DNA from: Candidatus Woesearchaeota archaeon | GTDB lineage: Archaea; Nanobdellota; Nanobdellia; SCGC-AAA011-G17; JACPNG01 | Direction: 5' to 3' | Length of the DNA: 28,355 bases | NCBI GenBank assembly: GCA_964491045.1 | Contig: CAZBFA010000001.1 | Coordinates: 1-28,355, forward strand | Shown here: positions 1-28,355 of the stretch, piece after piece | How positions within the stretch are numbered: the stretch's first letter is position 1 | How the letters are laid out: every line of letters starts with the position of its first letter | Position numbers and translations under genes: made by a program | Notes under the pieces: model-generated | What the model was told of the DNA's origin: nothing | The model's input: the letters and a program-made list of their open reading frames with translations, nothing else | Databases searched by the model: none

Positions 1-1
1 A

Positions 2-226
2 GATTGGGATCAGTTTTATGTGCTCGGCAATGATATCAGTGAAGCAGCAAGGAATGCACTTCCAAAACTTTTTCGCATAGGATTTAGTCCTGATTTATAT
101 GACATCTGGAATGCGAGGATATTTGATCCTGATAAGAAAAAATACTATAACTTGCTTGAAAAAGGCTCATGGTTAATTGATTTAAAAACAGGAGAGCCAA
201 ATAAGCCATTAGAAAAACGCGTATAA
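2..226 (+). CDS. Hypothetical protein, C-terminal part (5' truncated by the window edge)
   Basis: The frame is open from position 2 (DWDQFYV-LGNDISE...) to TAA at 224-226; the track's GTG at 20 is probably internal. No family recognised. Confidence 0.6.
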   Translation, partial: DWDQFYVLGNDISEAARNALPKLFRIGFSPDLYDIWNARIFDPDKKKYYNLLEKGSWLIDLKTGEPNKPLEKRV

Positions 227-281
227 TCTATTCATTTAATTAAAGAAAAATTTGGTAAAGCTTTTTCTCAAAAAGGTTCAT

Positions 282-809
282 TCAGTAGCTCTTTCCAATC
301 AGCCTTACGGCCTGCGCCGCAATCACCAATATCAATGCAGTCGTCAGTAATCTCGGTGAGAATATTATTCTTGCCATGTCATAAGTTATTCCTTGTTTTG
401 TCACATCCCCGCCAGACAATGTTTGTATGAACGGCCCATAAACCTGGCTCAATACAAACCCGAAGATAAGCAGTATCAATATTATCAAAAGCCACGCAAC
501 ACTTGATTCCTCAAAAACACTCGATATGGTGCTTTCCTTCACACCGACAAACATGAATAGTGTTACAATTACTATAATCAAAAAGAATAGCACAACCAGC
601 CATGGCGTGACAGAGGTTACAACAGAGCCAACGCCCGGAGTAAGCATAAACAGAACTGCAACAAGAAAGGCCATTGCCAGATTTATCTCTTTGGAGCCGC
701 CAAGCACTTTTACTTTTGTCAGTACAGCATAAGCTCCAAAAAATATAAGCAAGAATACAAAAACTGGCGCCAGTTTCGGCAATAATCCTATGTCAATCGG
801 TGTTGCCAT
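282..809 (-). CDS. Multi-pass membrane protein, paralogue 3 of a tandem triplet
   Basis: 175 aa with about 5 hydrophobic segments. N-terminal FLLIFFGAYAVLTKVKVLG...EINLAMAFLVAVLF resembles the two upstream genes. TGATG overlap with the upstream gene at 807-811. Confidence 0.85.
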   Translation of the reverse strand: MATPIDIGLLPKLAPVFVFLLIFFGAYAVLTKVKVLGGSKEINLAMAFLVAVLFMLTPGVGSVVTSVTPWLVVLFFLIIVIVTLFMFVGVKESTISSVFEESSVAWLLIILILLIFGFVLSQVYGPFIQTLSGGDVTKQGITYDMARIIFSPRLLTTALILVIAAQAVRLIGKSY

Positions 810-1372
810 CAGTTCCCCCGAAACTTCTCTCCAAGTTCACCAAGGCCATGCCAGATTCCCTTGCCTTCTTCAGTCTCTTCTTTTGTCAAAAGCCATATCA
901 ACAAGACAGATATTGCAACAACAATAATCAAAACTTTTGTCCTTGAATCAATGCCGGTAAGCCAGCTTGGCAGTATATACCTTTGATTTACATAATCAAC
1001 ACTCAGGCTCCATGCAATAGCGGCAACAGACATAATGGCTGCCAATGTCATCAACTGCTTGCTCCAGCCTTGATATTCAGATTCCTTCATAAAGATTGCC
1101 AATAGCAAAAGAAGCATCAGGAATATCACAATGAACATTGCAACATTTGGCAATAATCTATTTACCAATGCAACAAGCTGTGTGTTTCTTACAAACAATA
1201 TTCCCGCAACCAATGCAATGACTACATTGAAATTCTTTGCCTTCTCTCCAAGTATGCGGGATTTCTGCAGTATCGCAAAAACCAGTGTGAAAACCAAAAG
1301 AAATGGCAATGCCACTTCATAAACGCCTATTTCCTCAAAATACCTCATTACATCACCCAAAACGCTCACCAT
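809..1372 (-). CDS. Multi-pass membrane protein, paralogue 2 of the triplet
   Basis: 187 aa; motif YEVALPFLLVFTLVFAILQKSRILG...NFNVVIALVAGILFV. Confidence 0.85.
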   Translation of the reverse strand: MVSVLGDVMRYFEEIGVYEVALPFLLVFTLVFAILQKSRILGEKAKNFNVVIALVAGILFVRNTQLVALVNRLLPNVAMFIVIFLMLLLLLAIFMKESEYQGWSKQLMTLAAIMSVAAIAWSLSVDYVNQRYILPSWLTGIDSRTKVLIIVVAISVLLIWLLTKEETEEGKGIWHGLGELGEKFRGN

Positions 1373-1387
1373 GATTCATCAACCCCT

Positions 1388-1927
1388 TTAGTCTGCTTTC
1401 TCTCCTTCTTTTGAAAATGCAAGCCAATATATGGCCCCAATTATAAAACCGACGAAAACAACAGACACTATGAATGTGCCCTGCCAGTTTTCAACAACAT
1501 AATCCACGACCCTGTCAAGCCAGCCAAAAGCATTCAGGAATATTGCAAGAACAGCGACAAATATTATTATGCCCATCAAGACTCGCCAGAAGCCCATATT
1601 TTCAAAAGTGAATTCCTTTGCTCCGGAAGCATAAGATCCTACAAGCATCATATAAGTTATAAGCACTATCAGCAGAAATGCAACATAAGGCGTTGACAGT
1701 TTCAATGCCTCAACAACAGGCTTTATCGCAACAAAGAACATTGCTATTACAAATGCCACCATGGAATTGATGTTTGCCTTTGGCCTGCCTTTTTCAGTAA
1801 GCCCCAGCACCTTTGTTTTTTCAAGTATGGCAAAAACTATGGTAAATATCAGCAAGAAAGGCAGAACTACATCATAGAAGCCAAACCTCTCAAAAAACTC
1901 AAGCGCATTCCCTAATGGTGTGACCAT
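1388..1927 (-). CDS. Multi-pass membrane protein, paralogue 1 of the triplet
   Basis: 179 aa; motif YDVVLPFLLIFTIVFAILEKTKVLG...NINSMVAFVIAMFFV. TATA-like TTTAAAT (minus strand, 1959-1953) about 29 nt upstream of the ATG. Confidence 0.85.
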   Translation of the reverse strand: MVTPLGNALEFFERFGFYDVVLPFLLIFTIVFAILEKTKVLGLTEKGRPKANINSMVAFVIAMFFVAIKPVVEALKLSTPYVAFLLIVLITYMMLVGSYASGAKEFTFENMGFWRVLMGIIIFVAVLAIFLNAFGWLDRVVDYVVENWQGTFIVSVVFVGFIIGAIYWLAFSKEGEKAD

Positions 1928-2147
1928 ATTGAGTAATAAGAGGGATTAACTGATTTAAATATTTTGTTGCTGGCAGAAAATGCCTAAAACTACTTAAAAG
2001 AACAGAAACACCATTATAAAATTACAACATAAATCAAGTTTTCATGTGCCCATATGGCATTGTAAAAATTCATTCGAACTATTTAAGAACCATGCTGCTC
2101 CGCCTTCTGCTTTTTAAAAGAAACATTGCTTGAATCAAAATAAGCTT

Positions 2148-2417
2148 TTACTCTTGCTGCGCTTCTTCGTAATTAGGTACTGCGGCATTGCTTATCACAA
2201 CAACATCACCAATTGCCTTTATCATATGATGAGGCACTATGACACCTTTTGCGCCGCCAAGAACCTTGCTCAAAAATGAGTTCTTGGTTGACCTTACTTT
2301 CCATCCAAATACCTTGTTTGGCGCAAGTATTGCCTCTTCAACATCCCCAAAATAATCACCAGCATCCGTAAATACCCTCATATCATAAAGATCAGTTACA
2401 TTTTTTACCTTTAGCAT
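2148..2417 (-). CDS. PRC-barrel domain protein (CdpB-like cell-division protein family)
   Basis: DLYDMRVFTDAGDYFGDVEEAIL...GVIVPHHMIKAIGDVVVI matches the PRC-barrel pattern. ATG at 2417 preferred (GGGAG upstream); GTG at 2426 is the alternative. Confidence 0.8.
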   Translation of the reverse strand: MLKVKNVTDLYDMRVFTDAGDYFGDVEEAILAPNKVFGWKVRSTKNSFLSKVLGGAKGVIVPHHMIKAIGDVVVISNAAVPNYEEAQQE

Positions 2418-2528
2418 AGAATCCACGCTCCCTTTTGTTTATTTTTCATTGTTATTTAATCCCTTTCATGAGCTCAAACTTTATAAACATTTCTGTACTA
2501 AGAAATAATTACACCAGCAGACAAGAAA

Positions 2529-3188
2529 ATGATAATCTACAGGAATTTAACTATAATAGGCACATCCCATATAGCCAAAGAAAGCATTGTTGAGGTCAAA
2601 AAAAACATCAACGAGCAAAAGCCAGACATTGTTGCATTGGAATTAGACAGATTAAGATTTGAGGCATTATTCTACAATAAAAAAAGAAAAACAAGCCTTC
2701 GCGATATATTTGACATTGGCATAAAAGGCTTTCTTTTCAATTTGATTGGGGCATATGTGGAAAATAAATTGGGCAAAATGGTCAATGTAAAGCCTGGCTC
2801 CGAGATGAAAGCAGCAATATTTGCGGCAAAGGAAAACAAGGCAGACATTGCATTGATTGACCAGGACATAAGAATAACATTGAAAAGCCTGTCAAAAGCC
2901 TTTGGCTGGAAAGAGCGATTTAAATTCTTGGCAGATTTAATCAGGAACATTTTCAAGAGGGAAAAAATAAACATAGACCTTACAAAGGTCCCGGATAAAG
3001 CGCTGGTAAAAAAGCTTACCGGAAGGATAAAAAAAGACTATCCTTCAATCTACAAGGCCTTGATTGAAGACAGGAACAAAGTTATGGCAAAAAATTTATA
3101 TAAGCTGATGTCAACAGATAAGAAGATAATAGCTGTTGTTGGCGCAGGCCATGAAGATGATATAATTGATTTAATGAAAAAGATGTGA
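2529..3188 (+). CDS. TraB/PrgY/GumN (TIKI superfamily) domain protein, soluble form
   Basis: Motifs IIGTSH, ALELD, GSEM, LIEDRNKVM and VVGAGH. Confidence 0.9.
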   Translation: MIIYRNLTIIGTSHIAKESIVEVKKNINEQKPDIVALELDRLRFEALFYNKKRKTSLRDIFDIGIKGFLFNLIGAYVENKLGKMVNVKPGSEMKAAIFAAKENKADIALIDQDIRITLKSLSKAFGWKERFKFLADLIRNIFKREKINIDLTKVPDKALVKKLTGRIKKDYPSIYKALIEDRNKVMAKNLYKLMSTDKKIIAVVGAGHEDDIIDLMKKM

Positions 3189-3192
3189 AAAC

Positions 3193-3936
3193 ATGTTTAC
3201 AAAACGCGAGATAACACATTTGATTATTTCAATTCTGTCGCTTGCCTTTGCTTTTGGCTTTAATGACGGGCAGGCATCCTTCAGATTTTCATTCTGGCTT
3301 TTGAATTTCATCCGCATTCTCATGGCCTCAATTGTAATGCTTCTCTTGTATGAATTAATCCACAAATTGACAGCAAGAAAGTACAAGACAGGAACAGAGT
3401 ATGAAATCTGGTCCATAAAGAGGTATGGCTTCTGGCAGTCTTCAAAATTCCCAAAAAAATTTCTTGGCTCCACAATAGATTCGTTTCCATTGGGCATTAT
3501 AATCTCAATATTCACAACATTGCTCTCAAGAGGCCTGTTTTATATCATCCCATTAGCTTCATTCAGGATTGTAGAAAAAACTCATTTAAGGCTTGGCTCC
3601 AAGTTCAAGCACGTGTCTAATTTTGAGGAAGCAAAAATAGCAGCATCTTCATTAGTTGTGCTTGCAATACTCGCTTTGCTGGCTTCATCAGGGAAAGTGG
3701 AAATTTTCAGCCAGCTTTCAACAATGATTTATGTCTTTATTGCATACTGCCTGATTCCGATATCAACTCTTGATGGCAGCAAGATATTCTTTGGCTCAAT
3801 TCCATTGTACATTGCAATATTGATATTTATCATAGTTTCTTATTTGCTCGCCCCATTTGGTTTTGCCGTCTCATTAATCCTTGCCCTGATTGGCGCTTTG
3901 TTTATGGCATTGCTGTACATCAAGAAAAGGGGCTAA
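3193..3936 (+). CDS. Site-2 protease (M50)-like membrane protein with degenerate catalytic motifs
   Basis: Multi-TM. LYELIHK sits where HExxH is expected; YCLIPISTLDGSKIF sits where NLLPxxPLDG is expected. Confidence 0.7.
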   Translation: MFTKREITHLIISILSLAFAFGFNDGQASFRFSFWLLNFIRILMASIVMLLLYELIHKLTARKYKTGTEYEIWSIKRYGFWQSSKFPKKFLGSTIDSFPLGIIISIFTTLLSRGLFYIIPLASFRIVEKTHLRLGSKFKHVSNFEEAKIAASSLVVLAILALLASSGKVEIFSQLSTMIYVFIAYCLIPISTLDGSKIFFGSIPLYIAILIFIIVSYLLAPFGFAVSLILALIGALFMALLYIKKRG

Positions 3937-4205
3937 GCTATTTTCAGCAGGCTGAATACCCCTTTCTGGATCAGCCATATGACTGCCATATAAGCAAATA
4001 TGCCAAAATAACCCGAATATATGGCATAAAAGAATATAAACCCACACGCGATATCAGCGATGCTTGCAATATTCTTTATGAAAGCAAGCCCCTTTACTGC
4101 AACAAAGCCGGCAAAAAATATTGGAATAAACTCTACATTAAACTTCAGCAGCAATAATGATATTCCCACCAATATGTCCAAAATCCCAAGCAGATAAACT
4201 ATCAT
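3933..4205 (-). CDS. Small hydrophobic membrane protein (about 90 aa)
   Basis: Only the C-terminal part of track ORF 3933..4463 looks like a real protein (MIVYLLGILDIL...WLIQKGVFSLL). The rest is antisense to the helicase. TATA spacing favours ATG 4205; 4223 and 4229 are alternatives. Confidence 0.7.
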   Translation of the reverse strand: MIVYLLGILDILVGISLLLLKFNVEFIPIFFAGFVAVKGLAFIKNIASIADIACGFIFFYAIYSGYFGIFAYMAVIWLIQKGVFSLLKIA

Positions 4206-4228
4206 GCTTTTTTTCTTTTTCATAACCA

Positions 4229-4236
4229 TTATAAAT
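4229..4236. promoter_or_regulatory. Probable bidirectional TATA box shared by divergent genes
   Basis: TTATAAAT on + and ATTTATAA on -, centred at 4232.5, equidistant from ATG 4205 (-) and ATG 4260 (+). Confidence 0.6.
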
Positions 4237-4259
4237 CTTTTTACTCTTTGCTTGAACAA

Positions 4260-5792
4260 ATGGCATCGCTTAGAAATTTTTCTCCCAGAGAATACCAGGC
4301 AAACATCCTGAAGGCATGCAAAAACAAGAACTGCCTTGTTATACTGCCCACAGGGGTTGGAAAAACGGGCATAGCCTTGCTTTTGGCGCTGGAACGATTG
4401 AATGAATTTGCCCACTCGAAAATACTGTTTTGCTCTCCAACAAAACCATTGTGCCAACAGCACACAGAAACCTTCACAAATAATACTGATCTGAACAAGG
4501 AAGACATACTGCTTTACACTGGCATGTTGAACCCAAAAAACAGGGCAGAATTATTCCAAAACAGCAAGGTGATTATTGCAACGCCGCAAACAATCCAGTC
4601 CGACATTGAAAACAGCAGGATAAATTTGAGCGATTTTTCGCTTTTGATCCTTGATGAGGCGCATAAATCAAAGATGAAGTATGCAAACACATTTGTTGCC
4701 AAGAATTACATTGAAAATGCAAAGAATCCAAGGATACTTGCATTGACAGCATCGCCCGGCAGCACAAAAGAAAAAATCAACGAGATATGCAGCAACCTTT
4801 TTATTGAAGATGTGGAGATAAGGACAGAGGATGATAGTGATGTGAAGCCTTATCTGCAGAAAAAAACAGTTGAGTACATCGGCATCGATCTTGGCAATGA
4901 ATTTGACAGCATAAGAAATCTGTTGAAAGAAGCCTACAAGGAAAAAATAGCAGACCTGAAAAAGCTTGGCATCACAAAACCAACATATCTAATCAACAAA
5001 AGAGACCTTATAATCCTGCAGAAGCAGCTTCAAAAAGAAATAGCCATGAGAAATCCATCTACCTTCTTTGGGCTTTCGCTGGTAGCAAAGCTCCTTAAGT
5101 TAAAATATCTTATAGAGCTCATAGAAACGCAAAGCCTGAAGCCATTCCATAATTTCATGCACAAGTTAAAAACCGACAATACAAAAGCAGCAAAATCCCT
5201 GCTCAATATAAAAGAAGTCATTGAAGCTGAAAAAATAGCAGATAGCCTTGTTGAAAAAGGTATGAAACACCCAAAAATTGAAAAGCTGAACGAGATAATA
5301 AAAGGGCAGTTTTCAGCAAACCCAAAATCAAAAATAATTATATTTGCAAACTACAGGGATACAATTGAAGAAATCATGGAAAATCTGAAGCATATTAAAA
5401 ATTGCCTGCCTGTAAAACTGATAGGCCATAGAGAAGGCATAACCCAGAAGCAGCAGCTGGAAACAATAGGCAAGTTTGACTCCAATGAGTACAACTGCTT
5501 GTTAACAACCTCGATAGGAGAAGAAGGGTTGTCTATGGGCACATTAGACATTGCAATTTTCTACGACAATGTTCCAAGCGCAATTAGGAGAATTCAGAGG
5601 GAAGGCAGAGTGGCAAGAATCAAGCCCGGAAAGATAATATACCTTACTGTTAAAAATTCGATAGATTCAGCATATCACTGGAAGTCAAGAAGGGATGAAA
5701 AAACAATGAAAAGCACAATAAGCAACATAAAAAATAAATTAGGTGAGCAACAGGAATTGGCAAGGTACACAAAAAATGAAAGTGATAGTTGA
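4260..5792 (+). CDS. hef: Hef/FANCM(Mph1)-type SF2 helicase, without a fused nuclease
   Basis: PREYQ, LPTGVGKT (Walker A), PTKPLCQQH, ATPQ, ILDEAH, LTASP, IGEEGL and QREGRVAR. ATG 4260 preferred over TTG 4248. Confidence 0.9.
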   Translation: MASLRNFSPREYQANILKACKNKNCLVILPTGVGKTGIALLLALERLNEFAHSKILFCSPTKPLCQQHTETFTNNTDLNKEDILLYTGMLNPKNRAELFQNSKVIIATPQTIQSDIENSRINLSDFSLLILDEAHKSKMKYANTFVAKNYIENAKNPRILALTASPGSTKEKINEICSNLFIEDVEIRTEDDSDVKPYLQKKTVEYIGIDLGNEFDSIRNLLKEAYKEKIADLKKLGITKPTYLINKRDLIILQKQLQKEIAMRNPSTFFGLSLVAKLLKLKYLIELIETQSLKPFHNFMHKLKTDNTKAAKSLLNIKEVIEAEKIADSLVEKGMKHPKIEKLNEIIKGQFSANPKSKIIIFANYRDTIEEIMENLKHIKNCLPVKLIGHREGITQKQQLETIGKFDSNEYNCLLTTSIGEEGLSMGTLDIAIFYDNVPSAIRRIQREGRVARIKPGKIIYLTVKNSIDSAYHWKSRRDEKTMKSTISNIKNKLGEQQELARYTKNESDS

Positions 5793-6432
5793 TTACCGGG
5801 AAAAGCCATCAGGCATATTGAGAGAGCTTGCAAAGCAGGGCATAGAGGCAGAAGTAAAGGCTCTTGCACTCGGAGATTTTATCATACAGACAAAAGACAG
5901 AAGCGGCAATATCATCAACCTGTGCATAGAAAAGAAAACACAGGATGATTTTCTGAATTCAATAATAGACAAGAGGCTCTTGAGGCAATTAATTGACATG
6001 AAAGAGCAGTTCCAGAATCAGCTCCTTATCATAGAGGGCAATGGTAATTTGTATTCATTAAGAAAATTCCATCCAAATTCAATTAGGGGAACGCTTGCCA
6101 CAATCTCGATAGACCTGCAGATACCAACAATAACCACAAGGTCAATTGCTGACACGGCAGCATTGATAGCAGTGATATCAAAAAGGCTGGAAAAAGACAG
6201 GAAAGACATCAGCTTGATGAACAAAAGAAAGCCCTTGTCCATTAAAGAGCAGCAGGAATTCATCATTGAGGCCCTTCCAGGAATAGGCCCAACACTTTCA
6301 AAATCACTTCTTAATGAATTTAAAAGCATAAAAAGCATAATCAATGCAAAAGAAGATGACTTCAAGAAAATAGACAAGATTGGAGACAAAAAGGCAAAAG
6401 AAATTTTCAATTTAATTCATCATGAGTACTAA
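5776..6432 (+). CDS. ERCC4/XPF-type nuclease with C-terminal (HhH)2 domain (Hef nuclease moiety)
   Basis: IVDYREK, LALGDF, IEKKTQDDF..SIID.RL, LIIEG and LPGIGP...IDKIGDKKA. ATG 5776 overlaps the helicase 3' end in the +1 frame. Confidence 0.9.
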   Translation: MKVIVDYREKPSGILRELAKQGIEAEVKALALGDFIIQTKDRSGNIINLCIEKKTQDDFLNSIIDKRLLRQLIDMKEQFQNQLLIIEGNGNLYSLRKFHPNSIRGTLATISIDLQIPTITTRSIADTAALIAVISKRLEKDRKDISLMNKRKPLSIKEQQEFIIEALPGIGPTLSKSLLNEFKSIKSIINAKEDDFKKIDKIGDKKAKEIFNLIHHEY

Positions 6433-6467
6433 AAAAATTTAAAAAGCCCAATGCTATTGCATGGCCC

Positions 6468-7073
6468 ATGACAGAAACAATAACAATAGTTCCGCATCAT
6501 GTCAAGGCATATTTTGAAGTATTCTTTTTTGGCAAGGACCCAAAAGACAGATTTAGCTGGTATCAGAATAAAAAATTCGGAAAAGAGGCGAAAAGCCTGA
6601 TAATAAAAGTTGTCTCAAACCCCGTGCAGGCAGTTCAAATAATCAATACATTTGACTCTTTTTGCGAGATGTGCCCAAAATACAGGCATGGGAAAAATTT
6701 TACTGGCAAATCTGAATGCTTTGATTACTATATCCACCGGCGCAAAAAGCTAAACCCTGGCGAATTAATTAAAGCAAACGATTTTGGAGTTTTTAGACTG
6801 CTGAATGAATCTCCCATCCTGTCTAGAGATCTTTTTGAATGCACCAAGCAGTTTTATTTTGACCTTCTTAGAGGGATAGAAATACCTTATTATCTGGCAA
6901 TAGATAAAGAAGATATAAATTTTGCCATGCAAAAATTTCAGGATGAGGGCTATGATGAAAGCAATTTGGTCTCGAAAATTTTCAGCACAAATGAGCAAAG
7001 ATACAGCTTGAAGGAAAGAAACTTATTTGGAAAACTAGGCCATCAGTTAAGGCAACATTTCATAGCTCCCTAA
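6468..7073 (+). CDS. Hypothetical protein with DUF1284-like metal-binding motifs
   Basis: IVPHH and DSFCEMCP resemble the DUF1284 xRPHH...DxICxxCP pattern. TATA TTTAAAAA at 6438-6445. Confidence 0.55.
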   Translation: MTETITIVPHHVKAYFEVFFFGKDPKDRFSWYQNKKFGKEAKSLIIKVVSNPVQAVQIINTFDSFCEMCPKYRHGKNFTGKSECFDYYIHRRKKLNPGELIKANDFGVFRLLNESPILSRDLFECTKQFYFDLLRGIEIPYYLAIDKEDINFAMQKFQDEGYDESNLVSKIFSTNEQRYSLKERNLFGKLGHQLRQHFIAP

Positions 7074-7583
7074 ATCAGTGTAAACCGGCCCATCTCTTCT
7101 CAGCTCGCTTTTGACAAGCAAGAAATCTTCGACCATAAATTTTATCTTTTTAACAGCAGTTTCTTCCAGCAGTTTCTTGAATTTGTCTTTATTATTGACG
7201 CTTTTTATTCTTGCCAGTGTTATATGTCCCTTAAATCTTTCTGCAGCCCCATAATCCTTTTTCAGCTTGCCCTCAACAATATCCTGCAATCCTTGGACAT
7301 TTCCTTTAACATCAACCCACAAGACCCTCGCAGAGTTAATGCTTGGAAAAACTCCAAGCCCGCCTAAACACATCTCAAACTTCCTGTATTTTATTTCTTT
7401 CATCAATGAATCAATTTTTTCAGTGTCCTCTTCATCAACATAGCCTAAAAATTTCAATGTCAGATGGAATTCCTTGACAAACTTGAAATCACCCACAGCA
7501 GAAAATTTCTTCTGCAGCCCCAGCAAATAATTTCTTGCTTCCTCACTCACTTTAATTGCCAGAAACAGCCTTATTTTTGCCAT
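7047..7583 (-). CDS. thpR: RNA 2',3'-cyclic phosphodiesterase (2H family, LigT/ThpR)
   Basis: RLFLAI, FHLTLKFLG and GHITLAR (two HxT motifs). Confidence 0.92.
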   Translation of the reverse strand: MAKIRLFLAIKVSEEARNYLLGLQKKFSAVGDFKFVKEFHLTLKFLGYVDEEDTEKIDSLMKEIKYRKFEMCLGGLGVFPSINSARVLWVDVKGNVQGLQDIVEGKLKKDYGAAERFKGHITLARIKSVNNKDKFKKLLEETAVKKIKFMVEDFLLVKSELRRDGPVYTDLGSYEMLP

Positions 7584-7587
7584 GTTA

Positions 7588-8322
7588 TCATCCATAAAAA
7601 TAATCCACTATGCCTGCCGCCAGTTTTATTGTTTTATTTTTATTGTCTAGCCTAGGATTTGCCTCAACAATATCAACAATCTTCAGGTTTTTCAATTTTT
7701 TAATCTCCTTGAACATTGAAAATGCCTCTTTCTTGCTTAATCCTTCCTTTTCCTTGTAAAACGTGCCCATTGCAATTTTAGGATCAAAAGCATCAATATC
7801 TATGCTAAGGTAAACTGCATCAAGCTTTTCAAAATCTTTTATTATTTTTATGCAGTTCAATGCATTTTTAGCATCGAATATCCTGATTTTCTTATTCTTT
7901 AGATACTTCTTTTCAACATCATAAATTTTCCTCACCCCCATAATCATAATTCTGTCTTCTTTCACAATCTTGTCCTCAAGCAATACTCTGGCAAAGTCCT
8001 CATGGCTTGGCGGTTTTATGTAGCTTGCGCAATCAACATGGGCATCCAATATGATTAACCCGCACTTTTTGAATTTTTTTGCCAATGCCAAAAAAGCAGG
8101 ATAGGTTATTGAATGGTCTCCGCCTAGAATTATTCCGCTGAAATTTTTTGATTTTTCAAGTATGTTTTGGTTTGTCTTGTAAATGTTCAGGTTGTCCACA
8201 GGAATAGATTTAGCAGAAAAATTAGTCTTTATATGCCTTAAAATTTCAGCAGGAGCATTCTCACATCCGATATTCCTGCCCATGCTTCCTTGAGAGCTTG
8301 GCACTGTCAAGATGTTTTTCAT
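7588..8322 (-). CDS. Arginase/agmatinase (ureohydrolase) family protein
   Basis: LGGDHSIT, LDAHVD, SIDIDAFDP and DIVEANP. Substrate cannot be assigned from sequence alone. Confidence 0.88.
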   Translation of the reverse strand: MKNILTVPSSQGSMGRNIGCENAPAEILRHIKTNFSAKSIPVDNLNIYKTNQNILEKSKNFSGIILGGDHSITYPAFLALAKKFKKCGLIILDAHVDCASYIKPPSHEDFARVLLEDKIVKEDRIMIMGVRKIYDVEKKYLKNKKIRIFDAKNALNCIKIIKDFEKLDAVYLSIDIDAFDPKIAMGTFYKEKEGLSKKEAFSMFKEIKKLKNLKIVDIVEANPRLDNKNKTIKLAAGIVDYFYG

Positions 8323-8323
8323 C

Positions 8324-9469
8324 TCAGCCGAACATTCCTGATGCTTCATCAAGGTCATTCTTTTTGAGCTTTTCTATGGATGCCAAGAAATCCTCCAGCT
8401 CAATGACTTTTCTATTTTCCCTTATTGCCAAGTATCCTGCCTCAGTGCACACTGCCTTTATGTCAGCGCCAGAAAATCCTTCTGTTTCATGAGCCAGCCT
8501 TTTGACATTGATATTATTTTTCTGCATTTGCTTTGTGTGTATCTTAAATATCTCCAGCCTTCCCTGCTCATTCGGCAATGGCACTTCAATCAATCTGTCC
8601 AATCTTCCGGGCCGCAGCAAAGCAGAGTCCAGTATATCAATCCTGTTTGTTGCAGCAATGACTTTTACATCTCCAAGGGGCTTGAAACCATCCAGTTCTG
8701 CCAGCAACTGCATGAAAGTCCTTTGCACCTCTCTTTCCCCAGATGTTCCAATGTCAAGCCTTTCAGCAGCCAATGCATCAATCTCATCAATGAACAATAT
8801 TGATGGCGCTTTTTCCCTCGCCAGCTGAAAAATGTCCTTTACTAGCTTTGCCCCCTCTCCGATGAATTTCTGGTTCAGCTCACTCCCGACAATTTCAATG
8901 AATGTGGCGCTAGTTGATGCAGCAACAGCCTTGGCCAATAATGTTTTTCCTGTTCCTGGCGGGCCATATAAAAGAACAGCTTTTGGTGGTTCAATGCCGA
9001 CTTCTTTGAACAATTCGGGCTTTTTTAATGGCAGCTCTATAACCTCTCTTATTTCCATCATCTGATCTTCCAAACCACCCAAATCTCCCCATGACATGCT
9101 CGGCCTTTCAATGATTAAAAAATCCTCAACATTATGGGTTTTTGCCTTGTCCAGCTTGCCTATTATGGTTAATGATTTTTGCTCGCTCAGCACCATGTCA
9201 CAGGCAGCAAGTTTGTTTAACAGGCTTTTTGAGATGTTCACAACGAAATTATTCCCATTGGGCAATTTTACCATGGCTTTCTCGCCAAAGATGGACTTGA
9301 CTTCACAAACAATTAATGGCCTGTCATTGAATTTGTTTAATTCCCTTTTCAGGTCAAGAAGATTTTCCTTCAAAGTCTTGTTTTCTTTCTCTAAATCAAG
9401 GCCAATACCAAAATCTTTCTTGATATTGAAATCATCTAAATTAGCATCTACAGTATCCACATACATCAC
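8324..9469 (-). CDS. pan: Proteasome-activating nucleotidase (AAA+)
   Basis: N-terminal coiled coil and OB region, GGLEDQ..EIREVIELPL, GPPGTGKT, FIDEID, AATNR, LLRPGRLDR. Start may be GTG 9460 (AGGTGA upstream). Confidence 0.95.
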   Translation of the reverse strand: MMYVDTVDANLDDFNIKKDFGIGLDLEKENKTLKENLLDLKRELNKFNDRPLIVCEVKSIFGEKAMVKLPNGNNFVVNISKSLLNKLAACDMVLSEQKSLTIIGKLDKAKTHNVEDFLIIERPSMSWGDLGGLEDQMMEIREVIELPLKKPELFKEVGIEPPKAVLLYGPPGTGKTLLAKAVAASTSATFIEIVGSELNQKFIGEGAKLVKDIFQLAREKAPSILFIDEIDALAAERLDIGTSGEREVQRTFMQLLAELDGFKPLGDVKVIAATNRIDILDSALLRPGRLDRLIEVPLPNEQGRLEIFKIHTKQMQKNNINVKRLAHETEGFSGADIKAVCTEAGYLAIRENRKVIELEDFLASIEKLKKNDLDEASGMFG

Positions 9470-9698
9470 CTTTTTTTGTCATCATTACTCTTTTTTGTGA
9501 ATTTCATCTGTCCTTTGGGACTTTTAAATTTTTCTGCACAAAAAGACAATAATCCTGTGAAAGTTCGTAACTGCTGAAAGAGAAATGCCAAAGGTTTGCC
9601 AAAAAATCATGAATAACTGAAAAATTTGCAGTTCCTATGTAGTAATTTTCAGCAATTTCATGAAAGTGGTTATAAACAACACCCAGATATTATTTAAA

Positions 9699-10064
9699 AT
9701 GGAAGAAAAAACACTCTTTAAGCTGGCTATTGTAACCTCGCTGATTGGGCTTTTTATCATGATTATAATGGCAGAAAATTTAAACGCACCAGATATCAGC
9801 GCAGCAGCAATTGATAAAGGCATGATTAGCAAGAATGTAAAGTTGACAGGAACCCTTGCGAGCAAAAAAGACTTCAAAAGCCTGGTAATATTCAATGTAA
9901 CTGACAGTTCTGGCTCAATAAATGTCATTATTTACAAAAAATCAGGCAAGTTTGGCTCTTCAGGTTTCAGGAAAGGAGATTTATTGGAAATAGAGGGATT
10001 TGTAAAAGAGTACAACAAAATGCTTGAAATAGAGGCAAATTATATCAAAAAAATAGAGCCATGA
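9699..10064 (+). CDS. Membrane-anchored OB-fold protein
   Basis: N-terminal TM, then VKLTG...FNVTDSSGSINVII...GDLLEIEGFVKEY..MLEIEA (OB pattern). TATA at 9670-9677 supports ATG 9699. Confidence 0.75.
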   Translation: MEEKTLFKLAIVTSLIGLFIMIIMAENLNAPDISAAAIDKGMISKNVKLTGTLASKKDFKSLVIFNVTDSSGSINVIIYKKSGKFGSSGFRKGDLLEIEGFVKEYNKMLEIEANYIKKIEP

Positions 10065-10135
10065 CCTCAAAAACATCCGAAAATATTCCGAATTTTTTTA
10101 GCTATTCCTTATAAAAAAGTAATTTGCTTTTGTGT

Positions 10136-11326
10136 ATGATAATACTTTTCATCAGCATTGTGCTTCTTGGAGTTATTATTGGAATAATCACAGGCCTGAT
10201 GCCTGGAATCCATATAAATCTCGTTGCATCATTTATTGCATTTATCCTTCCATTGATGGCAATAGACCCATTGATTGCTGTAATCCTTATCTTGTCAATA
10301 TCAATCACCCATATATTCCTTGATTTTATACCAACAACATTCCTTGGAGTGCCTACACCAGATAATTCAACATTTCTTCTCCCCTCGCATGAATTATTGT
10401 TGAAAGGCAGGGCATATGAAGCAATTTTTCTCTCAACTTTTGGCTGCCTGATAGGAATAATTCTGGTTTCAGCAGTTTCTCCATTATTGTCTTTGAAGGT
10501 TGAAAAAGCCTATGCCCTAATCAGTGAATTCATCCCTTACTTGCTGATTGCAGCATTGCTTGTTCTTTTGTTGAAGGAAAAAGACAAGGCATGGGCATTT
10601 ATAGTTGTATTCATGTCAGCAATATTCGGTATTGTGTCATTTGGTTTAAGCATAAAAGAGGCCTTATTTCCAATGTTTTCCGGATTGTTTGGAATAAGCT
10701 CCCTGATTGCAAGCAGAAGTTATAAGTCAAATATCCCTGAGCAAAAGATAACAAAGGTAAAGCTGGCCAAGAAAACCCCAATGCTTGTCCTGACAGGATT
10801 TTTTGCTTCATTGCTGGTTGGTTTTCTTCCTGGCCTTGGCCCGGCCCAGGCATCAATAATAGCAACATCATTTTCAAAAAATCAGGAAAGAAAGGATTAT
10901 ATTATAATTACCGCAGCAATCAATTCAATTGTGATGATTCTTGCCGTTATTGCATTGTTCACTATAAACAAATCAAGAAATGGGGCTATAGCAATAATCT
11001 CGGAGATATTCCCAAAGAATCTATCATGGCAGCATTTTGCATTATTCCTGGCAGTCATCTTGTTTGCCTCAGGAATTGCTGCAATTGCAACAATTTTTAC
11101 TGCAAAATACTTTGTAAAGATATCCAAAAAAGTCAATTATGCAGCTCTTTCCATCTCTGTAATTGCCATCATAGTCATTTTGGTCTTGCTGCTCTCAAAA
11201 CTGGCTGGCCTTCTTATACTATTTGTCGGAACTTCGATAGGCTTGATTCCCATATTAAAAAAAGTCAGTAGAAATCATCTGATGGCCTGCCTGATAGTGC
11301 CCATAATATTATACTATTTGCTTTGA
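10136..11326 (+). CDS. Tripartite tricarboxylate transporter TctA-like (archaeal DUF112) membrane protein
   Basis: GIITGLMPGIHIN, H.FLDFIP..FLGVP, LP.HELLLKG.AY, GLFGIS, LPGLGPAQA and SRNG. TATA at 10109-10116 supports ATG 10136. Confidence 0.85.
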   Translation: MIILFISIVLLGVIIGIITGLMPGIHINLVASFIAFILPLMAIDPLIAVILILSISITHIFLDFIPTTFLGVPTPDNSTFLLPSHELLLKGRAYEAIFLSTFGCLIGIILVSAVSPLLSLKVEKAYALISEFIPYLLIAALLVLLLKEKDKAWAFIVVFMSAIFGIVSFGLSIKEALFPMFSGLFGISSLIASRSYKSNIPEQKITKVKLAKKTPMLVLTGFFASLLVGFLPGLGPAQASIIATSFSKNQERKDYIIITAAINSIVMILAVIALFTINKSRNGAIAIISEIFPKNLSWQHFALFLAVILFASGIAAIATIFTAKYFVKISKKVNYAALSISVIAIIVILVLLLSKLAGLLILFVGTSIGLIPILKKVSRNHLMACLIVPIILYYLL

Positions 11327-14300
11327 GCAAACCACTTGACAAGCCCTTCCTGCTTTTCAGGGTCCTTGCCAAAAATGCTCTCTATTCTTCTCTTGGTTAT
11401 CTGCAAAACCTGGTTTAAGTATGGTGGCAGGGCATATTTTTCAGCAAGCTCCAGGCTGGGCTCAACATATTTTACAATGCTCCCTTCGGCAACTGTAAAA
11501 AGAAGCCTTCCGCTGCATTTCAAGCATCTTCCAGCCAATGGAGGCCTCCTGTATTTTTCATTGCAGTCAACGCATCTGAACTGCTGCTGCGAGAACTGCC
11601 TTAAGTTTCCTTTAATGTCCCTCATGAAATGCCTTTCTATCAGCAGTCTTGCAACATCATTTTCTTCAACACACCTTAATCTTTCAGCTAATTTCATCTG
11701 GCCATTTACCTTGTCCATCATTGTTGGTATTGACTTGTATGCGCTGCACCTTACTCCCGCATTTAAATCATCAGTGTCATGCGTGAATCCAAGGCCTTCA
11801 TATTCCTTGAATGTTCCAAGGTTATCCCCCAGCTGCTCTATCTTGATTTCTTTTGGGCTTTTATATTCCAATGCGGCTTCGTAAAGCTCCAAAGGATATT
11901 TCCAGACAACATCCATGTCAAAGACCATATTGTCAACCTCTTTGGGTATCAGTGTGGACGTTAAAACCAACGGCGCATCCTGGGTAACACCTCTCCTTTT
12001 TGGCAAAAATTTCCTGGAGAAATTAATCAGAGTGTCAAGCAGCAATATCACACAAGCCTCATCTCCGTCACATCTTGTATTAAGAATTTGTTCTCCCCAC
12101 AAAATATTTTTATCTCCTTCATCTTTCCATTCTATTTCTACACAATAAGAGTGCTGAATGTCTCTTATCTTTTCTACTTTTTTTACATAATCAACAACTA
12201 TGTCCCCATAACCTTCAAGAAAAACATGGTTGCCATTATAGGACGTTTTTCTTTGTTCAATCGGTTTCAGCTGACTTAATTTTTTACTTTTTGATTTATC
12301 TGTTAAAATAAAGAGTTTTTTTAGCTTAAATGCGTCTTTTCCATAATAAACTAAATGATGTAAAATATGTTTCTTTGGTTTTTTTGCTAATCTTTTATAA
12401 ATTTCTAGAACAGTCCTGCCTGGCATCCTTAATTTTGTTGAAGAAAATCTTGAAACTGCACCAAATCTGCTTAGCAATAAAGAGATGTCATTCAACAATT
12501 GACGGTTAACTGAATAAAAAACACATGAATTATTCTCTGGAACTACAGTTCCATCGCCATCAAAGAAAGCAGAGACATATGCCTTTATGATATTAGTTGA
12601 AGATCCAAAAAGAAATGGCGGAACTTTCTTGGTTTATGCATTGGAACCAGCATTAAAACAATAATTAAAGATAAGGTAAGGCAATTTATGGCAAATAGAT
12701 ATCTTTGTATTATCTTCTTCCAAGACAGGAGAGAGCCCAAAGACTTTCTTTATTAAGCAAGCTATTCTTCTTTGGATATCGGTGTTTCCTATTCTAAAAC
12801 TAATCTGTGTTACTGTAAATGTTTGTCGAGAGTGCCCTTCCGCCGCATAATAACCAAGAAGCGATGCAAGAGAATTATCTATTTTAAAATGGATATTATA
12901 TCTAACTTTACTGAAAGATGTACCCAGATAAATGTGTTTAGGCAGGTTGTAAGTCGCAAGCTTTAGGTCTACTAGTTTTTTAAAACAGTCAAGCGGCATA
13001 TCAGAATACCAATGATAAAGACTTTTCTTTCCTTTTAATGCCAATAAAGAGATTATCTTTTTTGACCCTAATTTAGAGAGCAGTAATCGAAAAAATTTGT
13101 GCCCGCCGCGTAATCTGATTTTTCGTTGTTCTTTTAGGGGGACATTCTCTGCCAAAGATTTAACTAAATTTATTTGTAGAACAGCATTAATTTTTGGTTT
13201 AAAATTCTCCAATAGCGCAACCTTATCACTTACAGCAGCCATTGAAGCATTTTTTAATCGGAACTTATTTGTATCATCCAAAAACATAAATTTATGGGTA
13301 GGAGTCATAATAAACTGCCTATTTGTTGCAGTAGTTATTTTGATCCATGTTTTATTTTTTGGGCCTTTGATAAAATATTTTACTTTCTTTTCTTTAAAAT
13401 TTTTTGTAAGTGGATCTACCCCATAAACAAAAAGGGATTCTTTATTTTCAATACGCAAGGTACCGGCACCGTCGATGATTTTAGTTTTAGCACCTTTTTG
13501 TATTAAGTCTTCTACATAAGGCCCGATTTCAACATGATTTACCTGTTTATGATTAATATTGTAATAAACAAATTTAGTGGTAGGAAAAACACAGTCTCTC
13601 CTAAGAATGCTGTGCATCAGCGGGTGTGCAAAAAAACCTTGTGTTTTTGAAAAGCCAATTATTCTTGCAACCATTCCTGCTGATGTATGCGGGCTCATTG
13701 CAACAACACAATGCCCGACGAGATCATTTTTATTTTTCAGATTGTAAAAAGGCTCTTGCTTGTACAGGTGAACCAGCAGATCATCCATGAATTTTGAAAC
13801 ACGAAACAATATTTCATCAGCGCCTTCTTCAACGCTTTCCTTGCAGGAAGGCAATATCACATCCTGGCATTTCAGCTCCAGAATCTGCTCTTCAGTCTTA
13901 AGTTCGTTTCCATGAATGTCCCTCATATAGCCAAGCTCTTTTAACTTTTCAATTGATGTTCCTATTTCTTTTGGCTTGAAATGGGTTATTGCCATTTCTG
14001 TCATGTCATACCTTATTGTTCCTTCCCTGTTTACATATAGCCTGTGCTTGCTTCTCAGAATTCCTTTGATTAAGTTTTCAGGTATTGCATCAGGGTTAAA
14101 AACGCCCTTGACGCCTTTTATCATCTCGCCGTATTCAGTAATTCCAATTTCATTCAGGGCTTTTCTATAATAATAGTTTATGTCTATCTCCTGCATCTTG
14201 TGGCTGGCAGATTCATGCATGCTGCATGGTTCTTCATAAGTTTTTTTGCAGTGGTAGCATGCATATCTCTTATCTGTTCTGGCTCCGCATTCCTCGCAGA

Positions 14301-16314
14301 TATTATAGATTGTTTCTTTGCTGCAGGCCTTACAGAGCATCAATGGGAAATCAGAGGCAACTTTGCCTTTTTTCAGCGCCTCCTGCATATTTCTCATTTT
14401 GCCCCCTTCCTTGCCGACAGGAAACAAAACCTGGGGGCTGCCTTTTAACCTTCTTATTTTTGCTTTTTCAGGCCTCCCCATTCTCGCTCCTATGAATGTT
14501 CCTGATTTGTCCCTTATTTTGACTCCTGCAAGCTTGTTAACAATGCTTAAGACCTCTTTGTCATCATCAAAGGTAAATATGTCAAGGTGCCTGAAATGAA
14601 AGATTAGCGATTTTGCATCCTCTCCAGCAATCACAACATTTTCCCTTGCAACAACCCTGTGAGGAATGCCCAAAAGTTCCAGTACCCGTTTAGGATCAAT
14701 AGACACATCAATTGGAACCTTAGCCGGCAGTCTCAAAATTATTTCCTTTTCAGATATCTCTGCAGTCTTGTACCAATTCAGGAAACTTAGAAACTGCTCA
14801 GTGCCTATGTCTTTCCAATGGTATGTATACCTTGGATGCATGGGAACATCAAACTGTATTGCTATCCTGCTTGCGTCTTCAAAACTTAGCTTCTTGTATG
14901 GATTCTCAATTATTTCCTTGACCAAGGTATCATCGCATTTTAACTTTGCCAATTCAGCAGCATGCCATTCTTCGTTGTAGCCGCAGGGCACTAATTTATG
15001 AGCCCTATTGAAAAAATCGCCATAATTTACCAATAAATCACCCAAGAACAATATTTCCTCAATATCGTTTCTTATCTTCATTGCCTGCTCAGCAGTCTCA
15101 ATTAAAATAACCTCTCCGCTGTTCAGTTTCACAATAGGCCCTTCCAGCTTGTCGCATACGCTGAGAACGGTTGACTTCCCGGGCCTTTCTGTCTTGAGCT
15201 GGGTCCCGATTGCAAGGTAATCATCCAGAACAGCCATTGTTGCAGGATGCACTGCGTCAGATGAAAATCCAGATGTTCTTGTCCTTCCATACCTTAATCT
15301 AAATCCCCCAATTGCCATTGGATAAGTCAATATGGGCCTTCCAGCAACTAAATCTTTTATGAAATTGTAATCAGGCATCAGCTTAACATTTTCATCAGCA
15401 GTCTTTTCTTTGCTGGCGCTCGCCCTTATCATCTTTTGCAGCTTGATGAAGTCCTCCAGAAATTTCCAGTGCTCCAGCCCAAAATCATTGCCCCATGATT
15501 TGAGCTGATTCCATAATTTAGGCGCTTTTGCGCACAAGCATTCTCCAAGAACCAGGCAAACCCCGTTCCTTATCCTGTTGGTTTCAATCCTGTCAATATC
15601 CTTGTAATTGCTTACCTCTTTTTCTTCGCTTGGATCGCCGTCAATTTGCACAGGCAGCCTTTCAACCAAAAATTTTGCTTCTTCCTCGCTTGGCAGATAC
15701 TGAAGATTGGTTATCTTCTCATGATAATCATAAAGCTCAGCCACCATTCGTTTCACTTCCATCTCGCTAGGGTCGTAAGCATTTAACCCCATTATGCACC
15801 TCACGTAATCAGCAATCAGCACAGAAACAGCGCCCGCAGTGCCGCCAGCGCTTCTTATGGGGCCAGAATAGAATAAAGCAACATAATCCTTTCCATCTTT
15901 TCTTTTCCTGAATTTTAGCTCAACAAAACCTTCTAGCGGGCTTGCAACAACACCAACAGTTATATATGCAATTCCAACTCGAATTCCAACCTCCATCGCC
16001 TCTTTCTTGCTTGAAAATTGGCAGAATTTTTCTCTTGCAGTTTCTTCCGCAAGCTTCAATGCAACTCTCCAGTCCTGCACGCCGTATATTTTCTCTAATT
16101 CCATCAATCGCTCAATGATGTTGCTGTCTTTTATCTGCGGCGCAACAATTGATATTATTCCAACAACTCTTTCGGCCATATTTTTTGCAAGCGGTATCTC
16201 AACAGCAGGTATGGGGTCATGCCCGATGGCTCTTGCTTTTCTCGCGGCATCATAGGCTTTTGCTATATTCCTGTTTATCTCATCAAAATATTCTTTCATT
16301 TTCTCAATCTTCAC
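11314..16314 (-). CDS. polC: DNA polymerase D large subunit DP2, containing an intein with one in-frame TAA (12634-12636)
   Basis: GPIRSAGGTA, GGFRLRYGR, FIGARMGRPEKAK, Zn-finger Cys clusters, catalytic CDGDE, C-terminal CxxC...CxxC and PIP-like QEGLVKWF. Track ORFs 12634..16314 and 11314..12498 share a frame and the 45 codons between them are open. Exteins are 907 + 252 aa. Confidence 0.93.
12073..13593 (-). mobile_element. Intein with LAGLIDADG homing endonuclease at RRD|CDGDE of DP2 (507 codons including the TAA)
   Basis: Starts CVFPTT (block A), TPTH (block B), LLGYYAAEG (block C), AFFDGDG (block E), SYCVEIE (block F), ends EQILNTR. Visibly more AT-rich than the flanking extein DNA. Confidence 0.9.
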
Positions 16315-17962
16315 CAGAAAAATTCATGATTTTCACTTCCCTGGTTTTTAAATTCAATATTGGAACTCTTCCCGGATTTGGATTATTCCCCGTCTTTTCC
16401 TGAAATGAAGTTTTTCCCTGAAAGCAGCTGCAATTTATCAATAGGACATTATTATAATTAACAACATCAGATCTATGCATCTCTCCAGATACAAGTATAT
16501 CAGGCAGCTTGTCTATGAAAAAAGGATCTTCTTCAGTATTTGGCATGTAAACGGTTGATGAATGTGTTGGCGCAAGATGCCTTTTCTGCAGCAAAAATTT
16601 TATCACAGTTGCAGGATTGTCCCTTGCTGAAGCCTGCCTCAACGAATCAACTTCGTCAATGTAATAATGATAGCTTGCCCCATGGTACATTAGAACATTG
16701 AATCCCTCAAAATCTTTTTTGGAATGTATGTTAACCATGCAGGGATTGCTGACCATAATCAGGTTTGGCAGCGCATACAATGCGTGCGCAAATTCCTTGT
16801 CCAATGGGGGCTGTGGTTCGGCTGCCCTTATTGAATCATGCTGCCCTGGAGAGATTATTATTTTGATGTCTTTTCTTATTAGGCTTATGCATTCGGCGGC
16901 GGCATTGTACTGCTGCATTATGTCGCGGAAAAGCAGTTCTTTTTCCTGCCCGGGATAAACTCCAACACCCTCAACAATATCACCGATAATAAACAAATAC
17001 TTCACTTTTGAAGACACTCTTTTTTGCAGGAAACTTCCGCTGTTTCCATTCAGCCAGTCAATAAATTCCAGGAATTCTTTTTTCATGAACAGCTTGCTGC
17101 CAAAATGAAGGTCGCTTATGAAAGCAACGCATGCCTCATCATCGCATTTCTTCAGCTCCTTTGTAAGAGGCACATCGGGGAATATTATCTGTGTTGCAAA
17201 AATTACTCTTCCCCCATAAACGCCAGTAATTCCTAGCACTTCATCGCACACAACATTTTTTCCTGCCTCAGCGGCTTTTCCCTCTTTATTTATTAAAACC
17301 TCTATTGTTCCTGTCGGGTCTTCTACTTTCAGGATTATATTCCCATTTTTTGTAGTCCTCTTGTCATGCACAATCCCTATCAATGCAACTGCTTCTTTTT
17401 CCTGCTTGCCTGCTATCCTGTTTATCGAAACAAGTCCCTGCAGCTCTTGCCTTGATTGCAATAGGTTTTTGATCAGATTATACCTGAGCTTGAAATATTC
17501 AACAAAGTCTTCCACCCCTCTTTTTTTGGGCTCATCTTTATATTCTTTAAGCACGATCACGCTGCTGTAATTTTCATTGGTCTTCTCTTCTTTGATATTA
17601 ACTTTCTCTTCATGCTTTACTTCTTCCAGCATCTTGTCAAGCTTTTTTTTCTCGCCAGTATGGTAACCCAATAGGTCTAGAAATACCTTGTAAGCTTCAT
17701 CATTTTTCCCTTTTTCAATCAGCACCCGTGCCTTTTCAAATTCATTCCAGTTGATGTCAATTTTTGCAAGATTATCTTCTTGCAATTTTGGCATTACCTT
17801 TATCAGGTCCTGGTTTAGCACAGACAATCGGCCATTCAGCTCAGCATCTTTTTTCAAGGAAATTAATAGCTCGGAGGAATCCTTCCCGTCAAACTCATCC
17901 GCAATGTCTGGTGACAGCAAAAATCCGTTTTCAATGAATAGTTTTATGTTTTCTTTGTTCAT
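16304..17962 (-). CDS. polB: DNA polymerase D small subunit DP1 (proofreading exonuclease subunit; not a family-B polymerase)
   Basis: OB domain (EDPTG), ISDLHFGS, GDIVEG.G.YPGQ, PGQHD..R.AEPQP, YHGAS, LLQKRHLAPTH. Overlaps cdc6 (ATGA) and DP2. Confidence 0.93.
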   Translation of the reverse strand: MNKENIKLFIENGFLLSPDIADEFDGKDSSELLISLKKDAELNGRLSVLNQDLIKVMPKLQEDNLAKIDINWNEFEKARVLIEKGKNDEAYKVFLDLLGYHTGEKKKLDKMLEEVKHEEKVNIKEEKTNENYSSVIVLKEYKDEPKKRGVEDFVEYFKLRYNLIKNLLQSRQELQGLVSINRIAGKQEKEAVALIGIVHDKRTTKNGNIILKVEDPTGTIEVLINKEGKAAEAGKNVVCDEVLGITGVYGGRVIFATQIIFPDVPLTKELKKCDDEACVAFISDLHFGSKLFMKKEFLEFIDWLNGNSGSFLQKRVSSKVKYLFIIGDIVEGVGVYPGQEKELLFRDIMQQYNAAAECISLIRKDIKIIISPGQHDSIRAAEPQPPLDKEFAHALYALPNLIMVSNPCMVNIHSKKDFEGFNVLMYHGASYHYYIDEVDSLRQASARDNPATVIKFLLQKRHLAPTHSSTVYMPNTEEDPFFIDKLPDILVSGEMHRSDVVNYNNVLLINCSCFQGKTSFQEKTGNNPNPGRVPILNLKTREVKIMNFSGED

Positions 17963-19197
17963 ACTGCAAGGCCCTCTTTTAGCAGGTCATCTACATTTTT
18001 TAGTATCTCTTCAGGCATTGCCAGGCAGACTTCTCGCGTCCTTCCATACCTCCCTTTGCTTATCACTTTTGTAGTTATTATGCCCAGCATTTCAAGCTCA
18101 GAGATAATGTCGCATAACCTTCTTTGTGTCAGGGGCCTTAACCCTACTTTGAAGCATAACTCCTTGTACACTTCATATATCTCACCAGTAAAAATTGGCA
18201 TGTTGTTTGTTATCTTGTTGTGTATGCGTATTATGGAATAAAGAGCAAGCTTGCATTGTTTTGGCTGCGTGCTTATTATATTTGTGAATAAATCTGTCTC
18301 TATCTTGTCTTCTGCAGTATCCAGGTCACCCACTTTTATGGCATTTTTTCCCCTCCTTTCTGCAATCTCACCAGCAACTCTTAAAAGGTCCAATGCTCTT
18401 CTTGCATCGCCATGCTCTTTTGCAGCATAGGCAGCGCATTTTTCAATAACACCTTCTTCCAGCACTCCTTCTTTAAATGCTGTTTTCACTCTCTGCCTTA
18501 ATATGTCCTGAATCTGCAATGCGTTGTAAGATGGGAATGTTACCTCTTCCTCACCCAGGCTGCTTTTTACTCTTGGATCAAGGCTTTGCGTAAAAACAAG
18601 GTTATTTGAAATTCCTATCAATGATATCTCTGAACTTTTTAATTCAGAATTTAATCTTGTAAGATTGTAAAGTATGCCATCCCCTATCTTTTGCCCAAGC
18701 TGATCTATCTCATCCAGGATTATTATGAGCAGAACCTTGTCTCGCTCTATTGCCTTAATGAACATCTTGTAAATTTCAACAGTAGGAAGCCCTGTTGCAG
18801 GTATTTCCTCGCCAAACTCGCTTGCTAATTGCGCAATCAGCCTGTATTCTGTATCAGCTATTCTTTTTAGCTTGCAATTAAGATAAATAACTTTGAACTT
18901 GCGGTATCCTGCTTTTTCTAATTTTGAGGAATTTTTTTCTGCAGTTGAAATCATATCATTGCATATATTCTGTATTGTCAGGCTTTTTCCAGTGCCTGTT
19001 TGGCCATAAATGAAAACATTTGAGGGCTTTTCTCCTTTTATTGCAGGAGCCATGATGCTGTTAAGCTGTTGTATCTGCTCTTCCCTGTGCAGGATTGTTT
19101 TCGGGGTATAATTTGACTGCAATACTCTTTTATTAATAAACAAAGGCTCTTGTTTTAAATAGTTTTCAAAAAAATTAGTCAGCCCTTTTTGCCCCAT
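17959..19197 (-). CDS. cdc6: Orc1/Cdc6 replication initiator
   Basis: Y.P..ILHRE.QI, GQTGTGKS (Walker A), ILDEID, RVKSSL, F.SY...QI.DIL..R, HGDARRALDLLR and C-terminal wHTH ending GRYGRTR. Confidence 0.96.
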   Translation of the reverse strand: MGQKGLTNFFENYLKQEPLFINKRVLQSNYTPKTILHREEQIQQLNSIMAPAIKGEKPSNVFIYGQTGTGKSLTIQNICNDMISTAEKNSSKLEKAGYRKFKVIYLNCKLKRIADTEYRLIAQLASEFGEEIPATGLPTVEIYKMFIKAIERDKVLLIIILDEIDQLGQKIGDGILYNLTRLNSELKSSEISLIGISNNLVFTQSLDPRVKSSLGEEEVTFPSYNALQIQDILRQRVKTAFKEGVLEEGVIEKCAAYAAKEHGDARRALDLLRVAGEIAERRGKNAIKVGDLDTAEDKIETDLFTNIISTQPKQCKLALYSIIRIHNKITNNMPIFTGEIYEVYKELCFKVGLRPLTQRRLCDIISELEMLGIITTKVISKGRYGRTREVCLAMPEEILKNVDDLLKEGLAV

Positions 19198-19265
19198 TTC
19201 ACCCTCTTGAATTGACTAATGAAATTTTATATTTAAACATTCTGATAGTATAATATATCATACCT

Positions 19266-19287
19266 ACACCTTCATTTCCTATGGAAG
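19266..19287 (-). promoter_or_regulatory. ORB-like box 1 (CTTCCATAGGAAATGAAGGTGT)
   Basis: Fits the TTCC-N3-GGAAA...AAGG ORB pattern; lies just upstream of the cdc6 TATA (19237-19230). Confidence 0.75.
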
Positions 19288-19588
19288 ATCTTATTTATGT
19301 TTTCAGCTAATAAACTTTGTTCACTACTTAAAAAAGTCATAAAAAATAACCCTTAAACAGTTAATATTATAAAAACATGGCAAAAAAACGAACAAAACAG
19401 CTAATACAGAATAATAACAAAGGCAAATTAAAAAAGATGAACAAATAGTAAGTAAAATATAAAAATATCATTATATTATATATGATTTGGCATTTAACAT
19501 AAAAATCAGCCTTTATATTAAATATTAAGTGTATATAGGGCATAATAAACTAATCAGATAACTCCAAACGAAACAATGGTGTGACATC

Positions 19589-19605
19589 CTTCCATCAGAA
19601 ATGAA
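19589..19605 (+). promoter_or_regulatory. ORB-like box 2 (CTTCCATCAGAAATGAA), no G-string
   Basis: 15/17 identical to box 1, in inverted orientation across the AT-rich stretch. Confidence 0.6.
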
Positions 19606-19664
19606 ATCAAATAATCTTGTTTTTTTGCACAATCTTTATAACTTTCTATGCTATTGCTATGCTT

Positions 19665-20282
19665 ATGGAAAAAAACATAATTACATTGGCAGAAGAATAT
19701 TGCAGGCATTTTCATAAGCAGCAGAAAAGAAAAGGGGGCAACCAGGAGCCATATGAATCGCATCCTTTTGCCGTTCGTGATATCTTGGTTAAGTATGGCT
19801 ATGATGATCCAGAAACACAGGCAATAGCATTGCTGCATGATACAGTCGAAGACACTTCATTGGAAAAGAACAAGGGTGAAATTGAAAAAAGATTTGGCGC
19901 TGTAGTATATGAGGGTGTTTATGCTCTTTCAAACAACACTATTGGGAAGCATAACAAAAGATTATCCCCGTTATTCGCTAGTTTGGGCATAGAATTTACC
20001 ATCCATAATAGGAAATTGACCTCACAAGCATATAAATTAAGGATTCTCTTCAGCAGAAACAGCATCAAAAGAGTGAAAATAGCAGACATGATTCATAATA
20101 CAAAAGTATTGCCAGACTTAAGCTTGACTGGCATTGAAAGAAAATTACAGGATGCTGAAACTTTTTATATCCCTCTTGGAATGTGCGTTGCTCCGCTGAT
20201 GGTGCAGGAATTGGCAGCAAATATAATCAATTACAAGGCATCAGAGCATTATAAAAAATTTTTCGGTGTTGAAGACCATTAA
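19665..20282 (+). CDS. HD-domain hydrolase, RelA/SpoT-hydrolase (Mesh1/SAH)-like
   Basis: H..Q.RK....PY.SHP..V, ALLHDTVEDT and VKIADMIHN. TATA at 19635-19642 supports ATG 19665. Confidence 0.85.
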   Translation: MEKNIITLAEEYCRHFHKQQKRKGGNQEPYESHPFAVRDILVKYGYDDPETQAIALLHDTVEDTSLEKNKGEIEKRFGAVVYEGVYALSNNTIGKHNKRLSPLFASLGIEFTIHNRKLTSQAYKLRILFSRNSIKRVKIADMIHNTKVLPDLSLTGIERKLQDAETFYIPLGMCVAPLMVQELAANIINYKASEHYKKFFGVEDH

Positions 20283-20305
20283 GTAAGATTATATAAATAA
20301 CAAAC

Positions 20306-21202
20306 CTATTTTTTCTCTTTTAAAATATCCTTGAATGTATCAACAGCATGCCTTAAATCTGTTGCAACAGCATCAGCATTATTTTTATGGGAAAACATTA
20401 CACTAGATTTTTCTGCAACTATCTGGTTGACATACTTTAGTGCATTTGAAATTCTTGCGCCCCCAATCCAACCAAGCTCTTTATTTATTTTGCCGAATGC
20501 ATAAATAACTATCCCAACCAGCTCGCCATTTGCATTTATTATTGCGCCACCGCTCTGCCCGCATTTGCCTCTTACATCTGTTTCAAACAGATCATGTATT
20601 TTATAATCACTTCCTTTAAATTTACAGCGCAATCGTGATGCAGTTATAATGCCTATGCTGTTTCTTACATGCCCATCTCTGTATCCAATGACATTTACTT
20701 CACAGCCTTTTTTTAATGCATCTTTTCTGTCCACTAATGCTTTTATTGGCGTTGGATGCAATGAGTGTTTTTTTGCTTTTAAGATTGCTAGGTCCGTATT
20801 CCTATTGTACCATATTCCATTCTGCCTGCTTACAATATATTCCTTTTTCTCACCAGTCTTTATTATTATTTTTCCATTAGGAGGTATATCTTCAACAACA
20901 TGATAAGCAGTTATGACATACCCATCAGTTGTTATCATCAATCCAGAACCATTGTAAAGGTCCTCTTTGTTTTTGTCAACGATCTTTACAAGCACAATAT
21001 TCTTTGTTATCTCTTCCAAAGACTTTTCCACAGAAATGCCCCTTGCTTCATTTGGTGTATTTGCAAATGCATACAATGCGGCAAGAGAGCAGGCTTCCTC
21101 CTGTTCAGGCACCTTGACATTTGAGTCATAACCGCAGTAAGAAGCTAGATTTGAGCCTATAACTTTTCCCCCGGCCTTTAATATATCTAGTAGCTTTGAC
21201 AT
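20306..21202 (-). CDS. Trypsin-like (S1C-type, PDZ-less) serine protease
   Basis: GSGLMITTDGYVITAYHVV, DLAILK and GQSGGAIINANGELVGI give a complete His/Asp/Ser triad. TATA at 21232-21225 supports ATG 21202. Confidence 0.88.
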   Translation of the reverse strand: MSKLLDILKAGGKVIGSNLASYCGYDSNVKVPEQEEACSLAALYAFANTPNEARGISVEKSLEEITKNIVLVKIVDKNKEDLYNGSGLMITTDGYVITAYHVVEDIPPNGKIIIKTGEKKEYIVSRQNGIWYNRNTDLAILKAKKHSLHPTPIKALVDRKDALKKGCEVNVIGYRDGHVRNSIGIITASRLRCKFKGSDYKIHDLFETDVRGKCGQSGGAIINANGELVGIVIYAFGKINKELGWIGGARISNALKYVNQIVAEKSSVMFSHKNNADAVATDLRHAVDTFKDILKEKK

Positions 21203-21346
21203 GGGTTTTATGATCACTGTAAAATATATAAAGGGATACGTTAATTTGCATGCTGAAGGTTAAAATAAGCATTCCATTATAATCAATTATTAACCAGAAA
21301 ATTTATAAATAAGCTTCGTATAAAAGAGATGAGATAAAAGGCAAAA

Positions 21347-21610
21347 ATGGGAGACGAAGAAAAAAGATCGGCAAAACACCTTATGGGAAAGGTGGTTGTA
21401 ACGCGTTCTGGAAAGCGTTTTGGTGAAGTTTCAAACCTCTCTTTTGAGACAAGAACAGGCGAGCTCATGCATGTGGTTCTTAAAAATCCAACAACCTTTG
21501 CTCAGTCGCTGGAGCTTGAAAAAGATGCAAGAAATAACCTTCTGATACCATTTTCATCTGTTGTTGCTGTTGGCGACTTTATAGTCATTGCAGAAGAAGA
21601 GATAATCTAG
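21347..21610 (+). CDS. PRC-barrel domain protein (CdpB-like), second paralogue
   Basis: LMGKVVVTRSGKRFGEVSNLSFETRTGELMHVVL...LLIPFSSVVAVGDFIVI. Confidence 0.88.
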   Translation: MGDEEKRSAKHLMGKVVVTRSGKRFGEVSNLSFETRTGELMHVVLKNPTTFAQSLELEKDARNNLLIPFSSVVAVGDFIVIAEEEII

Positions 21611-21814
21611 ATTCCTTCTTTAAGATTTTTAGCAAACGTTTTGCTTTATTTGAATAATTTCTTTTCTGCTGCATCATGATTGAATATTTCATATCTCTTA
21701 GTTAATCTTAAGCCATATAGTCTGTTAATTCCTGTTTGCCCTCTTTTATTAAGAGAACTAGCCAGAAATCTAGCGAACTTCTAAATTAAGAAGTCCTTTA
21801 TCGATTAAGTTCGC

Positions 21815-21836
21815 AACCACCCTTTAGGGTGGAGTT
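21815..21836. repeat. Hairpin CCACCC-TTTA-GGGTGG resembling an IS200/IS605-type subterminal palindrome (orphan)
   Basis: Perfect 6-bp GC-rich stem with a TTTA loop in an AT-rich 300-bp intergenic region. No transposase in the window. Confidence 0.4.
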
Positions 21837-21909
21837 GAATGGCGTACCACGAGAATATTTTTCTAGTAATGATTTAGAATGAGTATATGCACAGATTTAT
21901 AACATTTGC

Positions 21910-22650
21910 TTATTCTCTTTGCAAGAATATTCCAACCAGTTCTTTTTTGTTTAAGCTATAAAGATCATTGACTTTCTTGCGGCCCTTGGTCAAATAAATG
22001 CCTTTTATAATCTCTTTATTGCAGTCATTTTCCGTCACACCGCAGATCTCTCTTGCATGTTGGCAAACAGGATTTATCAGTGTTTCTTCAACAAATAGGG
22101 CATCACCCTCTATCAAAGAATTATATGCAGCAAAATGCATCCCTTTTTGGGTTATAATTGTCCTCTTGAAAATGCTGTTTCCATATATGCTTTTGATTAT
22201 GCTTAAAAATCCATGGTTGAACTCTGGATTATTCACAAACTGGCATCTGTGCGCCAGTTCATGGCTTACTACAGACATCAAGAGGTGGTCTAATGCATTT
22301 TCACAAATCTGTTTGCCCCTGCGCTCATTATGGTCTGCAATCATTTTTCTGATGTTTTCTGGCGCCACCAATAAAGTTTCTGTTATTGGCACATATTTTC
22401 CAAGGACTTGCGATGCGCATTCTCGCATTAAGTCATGCTCTATCCTTTCACCATCATTTTTCGGCTCTGTCTCAATGCAGAGATCATCATAAATAAGTTT
22501 ATTCCCGTATGTCCACATGCCTTCTGGCGAAACTACCATAACTTTCAGGGTGCCAAGGTTCACTTTCCACAAGGTCAGCTTTTCTACTTCTGGCGTTATT
22601 TTTTCAACAAGCCTTTCAATAGAATTATTATCAATAATCTCCATCCCCAA
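21910..22650 (-). CDS. Zincin-type metalloprotease (DUF2342-like)
   Basis: VSHELAHRCQF with downstream LIEGDA (third Zn ligand). Confidence 0.7.
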   Translation of the reverse strand: MGMEIIDNNSIERLVEKITPEVEKLTLWKVNLGTLKVMVVSPEGMWTYGNKLIYDDLCIETEPKNDGERIEHDLMRECASQVLGKYVPITETLLVAPENIRKMIADHNERRGKQICENALDHLLMSVVSHELAHRCQFVNNPEFNHGFLSIIKSIYGNSIFKRTIITQKGMHFAAYNSLIEGDALFVEETLINPVCQHAREICGVTENDCNKEIIKGIYLTKGRKKVNDLYSLNKKELVGIFLQRE

Positions 22651-22693
22651 TCAGAATTCAGAAAAACTTATAAATTTATTGCAGATTAACAAG

Positions 22694-24355
22694 TTACATC
22701 TTTTCTGGGGCATCAATGCCAAGAAGATTCAGTCCGTTTTTGATTACCTGATTTGTTGCAATGACCAAAGACAAGCGGGCTTTTGTTATTTCCCTGTTGT
22801 CCGTTATGCATTGGCATTTGTGGTAGAACTCACTGAAGACCTGGGCTAACTGGTGCAGGTAAATTGCTATCAAATAAGGCTTTAAATCGGCAGTTGCTTT
22901 GAAAACAACTTCTGGAAAAAGATACAGCTTGTTGACAAGGTTTAATTCCTGCGGCAACGCGAGGAGCCTGTAATTTGGGTTCACAGGATTTACTTTGGCC
23001 TTTCTTAATATTGAGCAGGCTCTTGCATGGGCATATTGTATATACGGCGCGGTTTCGCCTTCAAAAGATAGTGCTGAATCCCAATCAAAGATTATATTCT
23101 TTTCAGGAGATATCTTAAGCATAGAATATTTGACTGCGCCTATCCCAATCTCTGCTGCAATGTTCTTGATGTTTTTTGCTTTTCTTCTTTTGAGCTCTTT
23201 TTCTGCCTTCTTCAATGCCTCATTTATGAAGTCATTTAACAGCACTAAATTCCCCTCCCTGGTTGACATCTTGCCTTGATCTGCAAGAAGGACATGCGCA
23301 AAATGTATTGCAGTGGGCGCCTGTTGTTTTAGCAATGACAATGATGCTTTGATTTGCTGAAAATATAGCTTTTGATCCTCACCCAGAATGAGAATATTAT
23401 TGTTTTTGGCCCGTTTTATCTTGTCTAGGGTATACATTATATCCCTCAGCCCATATAAAGAAGTGCCATTGCTTCTTGTAAGCACAAAATAAGGCTCTTT
23501 CATTGGCAGGTTGAACTCTGTTAAGTCAAGCACTTTCCTATTTTCTGCATCAGTCATAAGGTGTTTTGTCTTCTCCAATTTTGACAGTATTTCTTTCATC
23601 TTCTTGTCAAAAAGGTATTTTGATTCATAGTCAAAGAAATCATAATCAATGCCCAGCTTTGTCAACACTTCCAGCTGCCCCTTAATGCATATATCAACAA
23701 CATTCCTGAATTTTTTGACAGTCTCCCTGTCACCATCTTCAAATTTCTTAAGCAGCAGGAACACCTCTGTCTCAAGCTTCTTGCTTTTTTTCAGCTTTTT
23801 ATAGGTTGCAGAATATATATTGAGCAGGCTTTTGAAATTAACTGATTTGTTGCCTATGCCCAAAACAAGAAGGGCTATCTGTTTTCCAACATCATTAATA
23901 AAATAATGCACTTCTGTCTTGTAGCCCTGGAATTTCAATATTCTTGCTATTGAATCGCCTATTATTGCGCTTCTTGCCCTTCCTACATGAGGCTCTGCGT
24001 TGGGGTTTATGCTGGTATGCTCTACTAATGCCGTTTTTCCCTTGCCAATGAAAGAAGAGCCATATTTGTCCTTTTCTTTTGATATTGTTTTCAGTGTAAT
24101 CTCTGCCAGTTTTGACTTATTGATAAAGAAATTCAGATAAGGGCCTCTTGGGACTATTGATTCGATGAGGTCATTAGGCTTTAATTTCAATGACAGGTCT
24201 AAAGCAATTTCATATGGGCTTTTTTGCTGTTGCTTTGCTAGAAGAAAACATGGGAATGCAAAATCACCAAAATCAGGATTTGGCGGTATTTCTAGCGATA
24301 TATTCTTTTGTTTTGTTTCTTTCTTTAATGCCTTTATAATTTCTCGCTCAAACAT
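22694..24355 (-). CDS. argS: Arginyl-tRNA synthetase
   Basis: FGDFAFPCF, GPYLNF, SINPNAEPHVGRAR (HIGH), NDVGKQ, RSNGTSLY..RDI, KMSTREG, GETAPYIQYAHAR and DALR-type C-terminus. Confidence 0.96.
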   Translation of the reverse strand: MFEREIIKALKKETKQKNISLEIPPNPDFGDFAFPCFLLAKQQQKSPYEIALDLSLKLKPNDLIESIVPRGPYLNFFINKSKLAEITLKTISKEKDKYGSSFIGKGKTALVEHTSINPNAEPHVGRARSAIIGDSIARILKFQGYKTEVHYFINDVGKQIALLVLGIGNKSVNFKSLLNIYSATYKKLKKSKKLETEVFLLLKKFEDGDRETVKKFRNVVDICIKGQLEVLTKLGIDYDFFDYESKYLFDKKMKEILSKLEKTKHLMTDAENRKVLDLTEFNLPMKEPYFVLTRSNGTSLYGLRDIMYTLDKIKRAKNNNILILGEDQKLYFQQIKASLSLLKQQAPTAIHFAHVLLADQGKMSTREGNLVLLNDFINEALKKAEKELKRRKAKNIKNIAAEIGIGAVKYSMLKISPEKNIIFDWDSALSFEGETAPYIQYAHARACSILRKAKVNPVNPNYRLLALPQELNLVNKLYLFPEVVFKATADLKPYLIAIYLHQLAQVFSEFYHKCQCITDNREITKARLSLVIATNQVIKNGLNLLGIDAPEKM

Positions 24356-24396
24356 AAAAATTAAAGGTAGCAGATTGTATTTAAGGCTTATTACAA

Positions 24397-24411
24397 GTTA
24401 TACGGTATAAC
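24397..24411. promoter_or_regulatory. Perfect palindrome GTTATAC-G-GTATAAC, putative operator
   Basis: 7-1-7 inverted repeat between the divergent TATA boxes of argS (24384-24378) and the wHTH gene (24428-24435). Confidence 0.55.
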
Positions 24412-24456
24412 GCAAAAGAAGAAAAGCTTAAATAAATCAAAGCTATCTTCAATTTT

Positions 24457-24723
24457 GTGGTAAAATTAGCCAAAAGAACAGTTGATTTGCTAAAGGATGA
24501 TGTTGTTAACATCCTGTATGAAAATGCGCTTAAACCATTGTTTACTAATGAAATAGCCATGCTTTTGCGAAGAGATAATGAGTTTACCAAGAGGTTATTG
24601 CTGGACCTTAAGGGAATGGGTCTTGTTGAAGAGGTCAAGTTAAACAAAAGGAAAAAGCAATATATTCGAAGGATAAGGTGGAAAATAGAAAAAGAAGTAC
24701 TGAAAAAATTTGATGGGAGATAG
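24457..24723 (+). CDS. Small basic winged-helix DNA-binding protein
   Basis: 88 aa; LFTNEIAMLLRRDNEFTKRLLLDLKGMGLVEEV fits a wHTH. GTG start about 25 nt after a TATA. Confidence 0.7.
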   Translation: MVKLAKRTVDLLKDDVVNILYENALKPLFTNEIAMLLRRDNEFTKRLLLDLKGMGLVEEVKLNKRKKQYIRRIRWKIEKEVLKKFDGR

Positions 24724-24783
24724 CCTTAAACCTAGCAATACTAGCACAATAACCTTTAAATAACCATATTTGCCCACAAGTTC

Positions 24784-25218
24784 ATGCCAATCGTAGGTTT
24801 TAATTTTACAAAATTAACTGCAGAACGCAAGAAAGACCAGATTAAAGGAGATGTTAAGGTAAAGAATGATTTAGTTCTACAGTCTTTAACTACAACAGAA
24901 GTTGAATTGGGCGGCAAAAAACAAAACGTGCTGAAGCTAACTTTCGACTTTTTGATAGAGCACCAGCCAGGCCTGGGTAACATGATTTTAAGCGGTTTTG
25001 TGTTATTCTTGGAAGCTCCAGAGAATACAAAAGCCATCTTGGATACATGGAAAAAAGACAAGAAAATGTCTCCTCAGCTTGCAACCGTGCTTATTAATGC
25101 AATTCTCACAAGGGTGCATATTAGGGCATTGGAACTAGCGCAATCTGTTAATTTGCCTCTTCATATTAAATTGCCAATTGTTTTGCCAAAGCAGGATCTT
25201 AAGAATTATATAGGCTAA
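24784..25218 (+). CDS. Conserved archaeal hypothetical protein (possible SecB-like fold)
   Basis: 144 aa, MPIVGFNFTK...LPxHIxLP. The fold call is inferred from the beta-strand then C-terminal helix pattern. TATA at 24755-24762. Confidence 0.65.
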   Translation: MPIVGFNFTKLTAERKKDQIKGDVKVKNDLVLQSLTTTEVELGGKKQNVLKLTFDFLIEHQPGLGNMILSGFVLFLEAPENTKAILDTWKKDKKMSPQLATVLINAILTRVHIRALELAQSVNLPLHIKLPIVLPKQDLKNYIG

Positions 25219-25238
25219 GCACTCATTTATGCAGTTAT

Positions 25239-25299
25239 GCACATCCTAAGCACACTCTGAGCACACTCTGAGCACACTCTGAGCACATCCTAAGCACAT
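25239..25299 (+). repeat. Tandem 11-bp direct-repeat array
   Basis: GCACATCCTAA, GCACACTCTGA x3, GCACATCCTAA, then partial GCACAT, ending 3 nt before ATG 25303. Confidence 0.9.
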
Positions 25300-25510
25300 A
25301 AAATGTGGAAAGACGTACTATCCCTCAAAAATGACCTTAGGCTTTCTTTTTCCAAGGTTAAAGAACATATAACCTCATTAGAAGACCAGGTGAAAGCACT
25401 AAAAGAACAGGTTAAAACCCTTCAAAACGCTTTGGAAAGCTCAAACTCTCAAAATATGCCTGAATTGCCACCTTTGCCCATTCCTGTGCCAGAATCTCCT
25501 AAAGAAGTAA

Positions 25511-25531
25511 GTTCCATGGAAATGAAGGGGT
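25511..25531 (+). promoter_or_regulatory. ORB-like box 3 inside coding sequence (GTTCCATGGAAATGAAGGGGT)
   Basis: Shares TTCCAT..GGAAATGAAGG with box 1 and has a full G-string, but a 2-nt rather than 3-nt TTCC/GGAA spacer. Confidence 0.6.
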
Positions 25532-25533
25532 CT

Positions 25534-25584
25534 ATTCATTCATTCATTCATTCAAACATTCATTCATTCAACAAACAAGCATTC
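25534..25584 (+). repeat. Tetranucleotide microsatellite (ATTC)5-AAAC-(ATTC)3-AAC-AAAC-AAGC-ATTC
   Basis: Read directly; it starts 2 nt after the G-string of box 3. Confidence 0.85.
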
Positions 25585-25924
25585 AACAACTGCTCTCAAC
25601 CATTACAAAACAAGAGCTTCTGGTGCTTTTGACTATAGTTCAATTAGAAGAGGAACTTGGCACTATAACTTACTCTATATTGTCTGATAAGCTTAAACTC
25701 TCACAGGGGTGCATTAGGGGGTATATAACCTCATTAATGCGCAAAGGAGCCCCAATTTATAAAGAGAAATACAATAATAAGATAACGCTCATAAAAACAA
25801 CCTCTCATTTTAAAGCTACAGACAAACAAGCTCTCATTAGCTCATTTTACAGCATTGATCCTTATCAAAAGCGTCTTGATTAACTCTCACTTTTATGCAA
25901 AATAATCAAAAATGCCATAAAATC

Positions 25925-26530
25925 TCATTTTTGGGCCTTTTTTACTAGGGCATTTCTCTCCTTTAAGATCTCATTTTTCAGTTTTTCATCAATAAAAAAG
26001 CGTTTTTTCCCGTTTCTTTCAATATATTCCATCAATAATCCCTCATTTTTTTGTTTTATATTGTTTACTTGCCCTCTTATTGTTGATTTGTCTCTCCCCA
26101 CCATGATGCTCAAGTCATCATAAGTTAATTTCATTTCATTATTCAGCAGAATGCTTATTATGGCTCGTTCCATAGGGGTTAGATTTTTAGTCCATTTATC
26201 CCCCCTTCTGCCTGTTTGGACAACAACAGATGGTTGTTTTAAACGGCTGTCCGTTTGTGTTTGTCCAAACGGCTGTCCAAACACCCTCTCGTCTTTCTGG
26301 TTTGCCCCGAAAGCCTCGTTGAACAATAACTCTAATTGATCAATTCTCTCCTGTAATCTGAATAATTCAGCATTTTTGCTCCTATGACCATCATGTAATT
26401 TGTCTATTTTTGAATTAATATGTGTAATATCTGTTTTAACATTTAGAAATGACCTGTGCAAAGAAGAGTGTATTCTGTCAAATTTCTCGCTTAACTCCTC
26501 ATACTCTCTTTTTTTCACCCAAAAAAACAT
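25925..26530 (-). CDS. Coiled-coil/low-complexity linker/C-terminal HTH protein
   Basis: N-terminal heptads (SFLNVKTDITHINSKID), Q/T/G-rich linker, then LTPMERAIISILL..EMKLTYDDLSIMVGRDKSTIRGQVNNIKQK...KKRFFI. Confidence 0.8.
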   Translation of the reverse strand: MFFWVKKREYEELSEKFDRIHSSLHRSFLNVKTDITHINSKIDKLHDGHRSKNAELFRLQERIDQLELLFNEAFGANQKDERVFGQPFGQTQTDSRLKQPSVVVQTGRRGDKWTKNLTPMERAIISILLNNEMKLTYDDLSIMVGRDKSTIRGQVNNIKQKNEGLLMEYIERNGKKRFFIDEKLKNEILKERNALVKKAQK

Positions 26531-26604
26531 ACATATTTAAAGGTGCAACTATTTAATAAGCCTTATGGTGATTTAGGCTCAAAAAGCCTTGTTTTAATTA
26601 AAAA

Positions 26605-27162
26605 ATGAATAAAACATACCTATGGATAGGGGCTGTTCTGACCTTTACTATAGCGATTGTTTTGATTTATGTTGGTTTAATCATTTTTGGTGGTGTAAGC
26701 TTATGGCCTGCTTGTACCCAAGTAGACTGTGGTGATGTGGTCACTTTTAACCTTCCTGGTCTTTTGCTACCAAGAGATTTTATAGTGTCTGTCAATGGAT
26801 TGTCTTATGATAGCTGTTTAGATGGTTATTTTAAAGGGCCGAACATCGTTCAAAAGAGGTTTAATGTAGACACAGCTTCTCGAAATCCATCTTGGCGGCT
26901 TATAATATATCCAAAAGGTTTGGATAATACAAAAGGAGACATCACTAGCATTAACTTTGATGCAAGGCGAAATGGCGAGTTAATGAAAAGCATATATTTA
27001 ATTATTGAAAAGCGCCCTGATTGTTCAAAACCAGAAACAAGTGTCTTGTTAAAGAAAAGCATCCCTATAAAATATACCAAAATTAAACCTAATAAAGGCC
27101 TGTTTTGTGGTCCAACATGTCGCGTATCCAGAATCACAATATCTGATTTTCTAGAAAAATAA
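26605..27162 (+). CDS. Hypothetical protein with N-terminal membrane anchor and Cys-containing extracellular domain
   Basis: Hydrophobic residues about 5-32, then six Cys. No family recognised. Confidence 0.65.
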   Translation: MNKTYLWIGAVLTFTIAIVLIYVGLIIFGGVSLWPACTQVDCGDVVTFNLPGLLLPRDFIVSVNGLSYDSCLDGYFKGPNIVQKRFNVDTASRNPSWRLIIYPKGLDNTKGDITSINFDARRNGELMKSIYLIIEKRPDCSKPETSVLLKKSIPIKYTKIKPNKGLFCGPTCRVSRITISDFLEK

Positions 27163-27204
27163 TCTTCGTGAATCTTTATAAACCTTGAATAATCTCGGTT
27201 TAGC

Positions 27205-27564
27205 ATGGCATTATCTCAAAGCATCAAGGGTCTAGGAAAGAACATGCTTTTGGCAGGTAGTTTAGTGGCATTATTAAGCAGCACTGGCAAGGGCACGGAT
27301 TTATGGCAGATCTCTGGCACAGTTGAGTCAGAAAAGCGAAGTGAGACATGGTACCAGGTTACAGTAAAAGACCCCTCAATGAAGTTTGTCACATACAAGG
27401 ACGACCTCAAAATCAGGTTTTACAGCAATACTTTTGACATAAAAGACCTGGATCAAAAGATAAAACCAGGCACTAAATTGTCAGTTACAGCTGAAGAAGT
27501 TCTCGGTAGAGATAGGGATTATGAATTGCTGGCCATAGGCGTTGACAAGATAGAAAACCCCTAA
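27205..27564 (+). CDS. Hypothetical secreted or membrane-anchored small beta-rich protein
   Basis: Signal-like N-terminus; TATA TTTATAAA at 27175-27182, about 26 nt before the ATG. Confidence 0.65.
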   Translation: MALSQSIKGLGKNMLLAGSLVALLSSTGKGTDLWQISGTVESEKRSETWYQVTVKDPSMKFVTYKDDLKIRFYSNTFDIKDLDQKIKPGTKLSVTAEEVLGRDRDYELLAIGVDKIENP

Positions 27565-27702
27565 AAAAGCCTAAAATAACTAATAAATACTCTAAAGCTT
27601 CGCACAACCAATATTAACTGTAGTTTGTTTTTTGTGTGCGAATGTATTAATCAAGGAGTTAGCACAAATAATTATATATGCGAACGTCCCTTATTCCGTA
27701 TT

Positions 27703-28176
27703 ATGAAAATTATTAAGTGCCAGAATTGTGGCGAGGAAAAAGAACATCAAGCAAAAGGATTATGCTATCGCTGTTATAAGAAGATTCTATGGAAACCAAG
27801 ACTCATAGTATGTAAAAGATGTGGAAGAGAAATGCCCCTTCATGCAAAAGATCTGTGCTCTGGCTGCTATAACTTTGTATTCCATTTAGACACCAATAAA
27901 GCATATAATCATAAGAAAAGGTACGGATTGGATATGCCTGCATATAAAAAAATTACAGAAAAATGCGCTATCTGCGGGTTTAATAATTTTGTGGATTTGC
28001 ATCATCTAAACGGGGATAAGAAGAACAATACAGAAAGCAATCTTGTTGGTTTATGCCCAAACCACCATAGAATGCTGCATGATTTCAGGTATAAAAGCCA
28101 GATTATTAAGGCCTTAAAAGATAAAAATTATGTTTTCGCTTATGACGAAGAAAAAATCAAGTTTCTTAATGCTTAA
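27703..28176 (+). CDS. HNH endonuclease with two N-terminal Zn-ribbon repeats
   Basis: CQNC...HQAKGLCYRCY, CKRC...HAKDLCSGCY, then CAICG...DLHHLNGDKKNN..SNLVGLCPNHHRMLH. ATG 27703 preferred over TTG 27625 (TATA at 27672-27679). Confidence 0.88.
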   Translation: MKIIKCQNCGEEKEHQAKGLCYRCYKKILWKPRLIVCKRCGREMPLHAKDLCSGCYNFVFHLDTNKAYNHKKRYGLDMPAYKKITEKCAICGFNNFVDLHHLNGDKKNNTESNLVGLCPNHHRMLHDFRYKSQIIKALKDKNYVFAYDEEKIKFLNA

Positions 28177-28355
28177 AACATTTAATCAATGTGCAGATGT
28201 TTTCTATGATAAATCTTTTTATCTTTGCTAAGAAGTTTTAATTAGCAAAAACTCAAGAAATTAAACAAATTTTAATCATGATTTATATCCATAATCTATA
28301 TCCTCAAATTTTCTCGAATTACGCAATGTTTTTATGTGTTTGAGCTCTGCATAAA

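Follow-up and report, generated by a model that had tools for sequence, protein, structure and literature searches.

A lone in-frame TAA inside the DP2 intein of a DPANN archaeon looks like a single-base lesion of a conserved tyrosine codon

The gene encoding DP2, the large subunit of PolD, is interrupted in a DPANN archaeon by a single in-frame TAA that lies inside a LAGLIDADG intein. Judged against homologous inteins, this stop looks like an isolated single-base lesion that affects a conserved Tyr codon of a cis-type intein typical in all other respects. In the reading that we favour, to which we assign a probability of roughly 0.55, the TAA arose by an error in the consensus or base call, or belongs to a minority allele, and the functional DP2 gene is continuous. 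The window, i.e., the whole stretch of DNA analysed here (28,355 nucleotides), starts at the beginning of a 34-kb contig and makes up 28 kb of it; the contig belongs to a bin of 915 kb in 172 contigs, which is 86% complete and has a GC content of 38%. The nearest labelled proteins belong to Pacearchaeota/Nanoarchaeota (DPANN archaea), and the sole public run that holds the locus is a groundwater metagenome. The positions of the features are collected in Table 1.

Table 1. Features of the DP2 locus and its intein, with positions in the window
Feature	Positions	Strand	Remarks
cdc6/orc1	17959-19197	minus	intact; heads the cdc6-DP1-DP2 operon
DP1, PolD small subunit	16304-17962	minus	Pfam DNA_pol_E_B and OB fold; intact; overlaps the DP2 start
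Upstream DP2 open frame	12637-16314	minus	1226 aa; N-extein and first 319 intein residues
LAGLIDADG intein, 507 aa	12073-13593	minus	inserted at RRD/CDGDE
Intein Cys1 codon	13591-13593	minus	
Intein block B, TPTH (TxxH motif), intact	13294-13305	minus	
First LAGLIDADG motif, LLGYYAAEG, acidic residue kept	12835-12861	minus	upstream of the stop
In-frame TAA	12634-12636	minus	residue 1227 of the DP2 frame, intein residue 320 of 507
Downstream DP2 continuation	11314-12633	minus	439 codons and stop; remainder of the intein and C-extein
Second LAGLIDADG motif, AFFDGDG	12550-12570	minus	downstream of the stop, upstream of every possible restart codon
TTG, first in-frame canonical start	12496-12498	minus	46 codons past the stop; without SD-like motif; unremarkable context score
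ATG, first in-frame	12424-12426	minus	70 codons past the stop; AAGG abuts without spacer
Intein last residue, Arg codon	12073-12075	minus	
Cys+1 of the C-extein	12070-12072	minus	first residue of CDGDE

The DP2 gene (11314-16314, minus strand) comprises 1667 translated positions with one internal stop. Retranslation reproduces exactly the TAA reported in the first-pass annotation and its context, AAT GCA TAA ACC AAG AAA GTT CCG (NA-stop-TKKVP), and it bears out the further statement that the frame runs on past the stop: all 439 codons 3' of the TAA are open, with neither another stop nor a frameshift, and lead through AFFDGDG and CDGDE to the stop codon of DP2 at 11314-11316. Continuity of the frame over such a distance is clearly not due to chance. 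The upstream frame may start at GTG 16314 (1226 aa) or at ATG 16299 (a 1221-aa product) and matches the Pfam domains PolC_DP2_N and PolC_DP2_central together with positions 6-177 of PolC_DP2_cat. The downstream piece aligns with LAGLIDADG_3 and, at E 4.5e-41, with positions 176-299 of PolC_DP2_cat; its C-extein comprises CDGDE and the terminal part of the catalytic domain of DP2. By accession, the DP2 matches are to PF03833 (E 3.8e-83), PF24844 (E 5.4e-113) and PF24846, the last being parted into 6-177 and 176-299 by the intein. Since the two pieces match consecutive parts of PolC_DP2_cat, the catalytic domain is interrupted by an insert. The gene thus has the N-terminal, central and catalytic domains of a PolD large subunit, and it adjoins the gene for DP1. 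Directly upstream of DP2, both cdc6/orc1 and DP1 are uninterrupted, giving a classic cdc6-DP1-DP2 operon.

Blocks A and B of the intein lie upstream of the TAA, and blocks F and G lie downstream of it. Measured against a class 1 cis-splicing intein, the sequence possesses Cys1, a TxxH motif (TPTH) and a Cys at +1; where such inteins end in Asn, Gln or Asp, it ends in Arg (..ILNTR/C), and where they are encoded in one uninterrupted frame, it has a single TAA, with nothing else breaking the frame. The ~95 homologous DP2 inteins of DPANN archaea keep the terminal Arg, and so do the mini-inteins of 169-205 aa among them. Inteins of this clade end in ..IIN-x-R/CDGDE or ..Q-I-R/CDGDE, and position -3 is conserved as Asn or Gln; between this position and the Arg stands T, A, F, L, S, M, I or V, a residue that cannot act as a +1 nucleophile. 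Because the Arg end is common to the ~95-member clade, it can be regarded as a clade-wide, non-canonical C-terminal chemistry that is unrelated to the TAA, and not as damage of this gene. In most members of the same family, DP2 lacks an intein and reads RRD-ADGDE, with Ala at +1 in all three intein-less relatives examined. The Cys at +1, found as the Cys of CDGDE in intein-bearing and in euryarchaeal DP2, co-varies with the presence of the intein, and this co-occurrence argues that the splicing chemistry of the Arg-ending clade is under selection.

Comparison with relatives sets the stop apart. DP2 is present in all 40 related genomes searched, and 8 of these relatives carry an intein at the same DP2 site; none of the 8 has an internal DP2 stop, and every stop flagged in the 40 genomes is terminal. 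Likewise, no interruption is found in ~95 homologous proteins composed of DP2 and intein (1600-1725 aa) from a collection of 5.8 billion proteins, in which the 1221-aa N-terminal DP2 product of the window is a singleton from one contig. The same stop, which the first-pass annotation had proposed to look for in related MAGs, is thus absent from both sets. In 70 aligned inteins, the column of the stop is occupied by Tyr in 59, Lys in 6 and His in 3. This column belongs to the motif G-x-x-A-Y-x-K-[RK]-V-P, in which the window keeps each of the invariant positions (Gly, Ala, Lys, Pro), and as Tyr is the residue expected there, the TAA is one third-position change away from TAT or TAC (TAY). The nearest intein homologue is only ~50% identical. 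The window retains 50 of 52 strongly conserved intein columns on the upstream side of the stop and 49 of 51 on the downstream side (family means, 49.9 and 48.2, respectively), in total 99 of 103 such columns, as well as both LAGLIDADG motifs. By this measure, the damage is limited to one codon, the intein being otherwise like any intact member of the family.

We therefore favour a continuous gene, in which a conserved Tyr codon (TAT or TAC) would appear as TAA through a change at its third base, either by a consensus or base-call error or because a minority allele was caught at a thinly covered site. Translation of the continuous gene would yield a precursor of ~1666 aa, from which the intein would excise itself to leave the RRD-CDGDE junction, as presumed for the ~95 uninterrupted relatives. 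We infer that a sense codon stands at this position in the reads or in most cells. An artefact had been among the options listed in the first-pass annotation, and it now fits the evidence best, given that the stop is unique, is one step from Tyr, has conserved flanks and lies where coverage is thin; proof, however, is beyond low-depth contigs that break at the very site.

The TAA is known here from assembled sequence, and the verdict on error versus mutation rests on contigs rather than reads. The data of the source run are assembled Logan contigs; the run has a depth of ~4x and holds 87% of the sampled words of the locus, at a local word depth of ~3.4-3.8. A source-run contig (12402-12639) with two mismatches to the window extends over the stop and ends 3 nt beyond it, and by the depth arithmetic of the bins nothing in the source run covers 12640-12655. 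A 61-base query, each 31-mer of which spans base 12634, found no indexed run containing any of the four 31-mers sampled from it; this is weak evidence, as the contig break (the gap at 12640-12655) alone would remove most of these words. Exact-pattern scans of metagenome and genome contig collections, with N at the variable base, gave 0 matches, and a 200-aa protein query centred on the stop returned no partial proteins from other assemblies. Public contigs give no independent support for the TAA allele; nor do they contradict it, because the contig gap explains most of the missing words. In places, the source-run contigs differ from the bin at ~1%, which suggests strain micro-diversity. To judge from its 34-kb contig, the original assembly may have been deeper than the public run. 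Inside the intein (12190-13545), the source-run contigs have a word depth of 3.4-3.8, compared with 7-8.2 over the flanking exteins; other extein contigs also fall to 3.8, and no intein-less joint occurs among the contigs listed. This lower depth may be noise or strain micro-diversity.

A real and recent nonsense mutation, fixed or carried by the majority, is possible, if rather unlikely. Such a mutation would truncate DP2 after residue 1226, deprive it of the CDGDE half of the catalytic centre and leave PolD inactive. The lineage would then rely on a family-B polymerase, or the sequence would represent a short-lived defective variant, and intact copies could complement in polyploid cells. In its favour, the stop does stand in the assembled consensus, and the ~1% differences between source-run contigs and bin are consistent with variants among strains. 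The first-pass annotation had described PolD as the essential replicase in Euryarchaeota and had suggested a check for an intact family-B polymerase elsewhere. An uninterrupted one of 823 aa is indeed encoded on contig C24 of the same bin, so PolD is not the sole polymerase encoded, its loss would not necessarily be lethal, and the premise of an essential replicase needs to be softened. Nevertheless, PolD is essential and PolB dispensable in those euryarchaea in which this has been tested, all 40 relatives searched keep DP2, and the cdc6-DP1-DP2 operon is otherwise intact. The gene is also free of decay elsewhere, with 439 codons still open at 38% GC and a normal retention of conserved columns downstream, so that the mutation, if real, would have to be very young.

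A second lone stop bears on the same question. On contig C57 (4097-4099, minus strand), an aldehyde dehydrogenase gene has an in-frame TAA within conserved sequence (..NFVTG-stop-GESVG..), and the Pfam Aldedh match, which covers positions 17-461 of 461, runs through this stop without a break. This is the only other clear lone-stop case in the bin: in a genome-wide scan with Pfam, none of 16 further same-frame ORF pairs has a domain that spans a stop. Such a case is expected if nonsense mutations accumulate, and two lone TAA codons in ~900 genes could be real mutations in a drifting, reduced genome. The second lone TAA likewise indicates that point lesions occur in this assembly at a low but non-zero rate, as the continuous-gene reading supposes. 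A different arrangement is seen on contig C6 (4555-6177, minus strand), where a 328-aa free-standing LAGLIDADG endonuclease ORF ending in TAA lies directly upstream of, and in the same frame as, a PIG-L deacetylase domain. Only 15 codons separate the stop from the beginning of this domain, which precedes the first canonical start by 38 codons; either a homing-endonuclease gene is inserted at the 5' end of the PIG-L gene, or the latter has a non-canonical start.

The reading put forward in the first-pass annotation, a naturally split PolD, finds no positive support in the comparison, and we consider it very improbable. It supposes a nascent functional split, in which the N-half would comprise the N-extein, the N-terminal Hint lobe and one half of the endonuclease, and the C-half would have its own initiation at TTG 12498 or ATG 12426; the two would reassemble via their Hint lobes and trans-splice or associate non-covalently. 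The break does fall in the endonuclease domain, where natural split inteins divide, and the downstream frame is intact. However, the stop is confined to this sequence, absent from the ~95 homologues and from the 8 intein-bearing relatives, and it is one base from Tyr. Endonuclease residues are as conserved on both sides of it as in intact inteins, which is unexpected once the endonuclease has been broken.

Internal initiation of the C-half is conceivable, but nothing speaks for it. As previously noted, TTG 12498 and ATG 12426 are in frame and have no clear SD; further in-frame TTGs follow at 12495 and 12477. No ATG, GTG or TTG occurs within 45 codons downstream of the TAA, and no candidate start of DP2 downstream of it has an SD-like motif at usable spacing, although confident starts of this genome show an 11.6-fold enrichment of GGAGG on their upstream side. 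The context of ATG 12426 scores like that of an average true start and ranks in the 94th percentile of internal codons, in a position-weight model of start context that tells true starts from internal codons only weakly. Moreover, a product initiated at either TTG 12498 or ATG 12426 would omit the perfectly conserved AFFDGDG motif, so that the second LAGLIDADG motif would go untranslated.

Known split genes differ from this arrangement in several respects. Split inteins are encoded by two ORFs with their own starts and initiation signals, have lost the endonuclease and consist of compact pieces (N ~100-125 aa, C ~35-50 aa), and the split is conserved in relatives; here, the endonuclease is retained, the pieces measure 319 and 187 aa, no such initiation signals are seen (the weakly discriminating context score of ATG 12426 aside), and the ~95 inteins and 8 relatives are unbroken. 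Archaeal polymerases do provide precedents, namely the split inteins of Nanoarchaeum equitans PolB and of Methanobacteriales PolB (PMC4104785). N. equitans PolB is likewise an archaeal replicative polymerase broken within an intein, in a DPANN-type organism (PMC4104785). Its halves, however, are encoded by two non-adjacent genes, each of which has a start of its own and lacks an endonuclease domain, whereas the DP2 halves are contiguous, in frame and one stop apart, with a full endonuclease, no dedicated start and a break that is not conserved. Cyanobacterial DnaE (Ssp/Npu) is broken at the topological counterpart of this point, where the endonuclease inserts between Hint blocks B and F, but that split is ancient, phylum-wide and endonuclease-free, with its halves at distant loci, none of which is true of DP2 here. 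The PolII inteins of Pyrococcus and Thermococcus (Pab polC, PDB 2lcj; Pho PolII mini-intein, PDB 5bkh) share the host, the site before CDGDE, Cys1 and Cys+1 with the present intein; a PDB sequence search gives weak but significant similarity to the solved PolII inteins, in alignments that, as shown, stop short of the junction. By comparison, the present intein is a 507-aa, endonuclease-bearing DPANN version with an internal TAA, and its last residue is the conserved Arg (..IIN-x-R/C), as against Gln or Asn in the euryarchaeal PolII inteins. In our literature search, neither split DP2 nor DPANN inteins turned up as the subject of a paper.

Within the window itself, Hef offers a further comparison. 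Also a replication/repair gene in the form of two adjacent ORFs, it is encoded (4248-6432, plus strand) by two overlapping ORFs, one for the helicase (514 aa) and the other for the XPF nuclease (229 aa). Unlike the DP2 stop, this split recurs in 10 or more of 20 relatives, the closest (68-74% identity) among them, and the gene is fused in at least 7; the split is a genuine feature of the lineage and not a frameshift error. Conservation of the Hef split across genera indicates that evolved splits are kept in this lineage, whereas the DP2 stop occurs in no relative.

We give hardly any credence to another option of the first-pass annotation, read-through of the TAA, by which a dedicated suppressor tRNA or low-level decoding by near-cognate tRNA-Tyr would restore the precursor. 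Near-cognate tRNA-Tyr is a known misreader of UAA/UAG in other systems, Tyr is the residue expected at the TAA, and two conserved genes (DP2 and aldehyde dehydrogenase) contain an in-frame TAA; we know of no UAA read-through mechanism established in archaea. TAA is, however, the main genuine stop codon, ending 154 of 291 long ORFs, which rules out its genome-wide reassignment or recoding, and none of the 16 further ORF pairs has a domain that runs across a stop. In its intron mode, ARAGORN labels a gene on contig C18 as tRNA-Stop(tta). We assessed this gene by Rfam, which confirms a tRNA at the locus, and by brute-force intron placement, folding and alignment to relatives and to its paralogue on contig C46. 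The UUA model needs two mismatches in the 5-bp anticodon stem and was rejected. Instead, the gene reads as a two-intron tRNA-Ser, having its acceptor stem, T-arm, long variable arm and G73 discriminator in common with the tRNA-Ser(GGA) of relatives, and it is mislabelled because ARAGORN forces a single intron. With TAA as the main stop and no credible suppressor tRNA, the case for read-through is weakened. Both tRNA-Ser genes (C18, 334-456; C46, 2803-2919) apparently contain two introns, of which the first follows the D-arm and the second lies in the anticodon loop. With plain ARAGORN, no more than 15 tRNAs are recovered from the bin.

Collectively, the comparative evidence points to an isolated one-base change in a thinly covered bin, with no adaptation around the stop. 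The case is a caution that lone in-frame stops in low-coverage bins need a check of the reads before they are given a biological reading. If the split were functional after all, PolD would here be seen split for the first time, at a rare intermediate stage toward split inteins: the sequence would show, in an essential replicase, the step with which natural split inteins are postulated to begin. It would then be of use for the study of intein evolution and also as a new trans-splicing pair. The more interesting biology lies nearby, in a finding separate from the stop, namely the terminal Arg that is kept throughout this clade of DPANN DP2 inteins.

Follow-up and report, generated by a model that had tools for sequence, protein, structure and literature searches.

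An intein ending in arginine in the DNA polymerase D large subunit gene of a Candidatus Woesearchaeota archaeon

Protein splicing is taught as a succession of four steps, the third being cyclisation of the intein's terminal Asn or, rarely, of Gln, Asp or Glu. A locus in the window, by which we mean the whole stretch of 28,355 nucleotides of Candidatus Woesearchaeota DNA analysed here (contig CAZBFA010000001.1), raises the question of how an intein might leave its host protein when its last residue is none of these. On the minus strand, the codons ATT CTT AAT ACA AGA are followed across the junction by TGT GAC GGA GAT, so that the intein reads ..EQILNTR and the extein resumes with CDGDE. A sequence-only reading of this DNA had reported such an Arg end within 12070-12140, which covers blocks F and G, and our analysis confirms it: AGA, the Arg codon, occupies 12073-12075, next to TGT (12070-12072) for Cys+1.

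The DP2 gene and its intein

The host gene encodes the large subunit (DP2) of PolD. The features needed to follow the argument are these:

11314..16314, minus strand: PolD large subunit (DP2) gene, 1666 codons plus a TAG stop, with one in-frame TAA inside
13594..16314, minus strand: N-extein, residues 1-907, ending ..HSILRRD; Pfam catalytic-domain profile positions 6-177
12073..13593, minus strand: intein of 507 residues, Cys908 to Arg1414 of DP2 by homology; Hint splicing domain with a nested LAGLIDADG homing endonuclease
13570..13593, minus strand: block A, CVFPTTKF, with Cys1 (TGT, 13591-13593) as N-terminal nucleophile
13288..13308, minus strand: block B, MTPTHKF, the TxxH motif with Thr97 and His100
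12832..12861, minus strand: LAGLIDADG motif 1, LLGYYAAEGH, catalytic Glu intact
12634..12636, minus strand: in-frame TAA at intein position 320, inside the endonuclease domain; Tyr in 46/54 homologs
12547..12579, minus strand: LAGLIDADG motif 2, YVSAFFDGDGT, intact
12097..12153, minus strand: block F, HSYCVEIEWKDEGDKNILW, with Cys484 at F:4, Glu486 at F:6 and Lys495 in place of the usual F:13 His
12073..12096, minus strand: block G, GEQILNTR, with Asn505 at G:5, Thr506 at G:6 and Arg507, the final intein residue, at G:7
11317..12072, minus strand: C-extein from Cys+1 of the catalytic CDGDE (12058-12072); Pfam catalytic-domain profile positions 176-299

The gene matches the Pfam domains PolC_DP2_N, PolC_DP2_central and PolC_DP2_cat, and a search of its own 915-kb assembly found the two halves around the TAA to be the sole DP2 gene. 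The intein, matched by both Intein_splicing and LAGLIDADG_3, sits in the catalytic loop of DP2, precisely at the boundary of RRD and CDGDE. Since the Pfam DP2 catalytic-domain profile ends at position 177 on Cys908 and restarts at position 176 on Arg1414, no extein residue has been lost or added; with the intein removed, the exteins are continuous, and the element is thus an in-frame insertion at a conserved host site. Its insertion between RR(N/D) and CDGDE, together with its homology, places it in the PolII/DP2 active-site allele (the Pab and Pho PolII site). It bears the position-1 nucleophile, the block B Thr and His, the Cys+1 and the Hint fold of a class 1 intein, but not the cyclising C-terminal residue, which is Arg507 instead, nor the assisting His at G:6 and F:13. 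Cys1, Thr97 and His100, already described as intact from the letters of this locus, are each invariant (54/54 homologs).

The Arg terminus is far beyond chance or error. Logan contigs, an independent assembly from the sole public sample containing this sequence, are identical to the window over 11300-12213 at a k-mer depth of about 8; this identity extends across the Arg codon, so that neither of the conventional junctions (HN or Q before Cys) that other data might have restored came back. Together with the family-wide occurrence of the trait, it rules out a sequencing or assembly error. Elsewhere in the genome, eight further inteins close with (H/G)N ahead of S, T or C, so there is nothing unusual about the genetic code or the organism. 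A reassignment of AGA is also ruled out by the use of five Arg codons across the family, and TAA is the commonest ordinary stop codon of this genome. Shifted boundaries that would leave the Arg in the extein were also considered, and none keeps a position-1 nucleophile while restoring RRDCDGDE.

The in-frame TAA is a different matter. Among the 45 related genome loci readable across the whole intein none has a stop codon inside it, and the homologous proteins are continuous; this lack of conservation speaks against a naturally split intein or split DP2. The k-mer depth of the Logan contigs, about half as high from roughly 12213 to 13545, is only 3-4 around the TAA, one contig that ends at 12639 has two differences near an end, and 12640-12662 is covered by no contig. 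Metagenome contigs scanned for the exact pattern, with any codon allowed in place of the TAA, gave no match. Past the TAA, the first in-frame ATG, GTG or TTG is a TTG 46 codons downstream, beyond LAGLIDADG motif 2. By comparison with its relatives, the TAA is an independent single-base lesion that only this low-coverage assembly shows and that lies outside the design of the intein, although with it the full precursor is impossible for this copy as assembled. The earlier suggestion that the stop, combined with a splicing-dead intein, makes DP2 a two-chain enzyme is accordingly weak, resting as it does on a codon that replaces Tyr at low depth and recurs in 0/45 loci.

A conserved arginine and the changes that travel with it

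Arg is the terminal residue in all 89 distinct related C-termini, and Lys in none. At the relatives' loci it is encoded by AGA (19), CGA (12), AGG (10), CGT (3) and CGG (2), which are five codons drawn from both Arg codon boxes. Pairwise dN/dS among relatives is 0.07-0.3 in both the splicing and the endonuclease domains, with 0.07-0.38 also given for the homing endonuclease domain, which is under purifying selection, and mini-inteins (169-205 residues), though the endonuclease is lost, still retain the Arg module. In the tree, a single clade (SH-aLRT 95) unites the Arg-enders of DPANN and Thermoplasmatota, and its neighbours are the Gln-enders. Hosts of an Arg-ending intein lack a further DP2 copy free of the intein, and within the window's own taxonomic family the distribution is patchy, as is expected of a homing element. 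A profile of the C-terminal module searched against 1.84 billion representatives returned no Arg-ending intein in any other host protein: 13 of its 14 matches are DP2 and the remaining one is a low-complexity false match. A literature search, thin on subscription journals, found no paper on Arg-terminal inteins. Taken together, these comparisons indicate that the clade is a genuine, conserved and mobile set of homing-endonuclease inteins in which Arg replaces Asn or Gln at the end.

The Arg is part of a larger change. In the 89 Arg-ending tails, F:4 is always Cys, F:6 is acidic (Asp or Glu) in 88 and F:13 is divided between Lys (45) and Arg (44) but is never His, whereas relatives ending in Gln or Asn carry Asn or Ser at F:6 and keep a block F His (as HK, HN or NH). 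Three positions thus switch in correlation between the two groups: F:6 from Asn to Asp/Glu, F:13 from His to Lys/Arg and G:7 from Gln/Asn to Arg. Since Lys never stands at the terminus even though Lys and Arg swap freely at F:13, the guanidino group itself appears to be required there, beyond its positive charge. Position -3 is Asn or Gln in 86/89 Arg-enders, as opposed to Ser, Thr or Val in the Gln/Asn-enders; Asn is not universal there, however, as it gives way to Gln, Thr, Ser or Met in 14/89, and the search of 1.84 billion representatives contains Arg-enders with Met, Thr or Ser. Position -2 (G:6) is variable, being A, F, I, L, M, V or P in 44/89. Of the terminal xTR whose recurrence at this site the earlier reading had asked about, the Arg recurs throughout and the Thr does not.

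In the window's intein the penultimate residue is indeed Thr in place of His, as had been noted, and block F reads SYC..DKN. The claim that block F lacks both its usual residues fared less evenly. The His is gone, replaced by Lys at F:13, while the Cys at F:4 is ordinary: it is common to the Gln/Asn-ending relatives, which rules it out as an Arg-specific mark, and is the second most common residue at that position among inteins generally (PMC4031507). The G:6 His is likewise missing in many working inteins (PMC4031507).

An AlphaFold2 model of the intein has a mean pLDDT of 95.6. VIA-align matches it end to end, over residues 1-507, with PI-TkoII (2cw7, Z 39.7) and the Pho PolII mini-intein (7oec, Z 22.2), and places Arg507, the final residue, on the terminal Asn or Gln of solved inteins. 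By sequence, the block F/G module has no match among solved inteins and is bridged to them only by this structural alignment.

How the intein may be released

The terminal residues known to act in step 3 are Asn or else Gln, Asp or Glu (PMC4031507). As described chemistry cannot use a terminal Arg, step 3 would need chemistry not yet described for inteins. We consider it probable, judging from the conservation pattern, that this is a real and selected Arg-terminal intein that splices by such an undescribed third step; a new type of release chemistry, one of the options raised by the sequence-only reading, is the one that the evidence favours. The N-terminal chemistry would be that of an ordinary class 1 intein, with Cys1, the block B Thr/His pair and Cys+1, and step 3 would release the intein from the branched intermediate without cyclisation of Asn or Gln. 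As a tentative mechanism, the N-epsilon of Arg507 may attack its own backbone carbonyl to form a six-membered delta-lactam. The Arg N-epsilon stands at the same side-chain distance as the attacking N-epsilon-2 of Gln, and the ring would thus have the size of the sister inteins' aminoglutarimide. The co-evolved Asp/Glu at F:6 would take up a proton and the Lys/Arg that replaces the block F His would stabilise the oxyanion, with Glu486, Arg507 and Lys495 as the proposed catalytic arrangement. The expected product would be a normal RRD-CDGDE polymerase, and the probable origin of the clade would be one CAA-to-CGA transition in an ancestor that ended in Gln.

Two features of the chemistry count against the lactam: at physiological pH guanidinium is very poorly nucleophilic, and the bond to be cut is a plain amide, with no ester activation to help. 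Activated Arg, for its part, forms the delta-lactam readily (PMC7352207). A delta-lactam lyase reaction is not known in any protein. We regard the lactam as possible though less likely than not, and hold it about evenly balanced whether Arg-terminal PolD inteins would constitute a fourth mechanistic kind in the broader sense, one that splices without cyclising Asn, Gln, Asp or Glu, through either an Arg guanidino nucleophile or a second acyl shift at the C-terminal junction, with a co-evolved triad of Asp/Glu at F:6, Lys/Arg at F:13 and Arg at G:7.

The second of these routes leads to a reading in which splicing is real and Arg acts as an electrostatic catalyst, not as the nucleophile, with the branched intermediate resolved by a second acyl shift or by water-mediated hydrolysis. 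In the acyl-shift variant, an N-to-S shift at Arg507-Cys+1 would free the amine of Cys+1 to attack the N-terminal thioester, and the thioester between intein and Cys+1 would then be hydrolysed. Thiol chemistry is at hand, as +1 and F:4 are always Cys, and guanidinium is a good oxyanion stabiliser while being a poor nucleophile. The same two Cys are, however, equally conserved in the Gln/Asn-enders and hence not specific to the Arg clade, and an electrostatic role should tolerate Lys, as F:13 does. No intein known to us uses such a route, and we judge it rather improbable. The lowest probability goes to cyclisation of an upstream amide (Asn505 here, Gln in Thermoplasmatota), through Thr+1 or through a long-range acyl shift from the Cys, which would yield RRD-x-R-CDGDE. 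The idea, put forward earlier as splicing between Asn and Thr, draws on the preference for Asn or Gln at -3 that sets Arg-enders apart, and on the Thr that follows in the window, a legitimate nucleophile. Splicing between Asn and Thr is nevertheless refuted: across the clade, the would-be +1 residue is a non-nucleophile in the 44/89 members listed above and varies far more than a residue adjoining the catalytic aspartates would, three divergent members with Met, Thr or Ser at -3 still end in Arg, and the structural alignment pairs Arg507, not Asn505, with the terminal Asn/Gln. Furthermore, the residual spacer (TR in the window) is absent from 20/20 intein-free DP2 genes of relatives that were read, all of which have RRDC(D/E)GDE.

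A departure of another sort would be that the intein does not splice at all, being either a permanent insert in DP2 or cleaved at its N-terminal junction only, so that the polymerase would bear an insert or consist of two chains and the Arg would be structural. The N- and C-termini of the Hint fold adjoin, and an unexcised loop insert is thus conceivable; the conservation of the Arg could then reflect a structural or regulatory role in a cleaved but unligated protein. Both of the His residues that assist step 3 are missing, the block F/G module has its lack of sequence match among solved inteins, and known step-3 chemistry does not reach Arg (PMC4031507). Against this, the invariant Cys1 and block B Thr/His imply that at least the acyl-shift chemistry is under selection, and the C-terminal module is selected equally strongly, with its Arg never exchanged for Lys. 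A selected endonuclease and a patchy distribution imply, moreover, repeated invasion of naive DP2 alleles, which a host would be unlikely to survive if the insert stayed in the catalytic loop of its only PolD. The exteins show no co-adaptation either, since the flanks RRD and CDGDE are as in intein-free genes. We therefore find an intein that never splices unlikely, if less so than the two routes just weighed.

In either case the locus is of interest, because a whole clade has swapped its cyclising residue for Arg under strict selection, in at least two archaeal phyla, while still mobile and lodged in the single PolD that its hosts have. Should these inteins splice, an Arg side chain that cuts a peptide bond, or another way of resolving the branched intermediate, would be new to enzymology and could offer a new engineering handle, such as C-terminal cleavage that depends differently on pH or redox state. 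Should they not splice, a PolD working with an insert of 170-510 residues or as two chains would be equally unexpected.

Comparison with known inteins

The closest characterised counterparts are the PolII (DP2) inteins of Pyrococcus abyssi, P. horikoshii and Methanoculleus marisnigri (PDB 2LCJ, 7OEC and 5BKH), which occupy the same site between RR(N/D) and CDGDE and are homologous to the window's intein (profile E-values 4e-8 to 7e-6; VIA-align Z 18-22, end to end). Like it, they have Cys1, the block B TxxH and Cys+1. Their terminus is likewise non-canonical, being Gln, and gives a six-membered ring, the size that the window's Arg would also give. The Gln-ending PolII inteins have been shown to splice, and they do so more quickly with Asn (PMC4031507, PMC8175363); the reaction proceeds via an aminoglutarimide (PMC8175363, PMC4031507). 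These inteins keep the block F His, and the Pyrococcus ones also the penultimate His, whereas the window's intein ends in Arg, has Lys for the block F His and an acidic F:6, carries an insertion of 4-5 residues before block G and includes a full LAGLIDADG endonuclease.

Nearer in lineage are the Gln/Asn-ending DP2 inteins carried by five further DPANN genomes of the order to which the window belongs. They share the site and the host lineage, the (S/T)YC block F with its F:4 Cys and the LAGLIDADG architecture, and are neighbours in the intein tree. They differ in their ..Q or ..HN end, in the Asn that occupies F:6, in their block F His and in being without the LW(G/H)xQ..(N/Q)xR module of the Arg-enders.

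The F:4 Cys is also common to class 3 inteins, which are marked by the WCT triplet (e.g., the mycobacteriophage Bethlehem DnaB intein). Those, however, have no position-1 nucleophile, a Trp at B:12, a Thr at G:5 and an Asn end; with its invariant Cys1, Phe102 at B:12, Asn505 at G:5 and Arg end, the window's intein is not of that class.

For the 507-residue model as a whole, the best structural matches are PI-TkoII (PDB 2CW7) and the Thermococcus and Pyrococcus VMA inteins (Z 33-40). These have the same plan of Hint domain, DNA-recognition region and LAGLIDADG endonuclease, but they lie in other host genes and have canonical His-Asn ends.

The intein-bearing DP2 gene and its host genome

The gene for DP2, the large subunit of the replicative DNA polymerase PolD, contains the N-terminal and central domains recognized by Pfam, while its catalytic domain is matched in two pieces (profile positions 6-177 up to Cys908 and 176-299 from Arg1414), separated by an intein that ends in Arg. 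The relevant features are as follows.

16314 to 11314, minus strand: PolD large-subunit (DP2) gene, 1666 codons, among them one in-frame TAA
12073-13593, minus strand: intein of 507 residues, between the two catalytic-domain pieces
minus strand: Cys1, the N-terminal intein residue, in block A (CVFPTTKF)
minus strand: intein block B (MTPTHKF)
minus strand: two LAGLIDADG motifs of the intein
12634-12636, minus strand: in-frame TAA, within the intein's endonuclease domain
minus strand: intein block F (SYCVEIEW..DKNILW)
minus strand: intein block G (GEQILNTR)
12073-12075, minus strand: AGA, terminal Arg codon of the intein
minus strand: Cys+1, first residue of the catalytic CDGDE, directly after the intein

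The sequence-only reading of the C-terminal junction was correct in its letters and coordinates when read on the minus strand. The gene for the small subunit, DP1 (16304-17962, minus strand), runs 11 bases into DP2 from its GTG start (16304-16314), and therefore the two PolD subunit genes appear to form an operon.

This DNA occurs in one public sample only, a groundwater metagenome, from which an independently built Logan contig is identical to the window over 11300-12213 (k-mer depth about 8). Since this contig reads through the junction unchanged, without restoring a canonical HN/C or Q/C end, we reject an error at the Arg codon. The assembly itself is DPANN-like, 915 kb long and 86% complete, with one DP2 and one PolB gene. 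A peculiarity of the organism is likewise rejected as the source of the Arg end: its other inteins with a readable C-terminal end all finish in His-Asn or Gly-Asn (8/8), followed by Ser, Thr or Cys, and TAA, TGA and TAG are all ordinary stops. This 0.9-Mb genome (G000) is intein-rich, with at least eight further inteins (loci L033-L040, on contigs C49, C24, C65, C4, C13, C102, C21 and C2). Two of the intein matches are on contigs with other genes of interest; that of C24 is on the PolB contig, at a distance of several kilobases from the match to the PolB domain.

Arg-ending inteins at the DP2 site

When the intein region was used as a protein query, about 55 DP2 proteins matched at 40-49% identity over the intein, in metagenome-assembled genomes (MAGs) of Woesearchaeota, Pacearchaeota and Nanoarchaeota. 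All but one of those readable to the junction end in WGEQI(I/L)N-x-R followed by CDGDE, the exception being P0054, which ends in Asn. A further 47 loci came from species-representative genomes, and 46 of them are Arg-ending (terminal codons AGA 19, CGA 12, AGG 10, CGT 3 and CGG 2), including a distinct Thermoplasmatota group with LIQ(I/V)R before CDGDED. No in-frame stop was found in the 45 Arg-ending loci readable across the whole intein. Finally, when the final 48 residues were made into a profile and compared with 1.84 billion representative proteins, 14 matched; 13 are DP2 at the same site, all Arg-ending, and no Arg-ending intein was found in another host protein. Among divergent Arg-ending hosts from the representative search, P0070, P0073 and P0075 carry CDGDQD, CDGEQD and CDSDED after the junction instead of CDGDE(D/A). 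The sequence-only reading had asked whether a terminal xTR recurs at this site: Thr precedes the terminal Arg in 44 of the 89 pooled Arg-ending tails.

Residues in the pooled set of 89 distinct Arg-ending tails; the kin are non-independent, so independent events are fewer than these counts suggest
G:7 (terminal): Arg 89, Lys 0
G:6 (-2): T 44, A 14, F 9, I 9, L 4, M 3, V 3, P 2, S 1
G:5 (-3): Asn 75, Gln 11, Met 1, Thr 1, Ser 1
F:13: Lys 45, Arg 44, His 0
F:6: Asp or Glu 88
F:4: Cys 89

The family also shows further signs of selection and function. Cys1, Thr97 and His100 are invariant in all 54 homologs aligned. Nei-Gojobori dN/dS values over 32 moderately close pairs are 0.07-0.23 for the splicing domain and 0.07-0.38 for the endonuclease, and five mini-inteins (169-205 residues) have lost the endonuclease while retaining the Arg module. 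In a tree built by quick search without the last eight residues, and with long-branched outgroup rows, the Arg-ending inteins form one clade (SH-aLRT 95), together with the single Asn-ending L092/P0054. This locus, from a MAG labelled Methanosarcinales but nested among DPANN, ends in LILSSN before Cys; a point reversion is rejected, as the entire block G and the acidic F:6 are replaced. Recombination appears to have swapped the module, suggesting that Arg is not simply exchangeable for Asn in this scaffold.

The neighboring group comprises DP2 inteins with Gln or Asn at the end; five come from the same DPANN order, and a Halobacteriales MAG supplies one. At the identical site within this order, the intein ends in Asn in G030 (L032) and in Gln in G035 (L031), G024 (L042), G019 (L045) and G007 (L046), and therefore three kinds of terminal residue coexist in one lineage. 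Among 16 other genomes of the window's family, one carries an Arg-ending intein (G009), one a Gln-ending intein (G007), and 13 are intein-free at the site; in G016, DP2 is split across contigs there and unreadable. This patchy distribution is the pattern of a homing element. No second DP2 was found in genomes with an Arg-ending intein.

Splicing position and cleavage-only alternatives

The AlphaFold2 model of the intein is very confident (mean pLDDT 95.6; alignment of 54 homologs), and its residues 1 to 507 align end to end with solved inteins (PI-TkoII, Z 39.7; Pho PolII 7OEC residues 1-166, Z 22.2; also Pab PolII 2LCJ residues 1-185), so that Arg507 takes the position of their terminal Asn or Gln. 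The structural and positional features of class 1 are all present, apart from the usual end residue and the pair of assisting His. Class 3 membership is rejected, since only the F:4 Cys is common to both, a residue frequent across inteins and present in the Gln/Asn-ending relatives; a split intein is rejected as well.

The proposal that splicing occurs at the upstream Asn-Thr bond fails on several grounds: the would-be +1 residue is non-nucleophilic in 44 of the 89 tails, the Asn is not universal, the structural alignment places Arg507 rather than Asn505 at the terminal position, and the two-residue spacer this would leave is absent from intein-free DP2 (20/20 read RRDC(D/E)GDE). The reading in which splicing is dead and DP2, through the TAA, becomes a two-chain enzyme is weak. 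The TAA is confined to the window's assembly among about 100 relatives and replaces a Tyr kept in 46/54 homologs, one base away from TAT or TAC; it is a normal stop in this genome, with no ATG, GTG or TTG start for 46 codons downstream. Logan unitigs at the TAA are short (depth 3-4); two mismatches lie close to a contig end, and 12640-12662 is not covered. In this low-coverage bin, the TAA is probably either a single-base error, a very recent mutation or a minor allele. Depth is 7-8 on both exteins and the first and last 50-140 bases or so of the intein, and only 3-4, in short broken unitigs, across its interior (about 12213-13545); the sample may also hold a second allele whose interior differs (a mini-intein or another variant of the endonuclease). 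More generally, a cleavage-only intein is a less likely possibility: it would fit poorly with unchanged exteins, a strictly conserved C-terminal module and selection on the endonuclease, a sign that invasion of naive alleles continues. An undescribed release chemistry, argued by comparison, remains as the favored reading.

A candidate release chemistry and the known PolII inteins

Steps 1 and 2 would be ordinary, using Cys1, the block B Thr/His pair and Cys+1. For step 3, release from the branched intermediate, inteins are known to use a terminal Asn, Gln, Asp or Glu (PMC4031507). Three changes set each Arg-ending intein apart from its Gln/Asn-ending neighbors: F:6 Asn to Asp/Glu, F:13 His to Lys/Arg, and G:7 Gln/Asn to Arg. 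Lys never replaces Arg at G:7, yet at F:13 the same set of sequences freely accepts either residue, which argues that the guanidino group itself is needed. Arg N-epsilon, attached to C-delta like the attacking N-epsilon-2 of Gln, could attack its own carbonyl, with help from the F:6 carboxylate and the F:13 cation, to give a six-membered delta-lactam; with Lys, the ring would need seven members. Arg whose carboxyl group is activated classically side-reacts to the delta-lactam (PMC7352207). We favor this cyclization for step 3 only tentatively, because guanidinium is a poor nucleophile and the route is one that we infer. Alternatively, Arg might act as an electrostatic catalyst, either of a second N-to-S acyl shift at Arg-Cys+1 or of hydrolysis of the branched intermediate.

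We found no description of Arg-terminal inteins in full-text literature searches, whose coverage lacks most subscription journals and is thus no proof of novelty. The closest relatives, the PolII inteins of Pyrococcus and Methanoculleus, share the insertion site but end in Gln rather than Arg; they splice slowly, and faster with Asn (PMC4031507). A Gln-to-Arg change would take a single CAA-to-CGA transition; the neighboring clade ends in CAA, and CGA is the second commonest codon at the terminal Arg. The proposed delta-lactam would match in ring size the aminoglutarimide formed by Gln-ending PolII inteins (PMC8175363).

What the first reader, a model, noticed from the sequence alone, without database searches (positions are those of the whole stretch)
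24397..26530. Candidate undescribed origin/segregation module: wHTH + conserved protein + iterons + two convergent coiled-coil-HTH genes with embedded DNA sites
Seen within 2.1 kb: a palindrome, a wHTH gene, a 144-aa conserved gene, five 11-bp repeats, gene A (coiled coil, linker with ORB box and (ATTC)n, HTH) and convergent gene B with the same architecture and DNA repeats in its linker. It lies about 5 kb from cdc6-PolD. Inference: A and B are distant paralogues forming an elongated DNA-binding heteromer acting on sites within and beside their own genes, as a second Cdc6-dependent origin, origin-licensing switch or centromere-like system. No ParA/SMC motor is in the window.
Basis: inference. 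Interest (0 to 1): 0.8.

Follow-up and report, generated by a model that had tools for sequence, protein, structure and literature searches.

The report
Initiator box written inside origin-linked genes
Next to the replication origin of a tiny-genome (DPANN) archaeon sit two sister DNA-binding-protein genes whose flexible middle parts are also DNA binding sites, one of them a full copy of the replication initiator's recognition box, which points to an undescribed layer of control at archaeal origins.

Summary
Every listed feature is present at the stated coordinates. The finding omits one point: gene A is two ORFs here. One base is missing from the dyad spacer of the embedded origin recognition box (ORB), and this frameshifts the gene.

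The module (small wHTH, SecB-fold protein, convergent paralogues A and B) is conserved across the order. It lies 5-16 kb from cdc6 there, and directly beside oriC-cdc6 in a second order. Homologues without the box are not linked to cdc6.

The box in A is conserved as DNA. It has the same 21 bp in more than 50 orthologues, uses rare codons, and is read in all three frames. It matches the box upstream of cdc6. Short repeats follow it and are usually echoed upstream of A's promoter. B's linker holds a different motif, in two frames and both orientations.

Best reading: an outlying Orc1/Cdc6 site plus arrays for the module's own wHTH proteins, coupling A/B expression and local DNA architecture to the initiator. 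A self-standing second origin is unlikely, because there is one box, no inverted partner and no AT-rich element. A centromere-like role stays open. No binding was tested.

This scan has found the same module on other genomes, with similar verdicts. I found no paper describing it.

The parts
24397..24411 (.). Palindrome (7-nt arms, 1-nt centre) in the divergent ArgRS / wHTH promoter region. Its half-site CGGTATAAC / TTCGGTTAAA is conserved in relatives.
24457..24723 (+). Small winged-helix protein gene (88 aa). In relatives it is the divergent partner of ArgRS or sits directly upstream of A.
24784..25218 (+). 144-aa conserved protein with a SecB-like chaperone fold.
   Evidence: synteny
25239..25298 (+). 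Upstream (U) array: five 11-bp repeats, GCACAYYCTRA, ending 4 nt before the ATG of A.
   Evidence: relatives
25303..25632 (+). Gene A, N-terminal ORF (109 aa): coiled coil with the family motif SFSKVKEH. It runs out of frame through the box and repeats to a stop.
25511..25531 (+). Origin recognition box inside A: TTCC/GGAA dyad plus G-string. Its dyad spacer is one base shorter than in every orthologue examined, and this is the site of the frameshift.
25534..25590 (+). Downstream (D) array: (ATTC)n tetranucleotide repeats and degenerate units starting 2 nt after the G-string.
25503..25883 (+). Gene A, C-terminal frame (126 codons open): the box read as GNEGV, then linker and winged helix.
25925..26530 (-). 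Gene B (201 aa), paralogue of A: helix 2-79, disordered 80-118, MarR-like winged helix 119-200.
26212..26285 (.). Motif cluster in the B linker: three copies of GTCCAAAC in both orientations, two of them 12 bp apart.
19266..19287 (-). cdc6-proximal ORB of the presumed oriC, 92 nt upstream of the cdc6 ATG. It is identical to the box in A at 19 of 20 aligned bases.
19589..19609 (+). Degenerate inverted ORB partner on the far side of the AT-rich stretch 19290-19588.
17959..19197 (-). orc1/cdc6 initiator gene.

Best explanation
The stretch is the local copy of an origin-linked gene module of DPANN (Nanobdellota / Woesearchaeota-type) archaea. Its parts are a small wHTH protein, a SecB-fold protein, and two convergent paralogous genes, A and B. 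A and B encode coiled-coil / disordered linker / MarR-like winged-helix proteins.

SHOWN:
- The linker-coding DNA of both genes is overprinted with DNA-level elements.
- In A the element is a complete origin recognition box of the same type as the one in front of cdc6. A short-repeat array that differs between lineages follows it, and in most relatives the same array is echoed just upstream of A's promoter.
- In B the element is an array of a different motif.

INFERRED:
- Orc1/Cdc6 binds the intragenic box as a single, polar, outlying initiator site of the oriC neighbourhood, not as a self-standing origin.
- The module's own winged-helix proteins bind the arrays in and beside their own genes. 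A/B expression and the local nucleoprotein structure are then tied to initiator occupancy.
- The disordered linker tolerates the DNA constraint, and the adjacent repeats let the reading frame be re-phased.

In this genome A is interrupted. One base is missing from the box's dyad spacer, which both shortens the box and frameshifts the gene.
For: DNA-level conservation of the box:
- 17 of 18 A orthologues found through the neighbouring B protein carry GTTCCANNGGAAATNANGGGGT.
- The codons are frozen at TCC, GGA, AAT and GGG. In this genome TCC is 8% of Ser codons and GGG 16% of Gly codons.
- 37 orthologues read the box as S-S-x-G-N-x-G-V.
- Four genomes (G001, G019, G025, G051) read the same DNA as VPQE(M/I/R)xGS inside intact full-length genes.
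- In G025 and G051 a second copy overlaps the stop codon of the upstream gene.

Same element as the origin box:
- The window box equals the cdc6-proximal box at 19 of 20 aligned bases.
- Relatives carry TTCCANNGGAAATNNNGGTGT 73-126 nt upstream of cdc6.
- TTCC and GAA are the invariant ORB core, and a single ORB binds Cdc6 well (PMC1904270).

Origin linkage:
- A/B lie 5-16 kb from cdc6 on one contig in at least 23 relatives.
- In family f50, which belongs to another order, the layout is cdc6 / intergenic gap / SecB-like gene / (wHTH in one of the three genomes) / A with box / B.
- Homologues without the box, in other orders, lie 180-400 kb from cdc6.

Arrays:
- The upstream and intragenic arrays share 10-29-nt strings in 10 of 15 genomes, against a control median of 7.
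- The B motif GT[CT]CAAAC occurs 42 times in 6.9 kb of B genes (24 in frame 0, 12 in frame 2, 6 inverted). It occurs 9 times in the 145 kb outside.
- A B subgroup with a different recognition helix carries a different motif, which includes a 12-bp palindrome.

Paralogy and fold.

Precedent: an ORB cluster inside the dp1 coding region is bound by Cdc6 in Pyrococcus.
Against: - No binding of any protein to any of these sites was measured.
- In the window itself the upstream 11-bp array and the intragenic (ATTC)n array share no string (longest common substring 5 nt).
- The repeat units differ widely between lineages (TTCA, CTCA, CGCA, ACAA, GACA), while A's recognition helix changes little. That fits poorly with sequence-specific binding by A.
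- The arrays were not found at the cdc6 origin.
- The box's polarity is confounded with the orientation of gene A.
- Relatives are not independent, so the linkage counts overstate the support.
- Two fragmented genomes have A with its box but no detectable Cdc6 winged-helix domain.
- The frameshift rests on an assembly with about 6x depth. Independent Logan contigs break exactly at both linker arrays.
Confidence: 0.55

Rival explanations
1. Centromere-like partition site. A and/or B are centromere-binding proteins. They coat the phased repeat arrays in and beside their own genes next to the origin, as ParB does at parS within spo0J or ParR at the 11-bp iterons of parC. A motor or tether is encoded elsewhere.
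For: - Many arrays have a 10-12-bp period.
- The B motif cluster is unique in the 915-kb genome.
- The position near the origin is conserved.
- The upstream and intragenic arrays flank A's promoter.
- A long coiled coil plus a winged helix suits bridging.
- ParA-like and SMC genes exist elsewhere in the genome.
Against: - No motor gene is linked in any of about 50 loci.
- Many A arrays are plain 4-bp microsatellites rather than helically phased sites.
- This reading does not explain the initiator box.
- No binding data exist.
Confidence: 0.15
2. Independent second replication origin (oriC2) that fires at the A/B locus.
For: - It holds the best consensus ORB in the genome.
- Repeat arrays lie beside the box.
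- There is a second Orc1/Cdc6 paralogue on contig C5.
Against: - There is only one box. No inverted partner was found within 2 mismatches in the window.
- There is no AT-rich unwinding stretch: GC 0.35-0.38 against 0.32 at the cdc6 origin.
- Both inverted boxes are needed at Sulfolobus oriC1 (PMC12141716).
- In family f50 the box lies only 1.6-2.7 kb from cdc6.
- Where two boxes occur (family f10) they are direct repeats, not inverted.
Confidence: 0.1
3. Contingency (phase-variable) gene. Slippage of the tetranucleotide tract switches full-length A on and off, and the window shows an OFF state.
For: - Tetranucleotide tracts of 4-10 units lie in the coding sequence of most orthologues.
- Here, gaining one unit or losing two would fuse the two frames.
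- Four genomes read the box in another frame and regain the HTH frame after the repeats. Re-phasing has therefore happened in evolution.
Against: - The break is in the box's spacer, not in the repeat tract.
- More than 50 other orthologues are intact, among them six metagenome contigs. The nearest one has 80% nucleotide identity and a tract of the same length.
- No read-level length variation could be seen.
Confidence: 0.08
4. Ordinary protein motif. The box is only the codons of a conserved SSxGNxGV peptide, the repeats are a low-complexity linker, and the likeness to an ORB is chance.
For: - The peptide is conserved in 37 orthologues.
- The linker is predicted to be disordered.
Against: - The same DNA is read in three frames, partly outside any gene.
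- Rare codons are frozen.
- The box matches the cdc6-proximal box at 19 of 20 bases.
- Array periods of 10 and 11 bp cannot come from peptide repeats.
- The B motif occurs in two frames and both orientations.
Confidence: 0.03

Closest known systems
ORB3 / mini-ORB cluster inside the dp1 (PolD small subunit) gene of Pyrococcus and Thermococcus (Matsunaga et al. 2007, PMC1904270)
   Same: Initiator boxes lie inside a protein-coding region a few kb from oriC-cdc6 and are conserved across an order. In Pyrococcus they are bound by Cdc6 in vivo and in vitro, and their function is unknown.
   Different: - Here the host gene encodes a DNA-binding protein, and the box sits in its disordered linker.
- It is a single full box followed by a lineage-specific repeat array that is echoed at the gene's promoter.
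- A paralogous neighbour carries a second kind of embedded array.
- Binding was not tested here.
Canonical archaeal oriC: inverted ORBs flanking an AT-rich unwinding element beside orc1/cdc6 (Sulfolobus oriC1, Pyrococcus oriC)
   Same: The same box type (TTCC/GGAA dyad plus G-string). The window has such an origin at 19266-19609.
   Different: The A/B locus has one box, no inverted partner and no AT-rich element, and it is coding.
Haloarchaeal oapABC cluster (origin-associated proteins), transcribed divergently from the origin-linked orc gene (PMC7002104)
   Same: A conserved small gene cluster on the side of the origin opposite the initiator gene. In family f50 the layout is cdc6 / origin / module.
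   Different: - Pfam and NCBIfam scans returned only weak generic wHTH, HTH and coiled-coil hits. The Oap sequences themselves were not compared.
- Embedded boxes are not reported for oapABC.
Centromeres that lie in or at the genes of their binding proteins: parS within spo0J/parB, the 11-bp iterons of R1 parC bound by ParR, the 12-bp tubC iterons bound by the winged-helix TubR (from my own knowledge of these systems)
   Same: Arrays of 10-12-bp repeats lie in or flank the promoter or gene of a small DNA-binding protein, near the origin.
   Different: No linked NTPase motor. Many arrays are 4-bp microsatellites. An initiator box is part of the element.
UBP / ucm of Sulfolobus oriC1 (Dhanaraju et al. 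2025, PMC12141716)
   Same: The idea of a lineage-restricted accessory DNA-binding protein acting at an archaeal origin beside Orc1. The authors ask whether other lineages have analogues.
   Different: UBP is a 111-aa nucleoid-type protein that binds a motif inside the unwinding element. There is no sequence or architectural likeness to A/B.

Membership tests
Archaeal origin recognition box (Orc1/Cdc6 site) | TTCC ... GGAA dyad core | tested here: met
   The window has TTCCATGGAA at 25512-25521. Relatives have TTCCANNGGAA. The core is as given in PMC1904270. The window's spacer is one base short.
Archaeal origin recognition box (Orc1/Cdc6 site) | G-rich string a fixed distance after the dyad | tested here: met
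   GGGGT at 25527-25531. It is nearly invariant in the orthologues found independently through B, where 16 of 17 read GGGG.
Archaeal origin recognition box (Orc1/Cdc6 site) | Same sequence class as the boxes at the genome's own cdc6-adjacent origin | tested here: met
   19 of 20 aligned bases match the box at 19266-19287. Relatives' cdc6-upstream boxes share the consensus.
Archaeal origin recognition box (Orc1/Cdc6 site) | Bound by Orc1/Cdc6 | not testable with these tools
   Needs EMSA, DAP-seq or ChIP.
Self-standing archaeal replication origin | Two or more boxes in inverted orientation flanking an AT-rich unwinding element | tested here: not met
   One box, with no partner within 2 mismatches. 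GC is 0.35-0.38. Family f10 has two boxes, but as direct repeats.
Partition centromere with its binding protein (ParB/parS, ParR/parC, TubR/tubC type) | Array of repeated sites at or in the gene of a DNA-binding protein | tested here: met
Partition centromere with its binding protein (ParB/parS, ParR/parC, TubR/tubC type) | Linked NTPase motor gene | tested here: not met
   None in the window or in about 50 related loci. ParA-like genes lie on other contigs.
Partition centromere with its binding protein (ParB/parS, ParR/parC, TubR/tubC type) | The protein binds its array | not testable with these tools
   Only indirect evidence: B's recognition helix and B's motif change together once.
MarR-like winged-helix DNA-binding domain (C-terminal part of A and B) | Winged-helix fold | tested here: met
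   In the B model, residues 119-200 have pLDDT 85-95. The top Foldseek hits are MepR/MarR, E 5e-5. Pfam HTH_11 is below its cut-off.
SecB-like chaperones (the 144-aa protein) | Four-stranded sheet plus two helices, SecB fold over the full length | tested here: met
   Model pLDDT 85. The top 19 PDB hits are SecB or Rv1957, TM 0.5-0.6, E down to 2e-3. No Pfam hit. Oligomer state and client binding were not tested.
Simple-sequence contingency locus (phase variation) | Repeat tract in the reading frame whose length differs within or between populations and sets the frame | tested here: inconclusive
   The tract is present and the frame has been re-phased in four genomes. But the break here is not in the tract, and all other orthologues are intact. 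Reads were not informative.
Haloarchaeal oapABC origin-associated cluster | Sequence homology to OapA, OapB or OapC | not tested
   Only generic library scans were run.

The most novel reading that the evidence does not exclude
The box-plus-array element and the A/B proteins form one origin-proximal nucleoprotein machine. Orc1/Cdc6 sits on the intragenic box and A/B bridge the matched arrays. Together they act as the chromosome's licensing switch or centromere in these motor-poor, reduced genomes. Coding sequence and cis-element are overprinted, and the adjacent microsatellite serves to re-phase, and occasionally silence, the gene.
Probability: 0.25. Interest if true: 0.85.

Novelty: new variant of a known kind. 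Interest (0 to 1): 0.7.

Why it matters
- Replication control in DPANN archaea is essentially unstudied. In the papers I could search, only UBP in Sulfolobales turned up as a characterised accessory origin-binding protein.
- This module gives concrete, testable candidates: one DNA box, two array types and four small proteins. It could show how reduced archaeal genomes couple initiation to gene expression or segregation.
- It is also a clear natural case of a protein-binding DNA site kept intact in all three reading frames of a gene. That matters for gene annotation, because frameshift "errors" and assembly breaks cluster here.
- It also matters for understanding how disordered linkers can host cis-elements.

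Tried and rejected
- Complex prediction: the A N-terminal helix with the B N-terminal helix gave no answer (score 0.01). This is evidence neither for nor against binding.
- Reads: only Logan contigs of a 2017 groundwater metagenome at about 6x depth were available. They break at 25468-25948 and 26222-26502, so the missing base could not be checked.
- Other assemblies: a metagenome scan that allowed a 1- or 2-base spacer found six contigs, all with 2 bases.
- Rfam: no RNA family in 19000-27000 at E up to 0.1.
- Known protein families: PDB sequence search and Pfam/NCBIfam gave only weak generic wHTH, HTH or coiled-coil hits for the wHTH protein, A and B. For the 144-aa protein, Pfam gave only weak DUF hits and NCBIfam none.
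- The A arrays are not shared with the cdc6-upstream region.
- My first idea, a frameshift inside (ATTC)n, was rejected once orthologues showed that the break is in the box.
- Co-loss of Cdc6 and A: family f7 (two near-closed genomes) lacks both A and a Cdc6 winged-helix domain. But two fragmented genomes keep A without a detectable Cdc6 winged-helix domain, so I do not rely on this.
- The 12-bp perfect inverted repeat flanking the module (24382-24393 / 26554-26565) is probably just similar promoter elements. By my own rough estimate the chance expectation is about 0.2.
Full report
THE OBSERVATION

The window is the first 28,355 bases of contig C1 of a 915-kb, 86%-complete assembly. The gene order around the finding is as follows:
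- ArgRS, 22694-24355 (-)
- an 88-aa winged-helix ORF, 24457-24723 (+)
- a 144-aa ORF, 24784-25218 (+)
- gene A, 25303-25883 (+)
- gene B, 25925-26530 (-)

The DNA features are also present:
- The palindrome is at 24397-24411.
- Five 11-bp repeats lie at 25239-25298.
- An (ATTC) tract of 9.2 copies lies at 25534-25570.
- cdc6, PolD DP1 and DP2 lie at 17959-19197 and downstream.
- No ParA or SMC gene is in the window.

One thing is missing from the finding: A is two ORFs. The coiled-coil part stops at 25632. The HTH part is in another frame, open from 25503.

WHERE GENE A IS BROKEN

I first suspected the tetranucleotide tract. Orthologues show otherwise.
- In relatives the sequence before the repeats is GTTCCANNGGAAATNANGGGGT, read as S-S-x-G-N-x-G-V.
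- The window has the same box with one base fewer between TTCCA and GGAAAT, at 25511-25531.
- Upstream of that point the gene is in the coiled-coil frame. From the box onward the conserved peptide and the winged helix are in the other frame.
- Among more than 50 boxes examined, only the window has the short spacer.
- The examined boxes include six metagenome contigs. One of them is 80% identical in DNA to the window's gene A and encodes an intact 197-aa open frame.
- Logan contigs of the source metagenome have about 6x depth and break exactly at the two linker regions. The missing base therefore could not be verified.

THE BOX IS A DNA ELEMENT, NOT A PEPTIDE MOTIF

- Of 18 A orthologues found through the neighbouring B protein, that is, independently of the box, 17 carry it.
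- The codons are frozen at TCC, GGA, AAT and GGG. In this genome TCC is 8% of Ser codons and GGG 16% of Gly codons.
- In G001, G019, G025 and G051 the same DNA is read in another frame, as VPQE(M/I/R)xGS, inside intact full-length genes.
- In G025 and G051 a second copy 335 bp upstream overlaps the stop codon of the preceding gene.
- The exact core occurs once in this genome. Its best one-mismatch match is 92 nt upstream of cdc6.
- With flanks, the two sites agree at 19 of 20 aligned bases.
- Relatives carry the same consensus 73-126 nt upstream of cdc6, often with an inverted partner 250-400 nt away.
- Across 61 relatives the core gives 48 hits in 40 genomes, against 5 for the reversed control. 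Most hits are single and lie inside gene A.
- The TTCC and GAA core and the high affinity of a single full ORB for Cdc6 are documented for Pyrococcus (PMC1904270).

LINKAGE TO THE ORIGIN

- The window's presumed oriC is at 19266-19609. It has two inverted boxes around the AT-richest stretch of the window.
- A/B lie on the same contig as cdc6, 5-16 kb away, in at least 23 relatives.
- In family f50, which belongs to another order, the layout is contiguous: cdc6, a 250-920-bp gap, the SecB-like gene, a small wHTH-like ORF (in one of the three genomes), A with its box, and convergent B.
- The A family is found in 27 of 27 good genomes of the order and in 129 of 151 across the class. It has 1031 clusters in the 1.84-billion-protein library.
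- Outside these two orders the homologues are shorter and lack both box and repeats. In five near-closed genomes they are not near the main cdc6 gene: 183-400 kb away in four, and on a different contig in the fifth.
- This is effectively one evolutionary contrast, so it is suggestive rather than statistical.
- The G-string end of the box always points away from cdc6. That orientation is confounded with the orientation of gene A.

THE REPEAT ARRAYS

- Directly after the G-string every lineage has short repeats: TTCA, CTCA, CGCA, ATCA, ACAA, CAAA or GACA units, or 10-12-bp units. The 10- and 11-bp periods cannot arise from peptide repeats.
- In 10 of 15 genomes the stretch upstream of A's promoter shares 10-29-nt strings with the intragenic array of the same genome, against a control median of 7.
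- In family f10 the upstream copy also includes the box.
- The window is an exception. Its 11-bp upstream array resembles that of its nearest relative in the genome search set (G008), not its own (ATTC)n array.
- The arrays were not found at the cdc6 origin.

GENE B

- A and B are paralogues end to end (hhalign 97.8%, E 7.7e-13).
- The B model has a helix at 2-79, a disordered stretch at 80-118 and a MarR-like winged helix at 119-200.
- The linker DNA holds GT[CT]CAAAC 42 times in 6.9 kb of B genes: 24 as V-Q-T, 12 in another frame as S-K-Q, and 6 inverted. The 145 kb outside holds 9 copies.
- In this genome the three clustered copies are the only cluster.
- A B subgroup with a different recognition helix (TVRRH instead of STIRGQ) carries a different motif that includes the palindrome CGTTCATGAACG.
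- Family f50 keeps both the STIRGQ helix and the GTYCAAACA array.
- Helix and motif therefore change together, but only once.

THE OTHER TWO GENES

- The 144-aa protein has a SecB fold: pLDDT 85, and the top 19 PDB hits are SecB or the SecB-like Rv1957, TM 0.5-0.6.
- It is adjacent to A or ArgRS in nearly all loci. A chaperone for the disordered linkers is a guess only.
- The small wHTH gene keeps company with the module in several gene orders.
- In the window, the wHTH-ArgRS pair is inverted relative to its relatives.
- Its promoter region holds a conserved TTCGGT(A/T)(T/A)AA motif. The window's palindrome is an elaboration of this motif.

READING

- Shown: an initiator-type box and two kinds of repeat array are maintained as DNA inside and beside two paralogous DNA-binding-protein genes that travel with the origin.
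- Inferred: Orc1/Cdc6 binds the box as an outlying single site, and the module's winged-helix proteins bind the arrays. A/B expression and local DNA architecture are thereby tied to the initiator.
- A self-standing second origin is unlikely: one box, no inverted partner, no AT-rich element, and direct rather than inverted boxes where two exist. Both inverted boxes are needed at Sulfolobus oriC1.
- A centromere-like role remains open but lacks a linked motor.
- Phase variation is not supported as the main function. However, the repeats have re-phased the gene in four lineages, and one added unit would repair the window's copy.

COMPARISON WITH WHAT IS KNOWN

- The nearest described case is the ORB cluster inside dp1 of Thermococcales.
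- The haloarchaeal oapABC cluster is a positional analogue.
- UBP/ucm is a conceptual one.
- Searches for ORB with DPANN, or Woesearchaeota with origin terms, found no description of this module.
- Earlier follow-ups of this scan reached similar conclusions on other genomes.
  - the three-frame evidence;
  - the contiguous cdc6-module layout in a second order;
  - the absence of cdc6 linkage for homologues without the box;
  - the matching of upstream and intragenic arrays;
  - the finding that the window's copy is uniquely shortened by one base.

Noticed in passing
window 11314-12498 and 12634-16314 (-): The PolD large subunit DP2 is split into two ORFs at an intein-like insertion. The catalytic domain is divided between them.
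   Followed up: no
G000 contigs C4:60, C20:23, C159:192, C19:2651: The dyad and first half of the cdc6-proximal box (TTCCATAGGAAATGAAGGT) recur within a roughly 45-nt conserved leader. This leader lies directly upstream of the ATG of four paralogous genes, three of them at contig starts.
   Followed up: partly
G000 contig C7:8886 (locus L035): A third full ORB with a G-rich tail sits next to a scaffold gap, at the 5' end of a 360-aa ORF with no Pfam family (residues 84-360 scanned). The neighbours are small Cys-rich ORFs. It may be a mobile element or a second origin.
   Followed up: partly
loci L028, L029 (G049, G022; family f7): These near-closed genomes lack gene A and any Cdc6 winged-helix domain. 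Between the SecB-like gene and B lies about 700 bp of non-coding DNA with at least 7 dispersed AACTCTCACTTT repeats.
   Followed up: partly
loci L013-L019, L024 (next to B): A XerA-type tyrosine recombinase gene lies beside B in at least 8 relatives (Phage_integrase E 2e-48 and 8e-42 for the two scanned by Pfam; the others identified by eye). In this genome it is on contig C80.
   Followed up: partly
window 24784-25218: A SecB-fold protein in an archaeon, conserved across Nanobdellota / Woesearchaeota clusters and usually just downstream of ArgRS.
   Followed up: partly
window 22694-24723: The divergent wHTH-ArgRS pair is inverted as a unit relative to relatives. There the order is wHTH(-) ArgRS(+) p144 A B.
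   Followed up: no
window 24382-24393 and 26554-26565: A perfect 12-bp inverted repeat brackets the whole module. Both arms lie in promoter regions, so it is probably a shared promoter element.
   Followed up: no
proteins P0010, P0030: Some A homologues carry 150-200-residue acidic insertions in the linker after the box and repeats.
   Followed up: no
locus L129 (G037): A second ORB-like box lies about 150 nt beyond the stop of gene A, towards or inside the convergent neighbour.
   Followed up: no

Follow-up and report, generated by a model that had tools for sequence, protein, structure and literature searches.

An 11-bp phased box array upstream of a winged-helix gene in a Woesearchaeota archaeon is most likely a candidate control site for the gene's own protein

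Genes and repeat units at the locus

Here, we have analysed a stretch of 28,355 nucleotides from a Candidatus Woesearchaeota archaeon (hereafter the window), which is one whole contig of a 915-kb genome assembly (172 contigs, 86% complete). The contig encodes arginyl-tRNA synthetase (ArgRS), PolD and Cdc6/Orc1 (17959-19197), and an AT-rich region flanked by ORB sites lies beside Cdc6 at 19.2-19.6 kb, with the ORB consensus found at origin position 19267-19286. About 6 kb from this region, the 84-bp spacer between a conserved gene, P0001, and the downstream gene A is filled by an array of 11-bp direct repeats. The features of the locus are as follows.

24457-24723, + strand: small gene of 88 aa encoding a winged helix-turn-helix (wHTH) protein; second conserved neighbour and alternative candidate binder
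24784-25218, + strand: P0001, conserved 144-aa gene without family match; upstream neighbour
25207-25214, + strand: TATA-like TTATATAG in the last codons of P0001 (N-Y-I-G)
25219-25229, + strand: degenerate outlying unit GCACTCATTTA, directly after the P0001 stop
25239-25293, + strand: five full 11-bp units in the order A-B-B-B-A
25239-25249, + strand: A unit 1, GCACATCCTAA
25250-25260, 25261-25271 and 25272-25282, + strand: B units 1, 2 and 3, GCACACTCTGA
25283-25293, + strand: A unit 2, GCACATCCTAA
25294-25302, + strand: terminal partial unit GCACATAAA, containing GCACAT (25294-25299) and abutting ATG 25303
25303-25883, + strand: gene A (coiled coil, disordered linker and MarR/ArsR-like winged helix), the presumed binder
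25511-25530, + strand: ORB-like box (the type of site bound by replication initiators) in the linker-coding DNA of gene A
25534-25570, + strand: (ATTC)n run in the linker-coding DNA of gene A, of a period-4 type that recurs upstream in relatives
25925-26530, - strand: gene B, convergent paralogue (coiled coil and wHTH) with its own TATA at about -30

Gene A is split into two frames in this assembly (25303-25632 and 25503-25883) by the loss of one base at about 25516, where TTCCA-TGGAAAT is found in place of the TTCCAnnGGAAAT of its relatives. The break lies within the ORB-like box, which is one base short (TTCCA-T-GGAAAT), and not in the (ATTC)n run beside it. None of the small wHTH gene, P0001, gene A and gene B has a match in Pfam or NCBIfam that passes the threshold; the sub-threshold sequence matches were HTH_11 and HTH_24. 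The AlphaFold model of the gene A orthologue from the sister genus, made with 31 aligned sequences, has a helix at residues 2-47, a disordered stretch at 51-84 and a wHTH domain at 86-158, the C-terminal domain being modelled with a pLDDT of about 90. Its best Foldseek matches in the PDB were HsmR, ZitR, SmtB, MepR and CzrA (E values of 2e-3 to 1e-2 over about 100 residues), so that the closest structures, at E of about 2e-3, are those of MarR and ArsR/SmtB regulators. A predicted complex of two copies of the orthologue scored 0.23, which is below the mark and bears on dimerisation in neither direction. Closer relatives were sought with P0001 in JGI metagenomes, where the sister-genus contig was the only hit, and by protein search, which gave none above 69% identity and in which the nearest named protein is that of a Candidatus Woesearchaeota archaeon.

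Read directly, positions 25239-25299 consist of GCACATCCTAA, three copies of GCACACTCTGA, a second GCACATCCTAA and GCACAT, and the units can be described as a conserved 6-bp box, RCACAT, followed by a 5-bp spacer, YCTAA. Tandem Repeats Finder reported a period of 11 with 4.5 copies, 92% matches and a score of 79, as well as a period of 22 with a score of 92, and a repeat search returned five copies at spacings of 11, 11, 11 and 11. The array recorded in the first-pass annotation of the window is thus borne out by the sequence, by Tandem Repeats Finder and by a second assembler (see below), while the symmetric A-B-B-B-A order given there is true as written but incomplete, the real order being A-B-B-B-A-a with every unit in one orientation. 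The outlying unit GCACTCATTTA starts 20 nt before the first A unit and is out of the 11-bp register; ATGCAGTTAT comes right after it. The CTAAGCAC at 25215-25222 overlaps the TAA stop of P0001 (25216-25218). The two kinds of unit are not equivalent. The A unit is of the type that forms the consensus throughout the order, whereas B as a repeated unit was seen only here and in the nearest genus, and a position weight matrix built from the relatives gives 15.7 bits to A and 9.5 bits to B.

It had been proposed to search for the pattern elsewhere, and in the 915-kb assembly a 16-nt two-unit pattern matches only this locus, with 0 matches for the reversed control. Likewise, the array is the sole place in the genome bin where a 6-mer recurs at least four times at an exact period of 11 bp. 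A two-unit scan with the weight matrix returned the array and one other place, inside a LAGLIDADG-like ORF on contig C2, which we take as a chance match and not as a member of a regulon. That ORF (8997-10340, - strand; 447 aa, two LAGLIDADG-like motifs) lies immediately upstream of, and overlaps, an ORF of 248 aa, and may be an intein or a free-standing homing endonuclease. Two repeats of other kinds were encountered in the same assembly. Four AATAAG boxes with a 12-bp pitch lie at 8166-8215 of contig C9, upstream of a small ORF that was judged AbrB-like from its N-terminus only (MDIKRKIYKRGSSYETTIPK), and a 10-bp unit, TAAAGGTTTG, is present in 4.5 copies at 2759-2805 of contig C119, within a 105-aa ORF on the - strand, where it encodes a repeated peptide.

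Neither an RNA element nor a coding function accounts for the array. There is no Rfam match and no tRNA in the window, and folding of the spacer gave a z of +0.65 relative to shuffled sequences. As for coding, the 11-bp period rotates TAA/TGA through all three + frames.

Stability of the array and its promoter context

An 11-bp repeat could change in copy number, and the array had been suggested to be a contingency VNTR, in which gain or loss of a unit would switch gene A within a population; it might also be an artefact of assembly. Copy number does differ between genera (two against three B units, and other lengths elsewhere), and a 180-nt contig from a second sample stops inside the array at 25285. 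Within the sister species, by contrast, the array is constant: the same array is present in all five assemblies examined (JGI, Logan and ENA records), which represent at least three samples and include a strain variant, so that variation was seen only between genera. For the genome studied here, the comparison is one of contigs, and a Logan contig of run X1 (835 nt, depth 6.6) covers 24800-25468 with 0 differences and 0 gaps. Run X1 is probably the source sample and hence not independent DNA; the agreement nevertheless means that the copy number, reproduced without a break by a second assembler, does not stem from a single assembler's error. Indel variants were not reported, and three 11-bp units (33 bp) would make no repeated 31-mer, so that collapse is unlikely. 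We consider both switching and artefact to be highly improbable, and the VNTR suggestion finds no support in this comparison.

The sister genus (G008) shows how the array may have grown. It carries A'-B-B-A'', that is, TCACATCTTAT, two copies of GCACACTCTGT and a unit beginning GCACGT, with two B-type units where three are found here. The A/B/A layout is therefore older than the split of the genera, and the symmetry of A-B-B-B-A seems to have come about through duplication of the inner B unit and not as a designed palindrome. Moreover, ATGCAGTTAT follows the array in the sister genus and precedes it here, so that the position of the array within the flanking DNA has changed as well.

The position of the array is best understood from the promoters of this genome. 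Upstream of 613 long ORFs, a sharp maximum of TATA-like hexamers is found between -31 and -28 relative to the ATG, with 65-70 counts at its top over a background level of about 5-10, so that transcripts are essentially leaderless in this genome. P0001, gene B and the small wHTH gene each have a TATA-like box in the usual slot, and the promoter of gene B is an ordinary TATA promoter with no CACAT array. At gene A, the -31 to -28 slot is occupied by the third B unit and no TATA-like hexamer is present between the array and ATG 25303, in agreement with the first-pass annotation, which had placed the array where the TATA of gene A would normally be. The sole TATA-like hexamer within 100 nt upstream of this ATG is TTATATAG. 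Its use would place the transcript start at about 25237, level with the first array unit. In the spacer between P0001 and gene A, T never occurs five or more times in a row and Shine-Dalgarno-like words are absent; since the spacer has neither such a T run nor a TATA, co-transcription is possible. Gene A is thus probably transcribed either from about 25237 or by read-through from P0001. The orthologues of P0001 end in a conserved (D/N)-Y-I-G, and the DNA that encodes it, immediately ahead of the stop, contains a TATA-like TATAT(A/T)GG that could double as a promoter element of gene A where no other TATA is present. In the genome studied here, in the sister genus and in L057, a third relative, no well-placed TATA is found between the boxes and the ATG, and all three share an identical P0001 end including TTATATAG.

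These features could be taken to mean that the array is a decaying remnant in this genome, in which a weakened unit has been multiplied by slippage where the promoter of an already broken gene used to be, and the extra copies are idle. Gene A is split here by a one-base loss relative to every relative, the TATA expected from the rest of the genome is missing, the B units score below the A units, and three identical B units imply recent duplication. With the gene frameshifted and its TATA missing, the local array may be disused even if its counterparts elsewhere are operators. On the other hand, gene A is intact in the sister genus, where A-B-B is found and no well-placed TATA is present, so that the layout is older than the break; the flanking A units are perfect copies of the consensus; and at a coverage of only about 6.6 a sequencing error or a minor allele may account for the frameshift. 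Decay of the local array is in our judgement unlikely.

Conservation across the order and covariation with the recognition helix

To see the array in a wider context, analogous arrays had been proposed to be looked for at orthologous loci, and we surveyed 53 related genomes of 18 GTDB families, 30 loci being added to a first set. The neighbourhood is well conserved, with P0001 present in 38 of the 41 sampled genomes of the order and the gene A family in 36 of 37, and with a gene A orthologue downstream of P0001 on the same strand at 20 of the 29 relatives' loci fetched. At least one CACAT occurs within 170 nt upstream of the gene A orthologue in 39 of the 53 genomes. Same-strand boxes exactly 11 bp apart were found in 24 of them, from 10 families, so that analogous arrays do exist, and 13 of the 53 have chains of three or more.

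The recurring word upstream of the orthologues is RCACATYCTAA, ending in RCACATAAA, and an unseeded EM motif search converged on yTAArCACAT. Within 110 nt upstream, our own locus being excluded, TCTAAA is present at 12 of 20 orthologues (2.1 expected), CACATA at 10 (0.8 expected) and GCACAT at 8 (0.7 expected); together with ACACAT, each of these words is found in 8-12 of the 20 upstream regions against an expectation of 0.7-2.1. The boxes are phased and oriented. Across the loci of 33 relatives, the distance from CACA to CACA is 11 bp in 31 pairs and 22 bp in 14 pairs, with two pairs at most at 9, 10, 12 or 13 bp, and upstream of the 33 orthologues CACAT occurs 71 times and its reverse complement, ATGTG, 0 times. 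They also keep a set distance to the promoter: at 11 of the 34 loci analysed, a TATA hexamer follows 11-13 nt after the start of the last box, and these are about half of the loci having both a CACAT-type box and a TATA at -41 to -26. The TATA would then be the next slot of the 11-bp register.

In the genomes that were checked, paired boxes are confined to this locus. Allowing up to one mismatch, the two-unit pattern was matched 56 times in 151 genomes of the order and the reversed control about 27 times; those exact or tandem matches that were checked (by coordinates in 8 genomes and by tblastn in 11 more) all lie at gene A, and the lone one-mismatch matches fall in unrelated coding DNA. The boxes stay with gene A where other genes have been inserted after P0001 (L014, L017, L022, L028, L030, L036 and L039-L041) and where gene A and P0001 are divergent (G023). 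Independent expansions have produced large perfect arrays in G004, G079, G066 and G136. G004 (L079) has at least 5.5 perfect copies of the 11-bp TCACTCACTTC at about 40-105 nt upstream of gene A, G079 has about eight TATGCA-type units, and G066 and G136 have six to eight boxes. The array of G004, a genome of the same GTDB family, runs into a stretch of N and may be longer. Conservation is not complete, and a clear upstream box is missing in about a quarter of the order's genomes. The full-length homologues of gene A in family f50, which belongs to the same class but lies outside the order, have plain TATA promoters and no arrays, although their helix, ESSIRDY, is similar to one found within the order; so do more distant homologues in the class.

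Which protein would bind the boxes is suggested by the way in which the box core changes with the predicted recognition helix of gene A. Where the helix is xC[IV]R (30 genomes of 11 families), there are on average 2.5 CACA[TC] boxes and 0 CGACA boxes. In the members of the order with the helix S[SA][IV]RDY (G057 and G074 of family f19, and G019 of f4), 4-5 CGACA boxes are found instead, which also have an 11-bp pitch and abut the TATA. Seven genomes of 5 families with xT[IV]R or GTVRGA have CAAT[GC] repeats. Families f4 and f19 each hold both kinds of helix and box, so that the type of array travels with the type of helix and not with taxonomy. We would like to point out that this is a descriptive count among related genomes in which kinship is ignored, and that whole cassettes of gene A and its boxes may have been exchanged, which would support a cognate pairing but amount to few independent events. 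Judged from these sequences, the covariation makes the gene A protein the likely binder and favours it over the neighbouring wHTH genes. The first-pass annotation had envisaged a cooperative platform for a neighbouring HTH protein; the conserved phased boxes that follow gene A and the covariation with its helix argue for such a platform, on which binding is as yet predicted.

The boxes might instead be sites for another factor, namely the small 88-aa wHTH protein, the gene B protein or Orc1/Cdc6, with gene A as the target only. Both other wHTH genes are conserved neighbours and possible binders: the small one lies directly upstream of the array in L028 and L030 and also precedes gene A in family f50, and gene B is the conserved convergent partner. 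For Orc1/Cdc6, one could cite the ORB-like box inside gene A, present in about three quarters of the loci, and the second one at -117 in family f10. Yet the boxes track gene A through changes of neighbour, their core covaries with the recognition helix of gene A, gene B has no such boxes at its own promoter, and the box sequence is unlike the ORB consensus at the origin. We therefore regard another binder as improbable.

The array as a candidate operator of gene A

We argue that the array is a row of head-to-tail sites on one face of the helix through which the protein of gene A would control its own gene, expanded here by duplication of the inner unit, and we give this reading a probability of roughly 55%. 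Among the uses considered, a docking and control site for the gene A protein is the most likely one to judge from the sequences, and not a switchable repeat. With a pitch of 11 bp, successive boxes would lie on roughly the same face of the helix, so that several winged-helix domains, joined by the N-terminal coiled coil, could bind cooperatively next to one another. Most relatives have their last box one unit upstream of the TATA, and a protein bound there would help or hinder TBP/TFB; in this way, the gene A protein would set the level of its own gene. In the genome studied here and its two nearest relatives, the normal TATA is missing, and the array reaches to -9 of the start codon in this genome. 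The place of the array here would be either the start of transcription or, if P0001 and gene A share a transcript, the spacer between them, and we infer that a bound protein would act as a block and not as a recruiter.

Several observations stand against this reading. Winged helices of the MarR/ArsR type usually bind palindromes as symmetric dimers. The f50 homologues have a similar helix and no array, and the quarter of the order without a clear box has to be accounted for. In the genome studied here, as discussed above, the gene is frameshifted and the repeated B units are the weaker matches to the consensus.

Comparison with known systems helps to define what the array would and would not be. 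It resembles parC of plasmid R1 in that 11-bp direct repeats, all oriented alike, lie at the promoter of the presumed binder's gene (period 11, 5.5 units), and by analogy with ParR-parC, cooperative binding to one face and autoregulation would be the expected mode. The differences are considerable: R1 parC has 10 repeats, in two blocks of five flanking the parMR promoter, whereas the array has 5-6 in a single block in a chromosomal housekeeping context, and R1 ParR is a ribbon-helix-helix (RHH) protein, whereas gene A encodes a coiled coil and a winged helix. Neither ParM/actin nor ParA family members were found among the neighbours scanned, and we reject an R1-type parC/ParR centromere, for which both an RHH ParR and ParM are missing. 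Plasmid iterons are likewise tandem direct repeats in helical register beside a winged-helix gene, and also serve in autorepression, but they are 17-22 bp long, lie beside an AT-rich unwinding region and are bound by a Rep with two WH domains, while the unit here is 11 bp. A plasmid iteron/Rep origin was rejected, as there is no Rep family match, the contig is chromosomal and GC at 25001-26000 is 0.365 with no AT-rich dip. The kinship with iterons and R1 parC that the first-pass annotation had drawn thus does not extend to membership in either family. An archaeal replication origin at the array was also rejected: ORB sites, AT-rich DNA and Cdc6 are found together at 19.2-19.6 kb, and the array has neither likeness to ORB nor an AT-rich core.

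There is also a likeness in geometry to the pho boxes of PhoB, which are 11-bp direct repeats made of a core and a short variable spacer, bound head-to-tail by a winged helix directly upstream of a core promoter element. PhoB has a receiver domain and is bacterial, whereas the gene A protein would dimerise through its coiled coil, at an archaeal promoter of the TATA/BRE type; furthermore, pho boxes usually number two to four, while the array is an expanding tandem. Gene A has no match to Response_reg or Trans_reg_C, its N-terminus is a single long helix, and membership in the OmpR/PhoB family was rejected for want of a receiver domain. The likeness to MarR and ArsR/SmtB proteins lies in the DNA-binding fold, which is that of gene A, and in the location of sites at the regulator's own promoter. 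Their operators are palindromic and bound by symmetric dimers, whereas the boxes here are all direct (71:0), and the N-terminal coiled coil and long disordered linker set gene A apart from them.

Among archaeal regulators, Ss-LrpB binds three regularly spaced boxes at its own promoter, and the sites of Ptr2 and TFB-RF1 lie just upstream of BRE/TATA. The array shares with these systems the multiple sites upstream of an archaeal TATA, the autoregulation (proposed for gene A) and a proximal site adjoining the BRE, but their sites are semi-palindromic and several turns apart, and the proteins are of the Lrp type or other families. To our knowledge, none of these three has an 11-bp head-to-tail array and none is from DPANN. 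The motif described here is phased, oriented, restricted to one locus and covaries with its predicted binder, as expected for a conserved cis-acting operator.

Repeats are also found within and behind gene A. In the linker-coding DNA, L028 has three perfect copies of GCACATCCTAA at +209 to +252, translated as PKHILS repeats, L008 and L044 have their lineage's own variant, ACACATCCCAA, at +261/+273, and L043 has one box copy at +252; exact 11-mers shared between the upstream region and the linker are limited to three lineages. A second cluster of boxes lies 60-100 nt after the gene A stop in L014, L038 and L047, where it looks like a duplicate of the promoter region and has no ORF of 60 aa or more behind it. 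The ORB-like box of the linker lies at about +150 to +330. Runs of 4-nt units are found in two places, before the upstream boxes and after the ORB-like box of the linker; there are five types (ATTC, AAAC, ACGC, ACTC and AATC), and among L007-L045 the upstream and linker types are identical at all 12 loci having both, which indicates that promoter and linker DNA evolve in concert. In family f10 (L089/G051 and L091/G025), the ORB-like box at -117 from gene A is GTTCCAnnGGAAATAAAGGGGTC, followed by about six CAACAATGCC-type repeats with a 10-bp pitch and then by the TATA. The word AAACTCTCA(Y)TTT occurs inside gene A at 25437-25451, 25689-25703 and 25800-25836, as well as directly after the gene A stop in L007, L038 and L047, and resembles the ACTCTGA part of the B unit.

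It is conceivable that the boxes form a centromere-like or chromosome-organising platform near the origin, on the model of ParB at parS or ParR at parC, with a coiled-coil protein coating sites around its own gene. The locus lies near Cdc6 and its ORB-flanked region here, and in three further genomes of its family the distance to Cdc6 is 6-7 kb; the additional box copies in linker-coding DNA and downstream, and the long coiled coil of the gene A protein, would fit such a role. We consider this quite unlikely, as a scan of the neighbours revealed no partner of the ParA/SegA or actin type, Cdc6 of G017 is separated from gene A by about 15 kb (and from the P0001 homologue by 148 kb), the intragenic and downstream copies exist in some lineages only, and the tight 11-13-nt relation between box and TATA points to promoter control. 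Somewhat broader is the idea that the boxes, the ORB-type site in the linker and the concerted short repeats make up an undescribed origin-proximal nucleoprotein module of Woesearchaeota coupled to Orc1/Cdc6, in which the coiled-coil winged-helix protein would coat or bridge sites around its own gene. We offer it as a speculative and rather unlikely proposal; if it is true, the module would be a chromosomal centromere-like or replication-control element and not a simple autoregulatory operator.

Returning to the operator reading, which we prefer, the locus is of interest in several respects. Our literature search found no description of the motif or of the gene A family and no characterised transcription factor-operator pair from DPANN archaea, and we know of no such pair ourselves. 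A one-turn head-to-tail arrangement is known to us from bacterial PhoB and plasmid ParR and not from archaeal promoters; here, a winged helix of the MarR/ArsR shape apparently reads such repeats beside an archaeal TATA. The presence of short repeats in both the promoter and the coding linker would be an unusual case of constraint at the level of DNA shaping a protein. The natural CACAT, CGACA and CAAT variants predict which residues of the recognition helix read which bases, and with its 11-bp unit and a candidate binder of an unnamed family, the locus offers a directly testable candidate pair.

Follow-up and report, generated by a model that had tools for sequence, protein, structure and literature searches.

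The question raised by this locus is what an ORB-type box is doing inside a protein-coding gene, about 6 kb from cdc6/oriC, and at the very position where the reading frame of that gene is lost. The window, that is, the whole stretch of 28,355 nucleotides that was analysed, is contig C1 of an assembly of 915 kb in 172 contigs with 38% GC. Within it, the box lies in the overlap between an ORF at 25303-25632 and an open frame at 25503-25883, which are treated here as the two halves of one split gene, gene A. The features of this gene and its surroundings are the following.

25239 to 25298, plus strand: 11-nt tandem repeats just upstream of the gene A start codon.
25303 to 25632, plus strand, frame 1: ORF1, the N-terminal long helix and linker of gene A, out of frame past 25517.
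25503 to 25883, plus strand, frame 0: open frame that covers what is left of the linker of gene A, together with its winged-helix (wHTH) domain (listed ORF 25623-25883).
25512 to 25531, plus strand: ORB-type box with a shortened spacer, recognised by sequence and matrix score: TTCC (25512-15), AT (25516-17), GGAA (25518-21), ATGAA, GGGG (25527-30), T.
25516 to 25517, plus strand: site of the missing base, where the closest relative reads ATC (Ile); the only frame-changing gap in the gene.
25534 to 25570, plus strand: (ATTC)n microsatellite, next after the G-string; in relatives this place always has a short-period repeat.
25925 to 26530, minus strand: gene B, intact and convergent; it resembles a paralogue (helix, linker, HTH), and relatives keep it in synteny with gene A.

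It was observed that one base added anywhere within 25503-25630 joins both frames and, since the (ATTC)n tract lies in the same frame overlap, the site of the frameshift had to be established by comparison with relatives. Orthologues were found as single intact ORFs of ~200-230 aa, matching both halves, in 51 of the 60 relatives of the same family/order, and nine closer proteins from public metagenomes were likewise intact and spanned both halves. The best of these proteins, P0001, with 74% amino acid identity, reads ...PPKEESSIGNEGVYSFIHSFKQSFIQQTSIQNLLSKITKQELL, to which correspond, in the window, ...PKEVSS in frame 1 and GNEGVYSFIHSFKHSFIQQTSIQQLLSTITKQELL in frame 0. In the DNA alignment with the closest relative (L042), the sole frame-changing gap in the whole gene follows 25517, where AGTTCCAT-GGAA in the window faces AGTTCCATCGGAA, the spacer differing by one base (with wider context, AGTTCCAT-GGAAATG versus AGTTCCATCGGAAATG). 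The preliminary description had placed the box within a gene and in exact coincidence with its frameshift, and had proposed that an added base would fuse the ORFs through TCC ATN GGA AAT GAA GGG GTC, read as S-(I/M)-G-N-E-G-V; the alignment bore out both claims. Two other locations for the shift were considered and ruled out. A frameshift within the (ATTC)n tract was discarded because the tract has the same length in the window and in the closest relative, and because 73 nt separate GGGGT from the first wHTH codons in the window and in L003 alike. A later shift point, suggested by the similarity of frame 1 to the G011 protein (KGS..HSNIHSF..KQAFN), was discarded because G011 reads the box in the other phase.

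The AlphaFold2 model of the family displayed a long helix (residues 2-50), a linker (51-90) with pLDDT below 50, and a wHTH domain (91-185) with pLDDT above 90, so that the box and the repeat encode a linker predicted to be disordered. HTH_11 matched 23 of 31 family members below the Pfam cut-off, and the winged-helix fold is considered generic, since the top Foldseek match was MepR, with an E value of only 6e-4 and a TM of 0.35-0.5. The absence of the spacer base would both distort the half-site spacing of the box and shift the frame, and the outcome in this assembly would be a 109-aa N-terminal product and an orphaned wHTH frame.

Regarding the box as it stands, positions 25510-25539 read agTTCCATGGAAATGAAGGGGTctattcat, and TTCCATGGAA, at 25512-25521, forms a perfect 10-nt palindrome, just as had been reported from the sequence. 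The spacer is of 2 nt here versus 3 nt in relatives, and TTCC-N2-GGAAATGAA occurs a single time in the 915-kb genome. The ORB core was described as TTCC-N3-GGAA, in which 'TTCC' and 'GAA' are invariant (PMC1904270). This core was found in all orthologous copies, whereas the window carries TTCC-N2-GGAA, and for this reason the window copy is regarded as a mutated ORB. The G-rich 3′ extension is present, as ATGAAGGGGT at 25522-25531, with GGGG invariant among orthologues. The site had also been announced as the strongest G-string ORB box, which holds if the spacer base is present, since the restored box reached 34.3 of 36.1 bits, the top score in the genome with a matrix built from the orthologous sites. 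It does not hold for the unaltered box, which scored 16.1 bits with the same matrix, versus 28.9 for box 1 at oriC.

The conservation of this site was found to reside in the DNA rather than in the peptide. Orthologues carry AGTTCCA-NN-GGAAAT-N-AAGGGGT at the corresponding place, and among 26 orthologues from different genera TTCCA-NN-GGAAAT-N-AAGGGGT was kept at 80-100% per position, with unconserved flanks. An S(T/I)GNEGV motif, which the preliminary description had mentioned for DPANN hypothetical proteins, proved to be real: the orthologous peptides read SSIGNEGV, SSKGNEGV, SSTGNKGV, SSIGNQGV, and similar variants. However, it is highly improbable that the ORB likeness is a by-product of this SSxGNxGV peptide, even though the peptide is conserved in most orthologues, or a matter of chance. 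The synonymous sites over the box were invariant, unlike those of other conserved residues: in genes encoding S-S-x-G-N-x-G-V, the codons were TCC in 22/22, GGA in 20/20, AAT in 20/20, and GGG in 22/22 to 24/24 cases, whereas elsewhere in the same genes TCC accounted for 14% of Ser codons, and GGA, AAT, and GGG for 27%, 59%, and 27% of their synonymous sets, respectively. As a control, mixed codons were used in 29 other columns in which the residue was at least 80% identical (e.g., 5-6 codons for Leu and 4 for Pro), the commonest codon reaching 0.29-0.77 in all but one of them. Moreover, four genomes keep the box DNA yet read a different peptide, V-P-Q-E-x-K-G-S, in a second phase inside an intact ORF (G001, G011, and G039, and in degenerate form G035). 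DNA identity over the box and the repeat peaked at 0.90-1.00 to L042 and at 0.77-0.87 to L003, and identity to L003 dropped to 0.13-0.5 just upstream of the box; this peak sits within the least conserved part of gene A, in the region predicted to be disordered. Selection on the peptide cannot explain this conservation, given the frozen synonymous sites, the two reading phases, and the island of DNA identity in a disordered linker. These results supported the proposal, already advanced from the sequence, that the DNA at the box is dual-coded. They also place the constraint at the DNA level and, since the box is conserved independently of the frame, the DNA layer is considered the selected one. 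Had the orthologues used varied codons destroying the box, the proposal would have fallen; their codons over the GNEGV region were instead frozen and the box was kept.

The box is also specific in its distribution. A search with the pattern TCCANNGGAANNNNNGGGG, which has the 3-nt spacer, returned 52 matches in 46 of the 60 whole relative genomes, and the reversed-pattern control gave none in all 61 genomes, which also speaks against chance. These matches corresponded to the orthologous gene, with few others adjoining cdc6, and amounted to about one per genome. When a looser ORB pattern was applied to the relatives, one to three sites per genome were found, almost only at oriC and in gene A. 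In the whole order, the box was present in 118 of 151 genomes, and strong full-length homologues with the box inside were also recovered from another family of the class. A 2-nt spacer in gene A was observed in only one of the 151 genomes, namely that of the window; the four other matches with a 2-nt spacer were located elsewhere than gene A and had no GGAAAT core.

The replication origin with which this box is to be compared lies in the same window and is composed as follows.

17959 to 19197, minus strand: orc1/cdc6 initiator gene (Pfam: Cdc6_C 1.5e-28, Cdc6_lid 1e-24).
19266 to 19286, minus strand: oriC ORB box 1, TTCCATAGGAAATGAAGGTGT, ~70 nt upstream of cdc6.
19287 to 19589, no strand assigned: AT-rich stretch of ~300 nt, GC 0.21-0.25, between the inverted boxes; predicted oriC unwinding region.
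19590 to 19607, plus strand: oriC ORB box 2, TTCCATCAGAAATGAAAT, inverted to box 1, on the far side of the AT-rich stretch.

This arrangement is that of a textbook origin, so that 19266-19607 is predicted to be an origin of the canonical archaeal oriC1 type. A weaker third ORB-like box, CTCCAAACGAAACAATGGTGT, with 14.6 bits, was noticed at 19562-19582, where it borders box 2 on the inner side, at the right-hand end of oriC. Intergenic, inverted pairs of boxes around an AT-rich element beside orc1/cdc6 were not what was found in gene A, where the box is coding, solitary, and 6 kb off. The local GC at the in-gene box was 0.34-0.40, and neither an AT-rich trough close to gene A nor a partner box in inverted orientation was detected. 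Since it stands alone and has no AT-rich unwinding stretch, the in-gene box is not a canonical origin, and a second origin at gene A, which was considered as a candidate, was ruled out on the same grounds.

Gene A nevertheless keeps company with the origin. It was located on the cdc6 contig, 4.5-15 kb away, in about 35 relatives. Wherever the position of the oriC boxes could be assigned, namely in 19 cdc6-to-gene stretches, its direction is away from oriC. In the 20 cdc6-to-gene stretches that were scanned, ORB-like boxes occurred almost only upstream of cdc6, plus once inside gene A. The cdc6-flanking stretches of relatives revealed a syntenic block formed by ArgRS, a small wHTH gene, a 144-aa gene, gene A, and gene B. 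Also near oriC, an 87-aa ORF at 21347-21610 was recognised with 53-69% identity in 20 of 20 such stretches. In gene B, the coding sequence contains, at 26166-26181 on the plus strand, GTTCCATAGGGGTTAG, which resembles an ORB half-site fused to a G-string, and the linker contains TTTGGACAGCCGTTT repeats; no full ORB box was found in this gene.

The two kinds of box differ in the G-string. Within the window (19266-19607) and loci L022-L041, the oriC boxes read GGTG(T/G) in nearly all relatives, versus GGGGT for the in-gene box in all of them, and the small number of oriC boxes matching the GGGG pattern results from the boxes beside cdc6 mostly carrying GGTG. From their sequences, these look like two classes of ORB in one genome, and the in-gene box is under stronger nucleotide-level constraint than the origin's own boxes.

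Other ORB-like sequences were noticed on contigs outside the window in the same genome (G000). Three contig ends (C4:60-78, C20:23-41, and C159:192-210) carry the 19-mer of oriC box 1 (TTCCATAGGAAATGAAGGT) in its exact form, and related sites without a full 19-mer match were found at C19:2651-2853 and C111:280-368. The recurring 19-mer covers the last codons and the stop (..KNFP*) of a multi-copy gene family of ~270 aa and extends into the start region of three different downstream genes. This recurrence is too long for chance, and the looser ORB pattern TTCCANNGGAAATNANGG displayed no comparable multi-copy spread in the 60 relatives. Another ORB-like box, TTCCAATGGAAATGGTGGTGT, of 18.8 bits, was identified at C7:8886-8906, adjoining GGGGTGTCGG repeats and a run of N, where a 362-aa gene begins whose N-terminus resembles an HTH; this box may represent another initiator site or an integrated element.

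Concerning the protein that would recognise the in-gene box, the comparisons favour the reading that the site is probably a local copy of an old, cis-acting, coding-embedded ORB element, with Orc1/Cdc6 as its most likely binder, and with a spacer base missing in the assembly. Such an element would consist of the full ORB-type box AGTTCCA-NN-GGAAAT-N-AAGGGGT and a short-period microsatellite, in the linker-coding part of gene A. Orc1/Cdc6 would bind the in-gene box as an outlying initiator site, as at the oriC boxes, and the protein frame would merely ride on the DNA element. Binding by Orc1/Cdc6 is suggested by the match both to experimentally bound ORBs and to the cdc6-adjacent boxes that these genomes carry. 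In Pyrococcus, ORB1, TTCCAGTGGAAATGAAACTCTGGGGGG, binds Cdc6 (PMC1904270), and the core of the in-gene box matches the Cdc6-bound Pyrococcus ORBs. However, the G-string leaves room for a different binder, for example the second Orc1 paralogue, encoded at G000:C5:6742-7530, or the wHTH product, since GGGG is always found in the gene and GGTG nearly always at oriC, although GGT GTN would encode the same Gly-Val. The conserved box could then serve, as an operator or in a centromere-like manner, not Orc1/Cdc6 but the wHTH product of the gene itself, gene B, or the second Orc1 paralogue. The constant linkage of the box to a repeat array and to wHTH genes is consistent with this, as is the observation in Sulfolobus that non-initiator proteins bind extra origin motifs (UBP, ucm motif; PMC12141716), and a parS site within a partition gene would provide an analogy. 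Nonetheless, the core TTCC-N3-GGAA-AT-N-AA matches the cdc6-adjacent boxes of the same genomes as well as the experimentally bound ORBs, and the general ORB pattern in relatives is confined almost entirely to oriC and gene A, so that another binder is considered rather unlikely, at perhaps one chance in a handful, and Orc1/Cdc6 is retained as the probable one.

The repeats attached to the box may involve a further component. The unit that follows the box varies by lineage, being ATTC, CACT, GCAC, CAAA, TCAA, GACA, or 11-12-mers. By analogy with UBP and the ucm motif, a second bound factor is suggested by the box being always joined to a short-period repeat with a lineage-specific unit. One 11-mer, CACATCCTAAG, belongs to the array upstream of gene A and was also seen as the repeat following the in-gene box in the linker of L036 (G031), and, judging from this sequence, the promoter repeats and the post-box repeats may be the same kind of site. 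A more tentative proposal, which we would regard as appreciably less likely than the Orc1/Cdc6 reading, is that in Woesearchaeota and their relatives the box and microsatellite together form an element with a function on the chromosome. The origin would have in it an outpost to which the initiator binds (serving, e.g., in licensing, as a roadblock, or in a centromere-like manner); this outpost would couple the expression of an origin-proximal DNA-binding protein to Orc1 occupancy and would be kept independently of the frame. In this proposal, indels could be compensated through the period-4 repeat, so that the frame is restored, which would account for both reading phases among lineages, and the present genome would be a natural double knock-out of site and protein.

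Whether the missing base belongs to the organism is a separate matter. It may be an artefact of assembly or sequencing, or a minor variant picked by the assembler, the gene and the box of the organism being intact; this is a serious possibility, although somewhat short of an even chance. It is favoured by the 2-nt spacer in gene A being confined, among the 151 genomes of the order, to that of the window, by the signs of strong selection on both gene A and the box, and by the reads: in the Logan contigs of the three runs that contain this DNA, depth was only ~6, and the contigs broke before the site, ending at 25468 and resuming at 25695, with none across 25469-25694. In addition, a look-up of the exact ORF1 product in public assemblies gave no match, so that no independently called gene has it. 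On the other hand, CCATGG is not a homopolymer, the usual context of such errors. An error-prone assembly was also considered, in view of another apparent frameshift at 5743, and rejected. That frameshift lies in the Hef helicase/nuclease (4248-6432), whose same split into ~505-515 and ~230 aa was found in 10 of 16 relatives, with the gene fused in 4; it is a natural two-gene split common to many relatives, and it gives no sign of an error-prone assembly. Also against an artefact, the deletion makes the perfect 10-nt palindrome TTCCATGGAA out of the quasi-palindrome TTCCATNGGAA, and template switching at quasi-palindromes is a known route of real mutation yielding perfect palindromes. From this we can only infer that the deletion would be a change of the template-switch type.

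It had further been suggested that one indel would toggle both the site geometry and the HTH protein. The idea that the indel represents one position of a reversible switch, by which protein and site would undergo phase variation, could draw on the period-4 microsatellite 3 nt downstream, of which one gained unit would restore the frame, and on the box being read in differing frames between lineages, which indicates that frame changes around it occurred in evolution. However, the indel sits in the non-repetitive spacer, which offers no slippage tract, and the repeat tract has the length of that of the closest relative. The 2-nt form in gene A was absent from the 150 other genomes of the order, and every orthologue read through, in about 30 genomes, was an intact ORF; internal stops flagged in G150 and G054 were false alarms, both genes being intact on reading. 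With no other 2-nt form in gene A and with intact orthologues, the toggle found no support, and a switch is very improbable. By sequence comparison, the indel is no switch but a deletion that occurred once, or else an error of the assembly.

These findings have a bearing beyond the present genome. To our knowledge, replication control in DPANN archaea is known from sequence only, and the literature searched contained no paper dealing with the ORBs of DPANN archaea, Woesearchaeota included. A box that is recognisable in well over a hundred genomes offers a concrete and cheap target for biochemistry, as well as a natural example of overlapping codes for a protein and a DNA site. The window adds to this a unique mutant allele and the two-phase evidence, and if the deletion is real, both the element and the protein could be lost in this population.

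Some likeness to known systems was found in three directions. Simple-sequence contingency loci mediate phase variation in bacteria by tetranucleotide repeats. The present locus resembles them in having a period-4 repeat within the coding sequence, beside a frameshift, but differs from them in that the frameshift lies outside the repeat and no OFF states occurred among the orthologues read through. In the canonical archaeal oriC, as described for Pyrococcus, Sulfolobus, and haloarchaea (the latter with G-string ORBs), inverted ORBs flank an AT-rich unwinding element beside orc1/cdc6 (PMC4010727). The orthologous copies of the in-gene box share with ORBs of the canonical oriC1 type the core TTCC-N3-GGAA and the G-rich 3′ end, whereas the in-gene box is solitary and coding, has neither an inverted partner nor an AT-rich stretch, and carries GGGG instead of GGTG.

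The closest precedent comes from the Thermococcales, in which dp1, encoding the PolD small subunit, contains a cluster of ORB/mini-ORB boxes at a few kb from oriC/cdc6 (Matsunaga et al. 2007, NAR 35:3214, PMC1904270). In Pyrococcus, the dp1 boxes were bound by Cdc6/Orc1 in vivo and in vitro, their role being still open (PMC1904270). As in the Thermococcales, an ORB-type box is found here in a coding gene within a few kb of oriC and is conserved across the order. In contrast to dp1, binding here is a prediction, the host gene, of the helix-linker-wHTH type, is uncharacterised and lies across oriC from dp1, and the dp1 of the window (16304-17962) contained no matrix hits above 12 bits. Instead of a cluster, gene A contains one full G-string box, which always precedes a microsatellite and is read in two frames among lineages, TTCCNNNGGAA being present in the window only at box 1. 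An origin box inside a gene near oriC is a known kind of element, from the Thermococcales; what is new is the gene that hosts it, the presence of one G-string box only, the microsatellite attached to this box, and the conservation independent of frame.
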